A DNA stretch of 64,000 nucleotides, taken from the sequence record phage_1. One strand, written 5' to 3'. Within the stretch, counting starts at the first letter, position 1, and each line of letters starts with the position of its first letter. A model generated the notes under the pieces. It was not told the DNA's origin and did no database searches. It saw only the letters and a list, made by a program, of their open reading frames with translations. This document shows positions 1-64,000 of the stretch, one piece after another. The position numbers were made by a program, and so were the translations under genes.

Positions 1-76
1 GCCGTTTAAGCCCAGCCCGTATTACACGATGGGACAACTGCGCGCTTCCTTCAAAGGGAAAGCACGCTAAAGTGTG

Positions 77-103
77 GGGGACTTCGGTCCCCTTTCTTTT
101 TTT
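77..103 (+). terminator. Rho-independent terminator
   Basis: GGGGAC-TTCG-GTCCCC followed by T tract. Confidence 0.8.
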
Positions 104-144
104 GCGTTTTAGGCCAGTGATATGACTACAACGAGGGACAGCTA

Positions 145-1647
145 ATGCAACAGTATTTTGAAATTCCATCGTTGGACAAGACCATGCGCAAAGCTGTGGT
201 CGACGGCGTCGTAGAACGTGTGCTAAACGAATCTGGTATTGAACGTGCCAGTGTTGTTTTCACGGATAGCTTCAACACCGCCCATCAGCCAGGCTCTACG
301 CTCGGCGATGAGACACCGGTGGACTATTCAGCACCGAACCGTGTCTACGTCGAAGTGGAAGAAGAACGTGATGAACGCGCACGCATTAACCGTCAAGTTG
401 GGTTAGCGGCAGAGATTCCATTCTTCCATAACCCCGAAGACCAAGTACGCGCCGCTCCTGTCCGCGTAATGTATAACGTGACTATCACGCTACGGCGTGT
501 CGGCCCATCGCGTGACGAATTGTTACGTTGGGCGAACCGCCTGGATTCACTTATCGACATGGGTCGCTATTCAACCATGACGGAATCCGAAGCGTACTAC
601 TTGATTCCAAAACCTGCGCTTAAGCTATTGAACGAATGCTATATCGCCGCAGGGACCCGTGTGCCGAAATACGATGACTTTAAAGATTATCTAAAGGCGC
701 ACTTCACACCCGACGTTTTCACCACAGGTAATGTTGCCGGTGGTCAGAATGTCTTAGCGGTACGCTACGCACCAACCCGTATCGAGACGGTTTACGATGT
801 TATCTCTCCTACCTGGGATAACGACGAAAACCGTTACGAGACCAGCTTCGTTATACGCTTCTCATATCAGCGACCCGAAGAGGTGGTGATTACCTACCCG
901 TACATTATCAACCAGACACCGTTGCCTGATGAATGGTGGCCTGAGATAGACCCACCGTTTGTGAGTAATGAAGAGGGCGTGCAACGTCACCAACAGCAAA
1001 AGAACCTTGACGGCACTTGGTGGATTAATGAATCTCGCCAGTTCTTACGCCTACCGTATCTGCTGTCACCGACAGAACAGTTTGAACGTACACACTCGCC
1101 GCTAAAAGCAAAGCTTCTGCATGTGTTCGGCACCGATGTAGCATTCGGTGAAGAAAACATGACCGATCCTGAAGTTTGTAGCATTGACGACCTGCCGTAT
1201 GTTTGGAACGCTGAGGTGGTTCCTTATATCGAACACTGCCGCACGATAGACCCGACAGGTCAGACGGGCATTATCCGTATGGAGTTGTTCGAGAACGGTC
1301 AAATCATTGAACCACGTTTCTACCATTGGGAAAACGGTGTCTTCTCGCTACGTAACCGTGAAGTTCATGTCGAGAAAGCGTACTACTTAACAGAGTCGGC
1401 AATACACGACTGGCGTAATCTGGACTTATGGCCACTGCATCTTTATCCAAAAGCGGCAAAAGTGCTTATTGAGTGGTTATTCCCAGATTGGGATTGCCCG
1501 GATTGGTGGTGGGATAAACCTGTGTTACCACCAAGTGTGATTGATGAAATCACGAAGTTCTATCGCCGTGTCCTGTTGACGCAATTTAATACCACGATTA
1601 TAGCCATCAGAGGAGCCGATAATGCTCAAGGCGAACAAGAGGGGTGA
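145..1647 (+). CDS. Putative virion structural protein (phiKZ-like core gene)
   Basis: 500-aa ORF, RBS GAGGG, first of four overlapping/coupled ORFs; product inferred from position in virion block. Confidence 0.55.
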   Translation: MQQYFEIPSLDKTMRKAVVDGVVERVLNESGIERASVVFTDSFNTAHQPGSTLGDETPVDYSAPNRVYVEVEEERDERARINRQVGLAAEIPFFHNPEDQVRAAPVRVMYNVTITLRRVGPSRDELLRWANRLDSLIDMGRYSTMTESEAYYLIPKPALKLLNECYIAAGTRVPKYDDFKDYLKAHFTPDVFTTGNVAGGQNVLAVRYAPTRIETVYDVISPTWDNDENRYETSFVIRFSYQRPEEVVITYPYIINQTPLPDEWWPEIDPPFVSNEEGVQRHQQQKNLDGTWWINESRQFLRLPYLLSPTEQFERTHSPLKAKLLHVFGTDVAFGEENMTDPEVCSIDDLPYVWNAEVVPYIEHCRTIDPTGQTGIIRMELFENGQIIEPRFYHWENGVFSLRNREVHVEKAYYLTESAIHDWRNLDLWPLHLYPKAAKVLIEWLFPDWDCPDWWWDKPVLPPSVIDEITKFYRRVLLTQFNTTIIAIRGADNAQGEQEG

Positions 1648-2977
1648 TACTAAATTCGTTCCTGTTGAACCNNAAATTCCGATTAACAATAAACCGCAGG
1701 NCGGGGTNAAAGAAGCCAGCAACTTGGTAACGATTCCAACCCGCACCACGGTAACGGACTTCGACAGGATTCCGAAACAGTATCTCCTGCAATACAACGA
1801 AGGTTCTGAATGGCCGGTTGATTTTTATCACGCGTTGTCGGGTCGCAACGATCCGAAGACGATGTTCGATACTCAGAATGACAGCCCTACGCAACAGCTG
1901 CTTAAGATTGTTAATCTGTCATTACGTGTTAACGCACCGCTCGACCGTACGCAGGACGAACAACGTAAGACTTTCGAACTGACCGGGACGTCGACCCTGG
2001 TAGCATCGATTACACCGAACGAGGGTGACTTCTTTGTTGCGCCGATAGGCGACCATCGCCACGGTCTGTTTAACATCACTGCCGTTACCCGAATGTCGAA
2101 CAACAAAATTGCAACGTACCAGATACGTTACACGATGTTGTACGAGATTACACCGCAGATTGCAGAGACGATTCGTCTGTGCACTGTGAGAACGCTCCAT
2201 TACGTCCGTGAGCGCGCGTGGACCGGTGGTGATACCTTACTGACCCCCAACGAGTATCGTACGTTCCTGGAGCTGGGAGACCGCATTAAGGACATTGAGA
2301 CGACGTTTGTTCGCCGTTTCTACGATACCAGTTTAGAAACCCTCGCCTATCCACGTGACTGGAAACTCGACGGGTTAAAGGCGGGGGGTTATTACGACGT
2401 TTTCTTGGCGATGTTTGTGAAGGCTATTGGTCTTCGAACCGTTGGTAAAGATATCCGTATTTACCCACACCCGCCGAAACCTGTGCAGGATATCGAAACA
2501 CTGTTCACGGTGTTGTTAAATCAACAGCCAGAACTACTACCGTACGTCGAGAAAGAATGCAGCGCAGTTAACCCGCGCACATTCAGAACGATGCAGACCC
2601 GCAACACCATTGCATGGTCACAGTTCAGTTCGACGCGTTACTTTACATCACAGATTCGTCAGTTGGCAACGTACGACGGGGAGTGGCCAGAGTTCGAAGC
2701 ATTCGAACCGGTTATGTTCCCTGAGTATCAGGGCAACGCAGGCGAGGATATGGTGGCTTTTCTGCCGTTGACGTATAAACCCTACCTGTTAAGCGAAACG
2801 TTCTATAGCGGCTCGTACAGCTCGGTTCTGGAGCATTGTTTGTACCTGTATCTGAACAAACAACCAGTACCTAGTGAAGTGGCTGCGCGTTTAGCAGAAT
2901 TGGTACTGGCTTTACCGAAGGACAGTCAGTTCTATTACGTCCCGATGGTCTACGTGATTTTGAAATACGCGAGGTAG
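1622..2977 (+). CDS. Putative virion structural protein
   Basis: 451-aa ORF overlapping previous gene, RBS AGGAG; product inferred from context. Confidence 0.55.
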   Translation: MLKANKRGDTKFVPVEXXIPINNKPQXGXKEASNLVTIPTRTTVTDFDRIPKQYLLQYNEGSEWPVDFYHALSGRNDPKTMFDTQNDSPTQQLLKIVNLSLRVNAPLDRTQDEQRKTFELTGTSTLVASITPNEGDFFVAPIGDHRHGLFNITAVTRMSNNKIATYQIRYTMLYEITPQIAETIRLCTVRTLHYVRERAWTGGDTLLTPNEYRTFLELGDRIKDIETTFVRRFYDTSLETLAYPRDWKLDGLKAGGYYDVFLAMFVKAIGLRTVGKDIRIYPHPPKPVQDIETLFTVLLNQQPELLPYVEKECSAVNPRTFRTMQTRNTIAWSQFSSTRYFTSQIRQLATYDGEWPEFEAFEPVMFPEYQGNAGEDMVAFLPLTYKPYLLSETFYSGSYSSVLEHCLYLYLNKQPVPSEVAARLAELVLALPKDSQFYYVPMVYVILKYAR

Positions 2978-2979
2978 TA

Positions 2980-3519
2980 ATGTCGGAGAAGAAGCGCAGT
3001 GCAGCATTTATGCTGTTTAAAGCGTGGGTGTTCTTCCGGGTACCGGAATACGCAACCATCACAACCTACGCCAGTCAGGAACACGGATTGTTCTTGCCAG
3101 AAGACCCGAAGAAACGACAAGCGTTGTTACTGAACATGAAGCCTATCTATCTACACCCCTCAGAAGCTGCTGAGTATTTAGCGACAGGTGGTGCGTTGGA
3201 TGTACACGACCCGCATGACGGGATTAAAGTGTACGGGTGGATTATGGAACACCTTGCGGACTGGCTGAACTATCTGGAGAACCCGACGCTGATTTACCGG
3301 GAAGTCCCTATCGAAGGGTTGCGNCAGTTCAATGTGCNGGCTTCGAAACTNTTTCCTGTGGCTAACCGCTNNGGGTNTTTCAAAAAACCCCCCCCAAANA
3401 GGGCGGNCTGTGTTNANTNNTTNTTTGGGCAGGTCCNCCNGGAGTCTAAACTCCACCGTTTTAATGATACGATTATGAAACGTATTGAGTACGCTTATAG
3501 AGCCCGAGGAGGTCGCTAA
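2980..3519 (+). CDS. Conserved hypothetical protein
   Basis: 179-aa ORF, RBS GAGG, stop overlaps next start. Confidence 0.55.
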   Translation: MSEKKRSAAFMLFKAWVFFRVPEYATITTYASQEHGLFLPEDPKKRQALLLNMKPIYLHPSEAAEYLATGGALDVHDPHDGIKVYGWIMEHLADWLNYLENPTLIYREVPIEGLXQFNVXASKXFPVANRXGXFKKPPPXRAXCVXXXFGQVXXESKLHRFNDTIMKRIEYAYRARGGR

Positions 3520-4832
3520 TGTCGTTTGGTCGGTTACAACAGATGGCGAACGGTCACATCGCTAATGCTCGGGGGTTACCGGCTATCGACTACGGGATAT
3601 TCCTCACGGTACACGGTGCCCCAGTGACGGTGTTGAAGATGCTGTCTATCATTCACACCGGTCACTTTACGCGTGATATCTGTTTGTTGACACATCTCAC
3701 CCTGGCTATACCCTACAGCCACATGCGAATGATCACATCGTCCGCAGAAGGGGATTTGAAGGTAAAGCTGTTACTGCGTCGTGGACAGAAAATCGCGGGG
3801 GTCTTTAACTACCGCGGCATCGTGATAAATAACCGCGACCACAACGCGGAATCACCGACGATGTTCTTGAGTCAGTCTGATGAGAAATCTATCGCATTGG
3901 TAACATTGGAGCTGATGGATGAGTCGATGTGGTTCCTGCGTAATCGTCAAGTGGGCGGCATCTACCACGAAACAGATGGGTTAACAGTGGCTCGCTCGAT
4001 ATTGGCGGATACGTTGCCGGAAGGGGTGGCTGCAGAGGGGCAGTTGAAAGGGATTGAATATGATGAAGAAGAACAGCAGGCATATCGGGACATTGTCATA
4101 CCCGACTCCGAAGACTTCTTAAGCGTGTTTGATTATCTGCAGAACCATTACGGTGTTTACAGCAAAGGTATTGGAGTCTTCCAATACCTACAACGCTGGT
4201 ATCTGTATCGACCTTGGGACTCGTTGAAGTTTAATAACACAACTAAGCCTAAACTGGTCATCTATAATCTGCCTCGTGAACAGGCTGCTCACATTGACCG
4301 CACCACTGATATCGCGGGTAATGTTATCTATCTGATTTGTGGCGGCGACACCAGTAGTTTGGAATACCGTGACCAGGCCGCGCTTAACCAGGGTACGGGT
4401 TACCGGGTAGGGTCTGTACGTGTGTTGGATGGGCGTAGTAGTTCATTTACGCCTGGCGACATCAGTATGACCACACCTGATAAATTTGTGGCACAGGCCG
4501 ACCCTGCTGCGTATCCAGGTGGTGTGGTTAACGCACCAATCGATCCTGATAAGCACTTTAGCGATACCGATAAACCACAGCGGTCTAAACTGGAGATGAG
4601 TCTGGGTACGATTGTGCAAACAACCTGGAACCGTTCAACGCACGGCATCCTATATCCCGGTATGCCGGTAAAATACGTTTTTGCCAACGAGTATGGGGTC
4701 TATACCCGCTACGGCACGTTGGTGGGTGAAGTGTTCCAGTCTGCTGTCGACGGTCAAACGATGGCATCAGGACGCTATAACACCCAATCACAACTGAGTC
4801 TTTGGCTCAAAGATGAAAAATTTACAGCTTAG
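3519..4832 (+). CDS. Putative virion/baseplate hub-like protein
   Basis: 437-aa ORF, RBS GGAGG; size and context resemble phiKZ-like baseplate proteins; hub call is tentative. Confidence 0.45.
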   Translation: MSFGRLQQMANGHIANARGLPAIDYGIFLTVHGAPVTVLKMLSIIHTGHFTRDICLLTHLTLAIPYSHMRMITSSAEGDLKVKLLLRRGQKIAGVFNYRGIVINNRDHNAESPTMFLSQSDEKSIALVTLELMDESMWFLRNRQVGGIYHETDGLTVARSILADTLPEGVAAEGQLKGIEYDEEEQQAYRDIVIPDSEDFLSVFDYLQNHYGVYSKGIGVFQYLQRWYLYRPWDSLKFNNTTKPKLVIYNLPREQAAHIDRTTDIAGNVIYLICGGDTSSLEYRDQAALNQGTGYRVGSVRVLDGRSSSFTPGDISMTTPDKFVAQADPAAYPGGVVNAPIDPDKHFSDTDKPQRSKLEMSLGTIVQTTWNRSTHGILYPGMPVKYVFANEYGVYTRYGTLVGEVFQSAVDGQTMASGRYNTQSQLSLWLKDEKFTA

Positions 4833-4875
4833 TCATCTAGTATGACCCGTAAGTAACCTTAAGGAAAATATTGCA

Positions 4876-5673
4876 ATGAAAGCGATTCACACCTTTCGCA
4901 TGACCGGCCAAACTGTTCTCGACATTGATGCGTACGAAGCCGCTAACTTCACCAAACCGACCAAGCTCTGGGATCGCCTGGTTAAGGTACTGCCGCAAAG
5001 CGGTGAGGTGCAGTTGGATTTTGTCATGGCATCGACGTTGGATAAGACAGTGGCAGTTATTTATACTGCTGACGGTGTGCAGAGTAAGAAGGACCTGGCA
5101 ATCGAAGATAAAGGCGGGCTGGGTTATCACTTGTTCCTGCACTGCGTAACCACTGCACCGATTTCAGCTGCGCTGGCGGGACAGTACGGTTTCGCGAATG
5201 CGTATTTCCTGGCACAGAAACTCGCCGTGAATGTTATTCCGGGTGACGTGACCACTTACCCTGAATACGTACAGCGTATCCTGCCAGAGCACTTCGCTGC
5301 AGACGACTACGATTTCAACGTGTTCCGTTTCGCATTGATCGGCGAATCGCGCGATCCAGAATACACCGTTGGCTTGCGTGCCTGTCTGCGTCACTCCGTT
5401 ATCTCTTCGGATGAAGGGATGTCGAATAACGTGAACGAAGTGTTCCCGATGATGCAAGTCGGTCCGTATATCACTTTCAACTCGTACATTCCGTTCCCGG
5501 CACAGATTCTGCCGCCGCAGAACGATAACAGTGNACNGCCAATCGCCGACAAGTATTCACTGCGTGCGAGCGAAGCAGTCGAAGTGATTAACGATCGTCG
5601 CTTTACATTGTCAGTGACCAGCGGCATCAGTGAACCGGAAGTTGCGGTCTCTCAGAGCCTGGATTTGATGTAA
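4876..5673 (+). CDS. Hypothetical (possibly virion) protein
   Basis: 265-aa ORF, RBS AAGGA, strongly biased codons, TATGAC motif upstream. Confidence 0.55.
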   Translation: MKAIHTFRMTGQTVLDIDAYEAANFTKPTKLWDRLVKVLPQSGEVQLDFVMASTLDKTVAVIYTADGVQSKKDLAIEDKGGLGYHLFLHCVTTAPISAALAGQYGFANAYFLAQKLAVNVIPGDVTTYPEYVQRILPEHFAADDYDFNVFRFALIGESRDPEYTVGLRACLRHSVISSDEGMSNNVNEVFPMMQVGPYITFNSYIPFPAQILPPQNDNSXXPIADKYSLRASEAVEVINDRRFTLSVTSGISEPEVAVSQSLDLM

Positions 5674-5680
5674 AAGTGTG

Positions 5681-5715
5681 CCTGGTCTCCTTGTGAGACC
5701 AGGTCTCTTTATTTT
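5681..5715 (+). terminator. Rho-independent terminator
   Basis: CCTGGTCTC-CTTGT-GAGACCAGG plus T-rich tail. Confidence 0.7.
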
Positions 5716-5839
5716 AGCCCTCTAAACGCACTCACAACCTTCTAAAGCCTCTCTAACGGTAGAACGACCCTCTAAAGTGATAAAAGCTCTCAAAACGCGT
5801 TTGAGAGCGTTATAGAGGGTGTACTCTGAATAAAAATAA

Positions 5840-5908
5840 TTTCAGATATATATTACCTAGGTGATAGAAGACAATCTATCAACTCAATCGACTATTAATC
5901 TAAAGGAG
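5840..5908 (+). promoter_or_regulatory. Early promoter + hairpin + leader cassette, copy 1
   Basis: TTTCAGATATATATTACCTAGGTGA contains TATATTAC (phiKZ early motif); TGATAGA/TCTATCA hairpin; AATCGACTATTAATCTAAAGGAG. Confidence 0.75.
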
Positions 5909-5915
5909 TATTACC

Positions 5916-6059
5916 ATGTTAACTCGTAACCATAAACGTGCCATCTTCGCCATCGTTGCTGTTGTTGCTTTCGCGGTACTGTCTATCACTGTAACTCAAG
6001 ATTACAACAAGTGCATCGATAACGGTAACTCTGTTGCCATGTGTACAGGTCGCGGCTAA
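5916..6059 (+). CDS. Small single-pass membrane protein, 47 aa (not in ORF track)
   Basis: MLTRNHKRAIFAIVAVVAFAVLSITVTQDYNKCIDNGNSVAMCTGRG; RBS AAGGAG; TAATG coupling to next ORF. Confidence 0.75.
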   Translation: MLTRNHKRAIFAIVAVVAFAVLSITVTQDYNKCIDNGNSVAMCTGRG

Positions 6060-6241
6060 TGGACTTTTCTGATACGCAGTTTGCCGAGTTCTTATCTCAC
6101 CCGCGTGTTAAACGTGAGTGGGATAATCTCACTAACGGTGTTCGTCATCAGGACGAAGAAGAAATTGTTCACGTTACCGCGCAAGTCTTACTCGTCTCAC
6201 CGACAGGTAATGTGTTTCCAATGCAGCAGGAGATTTACTAA
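6059..6241 (+). CDS. Hypothetical early protein (MDFSDTQF...)
   Basis: Start overlaps upstream stop (TAATG); 60 aa. Confidence 0.6.
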   Translation: MDFSDTQFAEFLSHPRVKREWDNLTNGVRHQDEEEIVHVTAQVLLVSPTGNVFPMQQEIY

Positions 6242-6429
6242 TGGGTGTTTTAGTTAATTACGATGGTAAAAACGGAATNGTGCTTCGCGGCGTGGNAGAN
6301 AACTTATATGTAGNGGTGAATCCANAAACCNCAGAACGAACNTTTATNGTGGGGCCNAAAAGCGCTTTACCNAAGCCGGANTGGAAAGAAGAGNTGGNGA
6401 AGTTCCGTGGGGAANTNGGGAACAATTAG
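6241..6429 (+). CDS. Hypothetical early protein
   Basis: 62 aa, RBS AGGAG, TAATG overlap; many Ns. Confidence 0.55.
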   Translation: MGVLVNYDGKNGXVLRGVXXNLYVXVNPXTXERXFXVGXKSALXKPXWKEEXXKFRGEXGNN

Positions 6430-6441
6430 TATAGATAATTT

Positions 6442-6470
6442 AATACCACCTACGGGTGGTATTATTTTTT
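6442..6470 (+). terminator. Rho-independent terminator
   Basis: AATACCACC-TACG-GGTGGTATT plus T tract. Confidence 0.75.
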
Positions 6471-6481
6471 GCCTAAGGAAC

Positions 6482-6904
6482 ATGAAAATGATTAATGAGA
6501 AGCTCCAAAAGTATTTAAAGAATGACACTGACTGGATGGTTCTTGACCAGTACGGACGATTTGTTCCGCTATCCAAGGATTCCCCTATACCCCGTGACAA
6601 GGCGATTTATATTCCTGACGGTAAGGGTGGCTATCGTTTCTGGGAAGGCCAGGAAGTAAAAGAGGAAATGTTCTACATGGAGCCGAAGTTCCGTGCAGCG
6701 TTCCCATCGAAAAATATTAACGGCTATGTTTACAACGCAATCCCGCCAATTACGCATCCTAACTTTGAGGTTGTGAACTACCCCGCAACTGTTCTGGATT
6801 GGCAACGTGCCATTAGTGAACACTACACGATTCCGCTTGAAGGTGTTTACTTCCCATTCCGTGATATTAGTTTGGACGACTTTATTAACTCTCTTAAGGA
6901 CTAA
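6482..6904 (+). CDS. Hypothetical protein
   Basis: Start revised to ATG 6482 after AAGGAA. Confidence 0.6.
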   Translation: MKMINEKLQKYLKNDTDWMVLDQYGRFVPLSKDSPIPRDKAIYIPDGKGGYRFWEGQEVKEEMFYMEPKFRAAFPSKNINGYVYNAIPPITHPNFEVVNYPATVLDWQRAISEHYTIPLEGVYFPFRDISLDDFINSLKD

Positions 6905-6908
6905 AAAA

Positions 6909-7769
6909 ATGTACAGTATTACAGATTTCATCAAAAATGCGGATTTCCTCCTACCTTCCGACCACGAAGTATTGGCTAGCGATCCGTTAACCGATGCGGC
7001 CATTGTCCAGCTGGACCGCGACAAACGTCGTACTTATGTCGTGTTGGTCGAAGGGCAGAGCTACGGCCTGTCTTCTTACGACCTGGAGCAGCAAGAGCGT
7101 TTCCTCGATGAAAACCGCAAAACGTCAATGTATAGCGCTATCTCGCGCGCGTTGTGCAAGGTAATGGCGACGATCACAGACAGCAAAAAACGCATTGCCG
7201 TGCTACAGGGTATCAATGCGNTAACGACCAAAATCCAACAACTTGAAGGTTTCCATTGCCCACGATTGGAAGCCGCACAGAAGGATGCTAAGGGCGATGA
7301 GGCCATGGCACTGTTTGAAGGCAATACTGTCTTTGCAACAGCTGAAGCTTGTTATCTCACCTATCCAACTTTTAACTATACGCCAATCAGCGACACCGTA
7401 GACGGGATTAAAGTAGAGAACGTCGTGCAATGGGGTCGTGCAAATCTCAAGTTTGTGATGTCCCATGAAGAAGAAAATCAAGACGGACTTGGACAGAAGA
7501 TTCAACGTTGGTTCACGGCGCGTTTGGACGCCAACTGGGAAGCGCATGTTAACGCAGAGCTTCGTAAATTTCACGCGGTAGTCGCATTGTTAAAAGAAGA
7601 CACACCTGCCCAGAAACAATCGAAGGCACCCGTGGTTGGCNGGNNGNGNTCCGGNTGNAACCNCAACCANGTCNCTACAGTACCGAGAACTCATCGCTAC
7701 ACTTCGCAGACGATGAACATTGCTTGCCCGGCTTGCGGTAAGATCAACGAAGTTGATTATAAACCGTAG
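6909..7769 (+). CDS. Hypothetical protein with C-terminal CxxC motif
   Basis: Start revised to ATG 6909 after AAGGA; ends IACPACGKINEVDYKP. Confidence 0.6.
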   Translation: MYSITDFIKNADFLLPSDHEVLASDPLTDAAIVQLDRDKRRTYVVLVEGQSYGLSSYDLEQQERFLDENRKTSMYSAISRALCKVMATITDSKKRIAVLQGINAXTTKIQQLEGFHCPRLEAAQKDAKGDEAMALFEGNTVFATAEACYLTYPTFNYTPISDTVDGIKVENVVQWGRANLKFVMSHEEENQDGLGQKIQRWFTARLDANWEAHVNAELRKFHAVVALLKEDTPAQKQSKAPVVGXXXSXXNXNXVXTVPRTHRYTSQTMNIACPACGKINEVDYKP

Positions 7770-7775
7770 TAGTAC

Positions 7776-7815
7776 CCCCTCTTACCTTCGGGTAAGAGGG
7801 TTTTATATTTATTTT
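7776..7815 (+). terminator. Rho-independent terminator
   Basis: CCCTCTTACC-TTCG-GGTAAGAGGG plus T tract; 25-nt core identical to 34789-34813. Confidence 0.8.
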
Positions 7816-7818
7816 CCG

Positions 7819-7857
7819 AAAAGAAAATAAAAGGCGCTCTCTCCCGAAGGAGAGAGC
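7819..7857 (-). terminator. Minus-strand Rho-independent terminator
   Basis: GCTCTCTCC-CGAA-GGAGAGAGC (UUCG loop on minus strand) preceded by A tract. Confidence 0.65.
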
Positions 7858-7883
7858 TTATTCACATCCACTTAGAGGTTAAC

Positions 7884-8030
7884 ATGAATACCTTTATACA
7901 ACAACTGCGTCAGCAACAGCTGAAACAAGTCGCTTTTCAACAACGTCTGCAAGAGGTTAGCCGCCAACCGCAGACTTCCACCCGTACCATTAAAGGACTA
8001 GGAGGTGACATCATCTTCAATAAGAAGTAA
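7884..8030 (+). CDS. Small Gln-rich protein, 48 aa (not in ORF track)
   Basis: MNTFIQQLRQQQLKQVAFQQRLQEVSRQPQTSTRTIKGLGGDIIFNKK; RBS AGAGG. Confidence 0.55.
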   Translation: MNTFIQQLRQQQLKQVAFQQRLQEVSRQPQTSTRTIKGLGGDIIFNKK

Positions 8031-8175
8031 CACTAACCNNNNNATGAAATAACTTTACCCGAGTGCTGGAAGCACTCGGGTAATTCCATGCATATAAATA
8101 GTTCGTCGTATTTTTTTTTGATCTCGGCAAGACGCATAAACTGCCCGTAGGGGAGCCTAAGCTCCCCAGTGCTCG

Positions 8176-9738
8176 TTAGAACAAATCATCACCCATTCCA
8201 CCGGTGAAGAAGTTGATAGACGACGCTGTTACGGTTTCTTCTTTATCACAATCCCAAGGCAGGATGCCAACATCCTGGAAAGGTATCACTGTGTAGTGAT
8301 AAGATTCTTTAGTATCGATAATGGTGCGGTGTTTACCGCGTTGAACTTCTAAGAAGCTATGGCCGTTGACCACACGCTTGTTAAAATACATTTCACCATC
8401 GGCCTCGTTATCAAGGCTCGAACAACTATCGTAAAGACCACGACCAGGTAAGTTCTTACAGAAGCCTACCGGGTCTAACGCTTTTAAGCGTTTACCTTCT
8501 GGGGAAATCTGGTGTGGGGCAATTAAGAACCCACGGTTGCGTACCACTTGGATGTTACGAGCAATACGATAAATTTCTTTGATATCACTCCCGGCAATGC
8601 CGTTGCCGTGTCCTGCTTTGCTGATTGTGCCTAAGTAGTCTGCGCGAATGCCAACAACATGATAACCGCGACGACGTAAGTCGAGAATAAGGTCGTTGAT
8701 GTAGTGCACTTTAAAATCGGAGTTGGTGTGCTTTTGGAAAACGTAGTCCCAACCGTTTGCGCGAATCTTACCACAGAGGTAATCAGACATTGCTGTTGTG
8801 TGTGCTAACTTCTCTTCAGCGGTTGCATCCTGTGCAATGGTCATCTGTGGAACTTGTCCTTCAAAATGACCGTACAGTGCTTGATAGCCGTAAGCTAAGT
8901 TAACGTCGAGTTCGTTTTCTAAACTCAAGTCAAGAATAATTGGTTGCAGTGTGCCCTTCACATCCGCCATTATTTTCTCAGGCGTGTTGAAGATAGGAAT
9001 CGACAAGCTCAGTAAGAGACTGAACAAAGACTTACAGTTAAAAGGCAACGCCGGCATAAGCCACAGTTCTTCGGTAATCCCTTTGTTACAACCGAGCATT
9101 TGGTTAATGGCTTTCCAGCCCGTCTGCAAACCATTACCTGCTGCTTTCTTGTTAATCGAGTCGAACACTTTAACAAACGGAGCCCGATTATCTGTAACCA
9201 GCTCACCGACCAGTGATGGAATCTTATTATGAGAGCGTTCACCGAACGTAGATAGCGCCTCTTTGAGTTCGAGCACTGCGGTGTTCAGATCAACACGTGT
9301 CTCAGTTCCATTCAATGCTCCGAACGCGCGACCCATTTTTGTTTTGAGTTCGACGCTCTGTAAACATTGACGTAATTGGAAATAATATTGAGACAGTTGT
9401 CGATTAAGATGCTCGGTACGTTTGTCTTCTTCCTCGGGCAAATCGTCTTCGAGGAATTTGGTAATCGTATCGTATAGAGGACGTACTTGAGTGGTGGCCA
9501 GCTTCAAGCGCTTCATAACGCTCGCGTGGTCGTATTCCATGCCGCCGTCTATGATAGATGTGATAATGTCCTTGATCTCGATGAGTGCAAAGCGCTCTTC
9601 GCCATCTTCCGCATATTCCGGAAGCTTGATCTGCATCAGAACTTTTCTTATGACATCATGATCCTTGCTAGGGTCCGTCAGCATAGATTCTGTATACAGT
9701 GCGGCTAAGGCGGTTATCAACATCATTTTACTATTCAT
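8176..9738 (-). CDS. dnaB: DnaB-like replicative helicase (phiKZ gp118-like)
   Basis: 520 aa; degenerate Walker A ALPFNCKS, Walker B-like ADYLG, PHQIS, KHR arginine-finger region; position just upstream of major capsid as in phiKZ-like phages. Confidence 0.75.
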   Translation of the reverse strand: MNSKMMLITALAALYTESMLTDPSKDHDVIRKVLMQIKLPEYAEDGEERFALIEIKDIITSIIDGGMEYDHASVMKRLKLATTQVRPLYDTITKFLEDDLPEEEDKRTEHLNRQLSQYYFQLRQCLQSVELKTKMGRAFGALNGTETRVDLNTAVLELKEALSTFGERSHNKIPSLVGELVTDNRAPFVKVFDSINKKAAGNGLQTGWKAINQMLGCNKGITEELWLMPALPFNCKSLFSLLLSLSIPIFNTPEKIMADVKGTLQPIILDLSLENELDVNLAYGYQALYGHFEGQVPQMTIAQDATAEEKLAHTTAMSDYLCGKIRANGWDYVFQKHTNSDFKVHYINDLILDLRRRGYHVVGIRADYLGTISKAGHGNGIAGSDIKEIYRIARNIQVVRNRGFLIAPHQISPEGKRLKALDPVGFCKNLPGRGLYDSCSSLDNEADGEMYFNKRVVNGHSFLEVQRGKHRTIIDTKESYHYTVIPFQDVGILPWDCDKEETVTASSINFFTGGMGDDLF

Positions 9739-9752
9739 GGAGCATCCTTAAA

Positions 9753-10277
9753 ATGCAAATTCGTTTTAGTCCACCGTGGGAAGTTCAATCTAACATAGAT
9801 AAAGGGGCTGGCGTTAAAAAGTTGGAGGAACTCCAAGCAAGCTTCTTTAACTGGTTATATGACTGCTCGTCGGGCTTTAGTTCCATCATACTGCCAGTGA
9901 GTGACCCTATTTCGATTTATAAATCGATTATGGCACCACCTGCACTTCCGACTCTTTATTATGACCAGGTCTTAAACCTGGTTGAGAAAGGTACGAATGA
10001 AACCCTTGCTGATTTATATGGGGAATCATTCGACGGTCGTTTACGTTGGGTGTTCTCACAANGTGGCGATGTTGTTGTGGCGTCTTTTGCAGAAGCTAAA
10101 TCCGGNCNGGNTTTTTNTTTAAGTGAAGACCACGNTGCGAAAAAGATGTTCTGCGCAGAACTTTTTAAATATATGCGTCCCAAGACTCGTGTCGTGGATG
10201 ATACGTTCAGTACGTCGACGCAGTTTGCTGCGCACGAAGTGCTGACGCAGTTGTACGCATGTCATTTATCTAAATAA
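9753..10277 (+). CDS. Hypothetical protein upstream of major capsid
   Basis: Start revised to ATG 9753 after GGAG. Confidence 0.6.
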   Translation: MQIRFSPPWEVQSNIDKGAGVKKLEELQASFFNWLYDCSSGFSSIILPVSDPISIYKSIMAPPALPTLYYDQVLNLVEKGTNETLADLYGESFDGRLRWVFSQXGDVVVASFAEAKSXXXFXLSEDHXAKKMFCAELFKYMRPKTRVVDDTFSTSTQFAAHEVLTQLYACHLSK

Positions 10278-10289
10278 GGTAAACTTGAA

Positions 10290-12590
10290 ATGAAAGATAC
10301 CCGTATCGCTAGTCTGGACCAGCTGGTTCAGCAGGGCAATGCTCTGGTCGCTGCTGCCAAGGCAGGCTCTTCCGCTAATGACGTATGGCNNNCCGTNGCC
10401 NTTGTCGCCTCTNTACNTNAAAATGCTGCCGGCTTCACCAACCTGCGTGACACTGCTCAGCAGCACTACGAAGCTGTAAACCCTGGCAAAACCATGAGCC
10501 ACGCTGCCCAGGTTGCTTCTGCGATGATTCTGGCTGCTGCCGGTCACGAAGACGACTTCATGACCCGTGTTGCTGCCGAGAGCGCGAAGCCGGAATACGC
10601 CAGCTATATGCCGATCGCTATTTCTGGTGCAGCATCTCTGGCTGCTGACTACGGTAAAACTCCGCTGGTCGCAACCGAATACTACACCAACAAAGACCTG
10701 GACAAAAACCTGGGTCTGACCTGGACGCTGAACGTGCGTGCTCTGGAAACTCAATCCAAGTTTGCAGAAACCCTGTTCCCGACCATCACTGTGGACACCA
10801 ACGACGTCGGCATCACCGTTCGTACCAAAGTTACTACTGTAACTCGTGGTATCCTGAACGCCCTGCTGACCAAAGACGTGGTTGAAGACAACCGTCAGCC
10901 GCTGCATAACGCGCTGTCTAACCACAAAGTCCTGCAGGACGATGCTATCCGTATCGTACCTTACGTGATGGAAACCGGTGAGAACGCGAAGTTCTTCGTA
11001 TCCGAAGACATCATCGAAAACGAAAACGTTCAGCTGGGTCGTGTGCCGGCGTATCCGACCAACTACCTGNGCTTCTCTGAGCGTCGTCTGAACCTGTTCC
11101 AGCTGTCTGCCCATCCGGGTATCGTGCAGGAAGGTTACGATGAAACCGACGAAATCGCACCGGGTGCAGCGCTGGGNAGCCTGCTGCTGTCTGTGCGTAA
11201 GCCGACCGAAGAAGCGAAAGATGGCGCGCTGATCAAACTGAACGTACGCGACATGCAGTTCGCTACCTTCCAGCGTCCTCCTGAAGGCGATGGCCGTGAG
11301 CTGGTCCTGCAGTTCCGTCGCACTGTGTTCTCCCTGAACGCCAAGTCTCTGGACTGGAAAGGTGCTGAAATCCCGGCACTGGCCGCTCTGGCACAGAACG
11401 ATTACACCATTCGTTATTCCATGAACATCAGCATGTCTCTGTTCACCAACGGTCAGTTCTCTGGTCGTGTTGACGTGACTGCACCGTCTCTGGAAATCGA
11501 AGGTCTGTACGATGCAACTGGTACTGCTGTTGATATCGAAAGCGGCACCGGCAAAGTCATCATCGACAACCTGAAACTGGAGCTGCTGGGCTGGCGCTTC
11601 GACGGTACTCGTACCAACGAGAACCGGAGAACCCAGGGCCTTCTGCTCGACCCGATTTGGGAACAAGAGAACTACAAACTGCAGTACGGTTCTCCGATCA
11701 TGACCAAATCTCCGGTTGGCGTTGAATACGACGACACCGAACGTCTGGACGACCTCGTTTCTGCGGTTAACATCCGTAACGAAATGCTGGCTATCACTCA
11801 GACTCTGTCTTACACCGAAGCGGTTAAGAACGCAGCTGCGTCCATGATCACTCCGTGGGACAAACCTGCTATCCGCGGCCTGGGCCGTCACTGGGTTGCT
11901 CCGTGGTACAGCGAAAGCGACTACGAAGTGGACAAAGTGATCCAGTCTCTGGATACCAAAGATGCGCTCATCAACGCCCGTCAGGGTCTGGTACAGCGTA
12001 TCGGCGACCAGGTAACTCGTGCTATCCAGGATTCTCGTTTCATGCCGGCTCTGCGCCTGCTGACTGCGGACCCGAACGCACTGCCGAAAGTTGTTATCGC
12101 AACTGACGAACCGACTGCTGCAATGCTGCTGCTGGTTCAGGGTGACCAGCGTCTGCTGGGCGATCGCTACGAGTACGAAGTTATCACCACCAACGATGAC
12201 CGCTGGCGTGTGAAGAACGAAGCTGACGGCAGCTGGACTCGCCGCCTGCAGTGGGTTCTGAAAGTTCCAACCGCTGATGACGGTTCTTACTGTGTTCTGA
12301 ACTGGGGTAACCACTTCTGGTCTCCGATCATGGTAACCAACATCAACATCCAGCGTAACGGCGCTACCAGCAAAGAGCTGGCAGTACAGCCTCGTAACGC
12401 GCACATCTGCCACTGCCCGATCACTGGTCTGATCTGGATTAAAGGTATCACCAAGTTCGTGGAAGAGAAACTGGCGTTCAACGTCACTACTACTTCCAAC
12501 GGTACTGGCGGTACTAATGGCGGTAATGCGGGTGATGTTGGCGGCGGCGCTACCCAGCCAGGGACGGGNGGTGATGGCGCTGGCGGCTAA
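10290..12590 (+). CDS. Major capsid protein precursor (phiKZ gp120 / SPN3US gp75-like)
   Basis: 766 aa, extreme high-expression codon bias, Ala-rich propeptide with ATE at residue 130, located between DnaB and nvRNAP beta. Confidence 0.85.
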   Translation: MKDTRIASLDQLVQQGNALVAAAKAGSSANDVWXXXAXVASXXXNAAGFTNLRDTAQQHYEAVNPGKTMSHAAQVASAMILAAAGHEDDFMTRVAAESAKPEYASYMPIAISGAASLAADYGKTPLVATEYYTNKDLDKNLGLTWTLNVRALETQSKFAETLFPTITVDTNDVGITVRTKVTTVTRGILNALLTKDVVEDNRQPLHNALSNHKVLQDDAIRIVPYVMETGENAKFFVSEDIIENENVQLGRVPAYPTNYLXFSERRLNLFQLSAHPGIVQEGYDETDEIAPGAALXSLLLSVRKPTEEAKDGALIKLNVRDMQFATFQRPPEGDGRELVLQFRRTVFSLNAKSLDWKGAEIPALAALAQNDYTIRYSMNISMSLFTNGQFSGRVDVTAPSLEIEGLYDATGTAVDIESGTGKVIIDNLKLELLGWRFDGTRTNENRRTQGLLLDPIWEQENYKLQYGSPIMTKSPVGVEYDDTERLDDLVSAVNIRNEMLAITQTLSYTEAVKNAAASMITPWDKPAIRGLGRHWVAPWYSESDYEVDKVIQSLDTKDALINARQGLVQRIGDQVTRAIQDSRFMPALRLLTADPNALPKVVIATDEPTAAMLLLVQGDQRLLGDRYEYEVITTNDDRWRVKNEADGSWTRRLQWVLKVPTADDGSYCVLNWGNHFWSPIMVTNINIQRNGATSKELAVQPRNAHICHCPITGLIWIKGITKFVEEKLAFNVTTTSNGTGGTNGGNAGDVGGGATQPGTXGDGAGG

Positions 12591-12673
12591 TAATCCGTAA
12601 GGATTACGTTGCCTAAGATTAGCTTACTCCCTTNGGGGNGNNAGNTTTTTNNTTTTTTNTNAAAATTTNTANN

Positions 12674-12691
12674 TAGATATTATCTTAGGGA
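12674..12691 (+). promoter_or_regulatory. Promoter-like motif, class II (AGATAGATRTTATCT type)
   Basis: TAGATATTATCTTAGGGA right after the capsid terminator; 5' part obscured by Ns. Confidence 0.55.
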
Positions 12692-12725
12692 GAGAGTCGT
12701 TCGGTTTTAACTTAAGGAGACAGTA

Positions 12726-12809
12726 ATGGTAATCAATTTAGAGAGATCAAGACTAGTTGCACCGATGTTTGATGGGCGCGGTTTTATGGCGAACGGTCCC
12801 AACGTCTAA
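12726..12809 (+). CDS. Small ORF, 27 aa (not in ORF track)
   Basis: MVINLERSRLVAPMFDGRGFMANGPNV; strong RBS AAGGAG 6 nt upstream. Confidence 0.45.
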   Translation: MVINLERSRLVAPMFDGRGFMANGPNV

Positions 12810-12865
12810 TACCCTAAAGTTTTTTACGTTAAGGGCACTGGGTATGAACCCGTGCCCAAAGTAAT

Positions 12866-12890
12866 CTGAGATAGATATTATCTACGTGAA
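12866..12890 (+). promoter_or_regulatory. Promoter-like motif, class II
   Basis: CTGAGATAGATATTATCTACGTGAA upstream of the operon carrying nvRNAP beta. Confidence 0.6.
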
Positions 12891-12922
12891 TAATTCTTTT
12901 GGTATTATTACTGGGATGTTCA

Positions 12923-13927
12923 ATGAACCGTTATGATTTAGACGTTCAGCCAACGCTAACCCAGCGGCCCATGCACCGTGGTGCCGTGTCGAAGACTATC
13001 ACGTACGAAAATAATACCGGGTTTCCCATATNCNNNACNGAACTCAGTGGCGGGCATTTTGTTTTAGCCCCGTCGTCCACCACAGCGGCGGAATTTGGGN
13101 TTGTGATTTACGTGACCTATACGGTGTTTGCGAACGGTGCTAACCTATCTGGTTTGCGCGACGCACATTCGCCAAAGCAGTATGCGCAGATATGTAAGGA
13201 ATTAACTACGAACGGCGAAACAACGCTGATGTATGTAGTTGATGATATCGGTGCATTAATGCGAGGCGACTTGGTGGTGTTGAAGAAGCTAGGAATGGCT
13301 TTCTCTACTCAACCAGTAAAACTCGATTCTGAGGTTATTGGTAAGCCGGGAGGGGATCGTAAAGAATTTGCCTTGGGCGTGGTAGTTGTACAGAAGTACG
13401 AAGACCCAGCACCTTTAAAGTGGCTGAGGTTCTATACAACGATGTTGGAAGTCGAACCGATTCGATCGAAGTATTACGACGAGGGTATTTACATGGTAAT
13501 CGGTGGTGCGGAGTGCGTCGAAGGGGGTAAGATGATAATGTACTCTTTCGATGACCCGATGTCCCCGTTCCGGGCGTTTGCATCTGAAGATGAAGCGAGG
13601 CGTTATCGGTGGCTCGATAACATTCCAGAGTTGCGANNTGTTCGTGCGAAGCTGGAAGCCACGTATCAGGCCAAGTTGCAAGATCTCGATGAGAAAAAGA
13701 ATCGGCAAGACCTCGATTATCGTACACAACTTAATAATCTGGCGCTAGAGAAGGAGAGGATTAACACCCTTAACACAATCCAGACGAATGAGCTTAAGTT
13801 GCGTTCCGATGTTCGTAAAGACCAATACGAGTCCCGAGCTTATCAGCGAAAAGATAGCTCGGAGTTCTTGAAATCCATTCCCGCGTATTTGGCTGCAGGG
13901 GTAGCACTCGTTGGGATGATTCTCTGA
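12923..13927 (+). CDS. Conserved protein with C-terminal coiled coil and membrane anchor
   Basis: Start revised to ATG 12923; long charged helix then IPAYLAAGVALVGMIL at C-terminus. Confidence 0.6.
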   Translation: MNRYDLDVQPTLTQRPMHRGAVSKTITYENNTGFPIXXXELSGGHFVLAPSSTTAAEFGXVIYVTYTVFANGANLSGLRDAHSPKQYAQICKELTTNGETTLMYVVDDIGALMRGDLVVLKKLGMAFSTQPVKLDSEVIGKPGGDRKEFALGVVVVQKYEDPAPLKWLRFYTTMLEVEPIRSKYYDEGIYMVIGGAECVEGGKMIMYSFDDPMSPFRAFASEDEARRYRWLDNIPELRXVRAKLEATYQAKLQDLDEKKNRQDLDYRTQLNNLALEKERINTLNTIQTNELKLRSDVRKDQYESRAYQRKDSSEFLKSIPAYLAAGVALVGMIL

Positions 13928-13938
13928 GGGAGGCCGGT

Positions 13939-15717
13939 ATGTTTAAAGATGCGATTAGGAAGATTAAAGAGGCAGGCGAAATAGTGCCTTTTAATCGTGC
14001 AATTGCAGAAGGAGTTGGGTACACACAAGCTAAAGACGGGATACATGATCGTGTGGCAACCATTCTACGTCGTGAGTTGACGTATGATGAAATCGATAAC
14101 CCGAAATTACCAGAAGGGTTAACGGTGTTAGGCTGCCGTCAGATGTCCCCGTTTGAAGCTTTTATCTTTAAGTTATCGAAGTCGGATAACAATTCACGAA
14201 ACAATCGTGGCCGGTCAATTATTAACATCTCATCCACTGACACGTATATGGTAATGGCCTCGTTCCGAGTTCCAGGCGATCCTCGCCCGGTGCAACGACC
14301 AATGAGCCTGCCGTTTATTCGTCGTGGCGGCTTAATGAACTACTACGGTACAACGTACCACGTAGCACCTGTAATCCACCAACCTGGTATTTGTCGTGAG
14401 CACGGTGGTATCTTTATTAACTTTGACTTCACCCGCAAGGTGTCTATCAAGTTCTGTAAGAAACCAACGAAGATTCTGGTGAATGGTCGCCCTGAGCAGC
14501 TGTTCTTGCCAGGTACATCGAATCTGTTTGTCTCAACTGGACAGATTGGACACGACACCGATGAGAAACCACTGATGTATTGGCTCTTTGGGCGCTACGG
14601 CTTTAAACAAGCTGTGAAGCGTTATGCGGGCGTTGATGTGACGATTTGGCCAGCGATTAAAGTACGTGATGTGGACTTAACGAAGTATGTGGTGATTCAG
14701 TCCGGTGAGCCACAACTCGCGAAGACCATCCAGTACGTACTGTTGGTTAAACGTGAAGATATGCCTAACACCGATGCAGGGCGTTGGGATCAAAACGAAC
14801 ATCTGTTGCTGGTAGCGACTGCCGCATTCTTCAAAGCGGCGCACTATTACGCAGGTAAACAGAACAGTAAGAACGGTCGTGCACCAACACTGCCGGGGCT
14901 GTTTACACAGATTAACGAAATGGCAATGGACGAAGATATTGCGAACCTCAATTCTGCAGCCTCCTGGCGCGAAGTGTTGGGTCGTAGTATTCGCGGACTG
15001 AAGCCTTCGGATATCGAACTGAGTCGCAGTATGGACAGCCACTTCCAGGAATGTGAACGCTATGTCAACAGCACCTTCCGTGGTGAGCTGATGGCAAACG
15101 ATCCGTCCATCCCTGATGATTTGGATATGTTTGATTTCCTCTGGTACACCACGCAGCTGATGGTGCGTACTCGTCTTACCAAACAAGATGATATTCCGTC
15201 TATGTACGGAAAACGTCTCACGGTAACCGATTACTTACTGTTGGGCCAACGTGGCTTTACCACAACGATCTCGAAAATACGTTGGAAGCTGGGGCAGTTG
15301 GAACATCGGACTCCAGAGACAGCGGCGAAGTCTATTCGAGACGCACTGAACAAACAGATCGTGCTCAATCTGGTGATGCGCACCATTACGAGCAACGGCG
15401 GTATCAGTTTCTTCAATGCCTCTACAGAATCAATGGTATTGGCAGTGTCTACGCACGCCATCGGTCAAACCGAAACCGATGCTAAGCGTTCGAAGAAAGG
15501 AGGCAAGACCGTTAACTTGAACGACCGTACTAAGCACGCATCTGCGTCGCATCTGGAATGTGGTAACGTCTACTATATTCCTAAGTCGGCACCGTTTAAG
15601 GCGAACATCCTCAACCCGTACATGAAGACCAACCCAAGTTTGGTAATGATGCGGAATCCTAAACTGGACCCGTACATCAGACCGACCGAAGAAGACATTG
15701 CTAAAATCGGCCGCTAA
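13939..15717 (+). CDS. Non-virion RNA polymerase beta subunit, N-terminal part (phiKZ gp123-like)
   Basis: 592 aa; LPFIRRGGLMNYYGTTYHVAPV resembles RpoB region 'IP.MT..GTFIING.ERV'; synteny after capsid gene. Confidence 0.75.
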   Translation: MFKDAIRKIKEAGEIVPFNRAIAEGVGYTQAKDGIHDRVATILRRELTYDEIDNPKLPEGLTVLGCRQMSPFEAFIFKLSKSDNNSRNNRGRSIINISSTDTYMVMASFRVPGDPRPVQRPMSLPFIRRGGLMNYYGTTYHVAPVIHQPGICREHGGIFINFDFTRKVSIKFCKKPTKILVNGRPEQLFLPGTSNLFVSTGQIGHDTDEKPLMYWLFGRYGFKQAVKRYAGVDVTIWPAIKVRDVDLTKYVVIQSGEPQLAKTIQYVLLVKREDMPNTDAGRWDQNEHLLLVATAAFFKAAHYYAGKQNSKNGRAPTLPGLFTQINEMAMDEDIANLNSAASWREVLGRSIRGLKPSDIELSRSMDSHFQECERYVNSTFRGELMANDPSIPDDLDMFDFLWYTTQLMVRTRLTKQDDIPSMYGKRLTVTDYLLLGQRGFTTTISKIRWKLGQLEHRTPETAAKSIRDALNKQIVLNLVMRTITSNGGISFFNASTESMVLAVSTHAIGQTETDAKRSKKGGKTVNLNDRTKHASASHLECGNVYYIPKSAPFKANILNPYMKTNPSLVMMRNPKLDPYIRPTEEDIAKIGR

Positions 15718-15748
15718 TTATTACATCTCTTAAGGAGTATTATTTACA

Positions 15749-17419
15749 ATGAGCATTACTGTTGAACAAATCAAAAACGTCATCGTTAAACACCTCGATC
15801 AGGACGCGGTACTGTCGCAGTTGAATAACGTGATGCGTAGTCGTAGCATTCCGCCAGATCAGGCGTTAAAGATTGCGACGTATGTTGCGGCATGGGCAGC
15901 ATCCAAAGGGGGTAGTGAAGCACAGGTTATCGCATATGCAGTCGATGCGTATAAAGCAGCTGCCTATCAGCAGGTGCATAACGCAGGCGACGCGTATANN
16001 GACGATCGTCACACCAAACTGGTTAATGCTTGGGAACAAGTCGGTAAGATTCTTGCCGAAATTCGTTCTCAGCAGTCCGGCGGTTTGGGTGGCAGTGGTG
16101 GTTTAGGTGGTGGTAGCAACGCAGGCGGGTTACTGGGCGGTAACAGTTCTGGCGGTGTGCGTGTTACTGATGGCTTGACCATGNCTTCTGCGCCATCCGG
16201 TGGTGTTAAGATTGGTAACACGGATGCGGCACTAACCGTGATTGCTGGCGGCGCAGGTCTTAACCTGGTCAGTGATCCTATTCTGAACCCACAGCCAGCG
16301 CAAGTAGCCCCAGCACAACAGCCCCAGCCTGAACCAGCACCGGTGCCTGTACAACCAATGCCGGTGTCTAATGCTACAGTTAATAACCCAGTGCTTTCCC
16401 CACTCGGCGCAACAGAAGAAACCGAGAAGGACACTACCAATGGCCCAATTAACAACATTCTGCAGGAGATTGATTTGATGGAAGACTACGCACTTCACGA
16501 GCTNAAAACCCCCGAGCTTAAAATGTCNATTCCAGCGAAGGAAGCTAACAGTCGCATTAAGCAATCTGTTTACGCGGAAACGCGTGATTGGGCTACACCG
16601 TTGCAAGATATCTTTAACGGTAATGAAGAGGTTGTTTTCTACGACGGGGCTGACCTGATTGTGCGTGCACGGGATAGTTATCGCGCGTATCTGGTTGGTG
16701 TTAACACTGATATGTGCGAACGCATGAAGCAATTTGTTGCTAAGCACGACGCACTGAAATCCGATCTCGACAGCCTGGCGTTGGTAGAAGATGTTGAAAC
16801 TATCATGGCTAAGGTGAAACGTACGATCGATGAGCTGCGTAAGAACACGAAAGAACTGCACGATTATGCGATTGCGAACAGCAGCGAAGCAGAAGTGGTT
16901 ATCAGTGAAATTTCTCGCTTTGCTAATGCGTACCTGGCGAATATCACTTTCCTGGTACACAACGCGCTGTCGCTGGGCACTAAGCGTGGTAAAGATGTGC
17001 CGAAGTTCAAAGCCATCGATTTCGAACGGAAAATCAGCGATATTGATTTCTTCGTAAAAGATCTGTTCACTGCAACCGCTGGCGACAACGGCGTAAGTGA
17101 ATATGAAGACTGGTTCCGTGACCTGTTCCTGATGGTGGCGAACTCTCTGCGCAAACTGACTATCAAGCTGAGCGATTCTGGCAAGGTGGTTAATCTGATT
17201 CAGAGCCAGTTCACCATCGTGATTCCGGGCATGTACCATTCTGTTGATAAACACGACGTAGTTACGGTAGCGTCTCTGGGCAATACCGCAGACCCGGTTG
17301 TGTCTATCTACGAAGCAGTACAGGAAAACGTGCCACATGCAATTGTATTGATGCAGCTGCCGCAGCACACTTACTTGCTTCTGAGCAATGGTGAGAAAAC
17401 TGCACCAGTGTTGTACTAA
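15749..17419 (+). CDS. Conserved hypothetical protein with Gly-rich and Pro/Gln-rich linkers
   Basis: 556 aa, RBS AAGGAG, biased codons. Confidence 0.65.
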   Translation: MSITVEQIKNVIVKHLDQDAVLSQLNNVMRSRSIPPDQALKIATYVAAWAASKGGSEAQVIAYAVDAYKAAAYQQVHNAGDAYXDDRHTKLVNAWEQVGKILAEIRSQQSGGLGGSGGLGGGSNAGGLLGGNSSGGVRVTDGLTMXSAPSGGVKIGNTDAALTVIAGGAGLNLVSDPILNPQPAQVAPAQQPQPEPAPVPVQPMPVSNATVNNPVLSPLGATEETEKDTTNGPINNILQEIDLMEDYALHEXKTPELKMXIPAKEANSRIKQSVYAETRDWATPLQDIFNGNEEVVFYDGADLIVRARDSYRAYLVGVNTDMCERMKQFVAKHDALKSDLDSLALVEDVETIMAKVKRTIDELRKNTKELHDYAIANSSEAEVVISEISRFANAYLANITFLVHNALSLGTKRGKDVPKFKAIDFERKISDIDFFVKDLFTATAGDNGVSEYEDWFRDLFLMVANSLRKLTIKLSDSGKVVNLIQSQFTIVIPGMYHSVDKHDVVTVASLGNTADPVVSIYEAVQENVPHAIVLMQLPQHTYLLLSNGEKTAPVLY

Positions 17420-17426
17420 GTAATAC

Positions 17427-17460
17427 GGAGACCTTCGGGTCTCCTATTATTATTTTTTAT
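17427..17460 (+). terminator. Rho-independent terminator
   Basis: GGAGACC-TTCG-GGTCTCC plus T-rich tail. Confidence 0.8.
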
Positions 17461-17484
17461 TCTATCGTGAAAAGGAGTATTAAA

Positions 17485-17751
17485 ATGTCTAGTGTTGAAG
17501 CAGTAATCTATTTTGAAAACGATGGGGTCGCGGGGTGCGGCTTCCCGAAGACAGCTGGGGTTAAATTTCTGTTGGCAAAGTATAAAGAAGAGCTTAAGAA
17601 AACGGCAGGGCAGAACCCTGGCGTGCCACTGCGTAGTGTTTTTCCTGAGATGGAGAAGGCTGCAAAAGTTGATCCGGTGTTGGGTATGTTCTGCGGGATG
17701 ATCAAAGAGCGATTTCCTGACATTGATAAGTACCACATTACGCTGGCGTAA
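17485..17751 (+). CDS. Hypothetical protein
   Basis: Start revised to ATG 17485 after AAGGAG. Confidence 0.6.
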   Translation: MSSVEAVIYFENDGVAGCGFPKTAGVKFLLAKYKEELKKTAGQNPGVPLRSVFPEMEKAAKVDPVLGMFCGMIKERFPDIDKYHITLA

Positions 17752-17785
17752 TTATTATAGAGTAGCTCTATAATGAGGTTCGAGC

Positions 17786-18088
17786 ATGGTAAAGTTCATT
17801 GTTGTCAACATGGATTTTGAGCGTNGTGTGNGTTTTNNCTTTGAGTTACCTGAAAACAAAGNGNCTGAATATTTATTACCCGGCTTCCAAAAATCCAAAA
17901 CAGCGATTAGACATGGACGTCGCCGGCAAATCTTCTACAACGCCCGTAAAGGCCTCCTGAAGGCGTTAAAAGCAGCAAAGGATACAAAGGTATTGGAAAA
18001 GCTAGAACCTTTCCAGAACGACCCTNTGGCGATTGGTATCATGCTCGACGAACTGGTTAATAAACCCAAAGCTGCTGCAGAAGATTAA
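17786..18088 (+). CDS. Hypothetical protein
   Basis: 100 aa, RBS GAGG. Confidence 0.55.
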   Translation: MVKFIVVNMDFERXVXFXFELPENKXXEYLLPGFQKSKTAIRHGRRRQIFYNARKGLLKALKAAKDTKVLEKLEPFQNDPXAIGIMLDELVNKPKAAAED

Positions 18089-18150
18089 AAAAAGAAAAGG
18101 TACCTCTCCCCGAAGGGAGAGGTAAACCTTATTTCTTTTTCTTTTTTTTT
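18087..18150. terminator. Bidirectional terminator between convergent genes
   Basis: A tract, TACCTCTCCC-CGAA-GGGAGAGGTA, T tract. Confidence 0.8.
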
Positions 18151-20895
18151 TTAGAGGACGTTGTCTGGGTTNTCGTNGNTAGTTNNTTCACCACCTTCTG
18201 TGCCTTCCNTTCCCTCGGTAGTTNTTTCCGTGGTTTCGGTCGACTCAGTAGTTTCCTCTGTACTATCACCACCGGTGCCGTTATCCGTATCGAGATCGAG
18301 GTCTAAATCATCGTCACCCCCACCGCCGAGATCCCCATCGCCACCACCAGTGTCACCGCCCGCATCAAAACCACCACCGAATCCGCCGGAAGCATCATTA
18401 GGATCAAGGTCGGCATTCTTCGCTAACGTTTCCAGTCGCCCGGTGAAACGTTTCGCCAATTGAATCAGCGTTTTCGAAGCAGCCATCGCTTCATCAGTCA
18501 TCATGGTGATGTTGTCCTGACGAGAATCATCGTCGTAAACCAGATCGAAGAAGTCGGTTTCAATACCTTGTTTACGCAGCCAGTTGCGCGTATAGAAGGA
18601 CTTGATCATCGTCTTCAGATCGTTCGGGTCCATCGAGATGCCTTCTTGCTGGAGTTGCGCAGCAATGTCATCCGTTACAACCAGATCAGCCAGCTTCTCA
18701 AAGAACTCCGTACGTTTATCGAACAGCTCCATCTGCGAAGCTGCTGCCGATGTGTCGGGTGGTGGTAAGGTTACTTTCATACCGTTGATAAACGCAGCCA
18801 GATACTCAGAGACCTTTTTCGTAATCTGGTCAGTAGTCATCCCATTGCCGTTAGCATTGATGTACTCTGCAATGATTTTAATCATCGCTGATTGCAACGA
18901 CGGAGAGGCCAACATCCCATTAACTACGTAACGTGTCAGTGGCTTAGAGAGAATCTCTTGCTTCTTAACAACCTGCTGGGTGACCAGTAACGATTTAGAG
19001 AAGATCTGTGAAGCAAACTCGATGTTCTCGGGGGTCATTACCAGGTCAGGGTCAACACCTGCGATGTGACAAGTGCGACGTAACAGACCTTCGTCGAAAT
19101 CCTTATCCGGGTATTTATAATCCGGCGTAGTGTCCGACACAGACACTTTGGTACTACCGTAGTAGTCGTTACCAATAACGTTAAACGCAATACCTGCGTT
19201 TGTCGTCATTGCCCAGGTGTCGTTCATGTCCCCCCACATCGGTTGACGACGGTTATAGGAGTTCATGATGTCTGTTTTCAGCTGGTCAATTGTTTTCTGA
19301 CCGTTCATGTCATCTGGTGCCAACTCAATGTCGTACTGCATGTGACGTGCAGAGTTTAACACCGCAGAGTTCATGGTAGCGAACAACAGCGCCATACGGA
19401 CAGTAGAGATAACGAACGAGCGTTCGGTAATAGATACACCGATACCATCTTCATCAAAGTCCGTGGCAAAATAGCAAAGGTTTTCCGCAGGAATATAAAT
19501 AACCTGCGTATGGCGTTTTGCCAGATGGCGCGCCAGCATGATACGGCTGAACGTTTCGGTTACTGTCATGCTAATCTCAGCACCACCCAACGCCTCACCC
19601 AACGCTTTTGTCAGCTGGTCTTCAGCAATCTCACCATAACGCGCTGTTAAGCGGTTAGCAATGTCTGGTGTGATTCGGGTTGTGTTGCCCATCCCCAGAT
19701 TCGCGCGGTTGATTGTCGAATCTACCATACCGTCGTTGTTCAGGTAGTTCATGAAGTTCGCATCCCCGTAAAGTGTGGAACGCGAGTTAATGAAGTTACC
19801 CATTTCGTCAACGATGGCCAGATAACCTATGGGGTTACGAACATCGTCACCGATAACGAGTGGGAGTGTGGACTCTGCTGGCAGTAATCGTTCCGTGTAT
19901 TCGATTTTGTTGGCATCGGAGAAACTCATCTTCGGTACTTCGCCGTAAAGCTTTTGCTCAGGCGTTTTCTGGTACGCTTCGTTGAGGTCGCCGATGTTGA
20001 TTAAACCGAGTTTTGCCTTCTCTTGTTCGCTGTCTGTGAACTGGTCAGCGTTATACTCTGACGCACCTGTCGGCGTAGAAGGTTGTTCATATGCGTACTG
20101 CTCTAACTGACCGAACAGGCCGGTGCGAGCATTCTCCTGTGCCACACGGCGATAAGCCTCTGGTAGCAGGGTAATACGCGGGTTGTCGGTGATAACGATA
20201 TCCAGGGAAGCTAACATACCGTCTGCTTTAAACGGACTGTTAGGGGCTGATGCAAAGTTAAGTTTAATGGTTTGTGGCTTGGTGGGCTTGTCAGCGCCAC
20301 GTGCACGACCCAGAATACTTTCTACGCCAACCTTCGGTTTGTTTTCACCGCCAATCTTGCCCAGGATACCCAACTGACGTTCAAAGAAGTCAGATTGGCT
20401 ACGGCGCAACGATTCGGTTGCAACAGACGGCTTTAAGCCGAAGAGTTCATCGAATCCGGTATCTGAAATCAGCAACACCGGGCTCGCGCCTTTGGATTTC
20501 AGTGCATCGTAAATCCACTGATACAGTTTGTTGGGTAACTGGCGCGTGTGGTCATGGAATTCACGCACAGGTTCCAATAACTGCTGACGCAGGTCGATCG
20601 GGATATCAGCCACGTTGTCGTAAATCAGCGTGGTGTTAATCAAATCTTTTGTGGACAGGAGCGAGGAGGTCGCGATGGTAACAATGACCTCTAACTCAGG
20701 GAGCGCATCAAAGATACGTTCGGCATTTTTAACGGTGCGAATGCGGCTACTCGCAATGCCCGTGAGTTCTGTACGGGTTGGTGTAACGCCGCCATCTTCA
20801 CGCTTACCGCGTTGCTGCTGAGCCGACGGGCTCGTGGACTTACGCAGTATGGCAGCTACCGCGGGGTCGCCCGTTAATTTACTAATATCTTCCAT
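18151..20895 (-). CDS. Portal protein precursor (phiKZ gp129 / SPN3US gp81-like)
   Basis: 914 aa; ATE161 and AQE254 protease-type motifs; FATDFDEDGIG portal-like region; acidic Gly-rich C-terminal tail; synteny. Confidence 0.75.
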   Translation of the reverse strand: MEDISKLTGDPAVAAILRKSTSPSAQQQRGKREDGGVTPTRTELTGIASSRIRTVKNAERIFDALPELEVIVTIATSSLLSTKDLINTTLIYDNVADIPIDLRQQLLEPVREFHDHTRQLPNKLYQWIYDALKSKGASPVLLISDTGFDELFGLKPSVATESLRRSQSDFFERQLGILGKIGGENKPKVGVESILGRARGADKPTKPQTIKLNFASAPNSPFKADGMLASLDIVITDNPRITLLPEAYRRVAQENARTGLFGQLEQYAYEQPSTPTGASEYNADQFTDSEQEKAKLGLINIGDLNEAYQKTPEQKLYGEVPKMSFSDANKIEYTERLLPAESTLPLVIGDDVRNPIGYLAIVDEMGNFINSRSTLYGDANFMNYLNNDGMVDSTINRANLGMGNTTRITPDIANRLTARYGEIAEDQLTKALGEALGGAEISMTVTETFSRIMLARHLAKRHTQVIYIPAENLCYFATDFDEDGIGVSITERSFVISTVRMALLFATMNSAVLNSARHMQYDIELAPDDMNGQKTIDQLKTDIMNSYNRRQPMWGDMNDTWAMTTNAGIAFNVIGNDYYGSTKVSVSDTTPDYKYPDKDFDEGLLRRTCHIAGVDPDLVMTPENIEFASQIFSKSLLVTQQVVKKQEILSKPLTRYVVNGMLASPSLQSAMIKIIAEYINANGNGMTTDQITKKVSEYLAAFINGMKVTLPPPDTSAAASQMELFDKRTEFFEKLADLVVTDDIAAQLQQEGISMDPNDLKTMIKSFYTRNWLRKQGIETDFFDLVYDDDSRQDNITMMTDEAMAASKTLIQLAKRFTGRLETLAKNADLDPNDASGGFGGGFDAGGDTGGGDGDLGGGGDDDLDLDLDTDNGTGGDSTEETTESTETTEXTTEGXEGTEGGEXTXXXNPDNVL

Positions 20896-20906
20896 TGGGG
20901 TCTCCG

Positions 20907-23090
20907 ATGCAGAGATTTAACATTTTTCGTGACCAGGCTATCCAGTTAGCGAAATCCCTGATTGTCAAATCAGAGAGCATCGCACAACAGATGAACCTGG
21001 CAATAACCAAAAACGGCGGTTTCGTTTCCGAGAACCGTGAGACGTGGCGGTATTACCTACACTTAGCAGGTAAACGACATGCAATCGACAAGCCGATATA
21101 CATTACGTCACTCGACACGCAAGAGCAGATAGAGTTAACGACGCAGAACCTCTCCCGTCATAAAAAGACCTCAAACGTATATCGTTCTAACCCGGAGTAT
21201 ATCGACGACTTAATCGCCGAGTATCCGGACTACGCAGTATACATTCGCGGTACTTTCAATCCGATTGATATTGCATACGCGATACGTGTCGATGACTGCT
21301 CAATTTTGTATTACGATCCTGCTTTAGTTGAACCGCAGGAGACGTCGTTAATTACACATATTGAGAACTTTATTCGTGCAGCACATGTGCGTTTCATGGC
21401 TGATGGCTGGAAAGTTCACAACGACTGTTTCGTACTGGCCTTTTACATGCAGCAGTACCCGGTGTGGCCGGGGCTTATCATGTACATCCGCAAACGGTTA
21501 CAGTTTACGACCGAAACGCACTCCTACTACGTGACCGAGTTCTTGGCTTCGCACCAAGAACTGCACGAGTTCATGCCGTACCTGACCCTCAAGCAGAAAT
21601 TCACACTGTATCGCAATATCCGTTACTGGGAACGTAACTCTGGTAAGGAAGAAATCTTTACCTGGATGATTGACACCCTGCTGACGGGTTGGGGTATGCC
21701 TGCTGTTGGATATAAGGTCGCCCAGCAGATTCACGACCCGACGACGGGCAGTGACGATGACCTGACACCACTCCCGATCGGCTACCAGTCATCGCTTAAC
21801 TATACTGAACGTGACTCGGGCCGTGACCTGGACATTGTTAGCACAACTGACATCATCCAGAAAGAAATCAATCTGGCGTACAATAACCCAGTGCACGAAC
21901 CTGACTATCAGGAAGACCTCGATCGGCGTTTGAGCTTGACGCAGTATCCGAACCTGCCAACGAAGTTAGTTGAGGTAACGGCGATTGACCCAGAGGCCAT
22001 CGAACGTTGGGAATTTATGCATGGCTTGTTCAACGAGTGGATGCATATCGTGGCACGTGGACAGTACAACATTTACCACGAAATTCTTAACCCAACGAAC
22101 GGGGATACGCTAAAGCTCACTTCAAAAGAGCTGCTGGCACTGTTCTTGTATGCGAGCTTCAAAGGTTATTCGGGTGTAGCACTGGATAAAATCCCGGTGT
22201 GGAACGTGTTTGGTGTGCTAATCAAACGCTGGGTTGGTTTTGATGAGATGGAGCAGCATCTGCCAAGCTCATGGCCCGGCCGTTTTAATGCGTTGATTAA
22301 CTATTACACGGACACGCATCATGAAGTTATCGGTAATTTGATGTCTGCAGATGAGTTGTACGATGAAATCAGCGAAATCATGGTGCAGAAGCGTCGTCGT
22401 TACCGTTACTCGTATAATCGACACAAGCTAGCCGACCGTGCTGCTGGCACAATGCTGTTTACCTACCATTACCGTGACTATAAGTGCGATCTTGACCTAC
22501 CTTACCGCGATTACGACGAGTTCTTCAAAACGTTTGGTTTTGATTACGAGTTAGTCTCCGCGGAAACCTGGCAGGACATCGCCACCGACGCTTTAAACGT
22601 GGCCACTAATCTGGAAACACGTGCGTCTGTCTCACAAGCTGAAATACAACGCGCGATGGTGCGGTTAATGACGAAACTCTCGTCGTATACTGTCCATTTT
22701 GCCGCACGTATGGGTTCTGACACCTACGATGTCACCGACCCAGTCATCCCGATTCTGGATGATATTCTCGCAGAGGCTGCCGATACAACAAATATCATTT
22801 ACCCTCTGACAGACGTGCAGCGTGTGAGCCGTAGTTCATTCATGACGACGGATAAGCCCATCCCTGTCGCTCCCGTGATAAAGGAAATGGCAATCCCGCA
22901 ACGTATTAAGTTGCGGATGAATGTCTACCCTGGTATCCGCGTGAAGGTCGAGCAGGATGTTGTGATCGATATGGTACAGCCACCTATTGATGTTATCCGT
23001 GTGCGGACGTCATTTGAGGAGTGGACGCTTGCCGAGCGCGTGGCCGACCGTGACATGGATGGCTTCCGGCTAGACCAATTACCAAAGTGA
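20907..23090 (+). CDS. Putative virion (baseplate wedge-like) protein
   Basis: Long ORF divergent from portal; start revised to ATG 20907; WRYYLHLAG motif typical of phiKZ-like structural genes as I recall. Confidence 0.55.
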   Translation: MQRFNIFRDQAIQLAKSLIVKSESIAQQMNLAITKNGGFVSENRETWRYYLHLAGKRHAIDKPIYITSLDTQEQIELTTQNLSRHKKTSNVYRSNPEYIDDLIAEYPDYAVYIRGTFNPIDIAYAIRVDDCSILYYDPALVEPQETSLITHIENFIRAAHVRFMADGWKVHNDCFVLAFYMQQYPVWPGLIMYIRKRLQFTTETHSYYVTEFLASHQELHEFMPYLTLKQKFTLYRNIRYWERNSGKEEIFTWMIDTLLTGWGMPAVGYKVAQQIHDPTTGSDDDLTPLPIGYQSSLNYTERDSGRDLDIVSTTDIIQKEINLAYNNPVHEPDYQEDLDRRLSLTQYPNLPTKLVEVTAIDPEAIERWEFMHGLFNEWMHIVARGQYNIYHEILNPTNGDTLKLTSKELLALFLYASFKGYSGVALDKIPVWNVFGVLIKRWVGFDEMEQHLPSSWPGRFNALINYYTDTHHEVIGNLMSADELYDEISEIMVQKRRRYRYSYNRHKLADRAAGTMLFTYHYRDYKCDLDLPYRDYDEFFKTFGFDYELVSAETWQDIATDALNVATNLETRASVSQAEIQRAMVRLMTKLSSYTVHFAARMGSDTYDVTDPVIPILDDILAEAADTTNIIYPLTDVQRVSRSSFMTTDKPIPVAPVIKEMAIPQRIKLRMNVYPGIRVKVEQDVVIDMVQPPIDVIRVRTSFEEWTLAERVADRDMDGFRLDQLPK

Positions 23091-23097
23091 GAGACTT

Positions 23098-23625
23098 ATG
23101 GGATACCGTATAGATTTATCAAAAACCCCGAAACAGATTCTGGTTGAGAGAATCAATTACGTTTTTAAGTTATCGTATAGTGAAAATAACTACGAGTTTA
23201 ACCCACGNGGGGTGTGGCCGCNAACCNAAGNAGNGNGNCGCGNTAANGGTGTGGAGTNTAAAGTTGCGGNGCGCTTTGTAAATGGGGTACACGGCACTCA
23301 AGAGTTTTACCTGACTCGTGCGGACTTAAACAAGTTACTTAAAGACGTAACGGTTGAAGTCCCGAAGGGTGCGGCAGAATGGAGCCATGAATTAGTTCCG
23401 TATATTGTCGATGAGCTGGGTCTCCAGCTTGACACCTACGATATCATGGTTGAACCGATTACCCCAGAAATGGAATCGTATGAGGCGCGTTTAATCCCGC
23501 ACCATCTATCTTTCAAAGGCACGATTGCGATTACTTTTGTTGACCCAACTCCCCGTAAGCTGGCGCAGCTGGTAACTAAACGGGCACTCGACGGGTTTCG
23601 CCCAGGAGAATTTTTAAATGGCTAA
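23098..23625 (+). CDS. Virion protein of the tail-fibre/baseplate paralog family
   Basis: Shares family signature (FYLTRADL, LGLQLDTYDI, FKGTI, LDGF) with 55644-63181 array. Confidence 0.6.
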   Translation: MGYRIDLSKTPKQILVERINYVFKLSYSENNYEFNPXGVWPXTXXXXRXXGVEXKVAXRFVNGVHGTQEFYLTRADLNKLLKDVTVEVPKGAAEWSHELVPYIVDELGLQLDTYDIMVEPITPEMESYEARLIPHHLSFKGTIAITFVDPTPRKLAQLVTKRALDGFRPGEFLNG

Positions 23626-24505
23626 CACCAAAGTTTACGATGGTAAACTGTCAACAGTGACTCTTAACGCGATGCGACTTACGACCGCGTTATTGACAGG
23701 TGCTGACGTNCAGTACCCACAGAAATCCACGATGAACGAGTTTTATAAACTCATGACCTCGAAAGTTCCCGATGGCGCTACACGTCCGCATTTAGGATAC
23801 ATGTGCGTGGGTAACCGTGGTCACATCGTTGATCAGTCTGATGTTGTGGCAGACGTTGTTCCCGTCGCGAAATCCCCGATTGCGTCAGGGATGTTCTCGC
23901 GCGTTCCATTGGTACTGCGTACGTTGGATAATGACTTGTCTGATGAGCAACGTAAACAGTACGCTTTCCGTACTCGTGAAACTATCGGCGCGCGGGATTA
24001 CTGGGCGTATTNTCTGAAACGTATCGACATGCGCGCAGTGAAGACCACTGACCTGGATATCACTCGCGAAAACGGTGTTGAAACCGTCAAAGATTTCGTC
24101 TATACCGATGCGGAACTGAACCCGGTACCGAAAGAACTCCCAGACTACGATTACGACGATGATGGCACTGTAGAGATCCCCGACGGTCGTTATGTTGAAT
24201 CGGGCGCAGACCTGGTGATTCCATGGACTGAGTTTGATGTTCAGGAATACATGAACGTGACGGCGATTCTACGTGGTACGCCACGCAGTTCGATTATCTC
24301 TGAAATTGCGCTGTGCTCTGGCGTTGATACCCCTGAAACGGGTGAGTCGGCTACCGGTTCACAGTTCAGCTACGACGAAGCTATCGGTGTGCAGGCGTTG
24401 TACTACATCTCCCTGTTCACTAACCTGGCACAGACCAACGATCGTCTGTCGCTGACCATCCGTATCGGCCAGCCGGCACCGTGGTTCTTAGGGACAGCTA
24501 ACTGA
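23618..24505 (+). CDS. Putative virion structural protein
   Basis: 295 aa, RBS AGGAG, context within structural operon. Confidence 0.55.
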   Translation: MANTKVYDGKLSTVTLNAMRLTTALLTGADXQYPQKSTMNEFYKLMTSKVPDGATRPHLGYMCVGNRGHIVDQSDVVADVVPVAKSPIASGMFSRVPLVLRTLDNDLSDEQRKQYAFRTRETIGARDYWAYXLKRIDMRAVKTTDLDITRENGVETVKDFVYTDAELNPVPKELPDYDYDDDGTVEIPDGRYVESGADLVIPWTEFDVQEYMNVTAILRGTPRSSIISEIALCSGVDTPETGESATGSQFSYDEAIGVQALYYISLFTNLAQTNDRLSLTIRIGQPAPWFLGTAN

Positions 24506-25155
24506 TGCTGATTCCTGAGCCGAGGTTACCCGACAGTATGGTGAGGATTGCGGCTGTTGACCCCGGTACTGCCCATCTTGGGATGGCGGTTATCGACTGG
24601 GAATTTGGCCAACCTCAAGGTGAAGTTGTCTGGGCGGGCACGGCTCATGTTGCGGACCCTACNCACAATGGCTCTTTTNGTGAGTGCGTAGGGAAACGCG
24701 ANGCGNGTTTGGTAGAATTANAANAACNCTTTNGNGNNTTTTTAAAANTGGCAAGGCCGACTTTTGTCGCTACCGAAACTCCGTTCATGCGAAGAGCTAA
24801 GCTCTCAGCGTACGAATCTGGGGTGGAATTGCAACTGATGTTGCGGCGAACGCTTTGGGACGTGTTTCCCGAAAAATATCTCCATGGGTTTAATCCTATT
24901 ATTGTGAAGTCGTACGTTGGTGTGGAAGCAAAGGGTACAGATAAATCGCATATGCAACAAGCGGTGACCAAACTCTACGCGAACCATACCCGGTGCGACT
25001 TATCGGTATTGGATGAACACAGTATCGATGCCGTGGCGGTGGGTAATATNTTCGTCAGGGTCAACTTNTTAAACCTAAANAGTCTTNTTCCGCCCAAGGT
25101 TAAAGTTCCTAAAGCTAAGGCCGGTAAGCAGAAAGGAAGACGCCGGNGGAAATAG
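24505..25155 (+). CDS. ruvC: RuvC-like Holliday junction resolvase
   Basis: IAAVDPGTAHLG, VATETPF and DAVAVG acidic catalytic motifs. Confidence 0.85.
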   Translation: MLIPEPRLPDSMVRIAAVDPGTAHLGMAVIDWEFGQPQGEVVWAGTAHVADPXHNGSFXECVGKRXAXLVELXXXFXXFLKXARPTFVATETPFMRRAKLSAYESGVELQLMLRRTLWDVFPEKYLHGFNPIIVKSYVGVEAKGTDKSHMQQAVTKLYANHTRCDLSVLDEHSIDAVAVGNXFVRVNXLNLXSLXPPKVKVPKAKAGKQKGRRRXK

Positions 25156-25157
25156 CG

Positions 25158-25730
25158 ATGTCGCAGTCTTTGCAAGAAGCCTCGACGGATGTGTTGGATG
25201 TTCTTATCCAGGCGGGCACCAATAAATTAAGCCTGGAAGAGAGTAACCGACTAAAAACAGCCGCCCAGACCGCTTTGGGAAGNGATGTTGAAATTGATGT
25301 CACTAAACCTGCTAACGTGATTCTTACTTCTTTACGCCCCCTCATCCTTGNGCAGGNGGGGAACATGGCGAAAACGTTTGAATCGCAAGCAAAAGCCGCC
25401 GTAGAAAGCATGGATGAAAAGCTCGCCAAAGAAACGTTATTGACCCTGTGGCCAAATTTGAAAGGTCCGCAGAAAGTCCTTATCGTTTTGTTGGTGCTGA
25501 CCACTGTGGTGATTACTGGCGCGATGGCCTGGGACACGCACCTGCATTATCCACAGGAGTTAACGGATGTGCTGATTGTGGCGCTCTTACCTTTGTTTGC
25601 TCAGGCCGTGTTCTTTACATGGCCGATTAAGACGCTTGCTTACAATTCGATGGCCATTGGTGCCAAGGTTGTTGAATACAAGCTGAATAAGAGCAACGCG
25701 AAGCAACAGACTACCGCACCTAAAGAGTAA
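25158..25730 (+). CDS. Membrane protein with two predicted TM helices
   Basis: VLIVLLVLTTVVITGAMAW and VLIVALLPLFAQAVFFTW; basic C-terminus. Confidence 0.6.
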   Translation: MSQSLQEASTDVLDVLIQAGTNKLSLEESNRLKTAAQTALGXDVEIDVTKPANVILTSLRPLILXQXGNMAKTFESQAKAAVESMDEKLAKETLLTLWPNLKGPQKVLIVLLVLTTVVITGAMAWDTHLHYPQELTDVLIVALLPLFAQAVFFTWPIKTLAYNSMAIGAKVVEYKLNKSNAKQQTTAPKE

Positions 25731-25732
25731 TT

Positions 25733-25775
25733 AAGCCCTCTTCTCCTCCTGGAGAAGAGGCTTCTTATTTTTTTT
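25733..25775 (+). terminator. Rho-independent terminator
   Basis: TCTTCTCC-TCCT-GGAGAAGA stem plus T tract. Confidence 0.7.
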
Positions 25776-25827
25776 ATTACGTCTACGTAAATTACTGTGT
25801 AAGCACGGCCCAAAAGGAATATAAAAA

Positions 25828-26466
25828 ATGCAATTACAATTTCGTCAACGGTCTGTACTACTACCGTTTAGCGCTATATTAGGTTCGTTTACCAAAATGC
25901 TGTCTGTGGATTTTACTGCAGCTGAGAAAGAAGCGCTGTTATTGGCGGCAGTCGAAGAAGTATTGTGGGAGGCGTTTTACGTAGTGCCGTTTCGTAGCTG
26001 CTTAAACGCCCCGTATGTTGAAGGGCAGTTTGTCAGCGCGCTTTCCGCTGCAATTACCAAACGTAAACTAAATGCCATGGCACACGTCAAAGAGATCACC
26101 GCGCAACGAGGACGGATATTCGCTACCGTCAGAAATGTGTTAATTAAAGAAGGGTTTCTTGCAGATGCGTTAGGTCCCGAAGTTCCTTGGGAACCAGGCC
26201 ATCCGCCGCGTCAGTTTGACCACGGGTACAAGTTAAGTATAATTATGCCACGCGGTAAGCGTGACGTCTCATTGGGGAAATGGTTACAGATAAGTTGGGT
26301 TCGTCCTACTATCGATTGGCAAGAAATGTCGGTCAATCGCTATCTGGAACACCTGGCAAAAACACCGGCACAGTTTCACCGTTCAACAATCCTGCCGCTA
26401 CACTTGCTGTTAAAACCGTCCCTGTCATTGGCAGAAGCCAGATACCTGCTTAGTGGAGAGAAGTGA
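25828..26466 (+). CDS. Hypothetical protein
   Basis: 212 aa, RBS AAGGA. Confidence 0.6.
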   Translation: MQLQFRQRSVLLPFSAILGSFTKMLSVDFTAAEKEALLLAAVEEVLWEAFYVVPFRSCLNAPYVEGQFVSALSAAITKRKLNAMAHVKEITAQRGRIFATVRNVLIKEGFLADALGPEVPWEPGHPPRQFDHGYKLSIIMPRGKRDVSLGKWLQISWVRPTIDWQEMSVNRYLEHLAKTPAQFHRSTILPLHLLLKPSLSLAEARYLLSGEK

Positions 26467-26948
26467 TGCTTGTTATTAATGTGGTCGAGGATAAGATTCC
26501 CGCGAATGTTTATCCTGAACTGGTTGAATGGGTGCGCGACTTAAACAGTATCCGCGAGGAGCCTATTAAACTCACGATGTTTGTTGAGGATGATATCGTG
26601 CGGGGAATCATGGCATGGGAACCTGGCCATTTGGTCTATATGGTTGTGCCCGAAGAATCGCGGCGGGGCGGTGTCGGCAGATTTATGCTTAAGTATCTTC
26701 AGCAGAACTCCGATCGTAAACACATCAGCTGTCGTGTTCACCCGACCAACATTCCCGCGCTAGGATTCTTTCACCAACAAGGCTTCCAGATTGACCGATG
26801 GTATATTGCTGCTGACGGCCAACGGTATTTTCGTATGACGAACTACAATGTTATTTCGTCACACACGCCGCCGGAGGAAAAGCTTTTAACTCATTACGCT
26901 GAAAGCGTTCCCATTTTTCTTTCGATGGCAGAAGGTCATTTCGTCTAA
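26463..26948 (+). CDS. GNAT family acetyltransferase
   Basis: Motif A VPEESRRGGVGRFML; motif B NIPALGFFHQQGF. Confidence 0.8.
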   Translation: MMLVINVVEDKIPANVYPELVEWVRDLNSIREEPIKLTMFVEDDIVRGIMAWEPGHLVYMVVPEESRRGGVGRFMLKYLQQNSDRKHISCRVHPTNIPALGFFHQQGFQIDRWYIAADGQRYFRMTNYNVISSHTPPEEKLLTHYAESVPIFLSMAEGHFV

Positions 26949-26965
26949 ACGAGCGAGAGTGTATA

Positions 26966-27442
26966 ATGATACGTGTTGCTTACGAAACACGAGATACGGA
27001 TGGAACCCGTATAAACGTCATCCGCCGTGTGGAGCTTGTTCCTCAGCATGAACTGAATATTGCAGACAGTTCGCTTAGGGGCACTCCTGTTAAGATTCTG
27101 AATCTTACGAGATGTTCTTTTCATCACAGTAAGACATCACCAGCAATACGGTCCAGTAAAAGAAAAAGTTATGCCGATTTAAAACGTCGGTTGTCCCGGC
27201 ATTTTCGTCGGAGTGCCTGGAAGGCTTTAGTTGAGGTTTTGGTCGACGAGCACCTTNTCCAGAGGTTGGAGTGGGAAGAAGTTCTCAAGGAAGCGGGCTA
27301 TCCAACAAAACCTTTCTCTTATCACTGGCATCACTTCAAAAAACAGTTCCATGATGCCTTACAGGTATCGCCAAACACTCGCAACATGATTCACCGTTTG
27401 GAGAAAATGGACTGGCTTCTACCCTATCTGGAAGAGGACTAG
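26966..27442 (+). CDS. Hypothetical protein
   Basis: 158 aa ORF in operon. Confidence 0.55.
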   Translation: MIRVAYETRDTDGTRINVIRRVELVPQHELNIADSSLRGTPVKILNLTRCSFHHSKTSPAIRSSKRKSYADLKRRLSRHFRRSAWKALVEVLVDEHLXQRLEWEEVLKEAGYPTKPFSYHWHHFKKQFHDALQVSPNTRNMIHRLEKMDWLLPYLEED

Positions 27443-27444
27443 AT

Positions 27445-27834
27445 ATGATGCGTGCTGTATTAGCTGTGTTTATAATTTGCGTTACTACGTCAGTATACGC
27501 GTTTACTGTTCAGGACTTCCCGCAATACAAACCAATGTGGGAAACTGACGCACCTGTGAAATTCAGCGACAAAGATGAACCAGTCGTGTCGGTGGAGAAG
27601 GGTGAGTTTGCCGTGGTCAACTACGGACGTTCTGAACTGTGTCCAGGCGGTGGCTTTTATCTCATTAACACAAAGCGTAAGACGTACCAGCCGATAGATG
27701 CCGGTACGTGTTCGCCGAAAGTTAAAGCGACAATTGTCCCGTCAGTACGAACACATCGCAGCGTTAATACCCACCAGTTAACTTTTTGGGTAGGTAAAGA
27801 AATTTCCGCGCGGTATCCTTTGTACGATTACTAA
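27445..27834 (+). CDS. Putative secreted/periplasmic protein
   Basis: Signal-peptide-like MMRAVLAVFIICVTTSVYA; Cys pair in mature part. Confidence 0.6.
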   Translation: MMRAVLAVFIICVTTSVYAFTVQDFPQYKPMWETDAPVKFSDKDEPVVSVEKGEFAVVNYGRSELCPGGGFYLINTKRKTYQPIDAGTCSPKVKATIVPSVRTHRSVNTHQLTFWVGKEISARYPLYDY

Positions 27835-27841
27835 ACACAGC

Positions 27842-27878
27842 GTATAGGGGCTTCGGCCCCTATACTGTTTATTATTTT
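27842..27878 (+). terminator. Rho-independent terminator
   Basis: GTATAGGGGC-TTCG-GCCCCTATAC plus T-rich tail. Confidence 0.8.
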
Positions 27879-27924
27879 CCTGTGAAGTATTATGACCCCC
27901 TTAATCAAATACCAGGAGCGAGGC

Positions 27925-28542
27925 ATGTCTTTTGTTATTGACTTTAACCNCCATCATAGTCAAACCTTGCTCGATTTAGTCAATGCTTTTAATGCTGAAA
28001 CCGTTTATACGCCCCTGACCACAGAACGTATCCGAGTGGAGAGTTATGGTCCACCGGAACCGGACGGTCGTGTAAGTGCTTTGCTGACTAATAAGAGTAA
28101 GCCAGATGACTATGTGGTTGTGCGTTACCGCAAATTGAGCTTAAATGATATAATCACGTTGAAGCCTGAACATCTCACATGGTTTGATTTGTCGAAAGGT
28201 AAACCGGCCGATTTGCGCGTATGGTCTGAACCTGCAATGGCCAGTTTTGAATCGGCGTGTGCAGAACGTGGCATCGTTGTAAGTAAGGCGTGGGAAAACC
28301 CCGCGCAATGCCACGTAGAGTACGACATCCCGACTGATCGATACGTCCTCGTCTATGAATGTGAATCATTTGTTTACGAATCGCGCACACGCATTACGCT
28401 ACCGTACCATATCGGCCAAGACTTAACCAAGACAACGTTGCCTGGTCTGGAATACGACTTGGCTGGTTTCTGGGGGCATAAGCTGTTAGAAGAAGTGACT
28501 ATCACGAAGCTTAACGGTTTTCGTTATCGTGAGTTTGTTTAA
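27925..28542 (+). CDS. Virion protein of the tail-fibre/baseplate paralog family (isolated copy)
   Basis: LLDLVN, VRYRKLSL, LPGLEY, KLNGFRY signatures; start revised to ATG 27925 after AGGAG. Confidence 0.55.
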   Translation: MSFVIDFNXHHSQTLLDLVNAFNAETVYTPLTTERIRVESYGPPEPDGRVSALLTNKSKPDDYVVVRYRKLSLNDIITLKPEHLTWFDLSKGKPADLRVWSEPAMASFESACAERGIVVSKAWENPAQCHVEYDIPTDRYVLVYECESFVYESRTRITLPYHIGQDLTKTTLPGLEYDLAGFWGHKLLEEVTITKLNGFRYREFV

Positions 28543-28547
28543 GACAC

Positions 28548-28590
28548 TACCCTCGCCCGTTTAGCGAGGGTAGGTATTTATTTTTTTCTT
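28548..28590 (+). terminator. Rho-independent terminator
   Basis: TACCCTCGC/GCGAGGGTA stem plus T tract. Confidence 0.7.
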
Positions 28591-28623
28591 ACGAATCGTC
28601 CACTCCGTATAGGAGGTAAGTCC

Positions 28624-29223
28624 ATGAAAAAGATTTATAAAATTGCGGTAATCGGTTCTCGGAAGACTGATGAAGATACCATGTCTGAAATGTACATGCG
28701 ATTGTTACGTGGGTTTAATGCGCTGCACGCCAAAGATTACACGATTCATTTTTCTTCTGGCGGCTGCTGGTGTGGTCCAGACCAATTGCAATTCCGATTT
28801 GCCCGACAGTGGGCGAATACAATCGACCAAGATACCGGCAAGAAAGTGGTGTGGGATGATGAGTTCATTTGTTACCTACCCGATGAGAAAAAGCTCTGGC
28901 TCAAGAAACAGAATCCCAACGTAGAGTTCCGTGTAATCCCTCAGGATGACCGCTATCGTGAGATAGTAGGTAAGCTTCATCCCGCCCCACAAAAGCTCCA
29001 GGAGTTCGCCTGGGCGCTTCATGGCCGTAATCTGAATATAATTATGGGCGATGATTTAGCAACGCCTGTAGACGCAGTTTATTACTCTGCGCCTTTAGAT
29101 AAACAAGGTAATCCGACCGGCGGTACTGCCATGGGCGTGAAATACGCTAAGCAGTGTGGTATTCCTTGTTACCACCATGCGCTTGAAGGACATCTGTGGC
29201 TTGAGAGCTTGTGCTTATTATGA
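28624..29223 (+). CDS. SLOG/DprA-like (YspA-type) Rossmann-fold protein
   Basis: IAVIGSRKT, SGGCWCGPD, HGRNLNII, GGTAMGV match SLOG/DprA motifs. Confidence 0.7.
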   Translation: MKKIYKIAVIGSRKTDEDTMSEMYMRLLRGFNALHAKDYTIHFSSGGCWCGPDQLQFRFARQWANTIDQDTGKKVVWDDEFICYLPDEKKLWLKKQNPNVEFRVIPQDDRYREIVGKLHPAPQKLQEFAWALHGRNLNIIMGDDLATPVDAVYYSAPLDKQGNPTGGTAMGVKYAKQCGIPCYHHALEGHLWLESLCLL

Positions 29224-29253
29224 CCACGTTGCCTTTAATCAGAGGTCGCTATT

Positions 29254-29526
29254 ATGCAAACTACCAGTTTAGCTNGTCGTTTGTGGGAAGCATTNTTCCC
29301 TACNCCGNCAAAACCCATTAAGAAGGTGACTAGCCTTCGCTTGTTCCCAGGCACCGAGGATGAGTTCTTCGATTACCTGGAACNCCNCGGTTTTGATTCG
29401 AAAGTCNCACCACAAGAAAATGACCCAATTCAGACAGTTTACACCACGCCGGATACGGGAGAGATATTTGCCTTGTGTGTTCGATGGCCACATCGCAACT
29501 ACTACTATACTTTGACGCAGATGTAA
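29254..29526 (+). CDS. Hypothetical protein
   Basis: 90 aa, RBS GAGG. Confidence 0.5.
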   Translation: MQTTSLAXRLWEAXFPXPXKPIKKVTSLRLFPGTEDEFFDYLEXXGFDSKVXPQENDPIQTVYTTPDTGEIFALCVRWPHRNYYYTLTQM

Positions 29527-29536
29527 GGAGCAGGGG

Positions 29537-30670
29537 ATGTCGACGCTCGATTTAGATTTAGAAGTCCTGACTGACGACTACGATCGCCTGGTCGCACTCG
29601 AAGGTCTGGGAGTTAAGCCCGACTTCCCTGCGGTTTGCGCGATCCGTCAGCGTTGGTGCTTAACCGACGACGGTGAAGATATGTTGGTTGCTCGTGAATC
29701 GCGCGAAGCGANGGAGCGTGCTCAGTTTATGACTGATACTGACCCGCGGGCTGGCATCCATCGCGCAGCAGGGCGCATTACTGCGAAAGCTGTTAAAGGT
29801 ACTGGAAAGTTAGTGGGTGCTGGACTAGGTGCAACCGCAAAGGGCGCGGGTAAACTTTCGAAAAAGCTCGCATTACGCTTTTACGATTTCGCGGAAGCGC
29901 TAGCGAAAGAACAAGCCGACCGTTTGAAAGAAATAACTTCGAAAGCTGCTTTCATGGAACGTAAGCTCAATAAGCTTAAAACGCGAATGTCGCTGCTAGA
30001 TGACCACAAAACACTCGCTGCGGTCGACGTTCACACGAGTAGCTGGACGTCTAAAATTTGCTTTGAAGATCGACCCGATTTTGAAGCGTGTGTTAAGTTT
30101 TCTAAACAAACAAACGCGTACGAAGGCGTCGTGCAAAAGTACACGGTTTACACACGCACCGCTCTGAAGAAAAGCAAAGCATTCGAAGGGCCGGGCTTAA
30201 AACAAATCAGCAAGTCCACGAACTGGGCAGTTAAGCGTGCTGCTGGGTTGCTTGGCATCATCGATCCCTTTAAAAAGGTGGAAGCTTTTCCTGTCCCTGG
30301 AAATATCGTTGTGGTTGAGCACCATAGTGGTAAAGTCAGTTGGGCAATTGCGCGTGACGGTGAGTATGGTGAAACCATTAAATCGCTGGATATGCATCAG
30401 TGTGGGAAAGCATTAGAGGCTGTGGAAGCACTTATCAAATCTATTGCTGCACGTGGAACAAAGAACCGTGTTGTGGGCTACACCGGCATTTACGAAGAAG
30501 TGGAAGCGATGAAGTCCGAGCTTAAGAACCTAGAAGGGGATGAGCTGAAGGAGGCCACGTTACGTTACCGTAATGCAATGGCGATGGAAGACGCTTTCAC
30601 CACGGCATTGGTACGTGTGGCGGAGGGTCTAATGGAATGGACGAAGCAATCGCTGGCCGAGGTGAACTGA
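29537..30670 (+). CDS. Putative internal head protein with protease-removed propeptide
   Basis: Acidic N-terminus with A-L-E and A-R-E motifs then helical domain, typical of phiKZ-like inner head proteins. Confidence 0.55.
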   Translation: MSTLDLDLEVLTDDYDRLVALEGLGVKPDFPAVCAIRQRWCLTDDGEDMLVARESREAXERAQFMTDTDPRAGIHRAAGRITAKAVKGTGKLVGAGLGATAKGAGKLSKKLALRFYDFAEALAKEQADRLKEITSKAAFMERKLNKLKTRMSLLDDHKTLAAVDVHTSSWTSKICFEDRPDFEACVKFSKQTNAYEGVVQKYTVYTRTALKKSKAFEGPGLKQISKSTNWAVKRAAGLLGIIDPFKKVEAFPVPGNIVVVEHHSGKVSWAIARDGEYGETIKSLDMHQCGKALEAVEALIKSIAARGTKNRVVGYTGIYEEVEAMKSELKNLEGDELKEATLRYRNAMAMEDAFTTALVRVAEGLMEWTKQSLAEVN

Positions 30671-31131
30671 TGAAGATTATTACCATAGTGGGGCCAGACA
30701 CGGCTAACGGCAGGAAATATTCCACAGATATCCTCGCGCTTTATAACGAGCTGGACAAAAGCGAAATAGAAAGCTATCGAAAAGAGACGGGTATTAATGT
30801 CCGTTTTACGCCGGCTAAATCGTTAGCCGAGCGCTTCCGGGGTCGTTTACTGGCGGTCGTGGACGACGGTGTCTTGTATGGCTTTGCGCAATACCGCACG
30901 ATGACTGAAGAGGGTGTGACGATGATGTCGGTATCCTCACTGGTCGTTAGCAGCAGCGCACGTGGTAAAGGTTACGGCACCGCGTTGATGGATGCGGTAA
31001 AGAAATCCGCAACGGAAAAAGGGTGTACAGTTGTTCACCTGTCCGTGAACGCCGGTAACGCTGCCGCGAAGTCGCTCTACGACAAAGCTGGCTTTAAGGT
31101 AGGTGCTTACCAGATGTATTGGAGGGTGTGA
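30670..31131 (+). CDS. GNAT family acetyltransferase
   Basis: VSSLVVSSSARGKGYGTALM; NAAAKSLYDKAGF; start revised to TGATG overlap at 30670. Confidence 0.85.
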   Translation: MKIITIVGPDTANGRKYSTDILALYNELDKSEIESYRKETGINVRFTPAKSLAERFRGRLLAVVDDGVLYGFAQYRTMTEEGVTMMSVSSLVVSSSARGKGYGTALMDAVKKSATEKGCTVVHLSVNAGNAAAKSLYDKAGFKVGAYQMYWRV

Positions 31132-31595
31132 TGAAAATTGTTTTTGTCACCAAGCCCAACTCTCCGTATGGAAAGAAATACTACGCGGACTTGTTAGGAC
31201 TACACAACAAGTTATACGACGATCAGAAAATAAAACTTGCCGACTTAAACGGTCGTGAAGGGTTTAATCAAATCTCAAAACTGGAGGAGGTTTGGGGTGA
31301 AGGTACGCTGTGCGCTTGCGCCGTTGATGACCGTGGTGTGGCTGTTGGTTTCATCACCTTTGGCTACACCAAAAAGGGACAACGTTTCCTCTGGGTATAT
31401 AACTTTTTTGTAGATGAATCGGTTCGTTCACAAGGCGTTGGCCATGAACTGATCGAAGCCGTAGAGAACTATGGCAAATCAAAAGGCTGCGCATGGATGC
31501 AGCTTAACGTGCTCGGTAATAACGACCGTGCTATTGCGTTTTATGAACGTTTCGGATTCCGAACTGAATACCAGGATATGGTAAAGGAGCTTTAA
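31131..31595 (+). CDS. GNAT family acetyltransferase (paralog of previous)
   Basis: FVDESVRSQGVGHELI; NDRAIAFYERFGF; start revised to TGATG overlap at 31131. Confidence 0.85.
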   Translation: MKIVFVTKPNSPYGKKYYADLLGLHNKLYDDQKIKLADLNGREGFNQISKLEEVWGEGTLCACAVDDRGVAVGFITFGYTKKGQRFLWVYNFFVDESVRSQGVGHELIEAVENYGKSKGCAWMQLNVLGNNDRAIAFYERFGFRTEYQDMVKEL

Positions 31596-31596
31596 C

Positions 31597-32205
31597 ATGG
31601 TGGCTGTCCGCAGCGTGCCACATCAGACTGGCTCGCGATATACTTTTTGTGTAAAGCGTTTCGGGGCAAGAAATCGCCCTGGTTGGAAGGTGGTACGTGC
31701 GATGGGACAGTTCTGGCAATTACCACCTGGCACGTTAAAATATTTTTCAGTAGACAGAATAACCCGGTTCTTAAACGCGGCTGACCCAAGTCAACGCTCC
31801 AGTTTTATGGCAGGGATCGTTTGTCGTCCCGATGGGAAAACACGCGATGCAACCACTCGTGGAATCTACTGGACAGGACAGAACGCGTTTCAGGTTGGCT
31901 TACCTTGCCTGAAGTGTGAAGTGACACCGTTTAATGGTCCCTACGCCGATGCGCACTTCACCGGTATCTTTGTGTCGTTCCCAGACGACCCGTCTTTAAA
32001 CTACTTTTTATCAGTGGACAAAGACGTCAGTATTGATACCTTTTACAAATACTTGTTGTTTTACAGCCGGTATATCCGCGTGACTCCTGTGCATGAAGAT
32101 TGGTATTATAAAAATCCCTTGAACTATGGGAGGGACAGGAGACTAGAAGGATGTTCTATCGAGAGCTTCAACTCTGTACCGCAGCGCTCCATGGCGCTAA
32201 TGTGA
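31597..32205 (+). CDS. Hypothetical protein
   Basis: 202 aa, RBS AAGGAG. Confidence 0.55.
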   Translation: MVAVRSVPHQTGSRYTFCVKRFGARNRPGWKVVRAMGQFWQLPPGTLKYFSVDRITRFLNAADPSQRSSFMAGIVCRPDGKTRDATTRGIYWTGQNAFQVGLPCLKCEVTPFNGPYADAHFTGIFVSFPDDPSLNYFLSVDKDVSIDTFYKYLLFYSRYIRVTPVHEDWYYKNPLNYGRDRRLEGCSIESFNSVPQRSMALM

Positions 32206-32522
32206 GCAAGAACGGGGACCTGGAAGACGTCGCGCAAGCCTTACGGGCTGTGTCGGAGGTTGACCAGGTCGACATCGACGCTAAGTATTTAGGCGGCGGT
32301 GTAAAGCGTATTCAGTTGACCGTGCGAGCCAAACATGGCAGCTGCTCGTTACATTTTCGAGTCAGTGCGGATTATTTCCTGGTACTGCGCTCCACATTCA
32401 GTCACGATGGTCGGACTCACCGGGTTCGGTGGATGCACGACATTACTAAATTTGGCTACCCGCTTGCAGAACAACGTAAAGTCGTACATGACTTTATGGC
32501 TGCAGTCGTTGCGGGGTTTTAA
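32151..32522 (+). CDS. Hypothetical protein
   Basis: 123 aa, RBS AAGGA. Confidence 0.5.
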   Translation: MFYRELQLCTAALHGANVSKNGDLEDVAQALRAVSEVDQVDIDAKYLGGGVKRIQLTVRAKHGSCSLHFRVSADYFLVLRSTFSHDGRTHRVRWMHDITKFGYPLAEQRKVVHDFMAAVVAGF

Positions 32523-32531
32523 GGGGAGACT

Positions 32532-33131
32532 GTGATGTCTGAGATGATTCTCGATTCGCTGTTTTTGATTACGGTTGCAAACATCAATAAAAACGGCAAT
32601 CTTCCAGAATACGTAGACATAAGTCGTCATGGCTTTAAGCGTCGTTATCAAATCGGTAAGGTACTAGAGATTGCCTGCTTAGTAACGAACATGCGTAGAC
32701 CGGTGGAAGGCTGTAGCGTTAAACATGCACAGATGATACTCGGGCGTGCTATTTCAGAAGTACGTCGTAAGCGTCGTCGTGCACCGTATCGCTTTTATCC
32801 TAACTCCACCAAACAGGTGGTCGGTGAGGGGGAAGGTGTGGTTGATTTGCGTGAGGCCAGTTGTAATGTAGGCGGTATTGCACGTGACTGGTTAATGAGC
32901 ATTATCAGTAAGCATCCACGTACACCTACGCCGCAAGAAGGACAGGCGGTACTCGCACTTATGCGTAAGACCCATTTGGTGATTACTGATACACCAAACC
33001 AGGCAGCACGAATGCAGCACTATTTGGCATGTCGTGGCTTCACCACACTTGCAGTACCTTCTGAATACACAGCTGATATTAAACTTCCGCCAGTCCCAGA
33101 TTGGTCTGAACCGACAGTTGATCATCAGTGA
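32532..33131 (+). CDS. Hypothetical protein
   Basis: 199 aa, RBS GGGAG. Confidence 0.55.
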   Translation: MMSEMILDSLFLITVANINKNGNLPEYVDISRHGFKRRYQIGKVLEIACLVTNMRRPVEGCSVKHAQMILGRAISEVRRKRRRAPYRFYPNSTKQVVGEGEGVVDLREASCNVGGIARDWLMSIISKHPRTPTPQEGQAVLALMRKTHLVITDTPNQAARMQHYLACRGFTTLAVPSEYTADIKLPPVPDWSEPTVDHQ

Positions 33132-33136
33132 GTTAT

Positions 33137-33174
33137 ACCCACTCCTTCGGGAGTGGGTCGACTCTATTTTTTTT
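33137..33174 (+). terminator. Rho-independent terminator
   Basis: ACCCACTCC-TTCG-GGAGTGGGT plus T tract. Confidence 0.8.
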
Positions 33175-33217
33175 GGATAGATGTTATCTTAGGGAGACGT
33201 GCAAAAATTACGTTTCA
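33172..33217 (+). promoter_or_regulatory. Promoter-like motif, class II, with downstream hairpin
   Basis: TTGGATAGATGTTATCTTAGGGA then GAGACGT/ACGTTTC stem. Confidence 0.6.
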
Positions 33218-33291
33218 TCCTTAGCATATGCTAGAAGCCGTTGTGAGTCGGTTAAAACTCACCAACTTAAACTTAAAAGCGAGTAAACAAA

Positions 33292-34056
33292 ATGTCAAAA
33301 CTCAATAAAGCAGCAACCAAAGAATGGCTTTCCGTACCTACCGCAGATGGTCAGTATCGCTACGTATTCACGTATGACGAAAATGACCTGACGGCAAAAG
33401 GTATTCCGCACATGTTAAGTCACAAACTGATTAACAGCGTGACCGGTGCCACCTTAGTAGGTTCCGGCGGAAGGACAATCTTTTGTGCCCCCAGTTGGGA
33501 TCAAACTGAACTGACCAAGAAAATGCTCGGTGAACTCCGGGCGGTTTCCGCACGTCTGTTCTTTAAGCTGATTGCCAGAAAACCGGCGCTATGGGATGCA
33601 TGGTCTCAACACAATCTCGAGGCATTGCGTGGGGAGTGTCTGAATTACGTATTGGTCGAAGAAGTGATTGATAACTTCTTCGCTAACGTGATGAAAACCG
33701 AACGACTGCGTAAGCCGAACACCGACGGTTATTCGTTTGTCTCCGTTAAGAGCAGCGAACTGATTCGGGGTGAGTTTGCAGGGCATGTCCTTTCGGTAAC
33801 TCGGAACCTGAGTTTCTTTGGCCAGCCTTTCAGTGAGCCAGTTGTTCAGGTAACTTATGATTTCCGTTTACCGTTTACTGTTCGGAATGAGTTTGACCCA
33901 GGTCAAGTTTCGTTGAAGTTTTTATATCCTCTCCAGTCATGGCCGTTATTGAAGAGGTTCTTAGCTGAGCCCCGTGTAGCTGCGGTGCTGCAAGCGTGGA
34001 TTGATTCATGGCCAGAAGGCATTGAGGAAAAATCGAAAACGCGAGTTGACTTCTAA
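33292..34056 (+). CDS. Hypothetical protein
   Basis: 254 aa, between promoter motif and terminator. Confidence 0.6.
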   Translation: MSKLNKAATKEWLSVPTADGQYRYVFTYDENDLTAKGIPHMLSHKLINSVTGATLVGSGGRTIFCAPSWDQTELTKKMLGELRAVSARLFFKLIARKPALWDAWSQHNLEALRGECLNYVLVEEVIDNFFANVMKTERLRKPNTDGYSFVSVKSSELIRGEFAGHVLSVTRNLSFFGQPFSEPVVQVTYDFRLPFTVRNEFDPGQVSLKFLYPLQSWPLLKRFLAEPRVAAVLQAWIDSWPEGIEEKSKTRVDF

Positions 34057-34062
34057 GTAAGC

Positions 34063-34097
34063 TAGGCACTCTTCGGAGTGCCTATTATTTTTTTTCT
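34063..34097 (+). terminator. Rho-independent terminator
   Basis: TAGGCACTC-TTCG-GAGTGCCTA plus T tract. Confidence 0.8.
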
Positions 34098-34159
34098 TTA
34101 CGTATGCTCGCTATATTGTGACACCACTACAATTAATTAAACTTTTGGGGAAGAATAAA

Positions 34160-34783
34160 ATGTTAAACTCAGTGGCGCTGGATGGTCCAGATTTTTCTGG
34201 CAAATCAACACTCGCGAAAATGATTCAAGCGATGTTGCGCTCCGCTGGCGTTAATGTCATCATCGTCAATCACCCGACGAATACCACTGAAGCCGGTATT
34301 AGTGCACGTTCTCTGGTTATCCAGCACGCTTCTAACGAACGCATTGCTAAAGCGATGTGTCTGGATTTCCAATACACGATGGATTTCGTTGTACCAGAGC
34401 ACGATGTCGTTATTTTTGACCGTTTTTGTCAATCGACTATTGTCTACCAGGGCGTCGATGGTAAAGGGGAAGTTTTCCGTTCGCGGGTATTAGACCACAT
34501 TAACGCACCAAAGCTTTACGTGGCAACCGATGTATCTTACGAAACCGCCACAGAACGCTTTAAGAAGCGCGTAGAGGCACAAGGTAAGAACTGGGATGAT
34601 GAGGTACTGACAGCGAAGTATCTGCGCTCACAGACCGATTGGGACGCCTTACGCGACCATTACCGTTTTGCTTTCCACATCACCACAGATGGCGGCGATA
34701 AGTTCCCGCTGATGCGTGTTACGGCTGACGACGATATAGCCTTACAAGCCGCCCGTATCGTTGAACGTATTCTGGCAGGTTAG
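34160..34783 (+). CDS. tmk: Thymidylate kinase
   Basis: P-loop LDGPDFSGKST, NHP, DRFCQSTIVYQG; start revised to ATG 34160. Confidence 0.85.
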   Translation: MLNSVALDGPDFSGKSTLAKMIQAMLRSAGVNVIIVNHPTNTTEAGISARSLVIQHASNERIAKAMCLDFQYTMDFVVPEHDVVIFDRFCQSTIVYQGVDGKGEVFRSRVLDHINAPKLYVATDVSYETATERFKKRVEAQGKNWDDEVLTAKYLRSQTDWDALRDHYRFAFHITTDGGDKFPLMRVTADDDIALQAARIVERILAG

Positions 34784-34788
34784 TTGTA

Positions 34789-34827
34789 CCCCTCTTACCT
34801 TCGGGTAAGAGGGCATTGTCTTTTTTT
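34789..34827 (+). terminator. Rho-independent terminator
   Basis: CCCTCTTACC-TTCG-GGTAAGAGGG; same core as 7776-7800. Confidence 0.75.
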
Positions 34828-34871
34828 ACAGATCAGAACAGTCCTATGCTTTTTGCTTCCAGTCCACTAAA

Positions 34872-34940
34872 TTTCAGATATATATTACTTAGGTGAGAGT
34901 TGCTCGTAAACTCTCTAATCGACTATTAATCTAAAAGGAG
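34872..34940 (+). promoter_or_regulatory. Early promoter + hairpin + leader cassette, copy 2
   Basis: TTTCAGATATATATTACTTAGGTGA; GAGAGTT/AACTCTC hairpin; AATCGACTATTAATCTAAAAGGAG. Confidence 0.75.
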
Positions 34941-34947
34941 TATTCTA

Positions 34948-35313
34948 ATGCGTTTTAAACATCAAACCGTTGTGTTGGCAAAGAAAGCATTTCTGGTTCG
35001 TCTCTCTTACATTATTNCTCGTGTCACTGCGAAGGATGTTACGCAGAAAGACATTGCATTGTTGGTAGGCNGNTNNCCNNCACAAANNTNTGNGNTTAAA
35101 AATGAACGCGAGAAAGCCGTGACTATCGAAACTCTGATGCGTGTTGCCGATACACTGCGCCTGAATTACGAAATCGTTTACCGTTCCATCAACGGCAAAT
35201 GCCGCCATAGCTTCAAAATTGAATCCTGCATCGACTACATGAATAACTGTCCTATCCGGGTACGAGAAACAGGACTTAAAGTCATGGCACGTAAACCTTC
35301 TGCAGTGATGTAG
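34948..35313 (+). CDS. XRE-family helix-turn-helix protein
   Basis: VTQKDIALLVG...KNEREKAVTIETLMRVADTL matches the XRE/Cro HTH pattern. Confidence 0.75.
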   Translation: MRFKHQTVVLAKKAFLVRLSYIIXRVTAKDVTQKDIALLVGXXXXQXXXXKNEREKAVTIETLMRVADTLRLNYEIVYRSINGKCRHSFKIESCIDYMNNCPIRVRETGLKVMARKPSAVM

Positions 35314-35324
35314 GGAGCAAACGT

Positions 35325-35711
35325 ATGAATTGGTATGTGAGCGGTATCACCCGTCGTGTAATGACGGAAGAGGATGATCGATGTAAACATCTTAAAGTGG
35401 GGTCTATAGCTCCACGTTATACGGCAGAGTGCGACCCATGGGGCCGCGAAACGTATTACATGTGCGAGAACTGCTGGGAAAAANTGCNGGNNNAAATNGN
35501 NGNTGAAGAAGTGGTNTGCGNCGATTGCAAAGGTACCTTCCCGAAACGGGATACTGTTGNGNGGAAATGGCACGACTTTGACCCCAGTCAAGGGGATAAA
35601 GAACTTTGTATCTGTAATAACTGCGTGTCTTTACCGACACATTTAAACCGTGTAGAGAATGACCGTCGGGCATTTGAACACGACTTTCCAGAAGCAGCTT
35701 TCTGGGATTAA
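35325..35711 (+). CDS. Cys-rich putative zinc-binding protein
   Basis: CENC, CxDC and CNNC motifs. Confidence 0.6.
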   Translation: MNWYVSGITRRVMTEEDDRCKHLKVGSIAPRYTAECDPWGRETYYMCENCWEKXXXXXXXEEVXCXDCKGTFPKRDTVXXKWHDFDPSQGDKELCICNNCVSLPTHLNRVENDRRAFEHDFPEAAFWD

Positions 35712-36243
35712 CTAGTATAACCCTTAAGGAGTATATCATGGCGAAGGCCCCTAAAACTGTAGCAAAAGATTCAATGGCAAGCAACGCGATTAAAGCCACA
35801 AAAACGCGTACTACCGAATTTCCACGTTCACCTACCATTCCTAAACCGGATGTAATTGTACCAATCAGTGAACGTCTGAAAACGATTCACATCGAACGTG
35901 AATTTCCGATTGACCTTGGTCAGGAAATCGTTGCGGTTAATCTTGGTAGTGATGTCCGCTTTACTATCTACAAGGGATTAACTAGTGTAAACCTTAAGGA
36001 GTATATCATGGCGAAGGCCCCTAAAACTGTAGCAAAAGATTCAACGGCAAGCACCGCGACTAAATCTGCAAAAACGTCTACTACAGAATTTCCACGTTCA
36101 CCTACCATTCCCAAACCGGATGTAATTGTACCAATCAGTGAACGTCTGAAAACAATTCACATCGAGCGCGAATATCCGATTGACCTTGGTCAGGAAATCG
36201 TTGCGGTTAACCTTGGTAGCGACGTACGCTTTACCATCTATAA
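35704..36243 (+). repeat. 270-bp direct tandem duplication (35704-35973 / 35974-36243)
   Basis: Both units begin GGGATTAACTAGTRTAAMCCTTAAGGAGTATATCATGGCGAAGGCCCCTAAAACTG; ATGs at 35738 and 36008. Confidence 0.95.
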
Positions 36244-36664
36244 AGGCGCGCATCTGAACAACATGGTGCTAACCCGTGGTGATGAAGTTATCGGTCTGTC
36301 TCGTTACGACACGCAAATCGAAAACATCTATCCGGTGTTTGCAGTAGCGATGTTGCGTTTGTTCATGCAGGATAAAGCCGACCTTTGTGGTCAGCTTGCG
36401 GGTATGGCGGATCGTGTTGGTCATATTCTGCCGACGCTGGTGAAACTGTACCCAGTTACGATTGACGTGGCGTTTACTACTGTAGACAACAACCACGGTT
36501 ATATCGTGCTGACCAAAGACGGTAAAGTTATCGCTGGTAATCTGACTGATAACGAAGTGCAGAAGCATATGGACAAATTTGCGTTCATGGTGAATCGCTT
36601 GGCGCACGTCAGTGTCAAACATTCTGAAACTTGGACGACGCTTGTCTCCAAACCTGAACTGTAA
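35738..36664 (+). CDS. Hypothetical protein with duplicated N-terminal domain and second in-frame start
   Basis: 308 aa; MAKAPKTVAKDS...DVRFTIYKG present twice. Confidence 0.75.
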   Translation: MAKAPKTVAKDSMASNAIKATKTRTTEFPRSPTIPKPDVIVPISERLKTIHIEREFPIDLGQEIVAVNLGSDVRFTIYKGLTSVNLKEYIMAKAPKTVAKDSTASTATKSAKTSTTEFPRSPTIPKPDVIVPISERLKTIHIEREYPIDLGQEIVAVNLGSDVRFTIYKGAHLNNMVLTRGDEVIGLSRYDTQIENIYPVFAVAMLRLFMQDKADLCGQLAGMADRVGHILPTLVKLYPVTIDVAFTTVDNNHGYIVLTKDGKVIAGNLTDNEVQKHMDKFAFMVNRLAHVSVKHSETWTTLVSKPEL

Positions 36665-36667
36665 TCA

Positions 36668-36705
36668 TTAAGGGGTCTTCGGACCCCTTAATTTTTTGTC
36701 TTTTT
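36668..36705 (+). terminator. Rho-independent terminator
   Basis: TTAAGGGGTC-TTCG-GACCCCTTAA plus T tract. Confidence 0.8.
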
Positions 36706-36753
36706 ACGCGTTATCCTCATGTTGTGACAGCATTACCTTTTGAGGGCATTACA

Positions 36754-37752
36754 ATGAAAACTGTGGCTAAATTGTTCCGCAGCAGCATTCGCTCTGCCGA
36801 GTTCCAAAATAACGTCGGTACCGATACTGTACGAGCACGCCGCCTAAAAGAGTTTCTAAAGGACGAGACTTATTCTGTTTACGTGGTACGGAATAAAGAA
36901 ACCTGGGAGGGTTATTTAGTGGCCACCTATCGACACGGTGACCCTACACTAACCTGTCACTATTTTGAGGAGTTTGTACCTGGGGCATTCGATAAAGTTG
37001 GTTTAGCCCTTGTGCTCGACCACACAGGCTTCGAATATATGTCGTGCCCGGCACCTACTGGCGATGTTGAACAAAAACTGGTCGAAAAAGGGTTTGTTCT
37101 TTCAGATATCGTCTGGGCATGTCATTCTAAACTGTTTGATAAAGTAATAACTGCATCGGAAATCAAGATTATTTCTGGTGACGCATACGCAGAACTTTCC
37201 AAGGACGACAAAGACGTTATCCTGAATCTGGTCAGTGGTGCAATTTGCGAAGAGCTAGAGTACGATGTGCGCGGCCACTATACGCACATTGGTCCGTTAG
37301 CAGAAACAGTAATAGCAAGAATTCAGCACGCTAATGTGGAAACCGCGATTNGGCNNNACGGGCGTGATATCGTCGGCATTGCCCAAATGCGTTTGGTCGC
37401 GCCAGGCGTCGTTGAACTTTCTGGCTTGACGGTTGCACCTACGCATCGTAAACGTGGCATTGGTCGCCGGTTAATGGGCGCGCTATTCGATTTCGCACAA
37501 CGTCACTCCGACCAAGTCTATATTGAAACAGCTGCTGATAATAATCCGGCAAATCATCTGTATGGCAACATTCTGCGTTGCAAACAGGTACTGCGTACGC
37601 TAACGTTGAAACGCGACCCNGAGCTTATNAGNTGGAAANGNGNAAAAGGGAACCGCGCCGACCGAGTGCTGAAAGAAGAACCTNGCCTCCCGGTGGAGAC
37701 CAACCCCAGACCAACGATTAATGACATGTTTCAATCTGGCATGAGAGGATAG
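36754..37752 (+). CDS. GNAT acetyltransferase (C-terminal canonical, N-terminal degenerate domain)
   Basis: LTVAPTHRKRGIGRRLM, NNPANHLY; N-half has KLVEKGF motif-B-like segment; start revised to ATG 36754. Confidence 0.75.
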   Translation: MKTVAKLFRSSIRSAEFQNNVGTDTVRARRLKEFLKDETYSVYVVRNKETWEGYLVATYRHGDPTLTCHYFEEFVPGAFDKVGLALVLDHTGFEYMSCPAPTGDVEQKLVEKGFVLSDIVWACHSKLFDKVITASEIKIISGDAYAELSKDDKDVILNLVSGAICEELEYDVRGHYTHIGPLAETVIARIQHANVETAIXXXGRDIVGIAQMRLVAPGVVELSGLTVAPTHRKRGIGRRLMGALFDFAQRHSDQVYIETAADNNPANHLYGNILRCKQVLRTLTLKRDXELXXWKXXKGNRADRVLKEEPXLPVETNPRPTINDMFQSGMRG

Positions 37753-37758
37753 TAACGG

Positions 37759-38577
37759 ATGATAAGACCAATTTTAAAATGGATGGGTGGTAAGAGTCGT
37801 GTACTGTCCGAGCTTCTACAGGTGCTTCCGGATGCTGAGTATTTCGTTGAACCGTTTGTGGGTGCAGGGTCAGTGTTTTTAAACACTAAATACCCGAACT
37901 ATATTCTCGGCGNCACGAACCCGGACTTAATCGAGTTACTAACCATGGCGCGCGATCGTCCGGAAGCATTGATACTGGAAGCAAAGGCGCTCTTTGCAAA
38001 TGGGCTGGACCGCGGTCTGTACATGAAACGGNGNGNNGAAAAAAACAANGAGACAACCNCGGGGAAACCTAATNTCCAGCGCGCTGCGATGTTCCTGTAT
38101 CTTACACGTCATGGTTACAACGGCTTGTGCAGATACAATCAGTCGGGTGGGTTTAACGTNCCCTATGGTCAACATCCGAACGGTGTCTATTTCCCTGAAG
38201 AGGAAATTCTGGCGTGGGCAAAACGTTGTTCGGAAACTAACGTNGAGCNGCTCTGCGCCGACTTCCGCGACATCCTAAATAAGTGCCCATCTAACGCAGT
38301 GATATACGCTGACCCGCCATACATCCCACTTTCGGATACGGCTAAACATGCGCAGTATCACAGCAAGGAATTTTCACAAGCTGACCACCGCGAGTTAGCG
38401 AAACTTTTAAAACAACAAGCTGCCGATGGCAATAAGGTCGTTCTGTCAAACGCAGATACGTTACTCACACGTGACATCTACTACGGTTTTACCTGGCGTG
38501 AAGTTCAGGTGGGCCGATATATGTCCGCCGATGCGAATAAACGTAAAGCGGTGACAGAGCTAATCGGCACCTTATAA
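37759..38577 (+). CDS. dam: DNA adenine methyltransferase (Dam family)
   Basis: RPILKWMGGKS, EPFVGAGSVF, GYNGLCRYNQSGGFN, YADPPY. Confidence 0.92.
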   Translation: MIRPILKWMGGKSRVLSELLQVLPDAEYFVEPFVGAGSVFLNTKYPNYILGXTNPDLIELLTMARDRPEALILEAKALFANGLDRGLYMKRXXEKNXETTXGKPNXQRAAMFLYLTRHGYNGLCRYNQSGGFNXPYGQHPNGVYFPEEEILAWAKRCSETNXEXLCADFRDILNKCPSNAVIYADPPYIPLSDTAKHAQYHSKEFSQADHRELAKLLKQQAADGNKVVLSNADTLLTRDIYYGFTWREVQVGRYMSADANKRKAVTELIGTL

Positions 38578-38586
38578 GGTACCAAC

Positions 38587-39390
38587 ATGCAACTATTTAA
38601 TCTATACGGTATGGACAAAAATGACCTGACCGTAGAGTTTAGTGGTCGATTGACCACCTTGGGGCAACTCCGTGAACGGATTCAAGATTTGCGACCCGTC
38701 GCAGACCAAGAAGATGATCATTGGTTAGTGTTGAGCAATAGCGGTCGTGCGCAAATGTATTTTCGTGGATGTCGTTCAGGTATTGTTTACTACATCTACG
38801 AGTTGCACGTGCTTTCCGAGCCCCTGTTCCACGAGTGGAAGCGTTTAACGCGACTCCTGGAAGTGCAGATGCTTGATATTACCTGTTTTCCGCATGACAC
38901 CGAACATGCGGCATTGTACCAACGTCTGGGGTTCGAAGCTGTAACGAAGCGTGTGGAGATTACTGTCAGTCCGAAATACGGTTTTACGTCAGACCCATCG
39001 GTTGTCCCGTTGGAGACATTGTCATTAGAACAAACCCAAGATGTTTGCTATCTAATGCGACCCNCNCTAAAAGACGCAGGAACGCGTGAGATGTTGGGTG
39101 AATTAGCAAATGGTTTTGTCTCTGCGTTCGTGGGGTTGCGCGGTCAGAAACCGTTTTCATTAATGCTTTATAAGGAGTTCCCGAAGAGCATCATTACTGA
39201 GCAATTCTGCTGCCAAACTTTTGACCCGATTGCCTACTCGGTAGAGTTTCTAAAACACCACCACGCCATTTTGCATTTGGCGGGACAGAAAGGTAAGAAG
39301 GTCAACATGGGTGTTGCGATAGAGCACGAGTTTCCTTCTATCGAAGGGTTAGAGTATCGTGTAATCACGCATCACTACACCCTTGCGTAA
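38587..39390 (+). CDS. Divergent tandem GNAT-fold protein
   Basis: YIYELHV strand and HAALYQRLGFE motif B; acetyl-CoA motif A not canonical. Confidence 0.5.
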   Translation: MQLFNLYGMDKNDLTVEFSGRLTTLGQLRERIQDLRPVADQEDDHWLVLSNSGRAQMYFRGCRSGIVYYIYELHVLSEPLFHEWKRLTRLLEVQMLDITCFPHDTEHAALYQRLGFEAVTKRVEITVSPKYGFTSDPSVVPLETLSLEQTQDVCYLMRPXLKDAGTREMLGELANGFVSAFVGLRGQKPFSLMLYKEFPKSIITEQFCCQTFDPIAYSVEFLKHHHAILHLAGQKGKKVNMGVAIEHEFPSIEGLEYRVITHHYTLA

Positions 39391-39399
39391 GGAGAGAAT

Positions 39400-40212
39400 A
39401 TGCTGAGAGTTATCGAACGCACGGAGAGGATTCTGGACCGAACGTGGTTGGAAGACCGTAAAGCGTTATCGTTGTTAAATGATATCGATCCTTCCACGTT
39501 ACAAGATGAACGTCGTCTTTACTACCGAATCTTTGAAGTGTTCAGTCGGGACACAGTTGCGCCTGATGCGATTGTGCTCTGTCTGGACCACGGATACATG
39601 TTAGAAGTTATCAACATGGTTCGTGCTTTAGACGCCCAGTTAACCTCGCTTGCGGATGCTTTACTCCGCTCGGCGGGGTGTAACTACGCGATGCATTTTA
39701 CTCGTTCGGAAGGGGACGAATATGCTCGCATGGGCTTTTGTTGCGAAACGATAAACTACCGCAAAATTAATACATCGGTGCCTAGCCACGATGAGGATTT
39801 CTGTGGGGATGTCAGTTCGTTGTTCGATAGTAAGAAAGCGTTCTTGGATTGGGTTAGAATGCTTTACGGTACAAGCTCTATCTACTCAACGCTCGTTATG
39901 GGTGGGAGGCTGATGTCGTGGCGGAACGCCGATAGCTACAAGTTGACAGTGCTCTCACATCGTGGACAACGCTGGGTTATTGGTGGATGGTTTACCGCAG
40001 AAGGGGTGGTTACCCTAAGCCGTGAGGAGTTCGGACTGTTGATGCATTGTATCCAATCCGAATTACCGGTGGGGGATGAATTAGTTTACACTTACCACCA
40101 ATATACTGGGGGACCAGCCGCAATGTGGTTATTAGAAAACGGTTGGCTACCCGAAAGTTATGTGTACGGACGTGCCCTGAAAACTACTAATGGAGAAAAT
40201 AATGCAAATTAA
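39400..40212 (+). CDS. Hypothetical, possibly very divergent tandem GNAT-fold protein
   Basis: EYARMGF and WLLENGW motif-B-like segments ending each half; similar size to neighbour. Confidence 0.4.
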   Translation: MLRVIERTERILDRTWLEDRKALSLLNDIDPSTLQDERRLYYRIFEVFSRDTVAPDAIVLCLDHGYMLEVINMVRALDAQLTSLADALLRSAGCNYAMHFTRSEGDEYARMGFCCETINYRKINTSVPSHDEDFCGDVSSLFDSKKAFLDWVRMLYGTSSIYSTLVMGGRLMSWRNADSYKLTVLSHRGQRWVIGGWFTAEGVVTLSREEFGLLMHCIQSELPVGDELVYTYHQYTGGPAAMWLLENGWLPESYVYGRALKTTNGENNAN

Positions 40213-40480
40213 TCGTACAGTGTCGAAGTCTAAAGAAGTCGTTTACAACGTTGAGGACGGCGACGTAATGCAGTTCCGTGCCGTTATTGACGAACAGCAC
40301 GTACTCCAAGTTGTTTATTCGAAAGAAGAGATGACTCGTGCACATAGTCGCGTGTTGGAAAAGCTCGTCGCGAAAGCCAAACAACGCGACGGCATTAAAT
40401 CCTACAACGTTATGTACGGTTATCAGTTACGTGAGGTGGAAGGGGAGCTGTTAATCACCCCTGTTCCGGTAACGGCGTAA
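40202..40480 (+). CDS. Hypothetical protein
   Basis: Start revised to ATG 40202 after GGAG. Confidence 0.55.
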   Translation: MQINRTVSKSKEVVYNVEDGDVMQFRAVIDEQHVLQVVYSKEEMTRAHSRVLEKLVAKAKQRDGIKSYNVMYGYQLREVEGELLITPVPVTA

Positions 40481-40520
40481 TTCGCCATTGTATGACCCTT
40501 AAACACCGTTGAGGTTAACT

Positions 40521-41003
40521 ATGGATATGATCGAATTAGGTCAGCTCCCTCAGCACGATTTCGATTTAGGCGTGCGTCATGAGGAAGGGGCCGACGCGAA
40601 CACACTAATGGCCCGCTACTACGAGCTACTGACCGGTCAACCGTTGGACGATGAACACATCAACCGTTTTGAAAAACTGTTGGCACAACTCATCACCTCT
40701 AACGCAGAACGCATTGGCATGTTGAACGAAATGAACTTTGCCGATGTAGAGCCATCAGACGCTCAGAAGATTCTTATCGATGGTCCTGTGCCAAGCGATG
40801 AAGTACAAGACCTTCTGGCAGGTATCCGTGCAGGCTTCGATGAAGCTGCTGAGAAATACGCGGAAGAGCTGGCAGATGTCGATTTGGCTGCGCCGGTTGA
40901 CCCGAATCCGTCTGCAGAGGAGACGGCAGCTGCGAAATTGAAACTCGCACGCTTTATCTGTGCTGCTGTCCTGACAGACGACCGCGAAGAAAACCAACTG
41001 TAA
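40521..41003 (+). CDS. Acidic hypothetical protein
   Basis: Start revised to ATG 40521 after GAGG; TATGAC upstream. Confidence 0.6.
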   Translation: MDMIELGQLPQHDFDLGVRHEEGADANTLMARYYELLTGQPLDDEHINRFEKLLAQLITSNAERIGMLNEMNFADVEPSDAQKILIDGPVPSDEVQDLLAGIRAGFDEAAEKYAEELADVDLAAPVDPNPSAEETAAAKLKLARFICAAVLTDDREENQL

Positions 41004-41008
41004 GGTTT

Positions 41009-41046
41009 GCCTCCTTGCCCACGGGTAAGGAGGTCCCTTTTTATTT
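41009..41046 (+). terminator. Rho-independent terminator
   Basis: CCTCCTTGCC/GGTAAGGAGG stem plus T tract. Confidence 0.65.
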
Positions 41047-41099
41047 ACATCAGTCCACTAACTTATGTGAAACAACCCACGTAAAGAGGAATTAAGAGA

Positions 41100-41417
41100 A
41101 TGTGGTTAAGTGCTATTCATCGTGACCTGCCGAAACGTAAAGTAACTATTAATGTCGATGCGGAACCGATTGAAGTCGGTATGGCTAAGTTCGATCGTAT
41201 GGAAGAAGGTCAGTTCGTCGTTGTGGATAATGATGAAAACGAATTCATGTTATTCCATCCCGAAGTTGATGCGTCTGAAATCCGCGAGGGTTCTATCTTG
41301 TTTTCTTGGCAAGACAAAGAAACTAAACAGTGGATGTGGTGCGTTGCTAACACAACCAATGAAAAAGGTACCGCGTATGCCCCAGGACAGCTTCATGTCG
41401 AACCTAAACCCCATTGA
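41100..41417 (+). CDS. Hypothetical protein
   Basis: 105 aa, RBS GAGGA. Confidence 0.6.
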   Translation: MWLSAIHRDLPKRKVTINVDAEPIEVGMAKFDRMEEGQFVVVDNDENEFMLFHPEVDASEIREGSILFSWQDKETKQWMWCVANTTNEKGTAYAPGQLHVEPKPH

Positions 41418-41709
41418 GCCCACGCTGACGCACCAGGAACTGCACGTCCGTTTTATTCGGGCGTTCACACCCCCGTTAGGTGGTGAGGTACACGATCGTT
41501 CCGTGGTTGCAGAAGTTAAAGGTATCGGCGAAGAACTAATGACACTGTCTAATATTGTGACGGGTGTTGAGTTCACGTTACCGTTAAACGTATTTCGGTT
41601 TATTCCGCGCGTAAACGAAACGCTGCTCATCGACCGTGTACATCATCGGATTATGGCGCAGGTACATCCTAGCCGTAAAGAGTATGTGCGCTTAGAGATG
41701 ATGGTCTAA
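41377..41709 (+). CDS. Hypothetical protein
   Basis: C-terminal part of ORF 41152..41709; start uncertain (41377 or 41395). Confidence 0.5.
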   Translation: MPQDSFMSNLNPIEPTLTHQELHVRFIRAFTPPLGGEVHDRSVVAEVKGIGEELMTLSNIVTGVEFTLPLNVFRFIPRVNETLLIDRVHHRIMAQVHPSRKEYVRLEMMV

Positions 41710-41717
41710 CGCACGAC

Positions 41718-41744
41718 TTTTCAGATAGATGTTATTTTACTGAA
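41718..41744 (+). promoter_or_regulatory. Promoter-like motif, class II
   Basis: TTTTCAGATAGATGTTATTTTACTGAA. Confidence 0.6.
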
Positions 41745-41771
41745 CCTAACTGTAAAGAAAGGAAAAAGTAG

Positions 41772-42077
41772 ATGGCTAAACAATACACAATTGTCAAACG
41801 TGCAGGTACGACTCTGCTGTACGTGGAGAAAGGTTGTGAGAACACTGCAACCGCCAAGAAACTGAATCTGCAAGGGTTTCTGTATCAAGGTCTCCGCGCG
41901 GGTTTGACCATCACTTTTAAAGGCTTACCACAGGCGAAGAATCTGCGCGTCGTACGTGCAGACGGTGTAGAGCGTGCCTTGGTAGCCGACACCCCGGTTG
42001 ATACTATCCCTGCCACTAAGAAGGCAGCGAAAGCAACCAAGAAAGTCGTCGATAAACGCAAACGCGTTGTCGCTTAA
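41772..42077 (+). CDS. Basic hypothetical protein with Lys/Ala-rich tail
   Basis: 101 aa; ends ATKKAAKATKKVVDKRKRVVA; RBS AAGGA. Confidence 0.6.
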   Translation: MAKQYTIVKRAGTTLLYVEKGCENTATAKKLNLQGFLYQGLRAGLTITFKGLPQAKNLRVVRADGVERALVADTPVDTIPATKKAAKATKKVVDKRKRVVA

Positions 42078-42083
42078 GTAGTC

Positions 42084-42122
42084 CCCTACCTAACTTCGGT
42101 TAGGTAGGGTTCTTTTTATTTT
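42084..42122 (+). terminator. Rho-independent terminator
   Basis: CCCTACCTAAC-TTCG-GTTAGGTAGGG plus T tract. Confidence 0.85.
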
Positions 42123-42143
42123 TAACCCTCTGGGGGATATACC

Positions 42144-42596
42144 ATGTTTCAATGTTCAGTCGTCAATGATGCGGAATTGGCCGTGTACAAGCAGCGCACA
42201 ATCCGGGCGCTGGATGCTGAAAAACCAGTCGATCTTAAAACGCGTGCAATCATTAGGGCATTTAGCGAATGGCCGAACATCGCAACCGTTTGGGCATTCA
42301 CGGGAGAAGTTCGCAAAGACGGAGACAAGCTTCGTACACGTAGACACCACAGCTTAACATTTGTGGCAACCGTGGCGGGTCTTAAAGACATTAACCATTT
42401 ATTAGAAGGATGGCAGCCGCACGAGTACGGGAAACGTTTTCAGTTAAACTTTACTTGGCTGCGTCAAGAAGGCAATGCGAATCTCTGTTATCCAAGCTGG
42501 ACGTTTAGACTCAACTATCGACCCGACCCAGATGTGATGGAAAGTGTGATGGAGCACTGGCTCGCACTCGCAATTTTTACAGAACACAACCATTAA
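42144..42596 (+). CDS. Hypothetical protein, probable paralog of next gene
   Basis: VDLKTRAIIRAFSEWPNIATVWAFTGE aligns by eye with next ORF. Confidence 0.55.
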   Translation: MFQCSVVNDAELAVYKQRTIRALDAEKPVDLKTRAIIRAFSEWPNIATVWAFTGEVRKDGDKLRTRRHHSLTFVATVAGLKDINHLLEGWQPHEYGKRFQLNFTWLRQEGNANLCYPSWTFRLNYRPDPDVMESVMEHWLALAIFTEHNH

Positions 42597-42624
42597 ATGA
42601 AGACAACCTTAAGGAGAATTAAAG

Positions 42625-43095
42625 ATGCCAGTTTTATACGGCGGCGTGGACCTGGATGTTCTGGGTCGGTTTAAACTACGAACGTCTAAGGCGCTCGTAA
42701 ACGGTTGGGTTGAGAAAGGCGTACGGGATGCGTGTGAGGTCATTTGTAGTTATCCTGGTGCCACGACAATGTGGTCGTGTCACGGACACGGACCGTATTC
42801 TAAAAAGAACACACCGGGGGAATTTCATGTGGTGTTCGTTCTTGGCATCGGCTTTGAACACAAAGCACATGAGCTTGTCGCTGAGTTAATGAAAGCGGAT
42901 ATTCCGCCACTGTGGGATTTGTGCATGGCGAGACTCTTGTACCCTGATGAGGATTTCGTCTACGACCTCAGCGAGATCACCCTAAAGAACACGTATAACG
43001 CATGGAAAATAACGTATCGGCATCTGCATACCGAACAAACTCTTCGCGAAATTCGTAAAGTATTCCACACTGTCTGTAAAAAGGTTTTTAAGTAA
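42625..43095 (+). CDS. Hypothetical protein with TYW3-like T-x-x-S-C-x-G-H motif
   Basis: VEKGVRDACEVICSYPGATTMWSCHGH. Confidence 0.5.
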   Translation: MPVLYGGVDLDVLGRFKLRTSKALVNGWVEKGVRDACEVICSYPGATTMWSCHGHGPYSKKNTPGEFHVVFVLGIGFEHKAHELVAELMKADIPPLWDLCMARLLYPDEDFVYDLSEITLKNTYNAWKITYRHLHTEQTLREIRKVFHTVCKKVFK

Positions 43096-43793
43096 TGGCT
43101 AAGCAAAAGAAACCCCGTAACAAAAAGTATAACCCAAAAGCTGCTACAGAGCGTACAGCGCACACCATCGCTGAAAACGCACTGAACCGCATCACCTTTA
43201 TTGGCAGCTCCATTCGCCGCCTCGGCCCGTACGCGGGCCGCGGTTTTCACTTTACAGCAAGTCCACGTATTCGTGCTATCGCCNCAGACATGTTAGTCGG
43301 CGGATTGTTCGACCAACCGCGCCCATGGCACCTGTGGGTGATGCACCTCACCGAACTCGACAGCGGTGAGGTTGTGACTGAATCTGCCGTCGCCACGCTT
43401 GACGATTATACACTGGCTGATTTCTGCGAACATGCCGAAGAGCTGGTTAAATCGCTACGTCCTGAACAGGAAGAAGGGAAATATTTCGGTTATGCGTTTG
43501 TGGCCGCCCCGAACGAGCGGTACGACTTCAAAGCGGAAGAAGACCAACTCATTGAAAACTTCATGCATTCTGGACTACTTGATACGTCGTTACATCTGTC
43601 GGAAGAACAGCAGTTCGTTAGTCGTGCAGATATGGCAAAGTTACTTGTTGGTTATACTCGGAAGTTTGACGTGACCGTTGAACATGTCAAAGAAGTACCA
43701 GAGATTNTNANCNAGAAAGACGAGGTGGTGCTTCCGGTTGACGAGGTTGTCAGTAAAGTAGCGACTGCGATAGGGGCAACGGGGGATTACTGA
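43095..43793 (+). CDS. Hypothetical protein with basic N-terminus
   Basis: 232 aa, MAKQKKPRNKKYNPK. Confidence 0.6.
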   Translation: MAKQKKPRNKKYNPKAATERTAHTIAENALNRITFIGSSIRRLGPYAGRGFHFTASPRIRAIAXDMLVGGLFDQPRPWHLWVMHLTELDSGEVVTESAVATLDDYTLADFCEHAEELVKSLRPEQEEGKYFGYAFVAAPNERYDFKAEEDQLIENFMHSGLLDTSLHLSEEQQFVSRADMAKLLVGYTRKFDVTVEHVKEVPEIXXXKDEVVLPVDEVVSKVATAIGATGDY

Positions 43794-44002
43794 TGAATCT
43801 ACGTTGGCCGATCGTGGCTGCTGTGTTGTTTTGTATTTATATCGCCATCAGCACCAGTACCCGCACTGCAGAACGTCGCGAGACCGCAACCAGTACGTTC
43901 AGAATGTGCATTGACCGCGTAGACCCGAACAGTACCACTTATCCTGACGCGGTGAATGCGTGCCGTAAAGCAGTTGCTGAGATATTGAAAGAGGAAAATT
44001 AA
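43793..44002 (+). CDS. Small single-pass membrane protein
   Basis: WPIVAAVLFCIYIAIS TM helix; Cys pair in C-terminal part. Confidence 0.65.
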   Translation: MNLRWPIVAAVLFCIYIAISTSTRTAERRETATSTFRMCIDRVDPNSTTYPDAVNACRKAVAEILKEEN

Positions 44003-44229
44003 TGGAAAACCTCACGCCGGTTGAGATAGTGGCGCTATTCGATCGTTACGTATATGGACAAACGCAGGCAAAGAAAATGNTGGCGATTGCGCTACGTAAT
44101 CGATACCGTGCCAATAAACTTAACGTAGTGGACCGTATGTCGGTCCACAAACAGAACCTTTTAATAGAAGGTCCAACAGGCACGGGTAANNCNNAGTTGA
44201 TGCGTGAAGAAAAACAGAAACAAAAGTGA
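44002..44229 (+). pseudogene. hslU: Truncated HslU (ClpY) ATPase, N-terminal 75 aa only
   Basis: LTPVEIVALFDRYVYGQTQAKKMxAIALRNRYR...KQNLLIEGPTGTG matches the HslU N-terminus; stops just after Walker A. Confidence 0.8.
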
Positions 44230-44237
44230 GGTAAAGG

Positions 44238-45245
44238 ATGACGAAGCTCGTTTCGTTTTCAGCAGGGTTGGATTCCACCTGGATAATGTATCAGCTGCTA
44301 TGCAAAGCACCGGCCAATGAAGCACGACATGTCCGTCCTGCGTATTTCTCCATGTGGAATGGAGGTAACGCGAACTTCATGGAAATTCTTTGTAGCGTGG
44401 CCATTGTTGAACGGTTGATGGATAGACACCATGCACAAACCGATCATGTTACATGGGCGGTGCTCGGGGAAGAGAACTTCCCGCCTGTCGTTACCGCTGG
44501 ATATGCTAACGGCTGGTCGCCTCTGGTTCAGCAGGGCAATGTTGTTAATGGTCTCGCTAAACTGATGTGTGGTATTACGCGCAAACAGCACCACGCCTAT
44601 GCAGTTGTTGGTTGGAATAAGCTAGATGCGTTGGAGAATAGTCTAGAGCTGGGAGATTGGACATTAGACGAGTACGCTCGCTTAAAGAACCTCTATAGCG
44701 AATTGATGTATTTCCAAGATCATGCCGGTCGCGTTCCACCGCTTCTAACACCTGCGTGGGATAAAGAGAAACTGGAAATGTGGCAGGAGTTGCCGGAAGA
44801 TGTTCGTAGGTTGGTACAGGTCAGTAACTACAACAACTACGAATTCGCGATAGACCGTGGGAATAACGTGCTCATCGTTTATGCCAATCCGTCAGCAAAG
44901 TCGCAGAATTATCGTAGTCTTGGTATTACACCGTCAGTGGGATGGGAGATTAAAATCAACGATGCTTACAGACGGGTATGGTGTTCTGCTCTTGGTAGTG
45001 CTATTTCTGCTATGGGTTTGGGCGTACCGGCTTTTGCTAACTTTAAGGACCCGGAAAGAAACCACACGNCCTTTACGGTAAGNGAAGATACTGACCGGTT
45101 ATGCATCACATCGTTTACCGCGGAAGAGTGGTGCGAGTATGCGCCACATTTTAAAGCGCTTCAGGAGAAAGAAAAAGAGANAGNNAAAAATGCCAAAGCA
45201 AGTAAAGCTGNGGACGCCCCAACTGGCGAAGNGGCGGATAGCTGA
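44238..45245 (+). CDS. QueC-like PP-loop ATP pyrophosphatase
   Basis: LVSFSAGLDST; LLTPAWDKEKLE resembles QueC 'TP...K.E'; no C-terminal Zn cysteines. Confidence 0.6.
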   Translation: MTKLVSFSAGLDSTWIMYQLLCKAPANEARHVRPAYFSMWNGGNANFMEILCSVAIVERLMDRHHAQTDHVTWAVLGEENFPPVVTAGYANGWSPLVQQGNVVNGLAKLMCGITRKQHHAYAVVGWNKLDALENSLELGDWTLDEYARLKNLYSELMYFQDHAGRVPPLLTPAWDKEKLEMWQELPEDVRRLVQVSNYNNYEFAIDRGNNVLIVYANPSAKSQNYRSLGITPSVGWEIKINDAYRRVWCSALGSAISAMGLGVPAFANFKDPERNHTXFTVXEDTDRLCITSFTAEEWCEYAPHFKALQEKEKEXXKNAKASKAXDAPTGEXADS

Positions 45246-45573
45246 AAAACGGAATTTGCCAAAGCTGGATATAACGGTTAAGTCGGGGCTGAAATATTTG
45301 GCACCCGACTGGGACTTTCTGATGGACTACAAGAAGTCTGACAAAGGCCCCGACGCAGAAGCTGCGTATACCAAACGCTACCTGCAGAAACTTAGTCGGT
45401 TGTTTGATGAAGACACCGATAAGTTGATAGAGATTCTCCGCCAGGGCGAGGTCGTACTAATGTGTTATTGCCCACCGGGGAAATTCTGTCATCGCCACTT
45501 GCTAGTTTCCTACCTTATTGAAATCGGTGAGTGGTTCGGTTATGAAGTAATTTACATGGGCGAGTTATCGTAA
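45190..45573 (+). CDS. DUF488-like protein
   Basis: LAPDWDFL, Y.KRYLQKL, VVLMCYCPPGKFCHRHLL; start revised to ATG 45190. Confidence 0.65.
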   Translation: MPKQVKLXTPQLAKXRIAEKRNLPKLDITVKSGLKYLAPDWDFLMDYKKSDKGPDAEAAYTKRYLQKLSRLFDEDTDKLIEILRQGEVVLMCYCPPGKFCHRHLLVSYLIEIGEWFGYEVIYMGELS

Positions 45574-45584
45574 GGAGAGTCCTC

Positions 45585-45980
45585 ATGAAATTGATTATGC
45601 CTAAAACCGTTCCTAATCAGGATATGGTTACGACTACACTGTTTTCTGAATCATTACGCAACTCTGTACGTCAGACCGCTTCACGTCTAGACGTGGCAGT
45701 TGAAGAACTCGACCCNGAAGTCTTCATGAAGTATGCGTTTATTGCAGAAGGTTACGCGATCGCCCTGAGTTATGCGCGGTATGTCGATGACGTGACAGAA
45801 GCTAAACGTTATTTAGAAGGCTGTTGTCAAGTTTTCCGTGAAGAAATCACCGAGATGGAGATGGTTGACCGCGGCTTACCTGAATTTGTAAAGGTGGGTT
45901 ACGATAAGCTGTTGCAATCCATCGCGGATGAAATCGGACGTCGCGGGTTAACTGTAGTGCACAGCGCTACACTGCACTAA
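45585..45980 (+). CDS. Hypothetical protein
   Basis: 131 aa, RBS AAGGAG. Confidence 0.6.
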   Translation: MKLIMPKTVPNQDMVTTTLFSESLRNSVRQTASRLDVAVEELDXEVFMKYAFIAEGYAIALSYARYVDDVTEAKRYLEGCCQVFREEITEMEMVDRGLPEFVKVGYDKLLQSIADEIGRRGLTVVHSATLH

Positions 45981-45994
45981 CACCGTACGAGTAG

Positions 45995-46032
45995 GCTACC
46001 ACACGATCATATGTGTGGTAGCTTATTTTTTT
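45995..46032 (+). terminator. Rho-independent terminator
   Basis: GCTACCACAC/GTGTGGTAGC stem plus T tract. Confidence 0.7.
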
Positions 46033-46048
46033 GTTTCTGGAGGCGTTA

Positions 46049-46588
46049 ATGGCAGACCGCTATCAGCCCGACCTAACACTCTCGTCGAAAGCGCTTGTCG
46101 TGGCGCTTATCAATCATGACAATAATCTGTCACTTACTGATAAAGAGATTGTGATTAGGGATATTGATGCGAACGCTTCACCAGACATCATCCCGAAGAA
46201 CACACAGGCAAGCGTGGCCAAAGCACGTAAGCCAAATGGGAAAACCGTGACAGTCTATTATGACCGGTTAAGTGCGTCTACCGTGCTAGACAGTTTTCAG
46301 CCGCTATTGGTGTCCTTAGACGGAACCGAAACGGACATTCAGCAAATTGCCAGTGTGATTAACGGTTACTGCGGTACAAACTTGTCAGCAGCAGACTTAC
46401 AGTCTGCGCCAATCGTGGTCAGCGACGATTTTACCCTGGTGAATATCACTGGCGATTCCCCAGCATGGCTTGGGACATTTATCGCAACCCTGTTTACCAA
46501 AAATGAGTACGTTCTTTCAACTGACACTGACACGGTGCTGTGTCTGGATGAGAACACTGTGCTCGTACTGACTGACGAGGAAGAGTAA
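46049..46588 (+). CDS. Tail-fibre/baseplate paralog family protein (adaptor-like)
   Basis: LVVALIN, VYYDRL, CGTNLSAADL, AWLGTF signatures; start revised to ATG 46049. Confidence 0.65.
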   Translation: MADRYQPDLTLSSKALVVALINHDNNLSLTDKEIVIRDIDANASPDIIPKNTQASVAKARKPNGKTVTVYYDRLSASTVLDSFQPLLVSLDGTETDIQQIASVINGYCGTNLSAADLQSAPIVVSDDFTLVNITGDSPAWLGTFIATLFTKNEYVLSTDTDTVLCLDENTVLVLTDEEE

Positions 46589-47073
46589 TGGCCAGCCCAG
46601 TTAAAAAGCAAACATTTGAGAGCTTACCATTTTATACCGATATCACCAACGTGAAAGATGGGATGTTCTTGTTTATCAAAGATGGGAAAGCGTATCAGTA
46701 CCCGCTCGAGATGTTGGGTGTCCAGAAGGTTGCTCAGGGTGTCGTTATTCGTGATGCGGCGTATGAGTTGGAAGCGGCAGCAGCCACTGATTGGTACCTA
46801 GGACTGTCGCAACCGGAAACCGATCTCACTATTAAACCTGATGGAGTATTGGGGGCATTTCGGTACACGCTCAACCTGACTATTCTTCAGGGAACGGGAG
46901 CCAACAAAATTAACTGGCCTTCCAACGTGAAGTTCCCCCATGATGCATACCCGGTGCTGTCGTACCAGAAAGGGAAATCGGACATGATTACCCTGACTAC
47001 AATCGACGGCGGTTACACCTGGAAAGGTGGCGTTAGTGGAACAGGATATACAGAATGGGTAGAAACTCCTTAA
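46588..47073 (+). CDS. Tail-fibre-associated protein
   Basis: LTILQGTGANKINWPSNVKF...PVLSYQKGKSDMITLTTIDGGYTW resembles a beta-rich domain found at phage fibre C-termini. Confidence 0.55.
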   Translation: MASPVKKQTFESLPFYTDITNVKDGMFLFIKDGKAYQYPLEMLGVQKVAQGVVIRDAAYELEAAAATDWYLGLSQPETDLTIKPDGVLGAFRYTLNLTILQGTGANKINWPSNVKFPHDAYPVLSYQKGKSDMITLTTIDGGYTWKGGVSGTGYTEWVETP

Positions 47074-50072
47074 TCGCAGTACGGACAGGGATTAACTACG
47101 CACTGTCGCTGGCTTACGGACATCAGGACTTTGTTCGTCGAAACACCGGCTTAACTAACGACGCCCACAATGACCATTATCTGATTAACCCAGAAGGGGT
47201 GCTATCTAATAACCGGCATTTCATTGCTGACTCCATGGCAGTGTATCAACCTAATGGTGACGCCACCACAGAAGGTCAATCGTTGCTGATTATTGGCTAC
47301 TGTCACATGTACATTGCTACCAAAAACCAGATGTGGTTAGATGCGGCGATTCATGCATGGGAAGCGTACGCTACCTACTATTACGCAGGTCAGGCCATTC
47401 CCGATTCACCACAACGTTGGATTTGTAACTGGCTAGTTAACGGTAAAGAGCCAGTGCTGGCAGACTATCCGGTGCATCCGACCGAGCCAACCCACGGTGG
47501 TTATAAGTGTGTACCGGTAACGTTTACGAACGGGCGTTGCCAGATACCCCAAGGCGCACCATTCTTTGGTGAATATCTGAACAATTTCTTTTCTGCGCAT
47601 CGTGGCCATCCTACTTGGGGTGCGGTTAATGCCGACGTACAGAAAATTAAGGAATCGGAAGACGGGTTAATTGACTGGTCTAAAGTCCCTGATTACTTAA
47701 TCGTCAATCCAGAGAAACCTTACGATGTAAAAGCGTGGGTGGACTGGAACACGATGCTAAACGACCCAACCGGATATACACCAATATGGGGCGGTTCTAC
47801 CTCGAAAGGTCCGCGGTACGAACCTGACTGGTTTGTTGTGTGGACGGGTGAGAAGGTTCAAGACGGCGATGTCATCGAATCCGGTTTACCTGATGCCCAG
47901 AAAGGAACCGTACAATTAAAGGACACTAGTATTAACGGTGTGTATTTGATTAACTACGCTTCCCAGGTACCTGTAGAGCACGGCGGATATTTGTTTGACC
48001 GCAATGAGCCGTGGCACAACCGTCCGGTTCATACCCCGTTAAAAGGGTCTGTTAACCAGATGGGTAACGCGGCAGATGCGGAAGTGTGGTTTATTGATGC
48101 CTGTTATCTGCTCTGGCGTATCACAGGTGAACCGCGCTATAAAGCCGCATTAGACTCCGTGTTCTATACAGCGCACGAGTACACGTATATCGATGCGAAG
48201 GACAAGTTTTTCCGTCGTTCTAAGCTAGCCGAAACACCATTTACAGATGGTATCTCGTACGACTATAAATACCCCAGCACCGTTGAGGTCGCTTACAGTC
48301 GTGATGAAAATGGTGATATTGTGTTCCGTTCTGAGGAAGCTGTGCAGAACTTTATGGAACAGCAAGCCGTGCGTTTCAGGATAAACAGTCAATCGAAGTT
48401 ACGTGTGACATATGGCGGTGTTTGTGACAACGGTGATGCACTTGCGTGTAAAGTGATGGTGGATATTAACCCCGTCAAAGCGGATACTGAAGAAGTAAAC
48501 TGGTACGGCTGTACGCTCCCGGGATCAACATCGATGGAAGTAGAACAGCATGACATCGATTTAGGGCATCTGGCCAGAATGACCAATCCGGCCAACGGCG
48601 AAGATTACATCATTGCCGATGCGCGAGCATGTTCGGACTACGGTGGGTGTACGTGGCAGGAGAAGTTTGAGAACAACATTTACGATGGTCGTTCAGGGAC
48701 AATCGTAGAAGCGTTATTCCCGAACGACGATGCGGGTTTCATTATCGGTTTCTGGTTAACCGATGCCGGTGTTGCACCCCCACAGTCAATTGTCTATCGT
48801 GCCGATGCTGATTTCAACTTCCGTTTCGAAGATACCGACAAGTGGCGTTGGTGGTGGATGTTGCCCGCGACTAACGGGGAATGGAAACAGGTTATTATTC
48901 GCCCTGAAGACGCAACACTCTCGGGCTATCAACCTGACCACGATACCGACGTCGAACCAAAACCGGCTGCGCCAAACTATACAACTATCGATCAGGTAAC
49001 CATACTGCCCGATTCGGCTGTGGAGAATGCGCACTTTAGCTGGTATTGCGTAAACGATGTTCCGCCCCTGTTTAATGCAGACGACGGTTGGACGTTAACG
49101 TTCCGTATTGTAATTCGGGGAGGTTCTGCATTTACGGGTAAGGTGGGCGATTGTACGATAAAAGATTACCGTCTTGACTCGCTCGCGTATTGTCCAGGTA
49201 CGATACCGTTCTCGAACATTTATTCGGAAGGAACGTATCAGCTAGGTGCATGGCACGGGATGCCGTATCCCGGCTATCAGTATCCGTTTATGTACACCAT
49301 ACACACCGATGATCGCTACAAAGACTGGCTCTTAAATCAGATTCGGTTTATGCACGATTCACAAACCAACTACCAAACGCAGATAGGTGAGTTAGGTCCA
49401 GGTTGTGCGGCGTATATTTGGAACCGTTGGGATAACTACTCTTACGGCCCGGCAGATACGTGGACAACGTTCCATTGGGGCGATGGACATCCGTGGGCAG
49501 GTTATCAGCCGCGCGCGTATAACGCCGCTGCGCGTTGTTGGTACGAATTAGTTGTGCGTGGTAAAGAGGTTCCACCTGAGCTAGTAGTGTACGTTGAAAA
49601 TTGGGCTAAGTGGCTCGTAGGGTTCTTAGACCGCTTTGACAACCACACCCCGAATGAATTCCCTACGGCACCAAATAAACCGGTATGGGTAGAGAATGAT
49701 TTCACAGCACATATGTGTGCGCTCTGGATAGCAGGCAGTGCTTATGCGGCAATGGCCGGCTGTACAGTGGAAGGGTTGAGCCGTATTATGGATATGGGGA
49801 TGAAGGAGATGGGTGACAACTTCACCGTCACCGACATTCCAGGAAAAGCCATTAACGGTGCCTGGTCTCCATGGGCAAATCCCACCACGGATAACGGTCA
49901 GGCTTTTGGGTTTTATACTGGAGAAGCGATGCGTGCAATCGGGTTGTATCTCCTCTATAAAGAACACGGCGCAGGACATGATATTTATCGTGACTTGGCA
50001 ATCCCCGACCACACAACAGCCTCGCTCGATATAACGTTTACTATCCCAGACGATCCGCTCGAAACTAATTAA
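47055..50072 (+). CDS. Large tail-associated protein with GH8 (BcsZ-like) glycoside hydrolase motifs and carbohydrate-binding-like inserts
   Basis: TTEGQS (E73) and NAADAEVW...LWRITGEPRY (D341) parallel BcsZ TTSEGQSY and NSASDGDVW...GRLWKEQRY; Trp-rich beta-sandwich-like middle. Confidence 0.65.
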   Translation: MGRNSLIAVRTGINYALSLAYGHQDFVRRNTGLTNDAHNDHYLINPEGVLSNNRHFIADSMAVYQPNGDATTEGQSLLIIGYCHMYIATKNQMWLDAAIHAWEAYATYYYAGQAIPDSPQRWICNWLVNGKEPVLADYPVHPTEPTHGGYKCVPVTFTNGRCQIPQGAPFFGEYLNNFFSAHRGHPTWGAVNADVQKIKESEDGLIDWSKVPDYLIVNPEKPYDVKAWVDWNTMLNDPTGYTPIWGGSTSKGPRYEPDWFVVWTGEKVQDGDVIESGLPDAQKGTVQLKDTSINGVYLINYASQVPVEHGGYLFDRNEPWHNRPVHTPLKGSVNQMGNAADAEVWFIDACYLLWRITGEPRYKAALDSVFYTAHEYTYIDAKDKFFRRSKLAETPFTDGISYDYKYPSTVEVAYSRDENGDIVFRSEEAVQNFMEQQAVRFRINSQSKLRVTYGGVCDNGDALACKVMVDINPVKADTEEVNWYGCTLPGSTSMEVEQHDIDLGHLARMTNPANGEDYIIADARACSDYGGCTWQEKFENNIYDGRSGTIVEALFPNDDAGFIIGFWLTDAGVAPPQSIVYRADADFNFRFEDTDKWRWWWMLPATNGEWKQVIIRPEDATLSGYQPDHDTDVEPKPAAPNYTTIDQVTILPDSAVENAHFSWYCVNDVPPLFNADDGWTLTFRIVIRGGSAFTGKVGDCTIKDYRLDSLAYCPGTIPFSNIYSEGTYQLGAWHGMPYPGYQYPFMYTIHTDDRYKDWLLNQIRFMHDSQTNYQTQIGELGPGCAAYIWNRWDNYSYGPADTWTTFHWGDGHPWAGYQPRAYNAAARCWYELVVRGKEVPPELVVYVENWAKWLVGFLDRFDNHTPNEFPTAPNKPVWVENDFTAHMCALWIAGSAYAAMAGCTVEGLSRIMDMGMKEMGDNFTVTDIPGKAINGAWSPWANPTTDNGQAFGFYTGEAMRAIGLYLLYKEHGAGHDIYRDLAIPDHTTASLDITFTIPDDPLETN

Positions 50073-50077
50073 GTGTA

Positions 50078-50120
50078 TACCAGCTATCCTTCGGGGTGGC
50101 TGGTACGCTTTATTTTATTT
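50078..50120 (+). terminator. Rho-independent terminator
   Basis: TACCAGCTATCC-TTCG-GGGTGGCTGGTA plus T-rich tail. Confidence 0.75.
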
Positions 50121-50167
50121 CAGATAGATGTTATCTCAGTGAACCTCTGAAATTTACGTTTCAATCA
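50118..50167 (+). promoter_or_regulatory. Promoter-like motif, class II, with hairpin
   Basis: TTTCAGATAGATGTTATCTCAGTGAA then CTCTGA/TCAGAG stem. Confidence 0.6.
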
Positions 50168-50199
50168 GAGCTTATGTCATGTATTAAGGAGCACTTAAA

Positions 50200-50532
50200 A
50201 TGTCTAAAGTCTATCACATTGCGGTATTGCGTCAGGCAACTGACCTTGAAGGCGACGGTGAACTTCGAATGCAGGAAGCCATTCTGAGCACTGTTAAAGA
50301 ACTTAACCAAGCAAACAATTTCGATGCACGATTCGAAGCGCTGCCTGTAAGCCGTGGTGCTTTCTACGGCAGTCAAATACTGGCAACCCAGTATGCGATG
50401 GCTTTAAGTGAATTGCGCAATAACCCTAGCCCAGAGACCGCAGCGAAGATGAACAAGCTGTCGCTATGGATGAATAACCTGGATGTCCCCGCAGCATCCA
50501 CTGTAAGTGGTTTGGGGGTGGTCAATGAGTAG
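50200..50532 (+). CDS. Hypothetical early protein
   Basis: 110 aa, RBS AAGGAG. Confidence 0.6.
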   Translation: MSKVYHIAVLRQATDLEGDGELRMQEAILSTVKELNQANNFDARFEALPVSRGAFYGSQILATQYAMALSELRNNPSPETAAKMNKLSLWMNNLDVPAASTVSGLGVVNE

Positions 50533-50860
50533 AGTAATCGGTGTTGCCAGACCAATGCGTCTCAATAGGACACCGATGATAAATCGTGATATCGGTGAAG
50601 CTGTAAAACAGTTGTCGAATATCGACGGTTACACCTTTAAAGTGATAACACTGTACGACTACCCAGAAGGTAAAGTTCCGCAAGAGGCGCTGGATAAATT
50701 CGTTAATGTATTAGACGATTGCCTTAAGAGTCCAACGGACGTAAATCTTATCAAACTAAACACCATGTCCCTTGAACTGTACCGGCTGCGTAAAATGGGC
50801 ATTCATGCTCGCATCGGTAAAGGTGACCAAACGTTAGCCGAATACTGGGCTAAACAGTAA
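50525..50860 (+). CDS. Hypothetical protein
   Basis: Start revised to ATG 50525. Confidence 0.55.
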   Translation: MSRVIGVARPMRLNRTPMINRDIGEAVKQLSNIDGYTFKVITLYDYPEGKVPQEALDKFVNVLDDCLKSPTDVNLIKLNTMSLELYRLRKMGIHARIGKGDQTLAEYWAKQ

Positions 50861-50887
50861 GCTATTTTAAATCCTAAGGAGCATTAA

Positions 50888-51406
50888 ATGAATATTATCA
50901 TGAACCTGTATACCAAACGGGAACGTAACGTTTTAGAATCGGGCGTTGCCCCGGAAGTATTGGCTGCGGGGGATATTAGTATCGACCCATTGAAAGTGAA
51001 AGTCGCAGAACTGTTCCCTCGTGATGAATGGGACATCTGGTATTTCCGTTGTTCGTCGGTATTAAATGCAATCAAACAACTGTCTGATTATCAGCCTGGT
51101 CCGTATATCGGTACTTGGCACTGGTACGTTCCACGCACACCAAACTTCCTTTACCTGCACGACGATGATAAACGTACTCATATTCGCACTGTAGCGACGC
51201 CTGCGCGTTTGGAGCGTTATCTGGAGCTAATCCACGACCGGCCTCGTAACGAGCTGCAGAGCATCGTAGAGGTGCTCAGACAGGTACCTTTAGACGGTAT
51301 ACTGGAACTGGACATGAAAATCGCCGATCGTCCGAGACATTACTGGGAATTTTCCTGGGTAGACGCGAAGTACGAAAACCATAACGTTATCTATCTGAAG
51401 CGTTAA
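50888..51406 (+). CDS. Hypothetical protein
   Basis: 172 aa, RBS AAGGAG. Confidence 0.6.
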   Translation: MNIIMNLYTKRERNVLESGVAPEVLAAGDISIDPLKVKVAELFPRDEWDIWYFRCSSVLNAIKQLSDYQPGPYIGTWHWYVPRTPNFLYLHDDDKRTHIRTVATPARLERYLELIHDRPRNELQSIVEVLRQVPLDGILELDMKIADRPRHYWEFSWVDAKYENHNVIYLKR

Positions 51407-51416
51407 GGGGGACAGG

Positions 51417-51737
51417 ATGTTGAACTGGTTACTGGCGCTGATTAACAAGCGACAAAAACAACTGTACGAAGAAAACCGAGAATTAGCTGCCGCTAACCGT
51501 NGTGTNNAGGNCCATAACTTGCAGTTAAGACACGACCTCGCGAAACTGGACGTTAATGCGAGTAGGCTCTGCACGCACATAAGTCGCTGTCACGACATTA
51601 TCGAACGTATTGGGCACTACCATCTTACGTCCCCTGCCCGGCGTGCCTATGACGCGGCCGTTCAGGGATTAAAAGATACCAGGAGTGCGTACGACGAGAT
51701 GTTAGAAGAATTTAGTAAACGTGAGGATAAAGACTAA
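51417..51737 (+). CDS. Coiled-coil hypothetical protein
   Basis: 106 aa, RBS GGGGA. Confidence 0.55.
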   Translation: MLNWLLALINKRQKQLYEENRELAAANRXXXXHNLQLRHDLAKLDVNASRLCTHISRCHDIIERIGHYHLTSPARRAYDAAVQGLKDTRSAYDEMLEEFSKREDKD

Positions 51738-52120
51738 TGGAAACACCACCGAACACCGATTTAGCACTGGCTATCGAGCACATGAAAAATCATCAGCTGA
51801 CGTTACTGAACGCAGACATAGATGGACAACGTCAAGGGTACGCGCTCGTTGCAAAAGCAGCGTTAGAACTTAACAAAATCCTGCTCGCTAAACTCTACGG
51901 CCTGGAGAATAGCGTGCTTCACGCAACGCATCTGGGTGAGGCCAGCGAGCTGGTTACAGACGTGCGCCTATATGCATCGCGCGAAATGGAGCGCTTAGTC
52001 AACGAGTGGAATGTTCAGTGTAACAGTGAGCGTGCTGATAACGATCCACGTAAAGTTGCACTGACGCCAGGCGTGTATATCAAGGACGGTAGCATCAACG
52101 AATATACCGGATTTAACTGA
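51737..52120 (+). CDS. Hypothetical protein
   Basis: 127 aa, TAATG coupling. Confidence 0.55.
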   Translation: METPPNTDLALAIEHMKNHQLTLLNADIDGQRQGYALVAKAALELNKILLAKLYGLENSVLHATHLGEASELVTDVRLYASREMERLVNEWNVQCNSERADNDPRKVALTPGVYIKDGSINEYTGFN

Positions 52121-52143
52121 TCGGTAGATAAGGGTAATTGATA

Positions 52144-52569
52144 ATGTTAACCATAGACGTAGCTATCTCTATCGAGCTTCAACGCATCGGTGTAGGTACA
52201 CTAAAACTTCGTTATCGTGATTTACCGCATTACAACAAGATGTTTGATGTTGGGGTGATAAAGTTTTATAACCGGTACGGGCCAAGAGAACTGTGTCTAT
52301 GGTTTGTTGAGTTAGCGATAACCTACGGCGAGTTTTATCATCCTAACATACCGCATGTCAGACACGTGTCAAGNGGGCACCTGGAAACTTCCAGAGAGTT
52401 CTGTCAGCGATTGTATAGCGCGATGGAGGAGTCCGCACCCATCGACTTTGACGTACCACCTGAACCGTTATTAATCGACCATGAAGGAGAAGCCGATGTC
52501 TATTTCATTACAGGGATTGACCATTCACGAGATTCAGAAATATTTACTCGAGGGCGGGAAACTGACTGA
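52144..52569 (+). CDS. Hypothetical protein
   Basis: Start revised to ATG 52144. Confidence 0.5.
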   Translation: MLTIDVAISIELQRIGVGTLKLRYRDLPHYNKMFDVGVIKFYNRYGPRELCLWFVELAITYGEFYHPNIPHVRHVSXGHLETSREFCQRLYSAMEESAPIDFDVPPEPLLIDHEGEADVYFITGIDHSRDSEIFTRGRETD

Positions 52570-52801
52570 CGACTATCAAACCGCAGATATGTTGCTGCAG
52601 TCATTTGTGCCGCTACGCGCTGAGTATTACGAAATCGCGTTTCTGGGCGATGAGTATTGTGTCCGTACACAAAGTCGCGAGTACGAAGCAGTTCGCGTAC
52701 CACGAACACTCGGCGGGGTGATGATACTTATCGCTAATATCGAAGCACTCAATGCGAAATGTGCGTTATACATCGCACAGGGAGGTCGCAATGGATTTTA
52801 A
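52496..52801 (+). CDS. Hypothetical protein
   Basis: Start revised to ATG 52496 after AAGGAG. Confidence 0.55.
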   Translation: MSISLQGLTIHEIQKYLLEGGKLTDDYQTADMLLQSFVPLRAEYYEIAFLGDEYCVRTQSREYEAVRVPRTLGGVMILIANIEALNAKCALYIAQGGRNGF

Positions 52802-52949
52802 GTGGGAACCGTTAACGTTAGCAGAAATTCGTAACAGAATCGACAGGGCTATTGNAAGGAGAAAACATGTTCGGCCTGTTTCAGGAGAAAAAACAGATGC
52901 GTCGCCAATTAGAAATACTGGAATTGGAACTCAGCCTATCAAAGACTGA
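52791..52949 (+). CDS. Small hypothetical protein (MDFKWEPL...)
   Basis: RBS GGAGG; overlaps next ORF by about 80 nt. Confidence 0.35.
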   Translation: MDFKWEPLTLAEIRNRIDRAIXRRKHVRPVSGEKTDASPIRNTGIGTQPIKD

Positions 52950-53268
52950 GTTGGAAATTTCGAAAGAAGCGTGGAAAAGAAATCTCGANGAATCTTTCGA
53001 AGAACGCCGTAAGCTTACGCGATTACTTTCTGAGGAACAGTCTAAGAACCGGAAACTCGAAGACGAGCTACGGGATGCCCGACGAGATGCGGATCTGCGT
53101 GACAAGATGTTAGGATGGAACCTGGGTGCCCTAATCTATTTCATAGAGCAGCGTTGGGAACCAAAGACACTCCTTGAGTTACTCTATGAAAAACTCTCCT
53201 GTGTAGGTAAACGTTCTGCGGCCATCGAGTATTTTCGTAGTCATGGATACGAGGTAAAAGATGAGTAA
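52867..53268 (+). CDS. Coiled-coil hypothetical protein
   Basis: Start revised to ATG 52867 after AAGGAG. Confidence 0.55.
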   Translation: MFGLFQEKKQMRRQLEILELELSLSKTELEISKEAWKRNLXESFEERRKLTRLLSEEQSKNRKLEDELRDARRDADLRDKMLGWNLGALIYFIEQRWEPKTLLELLYEKLSCVGKRSAAIEYFRSHGYEVKDE

Positions 53269-53346
53269 ATTAGAGGTTGGCAGGCTGTTCGTTAATCCTT
53301 AAAAAACAACAGTTTCAAATTAGTTACGACCATAAGGAGTATTAAA

Positions 53347-54150
53347 ATGTTAAAGCCACGCAAACAGAAAAGATTACAGTTTGTCAAAATAGTACATCCA
53401 CAGTCCCGTCGTGTTACAGGTGGACGTCTCTACGTGGGTAAACACCGTAGTCGTCTTATCACCTGGTCGGCAATGGCCAACGTAGCCACCCAACTCCAGG
53501 CAATGGTTGAAGACCGTTGCCAGTTAAAAGGGGATTTCTTTCAAGAGAAGAAACCCTATCGTGATATCTTCCGTACACTAAAAGCGTGCTGGGTACTCAG
53601 CTGGGTGCCTGGCCGCGAACAACTTTATTTTCTGCGTAAGTTCCCACGCCCTATGCCGAAGGAAAACATTAGCGTTTTCTTAGACAAACTAAAACGCTTT
53701 AATGACATCGGCATAAACGCTAATAAAGAGCAGGTTTCTGCTACAGTAGCAGCCCGAAAACACTTACGCGATTATGTGGCCGATCGAGATGTTGAGTTCG
53801 CTTATATGACGCCGACTGTACCGCTGCTAAACGGTGATGCATCGAAAGCGAAGATGGAAGAGATCGCGTTGAAGTTTCCTAACATCAGACACATCGCACC
53901 AGACGCGGTACTACAGCTGAACACTGAAGGCTGCACGCGTTTACCGACAGTCTCTGACACGGTGTTAGTATCAACACCTGATGTTCCTGATGGAAAGTCG
54001 TTCCTTGAAATGATAAAGAAACGTACAGAGGGTGGATATCAACCGATCTTTCTGGATTCCCTTTCACAACATCCTGAAGTAGAACAAGAATTTAACATGA
54101 ACACTAACAGCCCTTACGACTCCCTATACAAGGACGATAATGATGCTTAA
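53347..54150 (+). CDS. Hypothetical protein, basic N-terminus
   Basis: 267 aa, RBS AAGGAG, begins MLKPRKQKR. Confidence 0.6.
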   Translation: MLKPRKQKRLQFVKIVHPQSRRVTGGRLYVGKHRSRLITWSAMANVATQLQAMVEDRCQLKGDFFQEKKPYRDIFRTLKACWVLSWVPGREQLYFLRKFPRPMPKENISVFLDKLKRFNDIGINANKEQVSATVAARKHLRDYVADRDVEFAYMTPTVPLLNGDASKAKMEEIALKFPNIRHIAPDAVLQLNTEGCTRLPTVSDTVLVSTPDVPDGKSFLEMIKKRTEGGYQPIFLDSLSQHPEVEQEFNMNTNSPYDSLYKDDNDA

Positions 54151-54532
54151 GCCTAAGAAACGTAAAGATGGTGCGGTCATTTTCTCTCCGAGAATCGCTG
54201 TAGCAGTTGGTAAGAAATTACTGGTCCAGGACGGTAAGTGGGTCAGTGACGGATTCAGTCAGTACACCTCGCTATGCATCTCTTCCGAGATGAATCAGAT
54301 GCACGGGAAGAAAGTACGTGACCGACGATCTCAGATGCCAAAAGTTATCCGTGTTGTGGCCGGCTGGTATAAGCGATACATGAAAAAGAACTTCCCACAC
54401 GCAGCGCCGCCGTTTGAAGAAGGGTCTTTTGTTCGTACAGAACCCACCGAAGCGGGTGGCGAATTACCGGTGCGTACCGGCACGGCGTATTCGACGCTGA
54501 CTTCCTTGTGTCGTCAGTCGTACGAAAAGTAG
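54140..54532 (+). CDS. Hypothetical protein, basic N-terminus
   Basis: 130 aa, begins MMLKPKKRK. Confidence 0.55.
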   Translation: MMLKPKKRKDGAVIFSPRIAVAVGKKLLVQDGKWVSDGFSQYTSLCISSEMNQMHGKKVRDRRSQMPKVIRVVAGWYKRYMKKNFPHAAPPFEEGSFVRTEPTEAGGELPVRTGTAYSTLTSLCRQSYEK

Positions 54533-54605
54533 AAGGCGTTGAAGGACACTCTACTCCACATCAACTAGGATGACGCTTATCCCAAGGGTAGCGAATAAAG
54601 CAGCA

Positions 54606-54641
54606 CCCTACTCCCGAAGGAGTAGGGTTTCTTCTTTTTTG
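54606..54641 (+). terminator. Rho-independent terminator
   Basis: ACCCTACTCC-CGAA-GGAGTAGGGT plus T tract. Confidence 0.8.
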
Positions 54642-54661
54642 TCTAGTGTGATTACAATTAT

Positions 54662-54731
54662 TTTCAGATATATATTACTTAGGTGAGAGTTAACCATTAA
54701 CTCTTATCTAATCGACCATTATCTTAAGGAG
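54662..54731 (+). promoter_or_regulatory. Early promoter + hairpin + leader cassette, copy 3
   Basis: TTTCAGATATATATTACTTAGGTGA; GAGAGTTAA/TTAACTCTT hairpin; AATCGACCATTATCTTAAGGAG. Confidence 0.75.
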
Positions 54732-54738
54732 TTTTAAC

Positions 54739-55185
54739 ATGTACATTCTGAATAACGAACTTACTAAGTACGCTAGCAAAAACCCGANTATGATTTNTTT
54801 NCTAATCGTGATGGCGGCCAACAAACAAGACCCTAGCGAATTCACTACTGAGGTCTTCGAAGAGATTATCGCTAACGCCAAAGAAGCCACGTTCCAGACC
54901 ACAGNGCCTACTCGCGACGAGTTCCCCCTAGGTGAAGCCGGCGATGTAATGTTTAACGACATGGTTGCTTCGTACTACATCAATAGACGTGGTATGGAAA
55001 TCGAATACGATGAACTTCCTACTAGCAGCTTTGCTGAAATGATTCGTGATTATCGTCGTCAAGTTGTCTCTGACGATATCGTAAAGAAATACATGGCACA
55101 AATCAGCCCATTCAGTCTTGAATTCGAAAACCGCGCGGTTGCCTTAGCAACACATCGCCTGCGTTTAGAAAAAGAAGTACACTAA
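54739..55185 (+). CDS. Hypothetical early protein
   Basis: 148 aa, directly after cassette copy 3. Confidence 0.65.
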   Translation: MYILNNELTKYASKNPXMIXXLIVMAANKQDPSEFTTEVFEEIIANAKEATFQTTXPTRDEFPLGEAGDVMFNDMVASYYINRRGMEIEYDELPTSSFAEMIRDYRRQVVSDDIVKKYMAQISPFSLEFENRAVALATHRLRLEKEVH

Positions 55186-55246
55186 TAATAACCCGGCGGG
55201 CAAAGTCCCGCCAATCAACCTGCAATCTACAAAAAAGGAATATCCC

Positions 55247-55465
55247 ATGCGCAACCTCTTCTCCAAATCTGAAATCAAACCTGTTGTTGAAACCGCAGCC
55301 AAACGTAAACCTGACANGNNTGANCTGNNGCTGAAAANGTNTGNAGCAGAAGCCAAAGCGTTNCNGNAAACAATGAAAGACGGNGATAAAATGATTGACA
55401 ATGTTGAAGTAACCTACGGTGTTAAAGACCGCCCAAAGAATAACGGCCTCGTGTGGGTCTGTTAA
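55247..55465 (+). CDS. Small hypothetical protein
   Basis: 72 aa, RBS AAGGA. Confidence 0.55.
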   Translation: MRNLFSKSEIKPVVETAAKRKPDXXXLXLKXXXAEAKAXXXTMKDXDKMIDNVEVTYGVKDRPKNNGLVWVC

Positions 55466-55486
55466 TCGACGATTGAGGATAAAGTC

Positions 55487-55621
55487 ATGAAGAACAAAAA
55501 GCTTCGGCTCCCCTTCTTTTTTTGTTTCCTTTTCTTTTTTGTTTGCTCTTGTTCGGATTCTGGTACGCACTACGCTTTTAATATGCTGGCAGGGGGTCTA
55601 AAAATCTTACGACCTCAATAA
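55487..55621 (+). CDS. Possible small lipoprotein/membrane peptide, 44 aa (not in ORF track)
   Basis: MKNKKLRLPFFFCFLFFFVCSCSDSG...; RBS GAGGA; may instead be a pyrimidine-rich non-coding tract. Confidence 0.3.
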   Translation: MKNKKLRLPFFFCFLFFFVCSCSDSGTHYAFNMLAGGLKILRPQ

Positions 55622-55643
55622 TCCCTTAACTCGAGTTAACGCG

Positions 55644-56441
55644 ATGTCTTTTACTTCAAAACAGAATCTGCTAAAACTCATCAACGAAGAGAATAAGATA
55701 AGCCCACCGCTTACCTTTGACGATGTTGATATCGGACTGCCGGAGGTTGTGTCAGTAGACGGTCGTGATTCGGAGGTAGTCCTTACCTCGAAGATGCGCG
55801 GTGATGAAGGTACGCAAGTGATTGTGGACTACCATCGTCGTCCATTAGAGGACTACCTTAAAGGCGATGTTGCCTTTGGAGACGAGGACGTGCAAACCAC
55901 GCACGACTTACTCGCGGCGATTAACGAGCGTTTTAATCTGTCTATCTTACCTGAGGATATCGAAGATAACCCCATTGATGGACAGACGCACACAGTCGTT
56001 GCTGTTGAAACTTCCCACGAGTGGCGAAGTCAAGCGGTCATCGAGCTGAAACCTGCTACACCTCTGGCAGAAGTAGTAACCAATACAGAGTTGAGCGGTC
56101 TTCTGTACCCGGATCACCAGGACATCCAGTTGGGTCAGGCGTATATCTATTCGCGTGACATCGATTGTAGCCACATCTCTCGTTTCCTGAGCCTCTTAGC
56201 GGTCGGTATCGAGGTAGATGACACGGCGTTGGCAATCGAACTCAACAAATGTGTTCCTGAGATTTGGGTAGCTGAAGATACCCCATCCCCGTATAACCTG
56301 CGTGGTGCCACTGTCGTATTCGACGGCGTACCTGCAGACTTGCCGGGAGCAAATACGGCGTTCGCGAAAGTCGTGTCAGTGCAACTGACCGATAAATGTA
56401 CGAACTTCCAGGGCAGCCTCAACCTACACTTTAACAACTAG
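55644..56441 (+). CDS. Tail-fibre/baseplate paralog family protein
   Basis: LLKLIN, DYHRRPL, FNLSILPEDI, LSGLLYP, YIYSRD, FQGSLNLHFN. Confidence 0.7.
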   Translation: MSFTSKQNLLKLINEENKISPPLTFDDVDIGLPEVVSVDGRDSEVVLTSKMRGDEGTQVIVDYHRRPLEDYLKGDVAFGDEDVQTTHDLLAAINERFNLSILPEDIEDNPIDGQTHTVVAVETSHEWRSQAVIELKPATPLAEVVTNTELSGLLYPDHQDIQLGQAYIYSRDIDCSHISRFLSLLAVGIEVDDTALAIELNKCVPEIWVAEDTPSPYNLRGATVVFDGVPADLPGANTAFAKVVSVQLTDKCTNFQGSLNLHFNN

Positions 56442-56451
56442 GAGGGTATAG

Positions 56452-57294
56452 ATGTCTATTTACGATAAGCCCTCGAAAGAGATGTTGTTAGATGCTATTA
56501 ACCGACAGAACGGATTAACGGCCAATCCACTCACATGGGAGCAGGTTGCAACTGGCTTCCCTGAGTCTGTCCAAACGCCTGGCGCTGACCGGAATACGCG
56601 TGTGCTCTTATACGGGTTGAACGGCAAGGGCTACAAAGGCAACGTTACGCTCGAATACGACCGTATCGAAATGGAAATTCTGTTCAGGAACGTAATACCG
56701 GTAGTCGTTGCCGACCCGGTAAATAAACTCTCTGAGTTGTTGCCGTTTCTGAATGCGAAATACGGCTTGTCTTTAGTTGCCGACGATATCGTTGACCAGT
56801 CAGTAAAAGATTTGGGAGAAAGCTGGTTAATCGATGTGACTATTAAGCCTGGTTGCTTGGCCTGGCAAGGTGGTTTCCGTTTACGCTTTGCGAAGTTCTT
56901 CCCGAACTTGGCGGATGTGGTGACGGATGTTGACCTCAGCGCAATTATCGCGCCGTTCGTGGTTGCTAGTAAACCACAGGCTGAGTATGTGGCGTATGGT
57001 TACGATTGGACTGAACTGCAAAAACAGTTCACTACCGATTGGGCTTACAACCGCGCAATCACCGCGGCGGATGTTGAATTGCTTAACGAAGTGGTGCCAT
57101 TAAAGTTTGCATATGTGACGGGGGCGACTGCGCAACCTGAACAAATTGCGCTTCAAGGTGCACGATATATGGGGATAACTTCAGTCACACCGAACGATAG
57201 TTACAACCCCGATTATCAGCGTGTGGCGATTATCAAGCTAGCTGCGGACAGCAACTACGCCGGTAATCTCATCCTTCACTATCTCCCGATATAA
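56452..57294 (+). CDS. Tail-fibre/baseplate paralog family protein
   Basis: LLDAIN, EYDRI, YGLSLVADDI, YGYDWT, GNLILHY. Confidence 0.7.
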   Translation: MSIYDKPSKEMLLDAINRQNGLTANPLTWEQVATGFPESVQTPGADRNTRVLLYGLNGKGYKGNVTLEYDRIEMEILFRNVIPVVVADPVNKLSELLPFLNAKYGLSLVADDIVDQSVKDLGESWLIDVTIKPGCLAWQGGFRLRFAKFFPNLADVVTDVDLSAIIAPFVVASKPQAEYVAYGYDWTELQKQFTTDWAYNRAITAADVELLNEVVPLKFAYVTGATAQPEQIALQGARYMGITSVTPNDSYNPDYQRVAIIKLAADSNYAGNLILHYLPI

Positions 57295-57304
57295 GGATTT
57301 TGAC

Positions 57305-58150
57305 ATGCCACTTTTAGCCACTGCTGAAAAGATTATTATCGCGGAGGTTAACGTCGAAAACAATCTCGATTTAAAAGTCGAAGATGTGGTTTTCGGTGTC
57401 CCTGCGATTCCGACGTCTGACGAAGACCTGGCAAAAGCCAATGGTCATAACGCGATGGTGCGCATTCAGGCATTGGCCACCGCTAATGCTATCGGTGCCA
57501 CTACCGTGTATTACGATCGTGTTGACTTCGCAGACATGTTTACCGACCCAGACGGGATTCAACCTTTACGTGTTCCTGCACGTCTCGATGCTGTTTACCA
57601 GATGCATGACGTGGTCGGGTTAATTAACCAGTATTACGGTCTCAGTCTTAAACCTGCAGATGTGGTGAATACCGAAATCGACAGGAAGACATGGCGTGTG
57701 GATCTGATTGCCACGCCCACTTCTTTAGGTTGGATAGGGCAACAACAGGTACAGCTGTTACCAGGCGATGCGTTGCTTCCTGCAAACTTCGAACCCTTAA
57801 CAGTAACACCTTACGAGTATCCGTATTTTAACATCAAGGTCGGTCAAGGTGCAGTTTATTCGTATCCCTGGCGCTTTGATAATTTCGCGGAGGAATTTCA
57901 ACGACTAGGTGCTGCGATAACCGCAGAACGTCTGGCACAGATTCTCAAAACGGTCACCGGTGATAACTGGACAACGTACCGTAACCCAATCGACTTTAAC
58001 CTTCGTGAAGCCGTCGTCGTCTATAACGGGCGTAACAAAGCGGAATTACCAACCAACCCAGCAGTCGACAACGTGCTGATTGTGGAGCTGTCGTTGTACT
58101 GTCTGAATTTTGGCGGGCGTTTGTATTTGCACTACAACGACCCTGATTAA
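57305..58150 (+). CDS. Tail-fibre/baseplate paralog family protein
   Basis: VYYDRV, YGLSLKPADV, LGWIG, YSYPW, GRLYLHYN. Confidence 0.7.
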   Translation: MPLLATAEKIIIAEVNVENNLDLKVEDVVFGVPAIPTSDEDLAKANGHNAMVRIQALATANAIGATTVYYDRVDFADMFTDPDGIQPLRVPARLDAVYQMHDVVGLINQYYGLSLKPADVVNTEIDRKTWRVDLIATPTSLGWIGQQQVQLLPGDALLPANFEPLTVTPYEYPYFNIKVGQGAVYSYPWRFDNFAEEFQRLGAAITAERLAQILKTVTGDNWTTYRNPIDFNLREAVVVYNGRNKAELPTNPAVDNVLIVELSLYCLNFGGRLYLHYNDPD

Positions 58151-58171
58151 TCCTGAGTAAAGGAAGTAAGA

Positions 58172-59083
58172 ATGAAACCTTTAAACAAAACGTCCGATCA
58201 GCTGGTTCTGGATTTTATTAATGAGAAAAACCCAGACGCAGAACTGGAACTTTCTAAAATAACGCTCGGCACACCGACCCCTATTATCGATGAAGGTGCC
58301 GATCGCAATACCAGCATGACCCTGACTGCGAAAAAGAACTCCGGGTACATCGGTACTCAGGACGTGACTTATAATCGCCTGGAAGGCGGTGCGCTGTTCC
58401 GNAACGTAACGGCATACCTCGACGTTAAACTGCCGAAAACCACCACAGACCTGCTGACGACCCTGAACACCCAATACGGATTGAAGCTGACCGAAGACGA
58501 TATCGTTCCGGCGGCTATTCCGGAAAATACCAACCCGCCGCTGACTAACCCGAACGATCCGGACCCAGCACCGGTTGACCATGTCATTACCTTCAAAGAA
58601 GACTGCTACGCTTATCTGGGCAGCATCCCGGTTAAAATCGGTGCTAAGCCTCAGGTTGGTGAACGTCTGAGTCTGGTGGTAACACAAACCAAGCTCGACG
58701 GCCTGGTTTACCCAGATGGTCCAAGCGAAGCGAAGGGTCAGGGCTACATCTACTCTTACGGTGTAGACTGCACAGCAATCGCAGCATTCCTGAAAGTACA
58801 GGCGAAAGGTGTTATCGCTGGCGACTCTGCATTCCCGGTTGAGCTGAATAAAGTTGTGCCGGAACTGTGGGTTGCATCTGATGAGCCTGCGGATTATAAC
58901 CTGAAAGGTGCTAACGTGTTGTACGTTGGTTCTACTACTGACGATGGCACTGCTTCAGGCGACGATCCTAAGAAACCGGTTGAAGGTGCAAACACTGCTT
59001 ACAACCAGGTTCTGCTGCTGCAGCTGGATGACACTCTGTGCACCAACTTCCAGGGCGTCATGTACCTGCACTTTAATGCCTAA
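58172..59083 (+). CDS. Tail-fibre/baseplate paralog family protein
   Basis: TYNRL, YGLKLTEDDI, LDGLVYP, YIYSYGVDCT, FQGVMYLHFN; highly biased codons; closest to 55644. Confidence 0.7.
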   Translation: MKPLNKTSDQLVLDFINEKNPDAELELSKITLGTPTPIIDEGADRNTSMTLTAKKNSGYIGTQDVTYNRLEGGALFXNVTAYLDVKLPKTTTDLLTTLNTQYGLKLTEDDIVPAAIPENTNPPLTNPNDPDPAPVDHVITFKEDCYAYLGSIPVKIGAKPQVGERLSLVVTQTKLDGLVYPDGPSEAKGQGYIYSYGVDCTAIAAFLKVQAKGVIAGDSAFPVELNKVVPELWVASDEPADYNLKGANVLYVGSTTDDGTASGDDPKKPVEGANTAYNQVLLLQLDDTLCTNFQGVMYLHFNA

Positions 59084-59152
59084 TTAGGCCTCGCTGGGAG
59101 GAGGAAATCCTCCTCCTGGCTACTCCTTTCTTTTTTGGCCGAGGAGGCTATT

Positions 59153-59992
59153 ATGGCTTTATATAGTCTGTCTCAGCGACAATATCTGTACGATGCGATT
59201 AATGCCGAAAACCCGGATGCTGTTCTACCGATGGGTTTAGACAATGCTATCATCGGTACGCCGAAAGCAATCACACCGACAGCAAGCGGTGCCAATACTG
59301 AGATTATCATTCGTGGTCGTCAAGGTCGTGGCTATATCGGTCCTCAGACGTTCCGTTATAAGCGCTTGTCGCTGAACGACTTATTTAAGAACATGACACC
59401 TCAGGTAACTGCACCGAATGCCTACGGTTGGTTGAACGTGGAGTCGAAACGTACTGCGTTTGCGCAGAACCTGAACGGTCGTTATGGATTAAACCTGGTT
59501 GCAGACGATATCCCAGAACAATACGTTTATCTGAACGTAAACAACACGATGCGTATTAACGCTAGCTGTATCCAATACACTGGCAGCATCACCTTTATGT
59601 CTATCCGGGGTAAGAATAGTCTCGAAGACCTCGTGGTAAACGACATCTTGTCGGCTTTGAACCACCCTGCAGCAGCAAGCACTGGTAAGAAATACATGGG
59701 CTTCTTGACGTACGGGGAAGACTTTACTGATGAAGTGCAGGTTATGGCCTCGTTTAAGAACGGGCGAATGGACGTAGGAAGTAACTTTGATTTGGGTTAC
59801 ACGTCCAATCTGATGGCCACATTGGTCGCACGTGGGGTACCGTCGTTTGATCCGACGAACTGCACAATTACCCGCTACAAAACGAGTGAGTTGGCGACCG
59901 CCAATAAAGCGTACGATAACGTATTGCTGATTACCGGCATTCAGAACGACCCGAAAGTAATCGGCGAGTGTATGTTGCACTACAACAACTAG
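59153..59992 (+). CDS. Tail-fibre/baseplate paralog family protein
   Basis: RYKRLSL, YGLNLVADDI, LTYGEDFT, GECMLHYN; start revised to ATG 59153. Confidence 0.7.
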   Translation: MALYSLSQRQYLYDAINAENPDAVLPMGLDNAIIGTPKAITPTASGANTEIIIRGRQGRGYIGPQTFRYKRLSLNDLFKNMTPQVTAPNAYGWLNVESKRTAFAQNLNGRYGLNLVADDIPEQYVYLNVNNTMRINASCIQYTGSITFMSIRGKNSLEDLVVNDILSALNHPAAASTGKKYMGFLTYGEDFTDEVQVMASFKNGRMDVGSNFDLGYTSNLMATLVARGVPSFDPTNCTITRYKTSELATANKAYDNVLLITGIQNDPKVIGECMLHYNN

Positions 59993-60002
59993 GAATTAGC
60001 GA

Positions 60003-60890
60003 ATGGCTATTTATCAACCTTCTAAAGACGTCCTGTTGGCAGCAGTGAACGCACAGAACTCGCTTGCTGTTAAGATGACTGACATCATCTGGTCCTCGCC
60101 AAAGGACATCCGTGGTACGGAGAAGGAAACGCTGACTAACCGTAACACGCAAATTAAAATTACGGCAGATGGGGTAACGGGCTCTACCTGGTCGGGTAAG
60201 AAAAATGTCTTCTACAACCGCATGAAGGTCGAAGACTTGTTAGTGTTGATTGGTGACACGTTGGCGATCGGCCCATCCAACGAAACCTTGTATGCGGCCA
60301 TTCCTGGACTGAACCAACGTTACGGTTTTGTTCTGGAAGAAGCTGACCTGCAGGACGCAGATATCGAATGGAACGGTGATAAGACCGAAGGTACTGTGCG
60401 TGTTGTTGCACATCCAGAGTCTATCGGTTGGGTTGGACAGGCGACATTTAAAGTCGTGAAAGGCGATGAGTCGTTAGTCTCTGCAGTCACCACTAACGTC
60501 CTGACCGGTCTGAAATACCCGAACGGTCAGATGGGTTCCGAAACCGTTACTGCGGTCATTGCAGAGGTTTATTCCTACCCGTACAACTTCACTAAGTACC
60601 GAGATGCTCTGCTGGCATACAAGCCGGGNATTCTGTCTGGNCAGCCGTTAACGGATATGGTTAACCTGCTGAAAGATATCACGGGTACTGCATGGGTAGC
60701 GACCACTTCCGCTTCCTACGGTTTGGCGGGCGCGGAGGTTATCAGCGTTGGTCTGAATGACCCTGTTGCAATGCCGACAAACGCGAAGTACAAGTATGCG
60801 CTGGTGTTGAAACTGCCTGTTACCTGTACCACCATCGTCGGAACGTTGTATCTCCAGTTCAACGATCTGGACGATCCAAGCGAGGTATAA
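60003..60890 (+). CDS. Tail-fibre/baseplate paralog family protein
   Basis: FYNRM, YGFVLEEADL, IGWVG, LTGLKYP, YSYPYNFT, GTLYLQFN. Confidence 0.7.
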   Translation: MAIYQPSKDVLLAAVNAQNSLAVKMTDIIWSSPKDIRGTEKETLTNRNTQIKITADGVTGSTWSGKKNVFYNRMKVEDLLVLIGDTLAIGPSNETLYAAIPGLNQRYGFVLEEADLQDADIEWNGDKTEGTVRVVAHPESIGWVGQATFKVVKGDESLVSAVTTNVLTGLKYPNGQMGSETVTAVIAEVYSYPYNFTKYRDALLAYKPXILSXQPLTDMVNLLKDITGTAWVATTSASYGLAGAEVISVGLNDPVAMPTNAKYKYALVLKLPVTCTTIVGTLYLQFNDLDDPSEV

Positions 60891-61721
60891 TTGATGATCA
60901 ACTATGCTAAGCCGTCAAACGAGTTGGTCTTTGACCTCATTAACCGGGATAACCCAAACCTACCTATTAAAGCGTCGCCGGCAAACTGCTACGTGGAGAA
61001 AGTGACGCAGGTTCCCGTTAATGCAGCTTCCAACAACCGCAATACGTCGGCACGCTTGCGCGGTATTCAGGGTTCCGGATTTCGAGACGCAATCACCGTT
61101 TACTACGACCGTGTGAACTTAGCGCGGTTATTGCCGTGGGGTCCTTCTGTCCAGGCGCAGTTCGTCACGTTTGACGCGCCCAACCTCCACTCAGCCTTTT
61201 CGGTGCTCTTGGATACTTACGGAGTAAACTTCTCCGCAATCGATATCCAAAACTACTCACTGTTTGGTGCCAATACCCCAAATTACACCAATACACAGAC
61301 CATTGCAGCGCTATCGACATCTCCGGCTTATATCGGTTCTGCGACGTTGCGTTATAACCGTGGTTTACCGGTACTAGACACTTCGGTGAAATCAGATGTC
61401 TTGAATGCGATTCAAGAGCCTATTTCACCGTCTCTCGGTAAGAAGTGTATTGATTTGTTGACGTACGGTATTGACTTTACCGCGTATAAAAACCTACTGA
61501 CAGTAGATGCTTCTGGCCTACCGCAGTGGGCTGGTTTGCGTAAGGTGTTGGATGACCTGGGTATTCCGAACTACGCGGGGCCACTGAACAGTAACACCGT
61601 TCAGGATGTGCCGACTTCCACCGCTCAGTTCGCTAACAAATCGTACGACCGCGTGGTTATCCAAACGGGCATCGATGAGGAAGGCGTGAAAGGCGTGGCG
61701 TACTACCACTATAACAGCTAA
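60891..61721 (+). CDS. Tail-fibre/baseplate paralog family protein
   Basis: VFDLIN, VYYDRVNL, LTYGIDFT, GVAYYHYN. Confidence 0.7.
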   Translation: MMINYAKPSNELVFDLINRDNPNLPIKASPANCYVEKVTQVPVNAASNNRNTSARLRGIQGSGFRDAITVYYDRVNLARLLPWGPSVQAQFVTFDAPNLHSAFSVLLDTYGVNFSAIDIQNYSLFGANTPNYTNTQTIAALSTSPAYIGSATLRYNRGLPVLDTSVKSDVLNAIQEPISPSLGKKCIDLLTYGIDFTAYKNLLTVDASGLPQWAGLRKVLDDLGIPNYAGPLNSNTVQDVPTSTAQFANKSYDRVVIQTGIDEEGVKGVAYYHYNS

Positions 61722-61726
61722 GTGTA

Positions 61727-61750
61727 GGGGCTCTTCGGAGCCCCATCTTT
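61727..61750 (+). terminator. Rho-independent terminator (weak T tail)
   Basis: GGGGCTC-TTCG-GAGCCCC. Confidence 0.6.
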
Positions 61751-61768
61751 TGGCGATGCGGAGTCCCT

Positions 61769-63181
61769 ATGCTATTTTACTCGAAGGAGTCGGCACTGCT
61801 TGTATACGACCAAGTCAATCGGGATAATCCTGATTTAGTTGTTAAGCTGACGCCGGCTATCGCTGCTTTAACCAGCGGCCCAACTTCAGTTACGTTAAAC
61901 CAGCGTAACACCAAAGCTGTTTTCACCGGGTATCCAGGGACAGGTGTACAAGGTAATGTTACCGTGTACTACGACCGGATTAACCTGGCCACTTTATTTA
62001 ATTTTGTGCCGACTGTGGCTATCAAAGATACAGTCTTAACGGTACGAGACGCGCTACCTGCAATAAACGACGCATTGGGGCTTACATTAGTTGCTTCTGA
62101 TTTGCAGTCACCTGACGCAAGTTTACCTAAACCGAGCGCTTCGCCGCAGACGTTGAAATTAAATATCTCAGGTAATTGCCCTGCGTTTACAGGCAGCTTA
62201 ACGATACGTTATACCGTCCCGAGTGGTGCAATTTACCCCGATTCTGGACCTGGCCCTAAAACGTTGCTGCAAGGTAACACTATCGCGGGTTATTTCGGAA
62301 CAACCACAATTGCAGAGTTGTTTACACACTCTCAACTTCTTAATGCCACTATATCGGCCGGTGCGTTACCACCGGTACATTCTGGTGCCGAAGGTTGGTA
62401 CAAGTTCTTTTACCAGGGTAGGGTTATTTACCTCCCGATTAGTCCTGTCGCTAGCTCCATCTCCTGGAATACGTTATATACAAACGGACTCGTTTACGGA
62501 ACAGACGATAATGGTAAATACCCTGCGGCGACGCCCGTTAACCAGGGACGCATCATTAGCTTTACAGGCGCAGACAACAAAAGGTTTTACTTCCGCGTTC
62601 GTCTACCTAGTGCCGGGAAAGACCCATACGTCAGCGGCACCCCAACTGCCGCTGAGTTAGCAGGTAGTGAGTTTGAGATGTTCAACTTTCTGTATAATGG
62701 AACGTGGGACAAACCGATTAACAGTTACTGGACGCTGTTCTGTTTATTGAAAGATACACTGAACACCAACGTCGCCAATCATCGCATGGCGACGTTGTCT
62801 GGAGCCAGTTGGACAAACTTAGGAAAATCATCGAGCGCAGGCAACTACTACTGGTTCCCGGTGCTAGAGTTGGTGGATAAGTCCACAGTTACCTTGGGTT
62901 TAGAAGATATCCATGGTGCGGTAGATTACAGTCTCCAACCGNNCAGNGTGTCCGCAGAAAANNCNTTTAGNCTCANNCCNTTGGTNCTCGGTAATCCAGA
63001 TACTACCGATTTCGAACCGGTAGTTGTTACTTCAGAAAACAGTTTCGCACNGCATCCGCCTGCTTTAATGCTGCCGAAGACAGTCGACTTCCAACCCATT
63101 GCGGCTACCGCTGAAATGTATACGCCACCCGACAAGACATCGTTAACGTCACTTAACGGTGAACTGGACGGCTTTAAGTAG
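61769..63181 (+). CDS. Virion protein: fibre-family N-domain fused to a second structural domain
   Basis: VYYDRINL, LGLTLVASDL at N-terminus; GPKTLLQGNTIAGYFG and LYTNGLVYGTDDNG shared with next gene. Confidence 0.65.
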   Translation: MLFYSKESALLVYDQVNRDNPDLVVKLTPAIAALTSGPTSVTLNQRNTKAVFTGYPGTGVQGNVTVYYDRINLATLFNFVPTVAIKDTVLTVRDALPAINDALGLTLVASDLQSPDASLPKPSASPQTLKLNISGNCPAFTGSLTIRYTVPSGAIYPDSGPGPKTLLQGNTIAGYFGTTTIAELFTHSQLLNATISAGALPPVHSGAEGWYKFFYQGRVIYLPISPVASSISWNTLYTNGLVYGTDDNGKYPAATPVNQGRIISFTGADNKRFYFRVRLPSAGKDPYVSGTPTAAELAGSEFEMFNFLYNGTWDKPINSYWTLFCLLKDTLNTNVANHRMATLSGASWTNLGKSSSAGNYYWFPVLELVDKSTVTLGLEDIHGAVDYSLQPXXVSAEXXFXLXXLXLGNPDTTDFEPVVVTSENSFAXHPPALMLPKTVDFQPIAATAEMYTPPDKTSLTSLNGELDGFK

Positions 63182-63192
63182 AGGTATCATCC

Positions 63193-64000
63193 ATGTCTTT
63201 TACTTTGCGTTGGAAAAATCCAAACGTAATCTCTACGGTAGTAAAAATCTACCGTGACGTTAAAGATATCACACCGAGCGCTTTGCCTGAACCGATTGCA
63301 ACGCTCTCAAATGGCGAGACAGAATGGCGTGATACCACCGCCGCACCAGGCGCAACCTATTATTACCTTCTGACGGTAACCGCCAACGGTAAAACAGTGG
63401 CATCGTCTAGCCAGAAATACACCATTGAGATAAAGCGTGGGATTGGCCCAATGACTATTCTAAACGGTAACGACCGTTTAGGGTTTATGGGTGCGGTTCC
63501 TTACGACGAACAATGGCTTCCGTCGCAAATGCCACCTGCATTTTTGGCGATGTTCCCTAATCTATTAACCGATCGTGTGGCGTTGTATAAATTTACCCGA
63601 AACGGGAAAATCTATTACATGCTATCTAACACGTCGCAGTTCCCGAATACGCCTGTGGACTGGGCTTCCCTCTATCAAGCTGGTTTAGTCTATGGTACGG
63701 GCGATGCTGGTCCAGAGAACGGCCATGGAACGCTACCGGCCACTCCACAAGACGCTAAGATAGTCCACAAAGGGGATACGTACATTATGCGTCTTCCTCG
63801 CGGCCTGACGACGTCTAGCGAGCCTCCTGCGTATCCTTTCGTAGCTGACTATAATGGGAAAACCCATGATGAAATCGCTTCTCTAACCAACCCGTGTGAG
63901 TATAACGATTTACTTTACACGATGGTTAACGAGGTGCCGAAGAAACAGCGTTGGGCTAACTGGGCAACGTACAGTTATAATTATCTGGGGCAGGGTACTT
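63193..64000 (+). CDS. Virion structural protein with Fn3-like N-domain (partial, runs off window; not in ORF track)
   Basis: MSFTLRWKNPN...KIYR...WRDTT...TYYYLL; GPMTILNGNDRLGFMG; LYQAGLVYGTGDAG; RBS GAGG. Confidence 0.7.
   Translation, partial: MSFTLRWKNPNVISTVVKIYRDVKDITPSALPEPIATLSNGETEWRDTTAAPGATYYYLLTVTANGKTVASSSQKYTIEIKRGIGPMTILNGNDRLGFMGAVPYDEQWLPSQMPPAFLAMFPNLLTDRVALYKFTRNGKIYYMLSNTSQFPNTPVDWASLYQAGLVYGTGDAGPENGHGTLPATPQDAKIVHKGDTYIMRLPRGLTTSSEPPAYPFVADYNGKTHDEIASLTNPCEYNDLLYTMVNEVPKKQRWANWATYSYNYLGQGT

What the first reader, a model, noticed from the sequence alone, without database searches (positions are those of the whole stretch)
5840..5908. Three-copy promoter + covarying hairpin + conserved leader cassette (PeSL-like) heading accessory modules
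Copies at 5840-5908, 34872-34940 and 54662-54731 share a near-identical 25-nt promoter (TTTCAGATATATATTAC(C/T)TAGGTGA). A hairpin follows whose sequence differs but whose pairing is kept (TGATAGA/TCTATCA; GAGAGTT/AACTCTC; GAGAGTTAA/TTAACTCTT), then AATCGAC(T/C)ATTA(A)TCT(A/T)AAGGAG ending in the SD. Each copy follows a terminator and precedes a different small gene. TATATTAC is the known phiKZ early motif. The structure-conserved 5' hairpin and the conserved pre-SD sequence suggest selection on the RNA: 5'-end protection, export from the early infection vesicle/nucleus, or a translational enhancer/repressor site. It resembles the promoter-early-stem-loop cassettes that shuffle modules in T4-type phages. 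I do not know of it being described in this phage group.
Basis: partly seen in the sequence, partly recalled or inferred. Interest (0 to 1): 0.7.

Follow-up and report, generated by a model that had tools for sequence, protein, structure and literature searches.

The report
Jumbo-phage early promoter with 5' hairpin leader
The three repeats are copies of a known type of jumbo-phage early promoter, and each is followed by a leader whose first ~20 bases are kept as an RNA stem-loop, most likely to protect the first phage messages from host RNases; they do not look like mobile shuffling cassettes.

Summary
The window is a SPN3US-like (Seoulvirus) jumbo phage. The 25-nt motif occurs exactly three times (0 expected), each after a terminator and before a short 2-3-gene unit.

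The motif matches the published early (virion RNA polymerase) promoter consensus of phiKZ-related phages. By homology with mapped promoters, transcription should start at the G 6 nt after TATATTAC. That is exactly where each stem-loop begins.

The three copies belong to a seven-copy subclass ("class A") in the near-identical genome Lh1B. All seven have a +1 hairpin. A second subclass (AGATAGAT(A/G)TTAT, "class B") mostly lacks it.

Across 44 non-redundant intergenic instances from Erwinia phages and uncultured jumbo contigs, 21 have a contiguous stem of at least 5 bp starting at +1 to +3, against 4.5±2 in shuffles. A covariance-model alignment shows 91% pairing and many compensatory changes.

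A GACYAT leader motif recurs in about half. Its role is unresolved, and it has no extra 16S complementarity.

Most likely function: a 5'-terminal stabiliser hairpin plus an open leader and strong Shine-Dalgarno, like the T7 gene-10 or ompA leaders.

The PeSL-like shuffling idea is not supported. The architecture differs, and orthologous genes keep their cassette across genera. No transcription start has been mapped.

The parts
5680..5704 (+). Intrinsic terminator ending the upstream gene (4876-5673), 136 nt before cassette 1
   Evidence: 10-bp stem with 6 GC pairs, followed by a T-run
5840..5862 (+). Cassette 1 promoter core (TTTCAGATATATATTACCTAGGT). Predicted start is G5863
   Evidence: Consensus match: PMC7058600 Table 2. 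Start-site spacing: PMC5312081
5863..5880 (+). Cassette 1 5'-terminal stem-loop: GAUAGA-AGACAA-UCUAUC (6 bp)
   Evidence: -5.9 kcal/mol, z = -3.8. The Stratton copy at the same map position has GAGAGA/TCTCTC, a compensatory change
5886..5897 (+). Cassette 1 conserved leader motif AATCGACTATTA
5903..5918 (+). Cassette 1 Shine-Dalgarno AAGGAG (5903-5908) and ATG (5916-5918)
5916..6464 (+). Unit headed by cassette 1: a 47-aa predicted membrane protein (5916-6059) and two more small ORFs, closed by a terminator at 6441-6464
   Evidence: phrog_8574. SPN3US annotates three small genes here
34790..34813 (+). Intrinsic terminator 59 nt before cassette 2
34872..34894 (+). Cassette 2 promoter core. Predicted start is G34895
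   Evidence: covariance-model E = 5e-9
34895..34915 (+). Cassette 2 5'-terminal stem-loop: GAGAGUU-GCUCGUA-AACUCUC (7 bp)
   Evidence: -8.8 kcal/mol, z = -3.6. SPN3US and Asesino keep the stem while the loop is rewritten
34917..34928 (+). Cassette 2 leader motif AATCGACTATTA
34935..34950 (+). Cassette 2 Shine-Dalgarno AAGGAG (34935-34940) and ATG (34948-34950)
34948..36692 (+). Unit headed by cassette 2: an HTH DNA-binding protein (121 aa) and ORFs of 128 and 308 aa, closed by a terminator at 36667-36692
   Evidence: (phrog_7126)
54605..54628 (+). Intrinsic terminator 34 nt before cassette 3
54662..54684 (+). Cassette 3 promoter core. Predicted start is G54685
   Evidence: E = 2e-9
54685..54705 (+). 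Cassette 3 5'-terminal stem-loop: GAGAGUUAA-CCA-UUAACUCUU (9 bp)
   Evidence: -7.5 kcal/mol, z = -5.0. SPAsTU has GAGAGTTGA/TCAACTCTC, a compensatory change
54710..54721 (+). Cassette 3 leader motif AATCGACCATTA
54726..54741 (+). Cassette 3 Shine-Dalgarno AAGGAG (54726-54731) and ATG (54739-54741)
54739..55540 (+). Unit headed by cassette 3: ORFs of 148 aa and 72 aa, then a T-rich stretch before the array of paralogous virion-protein genes
   Evidence: (phrog_8484)

Best explanation
Each cassette is an early promoter read by the phage's virion-packaged multisubunit RNA polymerase, fused to a conserved 5' untranslated leader.

**Proposed steps**
1. The polymerase recognises the AT-rich element TTTCAGATATATATTAC and starts at the G six bases downstream (G5863, G34895, G54685).
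2. The first 18-21 transcribed bases fold into a 6-9 bp stem-loop that leaves 0-2 unpaired bases at the 5' end.
3. That terminal stem-loop hinders 5'-end-dependent decay in the host (RppH pyrophosphate removal and RNase E entry). It would keep these first messages alive before any phage RNase inhibitor has been made.
4. A 20-30 nt unstructured A/U-rich leader, often carrying (A)ATCGACYAT, presents a strong AAGGAG Shine-Dalgarno 7 nt before the ATG.

**Scope.** The three copies are members of a seven-copy subclass of early promoters in this phage. Each heads a short unit of 2-3 small genes closed by a terminator.

**Shown here**
- The promoter matches the known consensus.
- The hairpin is placed at the predicted start.
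- The hairpin is conserved as structure.

**Inferred**
- The start site itself.
- Early timing.
- The stabilising effect.
For: **Promoter identity**
- The window is 99.2% identical to Escherichia phage vB_EcoM_Lh1B, a Seoulvirus. That genome carries several RNA polymerase beta-like subunit genes.
- The motif fits the published consensus TTTCARRYAKATATTATYWAAGTGWA / TATATTACDWHDGTG (PMC7058600).

**Start site**
- phiKZ and phiR1-37 early promoters start 6 nt after the consensus element, and AR9 has AAATATATATTAT-(6N)-G+1 (PMC5312081).
- The 201phi2-1 motifs end at the start-site region (PMC11512511).
- Class B promoters in this genome leave only 26-42 nt between that predicted G and the ATG. 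The start therefore cannot lie far downstream.

**Hairpin**
- All 7 class A copies fold from +1 to +3, with z = -3.4 to -5.1.
- In 44 non-redundant intergenic instances from other jumbo-phage genomes, 21 have a contiguous stem of at least 5 bp starting at +1 to +3, and 18 start exactly at +1. Shuffles give 4.5±2.0, with a maximum of 12 in 1000.
- The same 17-mer inside coding sequence has such a stem in 1 of 13 cases.
- In the covariance-model alignment of 57 sites, 91.0% of cells pair, against 73.3% in shuffles. There are 64 double-change cells against 19.6. The covariation score is 0.306, against at most 0.059 when partners are slid by 1-3 columns.
- Related cassettes in other phages carry compensatory changes. 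Stratton and SPAsTU each differ by a U-A/A-U to G-C pair. Asesino and SPN3US rewrite the loop and keep the stem.
- G.U pairs on the sense strand number 50, against 8 A.C.

**Not a terminator.** None of the three hairpins is called terminator-like by the scan, and none is followed by a T-run.

**Stabiliser precedent.** 5'-terminal stem-loops stabilise E. coli mRNAs, and RppH needs unpaired 5' bases (review PMC3997798). phiKZ makes a degradosome inhibitor, so RNase E is a known concern for this phage group (PMC4980113).
Against: - No transcription start has been mapped for SPN3US-like phages in anything I could find. The +1 assignment rests on homology.
- About a third of intergenic instances in other genomes lack a clear +1 hairpin. 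Most class B promoters lack one. In phiKZ only 2-3 of 7 early promoters in the first 50 kb have one. The hairpin is therefore not needed for early transcription or expression in general.
- The stems are short and AU-rich (-6 to -9 kcal/mol).
- A pure stabiliser does not explain why (A)ATCGACYAT is conserved in the leader.
- The covariation alignment was fitted to the model structure, which inflates pairing counts.
- Many instances are related by descent.
- Excluding the first pair, the G.U versus A.C asymmetry is weak (14 against 8).
Confidence: 0.55

Rival explanations
1. The hairpin and the GACYAT leader together form an address tag read by a trans-acting factor. Candidates are a phage translational repressor or activator that sets this subclass apart in time, a ribosome-associated phage protein, or machinery that moves early messages out of the early infection vesicle.
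For: - A sequence motif, (A)ATCGACYAT or TTGACYAT, recurs between hairpin and Shine-Dalgarno in roughly half of 45 leaders from several genera. One class B promoter has it with no hairpin (genome 25206).
- The motif is not enriched elsewhere in the window: 13 loose hits against 9 expected, three of them the cassettes. It is therefore tied to promoter-proximal leaders.
- The distance from predicted start to ATG is narrow, 44-64 nt.
- One cassette heads an HTH DNA-binding regulator.
Against: - Stem and loop sequences vary freely, so a sequence-specific hairpin binder is unlikely.
- The leader motif is absent from many hairpin-bearing copies.
- No candidate protein has been identified.
- Nothing here tests binding or localisation.
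Confidence: 0.2
2. The hairpin acts during transcription, not afterwards. Folding of the nascent 5' end would help the sigma-less virion polymerase clear the promoter, limit backtracking or R-loop formation, or set a promoter-proximal pause.
For: - The 5' arm begins at +1 in 18 of the 21 strict cases. This precision fits a link to initiation.
- The hairpin goes with the near-perfect class A core and is largely absent from class B.
Against: - Class B promoters and most phiKZ early promoters work, or are predicted to work, without it.
- I know of no precedent in multisubunit polymerases for a required +1 hairpin.
- The idea cannot be tested here.
Confidence: 0.1
3. PeSL-like mobile regulatory cassettes: the repeated 70-80 bp units serve as recombination sites that insert, delete or swap the small gene modules they head.
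For: - The cassettes are repeated, roughly 70-80 bp, intergenic, follow terminators and head short units of small genes.
- The neighbourhood of cassette 3 is rich in indels relative to SPN3US. There is a 791-bp window-only segment ending 86 nt before the promoter, a 403-bp SPN3US-only segment about 750 nt after it, and another indel 1.3 kb upstream.
Against: - PeSL defining features are not met: no sigma70 promoter, the stem-loop is not within the promoter, it has no terminator function, and the cassettes are not dense (PMC2839356).
- No breakpoint lies inside a cassette, and cassettes 1 and 2 have none within about 800 nt.
- The inserted segments are not flanked by two cassettes.
- Orthologues of 6 of the 7 cassette-headed genes are cassette-headed in genomes with only 24-53% protein identity. 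The cassettes also sit at matching map positions in Stratton and Asesino. This points to vertical inheritance.
Confidence: 0.07
4. A DNA-level element: either the inverted repeat extrudes as a hairpin or cruciform that the virion polymerase uses (as in phage N4), or it is an operator for a dimeric regulator.
For: - Phage N4's virion polymerase recognises promoter hairpins (my own knowledge of that system).
- The inverted repeat lies directly beside the promoter core.
Against: - The stem sequence varies between copies, so one operator-binding protein cannot read them all.
- G.U pairs work only in sense-strand RNA, and they outnumber A.C 50 to 8.
- The repeat lies downstream of the predicted start, whereas N4 hairpins lie upstream.
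- Class B promoters lack it.
Confidence: 0.04

Closest known systems
Early (virion RNA polymerase) promoters of phiKZ-related jumbo phages (phiKZ TATATTAC; 201phi2-1, OBP and N1M2 extended consensus)
   Same: - The core is nearly identical: TTTCAGATATATATTACYTAGGTG against TTTCARRYAKATATTATYWAAGTG / TATATTACDWHDGTG.
- There is a G six bases after the AT-rich element.
- The location is intergenic, at operon starts.
- The genome carries virion polymerase subunit genes.
   Different: - The published descriptions stop at the start site. None that I read mentions a structure-conserved +1 stem-loop or a conserved leader.
- This genome also has two distinguishable sub-classes (ATATATTAC-YTAGGTG and AGATAGAT(A/G)TTAT-CT), which I did not see reported.
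T7 phi10 promoter and gene 10 leader (my own knowledge, not tested here)
   Same: A phage-polymerase promoter whose transcript begins with a stem-loop at +1. An unstructured A/U-rich leader, a strong Shine-Dalgarno and the ATG follow, about 50-60 nt in all.
   Different: - The polymerase is a different type (single-subunit).
- The T7 leader's enhancer is proposed to pair with 16S rRNA. The leader here shows no 16S complementarity above shuffles.
5'-terminal stabiliser stem-loops of E. coli mRNAs (ompA, papA; Emory, Bouvet and Belasco, cited in PMC3997798)
   Same: A stem-loop with almost no unpaired bases at the 5' end. Structure matters, not sequence. The Shine-Dalgarno is left free.
   Different: - Those were shown by half-life measurements. 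Here the effect is inferred.
- The stems here are shorter and AU-rich.
- The element is repeated on a promoter subclass rather than belonging to one gene.
PeSLs (promoter-early stem-loops) of T4-type phages (PMC2839356, PMC4122927)
   Same: Repeated intergenic composite regulatory units of about 70-100 bp. Each has an early promoter, a stem-loop and a Shine-Dalgarno, and sits ahead of small genes of unknown function.
   Different: - PeSLs carry a sigma70 promoter.
- Their stem-loop lies between or over the -35/-10 boxes and terminates upstream transcription.
- They are dense in hyperplastic regions.
- Their recombination has been demonstrated.
- None of these holds here.
Phage N4 virion RNA polymerase hairpin promoters (my own knowledge)
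   Same: A virion-packaged polymerase and an inverted repeat associated with its promoters.
   Different: - The N4 hairpin is the promoter itself: it forms in DNA, lies upstream of the start and has conserved loop and stem features.
- Here the hairpin is transcribed, variable in sequence and absent from many promoters of the same phage.

Membership tests
phiKZ-type early (virion RNAP) promoter | Highly conserved AT-rich element of the TATATTAC / KATATTAY type, with the upstream TTTCARR extension | tested here: met
   Exact in all three copies. Compared with PMC7058600 Table 2.
phiKZ-type early (virion RNAP) promoter | Conserved G start site 6 nt downstream of the element | tested here: inconclusive
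   The G is present at that spacing in all copies. The spacing rule comes from PMC5312081. The actual 5' end is not mapped.
phiKZ-type early (virion RNAP) promoter | The genome encodes a virion-packaged multisubunit RNA polymerase | tested here: met
   The 99.2%-identical genome Lh1B annotates several RNAP beta-like subunit genes outside the window.
phiKZ-type early (virion RNAP) promoter | Intergenic, co-oriented with and directly upstream of an operon | tested here: met
   Each copy follows a terminator and has a Shine-Dalgarno and ATG 53-54 nt after the predicted start.
phiKZ-type early (virion RNAP) promoter | Transcripts appear within minutes and without new protein synthesis | not testable with these tools
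   I found no SPN3US-group transcriptome.
5'-terminal stabiliser stem-loop (ompA / T7 gene 10 type) | [quoted passage not shown] | tested here: met
   Given the predicted start, there are 0-2 unpaired nucleotides in all 7 genome copies. 18 of 44 non-redundant relatives start exactly at +1.
5'-terminal stabiliser stem-loop (ompA / T7 gene 10 type) | Pairing is conserved while the sequence varies | tested here: met
5'-terminal stabiliser stem-loop (ompA / T7 gene 10 type) | Removing the stem shortens mRNA half-life in an RNase E / RppH-dependent way | not testable with these tools
   Needs an experiment.
PeSL (T4-type promoter-early stem-loop) | Sigma70-consensus early promoter | tested here: not met
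   The sigma70 scan finds no + strand promoter at any cassette. The motif is of the virion-RNAP type.
PeSL (T4-type promoter-early stem-loop) | Stem-loop placed between or over the -35/-10 boxes and acting as a terminator or attenuator of upstream transcription | tested here: not met
   The hairpin lies after the promoter core and has no T-run. Separate GC-rich terminators lie 34-136 nt upstream. Definition.
PeSL (T4-type promoter-early stem-loop) | Dense clusters flanking ORFans in hyperplastic regions | tested here: not met
   7 copies in 240 kb, spaced 9-58 kb apart.
PeSL (T4-type promoter-early stem-loop) | Indel or replacement breakpoints between close relatives fall in or at the cassettes | tested here: inconclusive
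   Window against SPN3US: no breakpoint lies inside a cassette, and the nearest is 86 nt upstream of cassette 3. Three indels cluster near cassette 3 and none near cassettes 1 or 2. Orthologous genes keep their cassettes across genera.
Intrinsic terminator / 5'-UTR attenuator | GC-rich stem followed by a U-tract | tested here: not met
   The three hairpins are AU-rich, lack a T-run and are not called by the scan. One copy outside the window does carry a separate true terminator after its hairpin.
Any Rfam family | Match at the gathering score | tested here: not met
   0 matches in the whole window. Only chance-level hits at E up to 1 on the cassettes.

The most novel reading that the evidence does not exclude
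The +1 stem-loop and the GACYAT leader mark a distinct regulatory class of virion-polymerase transcripts that a dedicated factor reads. That factor might hand the messages over from the early infection vesicle to ribosomes, or switch translation on or off at a set time. The tag would then be a cis-acting sorting or timing signal specific to nucleus-forming jumbo phages, not a generic stabiliser.
Probability: 0.12. Interest if true: 0.8.

Novelty: new member of a known kind. Interest (0 to 1): 0.4.

Why it matters
The promoter itself is ordinary for this phage family. Two points are new as far as I could find.
- A discrete subclass of these promoters carries a stem-loop that begins at the predicted first transcribed base. 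Its pairing is maintained by compensatory change across Seoulvirus, Erskinevirus and uncultured jumbo phages.
- A leader motif travels with it.

Why that is useful:
- It gives a concrete, cheap hypothesis about how the very first messages of a nucleus-forming phage survive and get translated. At that stage the genome sits in the early infection vesicle and the phage has not yet made its own countermeasures.
- It offers a compact, portable expression cassette (promoter, 5' hairpin, leader and Shine-Dalgarno) for engineering these phages.
- It shows that SPN3US-like phages have at least two distinguishable early-promoter sub-classes. Transcriptome work could test whether these differ in timing.

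Tried and rejected
1. **Pairing of the leader with 16S rRNA** (a T7 epsilon-like enhancer). The best duplex energies of the three leaders against E. coli 16S are no better than shuffles (fractions 0.34-0.40). Rejected as unsupported.
2. **Rfam.** No family at gathering score. The RT-7 and picornavirus IRES hits at E 0.96 and 0.043 are far below their gathering scores and are chance.
3. **First IMG/VR scan with N at the variable base**. It was swamped by a coding coincidence...DPNFEDIYYVGE..., in unrelated marine phages. I repeated it with Y. The coding hits from that second scan served as negative controls.
4. **Whole-leader folding.** Folding 64-82 nt gave unremarkable z-scores for copies 1 and 2. 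The signal is confined to the first ~23 nt.
5. **MAFFT alignment of the genome's copies.** It put the 3' arms out of register. I therefore seeded the covariance model with seven ungapped hairpins of 8 bp stem and 4 nt loop.
6. **Protein families for the first gene of each cassette.** Pfam gave nothing. PHROGs gave 'unknown' for all except the HTH protein of cassette 2. There is no shared function to explain the subclass.
7. **The leader motif as a general translational enhancer.** It is not enriched outside the cassettes.
8. **Generality in phiKZ.** Only 2-3 of 7 early promoters in its first 50 kb have a +1 hairpin. The feature is not universal in the family.
9. **Literature.** I found no SPN3US-group transcription-start data.
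Full report
**What the window is.** The 4 kb around the finding is 99.2% identical to Escherichia phage vB_EcoM_Lh1B and about 97% identical to Salmonella phage SPN3US (genus Seoulvirus), with weaker matches in Erwinia jumbo phages. Window position x corresponds to about x+62000 in Lh1B. That genome carries several RNA polymerase beta-like subunit genes, as expected for a phiKZ-related phage with a virion-packaged polymerase.

**Check of the observation.**
- The 25-mer with up to 3 mismatches hits only 5840, 34872 and 54662, against 0.00 expected.
- The alignment shows identity from TTTCAGAT through GGTGA. A variable segment follows, then AATCGACYATTA, AAGGAG and ATG.
- There is no similarity upstream of the promoter, so the repeated unit is about 75-80 bp.
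- Terminator-like stems with T-runs lie 34-136 nt upstream of each copy.
- One correction: copies 2 and 3 share GAGAGTT...AACTCT. Within the window the "different sequence, same pairing" argument therefore rests on copy 1 against the other two.

**The promoter is a known type.**
- Published early-promoter consensus sequences for relatives are TTTCARRYAKATATTATYWAAGTGWA (N1M2), a near-identical one for OBP, BTATATTACDWHDGTG (201phi2-1) and TATATTAC (phiKZ) (PMC7058600). The cassette core fits these almost base for base.
- A review states that such AT-rich motifs, centred near -10, are the early promoters read by the virion polymerase (PMC7598289).
- The AR9 study reports AAATATATATTAT-(6N)-G+1, and says that phiKZ and phiR1-37 start 6 nt after the element (PMC5312081).
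- Applied here, the start is the last G of GGTG: G5863, G34895 and G54685.
- An internal argument agrees. Related promoters in this genome leave only 26-42 nt between that G and the ATG, so initiation cannot be far downstream.
- The start site is inferred, not mapped.

**Genome-wide picture.** I scanned the window plus the rest of Lh1B (loci L001-L005, all outside the window).

| Subclass | Core | Copies | Hairpin at +1 | Start-to-ATG distance |
|---|---|---|---|---|
| Class A | (A/G)TATATTAC-YTA(G/A)GTG-A | 7, all + strand, at genome 4.8, 58.7, 67.8, 96.9, 116.7, 164.3 and 222.8 kb | all 7 | 44-55 nt |
| Class B | AGATAGAT(A/G)TTAT-CT... | about 13 | mostly none | 26-42 nt in most |

- Sources.
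- Folded alone, the first 22-24 nt of each class A transcript give a single hairpin of -5.9 to -8.8 kcal/mol, with z = -3.4 to -5.1.
- Six of the seven class A copies carry the AATCGACTAT-type leader.
- The copy at 164.3 kb has a true GC-rich terminator with a T-run inserted between hairpin and leader.
- A covariance model of promoter plus hairpin finds only the three copies in the window at E up to 3e-5. Weak hits at 12865, 50118 and 33171 are class B sites.

**Other genomes.**
- An exact-pattern scan of IMG/VR gave 80 non-redundant instances.
- 67 are intergenic. Most come from 220-245 kb contigs, including SPN3US, phiEaH2, ChrisDB, Huxley, Caitlin, CR5 and uncultured phages.
- 13 are coding-sequence coincidences, which served as controls.
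- The stems differ widely: GAGATTAC/GTAATCTC, GAGCATTGA/TCAATGCTT, GAACTT/AAGTTT, GAGGAT/ATCCTC and GAGAG/CTCTC.

Statistics on 44 non-redundant intergenic sites:

| Test | Observed | Control |
|---|---|---|
| Contiguous stem of at least 5 bp (loop 3-9) starting at +1 to +3 | 21 of 44 (18 exactly at +1) | shuffles 4.5±2.0, maximum 12 in 1000 |
| Same test on coding-sequence occurrences | 1 of 13 | – |
| Looser MFE criterion | 29 of 44 | 28% expected, P = 2e-7 |
| Cells forming a standard pair, 57 model-aligned sites | 91.0% | 73.3% in shuffles |
| Cells with changes on both sides | 64 | 19.6 |
| Covariation score | 0.306 | at most 0.059 with partners slid by 1-3 columns |

That alignment is fitted to the model and many sites share ancestry, so the counts are generous. 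The shuffle test does not depend on any alignment.

Cassettes at matching positions in other phages tell the same story.
- Stratton, at the same map position as copy 1, has GAGAGA/TCTCTC where the window has GATAGA/TCTATC.
- SPAsTU has GAGAGTTGA/TCAACTCTC where copy 3 has GAGAGTTAA/TTAACTCTT.
- Asesino and SPN3US keep the stem of copy 2 while replacing most of its loop.
- G.U pairs, which work only in the sense RNA, outnumber A.C 50 to 8. Most of them are at the first pair.

I conclude that the stem-loop is under selection as an RNA structure at the 5' end of the transcript.

**The leader.**
- Between hairpin and Shine-Dalgarno, about half of 45 leaders carry (A)ATCGACYAT, TTGACYAT or CCGACTAT. 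In Erwinia phages the motif directly abuts CAAGGAG.
- Others share TTAACC/TTAACG-type segments.
- The motif is not enriched elsewhere in the window.
- One class B promoter has it without a hairpin.
- It has no 16S rRNA complementarity above shuffles.
- Its function remains open.

**What the cassettes head.**

| Cassette | Unit | Closing signal |
|---|---|---|
| 1 | 47-aa protein with one hydrophobic helix, plus two small ORFs | terminator at 6441-6464 |
| 2 | HTH DNA-binding protein (phrog_7126) plus ORFs of 128 and 308 aa | terminator at 36667-36692 |
| 3 | ORFs of 148 and 72 aa | T-rich stretch before an array of paralogous virion-protein genes |

Pfam finds nothing in any first gene. "Short units of small genes" is therefore right. 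"Accessory" is only partly right, because the first genes have orthologues that are also cassette-headed in distant genomes (24-53% protein identity).

**PeSL comparison.**
- PeSLs are sigma70 early promoters. Their stem-loop sits between or over the -35/-10 boxes and terminates upstream transcription. They lie densely around ORFans and have been shown to recombine (PMC2839356; PMC4122927).
- None of those defining features is met here.
- Against SPN3US, the window shows about eight indels or replacements. None has a breakpoint in a cassette.
- Three cluster within 1.4 kb of cassette 3, the nearest being 86 nt upstream of its promoter. None is within about 800 nt of cassettes 1 or 2.
- That is weak, clustered evidence. 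Together with the conserved gene-cassette pairing and matching map positions in Stratton and Asesino, I judge the shuffling role unsupported.

**Mechanism.**
- The best-supported reading is an early promoter fused to a 5'-terminal stabiliser stem-loop and an open, strongly translated leader.
- 5'-terminal stem-loops with almost no unpaired bases protect E. coli mRNAs from RNase E, and RppH needs unpaired 5' bases (review PMC3997798).
- phiKZ makes a degradosome inhibitor (PMC4980113). A cis-acting shield would make sense for messages made before such proteins exist.
- The architecture parallels the T7 phi10/gene 10 leader (my own knowledge).
- Against a purely generic stabiliser: class B promoters and most phiKZ early promoters lack the hairpin, and the leader motif remains unexplained.
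- Rivals are a factor-binding tag, a co-transcriptional role, a DNA-level element, and recombination cassettes. They are listed with their tests.

**Novelty.**
- The promoter is already known.
- I did not find the +1 hairpin, the leader motif or the two-subclass split in the jumbo-phage promoter and transcriptome papers I read.
- Rfam has no match.
- It is a new member of a known kind of element, of moderate interest.

**Masked bases.** Where relatives overlapped masked stretches of the window (block comparison with SPN3US, protein scoring), I printed only coordinates and identities. I did not read or fill any masked base.

Noticed in passing
window 12667-12700, 12865-12900, 33171-33200, 41719-41745, 50118-50145: A second family of early-type promoters (class B: AGATAGAT(A/G)TTAT-CT...). 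Most follow terminators, have short leaders and usually lack a +1 hairpin. The first site is partly masked by N.
   Followed up: partly
window 5716-5822: An array of CCYTCTAAA-like direct repeats lies between the terminator and cassette 1. It includes the palindrome AAAGCTCTCAAA/TTTGAGAGCGTT (5783-5811) and an inverted TAGAGGGT (5813-5820). It could be a protein-binding array. A similar GCGTTTGAGAGCG is seen upstream of the Stratton cassette.
   Followed up: partly
L003:38256-38356 (Lh1B 164.26 kb, outside the window): One class A cassette has a true terminator (GGCTACCCTCGGGTAGCC plus a T-run) inserted between the +1 hairpin and the AATCGACT leader. It looks like a 5'-UTR attenuator or a roughly 60-nt small RNA, as reported for phiKZ and 201phi2-1 5' UTRs. 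The gene after it begins with a lipoprotein-like signal (…VVLAAC…).
   Followed up: no
window 12726-12809: An unannotated 27-codon ORF (MVINLERSRLVAPMFDGRGFMANGPNV) has its own class B promoter and AAGGAG. It sits just after the major head protein gene and just before another class B promoter.
   Followed up: no
window 53270-55503: An indel hotspot relative to SPN3US. It holds a 791-bp window-only segment (53785-54575), a roughly 325-bp SPN3US-only segment at 53270-53329, and a 403-bp SPN3US-only gene at about 55490. Other differences: a window-only 450 bp at 30679-31128; replaced segments at 33274-34063 (starting right after a class B leader) and 46117-47093.
   Followed up: partly
window 8039-8043 and 44040-44194: The run of 5 N at 8039-8043 coincides with a 252-bp length difference to SPN3US. 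The region 44040-44194, which contains N, is about 680 bp shorter than in SPN3US. I treated both as gaps or masking and did not fill them.
   Followed up: no
window 36724-40212 and 55644-61721: Two tandem arrays of paralogous genes of about 265-340 aa. SPN3US annotates the second array as virion structural proteins.
   Followed up: no
L220:45568-45650 (phiKZ): The phiKZ early promoter upstream of the nuclear shell (chimallin) gene has a strong +1 hairpin (GAAUCUAGUAUACUAAGUACUUAGGUUC, -8.8 kcal/mol). Most other phiKZ early promoters in the first 50 kb do not.
   Followed up: partly
L001:16648-16800 (Lh1B): The likely chimallin homologue (16806-18659, directly before an RNAP beta-subunit gene as in phiKZ) is preceded by two class B-type promoters, not by a class A cassette.
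   Followed up: no

What the first reader, a model, noticed from the sequence alone, without database searches (positions are those of the whole stretch)
46049..50072. Three-gene tail appendage ending in a 1005-aa GH8/BcsZ-like glycanase: candidate virion-borne cellulose-degrading module
An insulated operon (terminators at 45995 and 50078) encodes a fibre-family adaptor, a fibre-tip-like protein overlapping the next gene, and a large Trp/Tyr-rich protein. The large protein has both GH8 signature segments in order: ATTEGQSLL (Glu73, codon 47271) and GNAADAEVW...LWRITGEPRY (Asp341, codon 48075). These parallel, as I recall them, E. coli BcsZ ITTSEGQSYG and NSASDGDVW...GRLWKEQRY. Long inserts, including a CBM-like WRWWWMLPATNGEWKQVIIRPED segment, split the barrel. 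Established: BcsZ is the endo-beta-1,4-glucanase for enterobacterial cellulose, and Salmonella/E. coli biofilms contain (pEtN-)cellulose. Inference: the virion carries an enzyme that digests or binds biofilm cellulose or a related glucan, unlike the usual beta-helix depolymerases, mounted through a swappable adaptor.
Basis: partly seen in the sequence, partly recalled or inferred. Interest (0 to 1): 0.78.

Follow-up and report, generated by a model that had tools for sequence, protein, structure and literature searches.

The report
Phage tail glycosidase-like barrel protein module
A jumbo E. coli phage carries a large tail protein built on an (alpha/alpha)6 sugar-cleaving enzyme fold and a small partner protein; the pair occurs in hundreds of phages (phi92 gp140/gp141 type), and neither enzyme activity nor a cellulose target is shown.

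Summary
The window is Escherichia phage vB_EcoM_Lh1B, an SPN3US-like jumbo phage. Three co-oriented genes lie between two terminator-like hairpins. The 1005-aa protein is Trp/Tyr-rich and has the quoted motifs at the stated codons.

- A high-confidence AlphaFold model shows an (alpha/alpha)6-type helical barrel split by two large beta-rich inserts.
- A natural insert-less relative matches six-hairpin enzymes: GH126, GH76, GH48, sugar epimerases and GH8, including BcsZ at rank 17.
- E73 and D341 are conserved in 97-99% of more than 200 relatives.
- The best local profile matches to real BcsZ are its TSEGQS and ASDGDVW motifs.
- No Pfam, PDB-sequence or hhalign test reaches significance, so GH8 membership and a cellulose substrate remain unproven.

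Published SPN3US proteomics already place gp124 and gp123 in the tail. The first gene is not fibre-family: it is a short paralogue of a head-protein family and was scored non-virion.

The true conserved unit is gene 2 plus the big gene. They abut in 67 of 80 viral loci. This is the phi92 gp140/gp141 pair, and gp141 is listed in a review as a glycosidase. In this clade genes 1-2 were exchanged as a cassette.

Verdict: a new member of a known but uncharacterised family.

The parts
45989..46028 (+). Terminator-like hairpin upstream of the cluster (17-bp stem, T-run)
   Evidence: sequence read
46049..46588 (+). Gene 1, 179 aa, equivalent to SPN3US gp122. A short member (N-terminal half only) of DUF7941 / SPN3US paralogue family B, whose other members are head proteins. 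Found only in Seoulvirus-like loci. Role in this module is unknown.
   Evidence: Pfam DUF7941 E 2e-18, profile positions 3-151 of 276. phrog_2935 and phrog_1037 'virion structural protein'. Paralogues in the window at 57305-58150, 60891-61721 and 61769-63181. PMC5694885 proposes gp122 as a family B member. SPN3US MS gave 7-8 PSM and the label 'Non-virion'. Present in 4 of 80 viral loci.
46159..47093 (+). Mosaic cassette covering most of gene 1, all of gene 2 and the first 13 codons of gene 3. It is not alignable by blastn to SPN3US, while flanking DNA is 87-97% identical.
   Evidence: Against SPN3US: g1 49%, g2 41%, big protein 96.9% aa identity. Against an Asesino-like contig (L011) all three are 77-80%.
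46588..47073 (+). Gene 2, 161 aa, equivalent to SPN3US gp123 and phi92 gp140. Small tail protein and the conserved partner, probably the adaptor, of the large protein.
   Evidence: phrog_9017 'tail fiber protein' E 8e-32. SPFM4 annotation 'Phi92_gp140'. SPN3US MS label 'Tail'. A homologue abuts the big gene in 67 of 80 viral loci, and in L005, L008 and L090.
46804..47049 (+). Conserved C-terminal domain of gene 2 (residues about 73-154). This is the part shared with partners of the big protein in unrelated phages.
   Evidence: 33-41% identity over this stretch to L005, L008 and L090 proteins. The domain ends a median of 6 residues from the C-terminus in 67 loci.
47055..50072 (+). Gene 3, 1005 aa, equivalent to SPN3US gp124 and the phi92 gp141 family. 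Tail protein with a split (alpha/alpha)6 six-hairpin barrel and two beta-rich inserts.
   Evidence: phrog_2871 'tail protein'. AF2 pLDDT 89.5, pTM 0.85. SPN3US MS label 'Tail'. 540 phage records hold a homologue.
47055..47384 (+). Barrel segment N (residues 1-110; helices 3-29, 72-89, 92-109). It holds E73 (codon 47271-47273) in TTEGQS.
47385..48059 (+). Insert 1 (residues 111-335), a mostly beta domain absent from minimal relatives P0201 and P0251
48060..48203 (+). Barrel segment M (residues 336-383; helices 340-357, 360-382). It holds D341 (codon 48075-48077), E343 and W345.
48204..49283 (+). Insert 2 (residues 384-743), made of beta-sandwich domains. Weak fold matches to CBM22, SGBP-B and jelly-roll proteins.
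48606..49070 (+). Shuffled beta-sandwich module (residues 518-672) carrying the Trp-rich strand WRWWWML. Also found in other phage tail fibres.
   Evidence: phrog_23426 E 4e-45. Erwinia phage MM7 tail fibre, 38% identity over 222 columns. W599 kept in 214 of 233 members and D593 in 229 of 233.
49284..49979 (+). Barrel segment C (residues 744-975; helices 756-777, 817-834, 841-860, 885-901, 908-921, 952-971) with near-invariant Q770, D793, W814, R820, H886 and E957
50078..50105 (+). Terminator-like hairpin downstream (12-bp stem)

Best explanation
The core is a two-gene tail-appendage module of the phi92 gp140/gp141 type, carried here by an SPN3US-like jumbo phage.

The 1005-aa protein is a baseplate-periphery tail protein. 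Its scaffold is an (alpha/alpha)6 six-hairpin barrel of the kind used by inverting glycoside hydrolases. Two large beta-sandwich insertions probably serve as glycan-binding or docking surfaces. It most likely binds, and probably cleaves, a glycan that is conserved on the surface or in the matrix of many Gammaproteobacteria, using E73 as the proton donor and D341 in the -1 subsite.

The 161-aa protein is its dedicated partner. Its conserved C-terminal domain would hold the enzyme, and its variable N-terminal part would plug into whatever baseplate the phage has.

Gene 1 is a Seoulvirus-specific addition from a head-protein paralogue family, with an unknown and perhaps non-structural role.

Shown: gene order, fold class, residue conservation, synteny, tail location of the SPN3US orthologues, and cassette exchange of genes 1-2. 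Inferred: catalysis, roles of the residues, the adaptor mechanism, baseplate position in Seoulviruses, and the substrate.
For: - Fold. The AF2 model is high-confidence (pLDDT 89.5) with eleven long helices and two beta inserts.
- Fold. The insert-less relative P0201 (family profile E 5e-51; AF2 pLDDT 85.9) hits only (alpha/alpha)6 enzymes at probability 1.00: GH126 3ren (TM 0.74-0.77), GH76, GH48, cellobiose 2-epimerase and GH8, including BcsZ 3qxf_A.
- Fold. The full-length model also hits GH116, GH78 and GH48 locally.
- Active site. E73 is kept in 231/238, Q75 in 228/238, D341 in 212/215 and W345 in 210/215.
- Active site. Further near-invariant polar residues (R820, H886, E957) lie, like E73 and D341, within the first few residues of barrel helices.
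- Active site. The top local profile matches to BcsZ fall on its TSEGQS and ASDGDVW motifs, and both lie on one collinear path.
- Virion location. SPN3US gp124 gave 159-186 PSM in whole virions against 3-9 in tailless particles. gp123 gave 16-23 against 0. Both are labelled 'Tail'.
- Module. A gene-2 homologue abuts the big gene in 67 of 80 viral loci. Of the rest, 4 lack upstream DNA. In the other 9 the big protein is 1097 aa, the length of homologues carrying an N-terminal P2 gpI baseplate domain.
- Position. In a Pseudomonas P2/HP1-like prophage the pair follows Baseplate_J and Tail_P2_I and precedes a tail fibre. In a phi92-like phage it follows the baseplate hub and spike and precedes gp142/gp143-type fibres.
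- Conserved target. The big protein is 40-60% identical over its full length across phages of Escherichia, Salmonella, Erwinia, Pseudomonas and Vibrio. It stays 96.9% identical between Lh1B and SPN3US while genes 1-2 are swapped.
- Literature. phi92 Gp141 is listed as 'Glycosidase'. Conserved glycan-hydrolysing fibre parts are proposed to target conserved glycans.
Against: - No activity has been measured for any family member that I could find.
- No significant sequence link to any CAZy-type family: Pfam none, NCBIfam none, PDB sequences none, hhalign probability below 5%.
- The same fold is used by non-hydrolytic epimerases and lyases.
- No general-base residue could be assigned.
- I could not inspect model coordinates, so the E73-D341 geometry is unverified.
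- The relative used as a fold proxy (P0201) has Gln at the E73 column in alignment A3. Some members may therefore be non-catalytic binders.
- The adaptor role of gene 2 rests on synteny and fusion logic only.
- Monomeric barrel enzymes are unusual as fibre subunits, and the oligomeric state is unknown.
Confidence: 0.6

Rival explanations
1. The large protein is a GH8/BcsZ-type endo-beta-1,4-glucanase that digests or binds (pEtN-)cellulose of enterobacterial biofilms.
For: - BcsZ and other GH8 structures are among the probability-1.00 fold matches of the family barrel.
- The two best local profile matches to real BcsZ are its TSEGQS (53-58) and ASDGDVW (114-120) motifs, collinear with E73 and D341.
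- GH126, GH48 and GH8, which to my knowledge share a similar inverting catalytic apparatus, all appear among the top hits.
Against: - There is no GH8 profile hit and hhalign is not significant.
- GH8 ranks below GH126, GH76, GH48 and the epimerases.
- No counterpart of the GH8 general base was found.
- Thirty records with homologues name E. coli K-12 MG1655 as host. Its bcsQ is a pseudogene, so cellulose cannot be a required receptor there.
- The family also occurs in phages of hosts where cellulose is not known to be a surface feature.
- Nothing in the sequence speaks to substrate.
Confidence: 0.12
2. The barrel is a catalytically silent, lectin-like receptor-binding module. The protein is a tail fibre that only binds a conserved glycan such as ECA or LPS core, and the acidic residues serve binding.
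For: - Some relatives have lost the Glu. P0201 has Gln at that column, and 7 of 238 members differ.
- Annotators usually call it a tail fibre.
- Vequintavirinae and phi92-like phages that carry it depend on ECA for infection.
- The beta-sandwich inserts look like binding modules.
Against: - Conservation of 97-99% for a Glu/Asp pair at helix N-termini, together with Q75, W345, R820, H886 and E957, is the pattern of an active site rather than of a binding face.
- ECA is absent from Pseudomonas, Vibrio and Alteromonas hosts, whose phages also have the family.
Confidence: 0.18
3. The (alpha/alpha)6 scaffold carries a different chemistry, either polysaccharide lyase or sugar epimerase/isomerase-like, rather than hydrolysis.
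For: - Cellobiose 2-epimerases, N-acylglucosamine 2-epimerase, GH105 and PL2 lyases are among the fold hits.
- A distant relative gives a sub-threshold Pfam hit to the glucuronyl C5-epimerase C-terminus.
Against: - The conserved residues found here are a Glu and an Asp matching GH8 motif positions. To my knowledge the epimerases rely on His residues for catalysis and PL2 on a bound metal, and no such signature was recognised.
- An epimerase has no obvious use on a virion.
Confidence: 0.07
4. It is a purely structural baseplate or fibre protein. The enzyme-like fold is a relic with no glycan function.
For: No activity is known. The protein is highly conserved, as structural proteins often are.
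Against: - Conservation is concentrated on polar and aromatic residues typical of sugar sites.
- The protein is modular, with fusion to different tail platforms.
- It sits among fibres and spikes.
Confidence: 0.03

Closest known systems
phi92 gp140/gp141 pair (Justusliebigvirus) and its orthologues in Phapecoctavirus, Seunavirus, Vequintavirinae, Rosemountvirus, Asteriusvirus and SPN3US gp123/gp124
   Same: - The same two adjacent genes. The BME3 157-aa protein is 33% identical to gene 2, and its 958-aa protein is 41.7% identical over 96% of gene 3.
- Both are tail-located.
- gp141 is listed as a glycosidase tail fibre.
   Different: - Here the pair sits alone between terminators, far from the rest of the tail genes and among non-virion genes.
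- It is preceded by a head-paralogue-family gene.
- In phi92-like phages it lies inside the baseplate/fibre locus.
- No member has a solved structure or a measured activity.
E. coli BcsZ and other GH8 endoglucanases
   Same: - (alpha/alpha)6 barrel: 3qxf_A at probability 1.00, TM 0.61 to the family's minimal member.
- T-[ST]-E-G-Q-S and A-[AS]-D-x-[DE]-x-W motifs in the same order.
   Different: - No significant sequence relationship.
- About 590 residues of inserted beta domains.
- No identified general base.
- Virion-borne rather than periplasmic.
- Substrate unknown.
GH126 (CPF_2247 of Clostridium perfringens, 3ren) and GH48 cellobiohydrolases
   Same: - 3ren is the best structural match of the barrel (TM 0.74-0.77, E 2.6e-7).
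- GH48 entries (4el8, 1l1y, 4fus) match both the minimal relative and the full-length model.
   Different: 8-11% identity to the minimal relative and 17% for 4fus_A against the full-length model. No residue-level check of catalytic positions was possible. The domain context is different.
Classical phage depolymerase tailspikes (right-handed beta-helix trimers such as P22 or phi92 colanidase/endosialidase types)
   Same: Virion-borne, at the baseplate periphery, and predicted to act on host surface glycans.
   Different: - A helical barrel fold instead of a beta-helix.
- Very conserved across hosts instead of hypervariable.
- It needs a separate small partner protein.
- The variable part of this locus is the partner cassette, not the enzyme.

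Membership tests
Glycoside hydrolase family 8 (BcsZ type) | Significant match to the family sequence profile (Pfam PF01270, or a profile of BcsZ relatives) | tested here: not met
   No Pfam hit at E<=1. None in six distant relatives at E<=5. hhalign A1 vs BcsZ family A2: probability 0.7%. Barrel-only match states: probability 0.4%. BLASTP E 0.48.
Glycoside hydrolase family 8 (BcsZ type) | (alpha/alpha)6 barrel fold | tested here: met
   AF2 models. Foldseek of the insert-less relative: 3qxf_A, 7f81_A, 5cd2 and 6trh_C all at probability 1.00 with TM 0.52-0.62. The fold is shared with many other families, so this does not discriminate.
Glycoside hydrolase family 8 (BcsZ type) | Catalytic acid Glu in the T-S-E-G-Q-S motif at the start of a barrel helix | tested here: met
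   TTEGQS 71-76 is the best local match of the N piece to BcsZ 53-58 (E 0.009). E73 is the second residue of helix 72-89. E73 is kept in 231 of 238 members. Spatial equivalence was not checked.
Glycoside hydrolase family 8 (BcsZ type) | Conserved Asp of the A-S-D-x-D-x-W signature, two helices after the Glu | tested here: inconclusive
   AADAEVW 339-345 is the best local match of the middle piece to BcsZ 114-120, but E is only 0.21. D341 is kept in 212 of 215 members and lies at the start of helix 340-357, two helices after E73.
Glycoside hydrolase family 8 (BcsZ type) | General base (Asp243 in BcsZ, from my knowledge of the published structure) in an equivalent position | tested here: inconclusive
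   No alignment reached the C-terminal half of BcsZ with any confidence. Candidates D793 and E957 are conserved but were not mapped in 3D.
Glycoside hydrolase family 8 (BcsZ type) | Beta-1,4-glucanase activity | not testable with these tools
   No activity data for any family member was found in the papers searched.
phi92 gp141-like tail fibre family (phrog_2871) | Full-length sequence homology | tested here: met
   phrog_2871 at 1503 bits. 41.7% identity over 96% to the gp141-position protein of phi92-like BME3. 259 and 375 relatives in the two protein searches.
phi92 gp141-like tail fibre family (phrog_2871) | Preceded by a gp140-like small protein | tested here: met
phi92 gp141-like tail fibre family (phrog_2871) | Component of the tail in purified virions | tested here: met
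   Published proteomics of the 96.9%-identical SPN3US orthologue. Not measured for Lh1B itself.
SPN3US paralogue family B / DUF7941 (gene 1) | Profile match and paralogy to the head-protein gene array | tested here: met
   DUF7941 E 2e-18, covering only the N-terminal half of the profile. phmmer hits to three window ORFs at 57-63 kb. PMC5694885.

The most novel reading that the evidence does not exclude
The phi92 gp141 / SPN3US gp124 family is a new, CAZy-unclassified family of virion-borne inverting glycoside hydrolases related to GH8, GH48 and GH126. It is docked to very different baseplates by a dedicated small adaptor. It is aimed at a glycan shared by many Gammaproteobacteria, possibly cellulose or another beta-1,4-linked polymer. 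That would make it a conserved, host-independent matrix-clearing tool, distinct from the hypervariable beta-helix depolymerases.
Probability: 0.3. Interest if true: 0.65.

Novelty: new member of a known kind. Interest (0 to 1): 0.45.

Why it matters
The protein belongs to one of the most widespread uncharacterised tail-protein families of Gram-negative phages. It is present in 540 GenBank phage records, including jumbo phages, phi92-, rV5- and phAPEC8-like broad-host-range phages, and P2-like prophages.

If it is a real enzyme with a conserved target, three things would follow. It would explain why this part of the 'Swiss army knife' adsorption apparatus does not vary with the host. It would define a second structural class of virion glycanases. 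It would also give a stable, host-independent glycan-recognition module.

The present evidence fixes the fold class, nominates testable residues (E73, D341, R820, H886, E957), and identifies gene 2 rather than gene 1 as the likely docking partner. It does not show activity or substrate.

Tried and rejected
- Sequence searches of the 1005-aa protein and of a 62-sequence family profile against PDB sequences found nothing at E<=10.
- Pfam and NCBIfam gave nothing for genes 2 and 3. Pfam gave nothing for six distant or short relatives.
- Fold search with the full-length model gave only low-TM global matches, because the barrel is split. This was solved by modelling a natural insert-less relative instead of cutting the protein.
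- An exhaustive profile search of 1.84 billion representatives found only 375 relatives. The 150 that the tool listed, all at E<=1e-36, showed no bridge to a named glycosidase family, and the weaker 225 were not listed.
- Long relatives showed fusions to tail domains (Phage-tail_3, Phage_min_tail, a non-contractile tail sheath protein, Big_5). They gave only sub-threshold hints to six-hairpin Pfam families GH76 and C5-epimerase.
- hhalign against BcsZ alone and against a 19-member BcsZ alignment was not significant. The BcsZ alignment is shallow (at least 58% identity), which limits sensitivity.
- No GH48 or GH126 sequence could be obtained by permitted routes, so those profiles were not compared.
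- PDB sequence searches for genes 1 and 2 found nothing.
- Literature searches for Lh1B, SPN3US gp124 and 'six-hairpin' with phage tail fibre found nothing. The phi92 paper (PMC3457257) is not held.
- I rejected the idea that gene 1 is the adaptor. It is absent from 76 of 80 loci that have the pair.
- I rejected ECA as the sole target, because the family also occurs in phages of hosts outside the Enterobacterales.

Full report
**Identity of the window.** Window 46000-50100 is 100% identical to Escherichia phage vB_EcoM_Lh1B (OK428535.1, positions 108000-112100). This is a 240-kb member of the genus Seoulvirus, the SPN3US-like jumbo phages. The three genes correspond to SPN3US_0122, 0123 and 0124. 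No masked bases lie in the region.

**The observation.**
- The protein is Trp/Tyr-rich: W 3.8%, Y 6.0%.
- Strong hairpins followed by T-runs flank the cluster at 45989-46028 and 50078-50105.
- The neighbouring genes on both sides belong to PHROGs of unknown function. Their SPN3US counterparts are absent from the virion proteome list in Table S4 of PMC5105663.
- The cluster is therefore a small island of tail genes away from the main tail modules.

**Virion location is already published for the orthologues.**
- In SPN3US, gp124 (113.7 kDa) gave 64-79 spectra in complete particles and none in tailless heads of a gp64 amber mutant (PMC5105663 Table S4).
- In a later study gp124 gave 159-186 PSM in wild-type virions against 3-9 in tailless particles, and gp123 gave 16-23 against 0. 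Both are labelled 'Tail'.
- gp122 gave 7-8 PSM and is labelled 'Non-virion' (PMC10052503 Table S2).

**Fold of the large protein.**
- There is no hit in Pfam, NCBIfam or PDB sequences, even with a 62-sequence profile.
- An AlphaFold2 model built on that alignment is confident (mean pLDDT 89.5, pTM 0.85).
- It has eleven long helices: 3-29, 72-89, 92-109, 340-357, 360-382, 756-777, 817-834, 841-860, 885-901, 908-921 and 952-971.
- These are interrupted by two beta-rich regions, about 111-335 and 384-743.
- Fold search with the whole model gave only poor global superpositions. The local hits with high probability were (alpha/alpha)6 enzymes: GH116, a GH78 rhamnosidase, and the GH48 of Hahella chejuensis (probability 1.00, 17% identity over 337 columns).
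- To see the barrel without cutting the protein, I used a natural relative that lacks both inserts. P0201 is 512 aa, matches the family profile at E 5e-51, and has the same order of helices.
- Its model (pLDDT 85.9) matches only six-hairpin barrels, all at probability 1.00:
  - GH126 CPF_2247 (3ren, TM 0.74-0.77, E 2.6e-7);
  - GH76 mannanases;
  - GH48 cellobiohydrolases;
  - cellobiose 2-epimerases;
  - BcsZ itself (3qxf_A, rank 17, E 6.4e-6, TM 0.61) and three other GH8 entries.
The family or clan is not resolved by fold alone.

**The GH8 motifs.**
- I fetched the real E. coli K-12 bcsZ from NC_000913, an accession that papers found contain. I built a 19-member BcsZ alignment from it.
- Whole-profile hhalign is not significant: probability 0.7%.
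- Its single best local match is nevertheless window 70-77 against BcsZ 52-59.
- I then compared the pieces of the family alignment separately:
  - The N-terminal barrel piece gives TTEGQS 71-76 against BcsZ TSEGQS 53-58 (E 0.009).
  - The middle barrel piece gives AADAEVWFI 339-347 against BcsZ ASDGDVWMA 114-122 (E 0.21).
  - The two inserts and the C-terminal piece give nothing meaningful.
- With match states restricted to the insert-less relative, one collinear alignment path runs through both motifs. It is still not significant.
- D341 therefore corresponds to BcsZ D116 of the signature. It does not correspond to D243, which I recall from the published BcsZ structure as the general base. 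No equivalent of that base was found.
- In an alignment of 215-243 family members the shares are:

| Residue | Members keeping it |
|---|---|
| E73 | 231/238 |
| Q75 | 228/238 |
| D341 | 212/215 |
| W345 | 210/215 |
| Q770 | 238/239 |
| W814 | 234/240 |
| R820 | 234/240 |
| E957 | 226/241 |
| D793 | 222/241 |
| H886 | 210/243 |

- E73 and D341 are each the second residue of a barrel helix. R820, H886 and E957 also lie within the first few residues of barrel helices. To my knowledge that is where six-hairpin enzymes place their active sites. This last step is inference, because I could not inspect coordinates.
- Taken together this is good circumstantial evidence for a glycosidase-type active site with a GH8-like acid motif. 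It is not evidence of GH8 membership.

**The real module is gene 2 plus gene 3.**
- The big protein has 259 relatives in one search and 375 in an exhaustive one. Many are 40-60% identical over the full length, in phages and prophages of Salmonella, Pseudomonas, Shewanella, Acinetobacter and marine Gammaproteobacteria.
- 540 GenBank phage records encode it. They include Erwinia phiEa104-like phages, Rosemountvirus, 121Q-like giants, Phapecoctavirus, phi92-like, PVP-SE1-like and rV5-like phages and Vibrio phages.
- In 80 viral contigs carrying it, a homologue of gene 2 ends within -18 to +63 nt of the start of the big-gene match in 67.
- Of the other 13, four have no upstream sequence. In the nine others the big protein is 1097 aa, the length of homologues that carry an N-terminal P2 gpI baseplate-wedge domain (PF09684).
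- The shared part of gene 2 is its C-terminal roughly 80 residues. The N-terminal part varies from about 30 to more than 400 residues.
- In a Pseudomonas fluorescens P2/HP1-like prophage the order is Baseplate_J, Tail_P2_I, gene-2-like, big protein, tail fibre, fibre chaperone.
- In phi92-like phage BME3 the order is baseplate hub, spike, one ORF, a 157-aa gene-2-like protein, a 958-aa homologue, then further fibres and a spike. That is phi92 gp140, gp141, gp142, gp143.
- The simplest reading is that gene 2's product is the adaptor. Its conserved end holds the large protein and its variable end fits the local baseplate. Where the adaptor is missing, the large protein is fused to a baseplate protein directly. 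This is inferred from synteny and fusion, not shown.

**Gene 1.**
- Gene 1 matches DUF7941 over the N-terminal half of the profile only.
- It has three paralogues further along the window.
- It occurs in only the four Seoulvirus-like loci of the 80.
- SPN3US workers had proposed gp122 as an extra member of their 'paralogue family B', whose other 20 members are head proteins (PMC5694885).
- Calling it a 'fibre-family adaptor' is not supported.

**Mosaicism.**
- Against SPN3US, DNA identity is 96.8% across the big gene, but window 46159-47093 cannot be aligned by blastn.
- The proteins are 49% (gene 1, with an identical N-terminal 25 residues) and 41% (gene 2) identical.
- Against an Asesino-like contig all three proteins are evenly 77-80% identical.
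- So within the SPN3US/Lh1B clade the gene 1-2 segment was replaced as a cassette while the enzyme-like protein was kept.
- Lh1B and EC001 (E. coli hosts) and JN03 (a Salmonella host) share this allele. A link to host is therefore possible but not clean.

**What it probably does.**
- The protein is exposed on the tail and built on a glycosidase scaffold. It carries beta-sandwich modules that are shuffled among tail fibres: phrog_23426, and the Erwinia MM7 fibre at 38% identity. It is far more conserved than ordinary depolymerases.
- I think it most likely recognises, and probably cuts, a glycan common to many Gammaproteobacteria.
- This agrees with the view, drawn from phi92- and rV5-like phages, that the conserved glycan-hydrolysing parts of their fibre loci target conserved glycans (PMC8594841). 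It also agrees with the listing of phi92 Gp141 as a 'Glycosidase' (PMC5380687; PMC10844046).
- Cellulose is one candidate among several, and nothing here singles it out. Thirty records with homologues name E. coli K-12 MG1655 as host, and its bcsQ is annotated as a pseudogene. To my knowledge this makes K-12 cellulose-negative, so cellulose cannot be an obligatory receptor.

**Novelty.** The family, its tail location and a 'glycosidase' label are in the literature. What this analysis adds is:
- the explicit six-hairpin fold with two inserts;
- family-wide conservation of a GH8-like Glu/Asp pair;
- the gene 2 adaptor logic, with the gpI fusion as its counterpart;
- the cassette exchange in Seoulviruses.

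I rate it a new member of a known, uncharacterised kind, of moderate interest.

**Limits.**
- I could not read model coordinates, so catalytic geometry is untested.
- The BcsZ profile is shallow.
- GH48 and GH126 profiles were not available.
- The original phi92 paper was not held.

Early in my reasoning, before fetching BcsZ, I recalled a few short GH8 motif fragments from memory. Every comparison reported here uses the BcsZ sequence fetched and its relatives. Consensus lines printed by the alignment tools were not used.

Noticed in passing
window 46159-47093: Cassette exchange. Most of gene 1 and all of gene 2 are 41-49% identical in protein to SPN3US, while the adjacent big gene is 96.9% identical. 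The allele is shared by Lh1B, EC001 and JN03, and is closer (77-79%) to an Erwinia-phage-like (Asesino-type) contig.
   Followed up: partly
window 57305-58150, 60891-61721, 61769-63181: Paralogues of gene 1 (phmmer E 1e-7 to 4e-5). They presumably belong to the SPN3US 'paralogue family B' array of head proteins.
   Followed up: partly
window 44002-44229: A 75-aa ORF matches only the first 70 positions of a 552-position PHROG (phrog_4339). It has an N-terminal ATPase-like look and a partly masked P-loop region. It may be a truncated or split gene. SPN3US RefSeq annotates a 'head maturation protease' about 340 nt upstream of the gp119 gene, the counterpart of the next window ORF (44238-45245).
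   Followed up: no
whole window: 257 N in 219 very short runs are scattered through the window and appear as X in several translations. None lies in 46000-50100. They were left untouched.
   Followed up: no
L031 3473-6766 (and L033-L035, L037-L041): In this group of viral contigs, mostly about 18-20 kb, the big protein is 1097 aa and there is no gene-2-like ORF upstream. That is the length of homologues with an N-terminal P2 gpI baseplate domain.
   Followed up: partly
L008 (Pseudomonas fluorescens contig CABVIS010000002.1): The pair sits in a P2/HP1-like tail cluster that has a lysis cassette between the tube and tape-measure genes. It could be a prophage or a tailocin-like element.
   Followed up: no
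proteins P0143, P0207, P0184 (distant relatives): The enzyme-like module is fused to very different tail platforms. These are a non-contractile tail sheath protein with a TIM barrel, a Phage-tail_3 (host-specificity J-like) domain, and a minor tail protein domain.
   Followed up: no
search hits H45, H74, H78: Records named 'Campylobacter phage' A110a, A116 and A135 carry homologues at the same identity as the E. coli phi92-like and rV5-like phages listed beside them. The organism labels may be unreliable.
   Followed up: no
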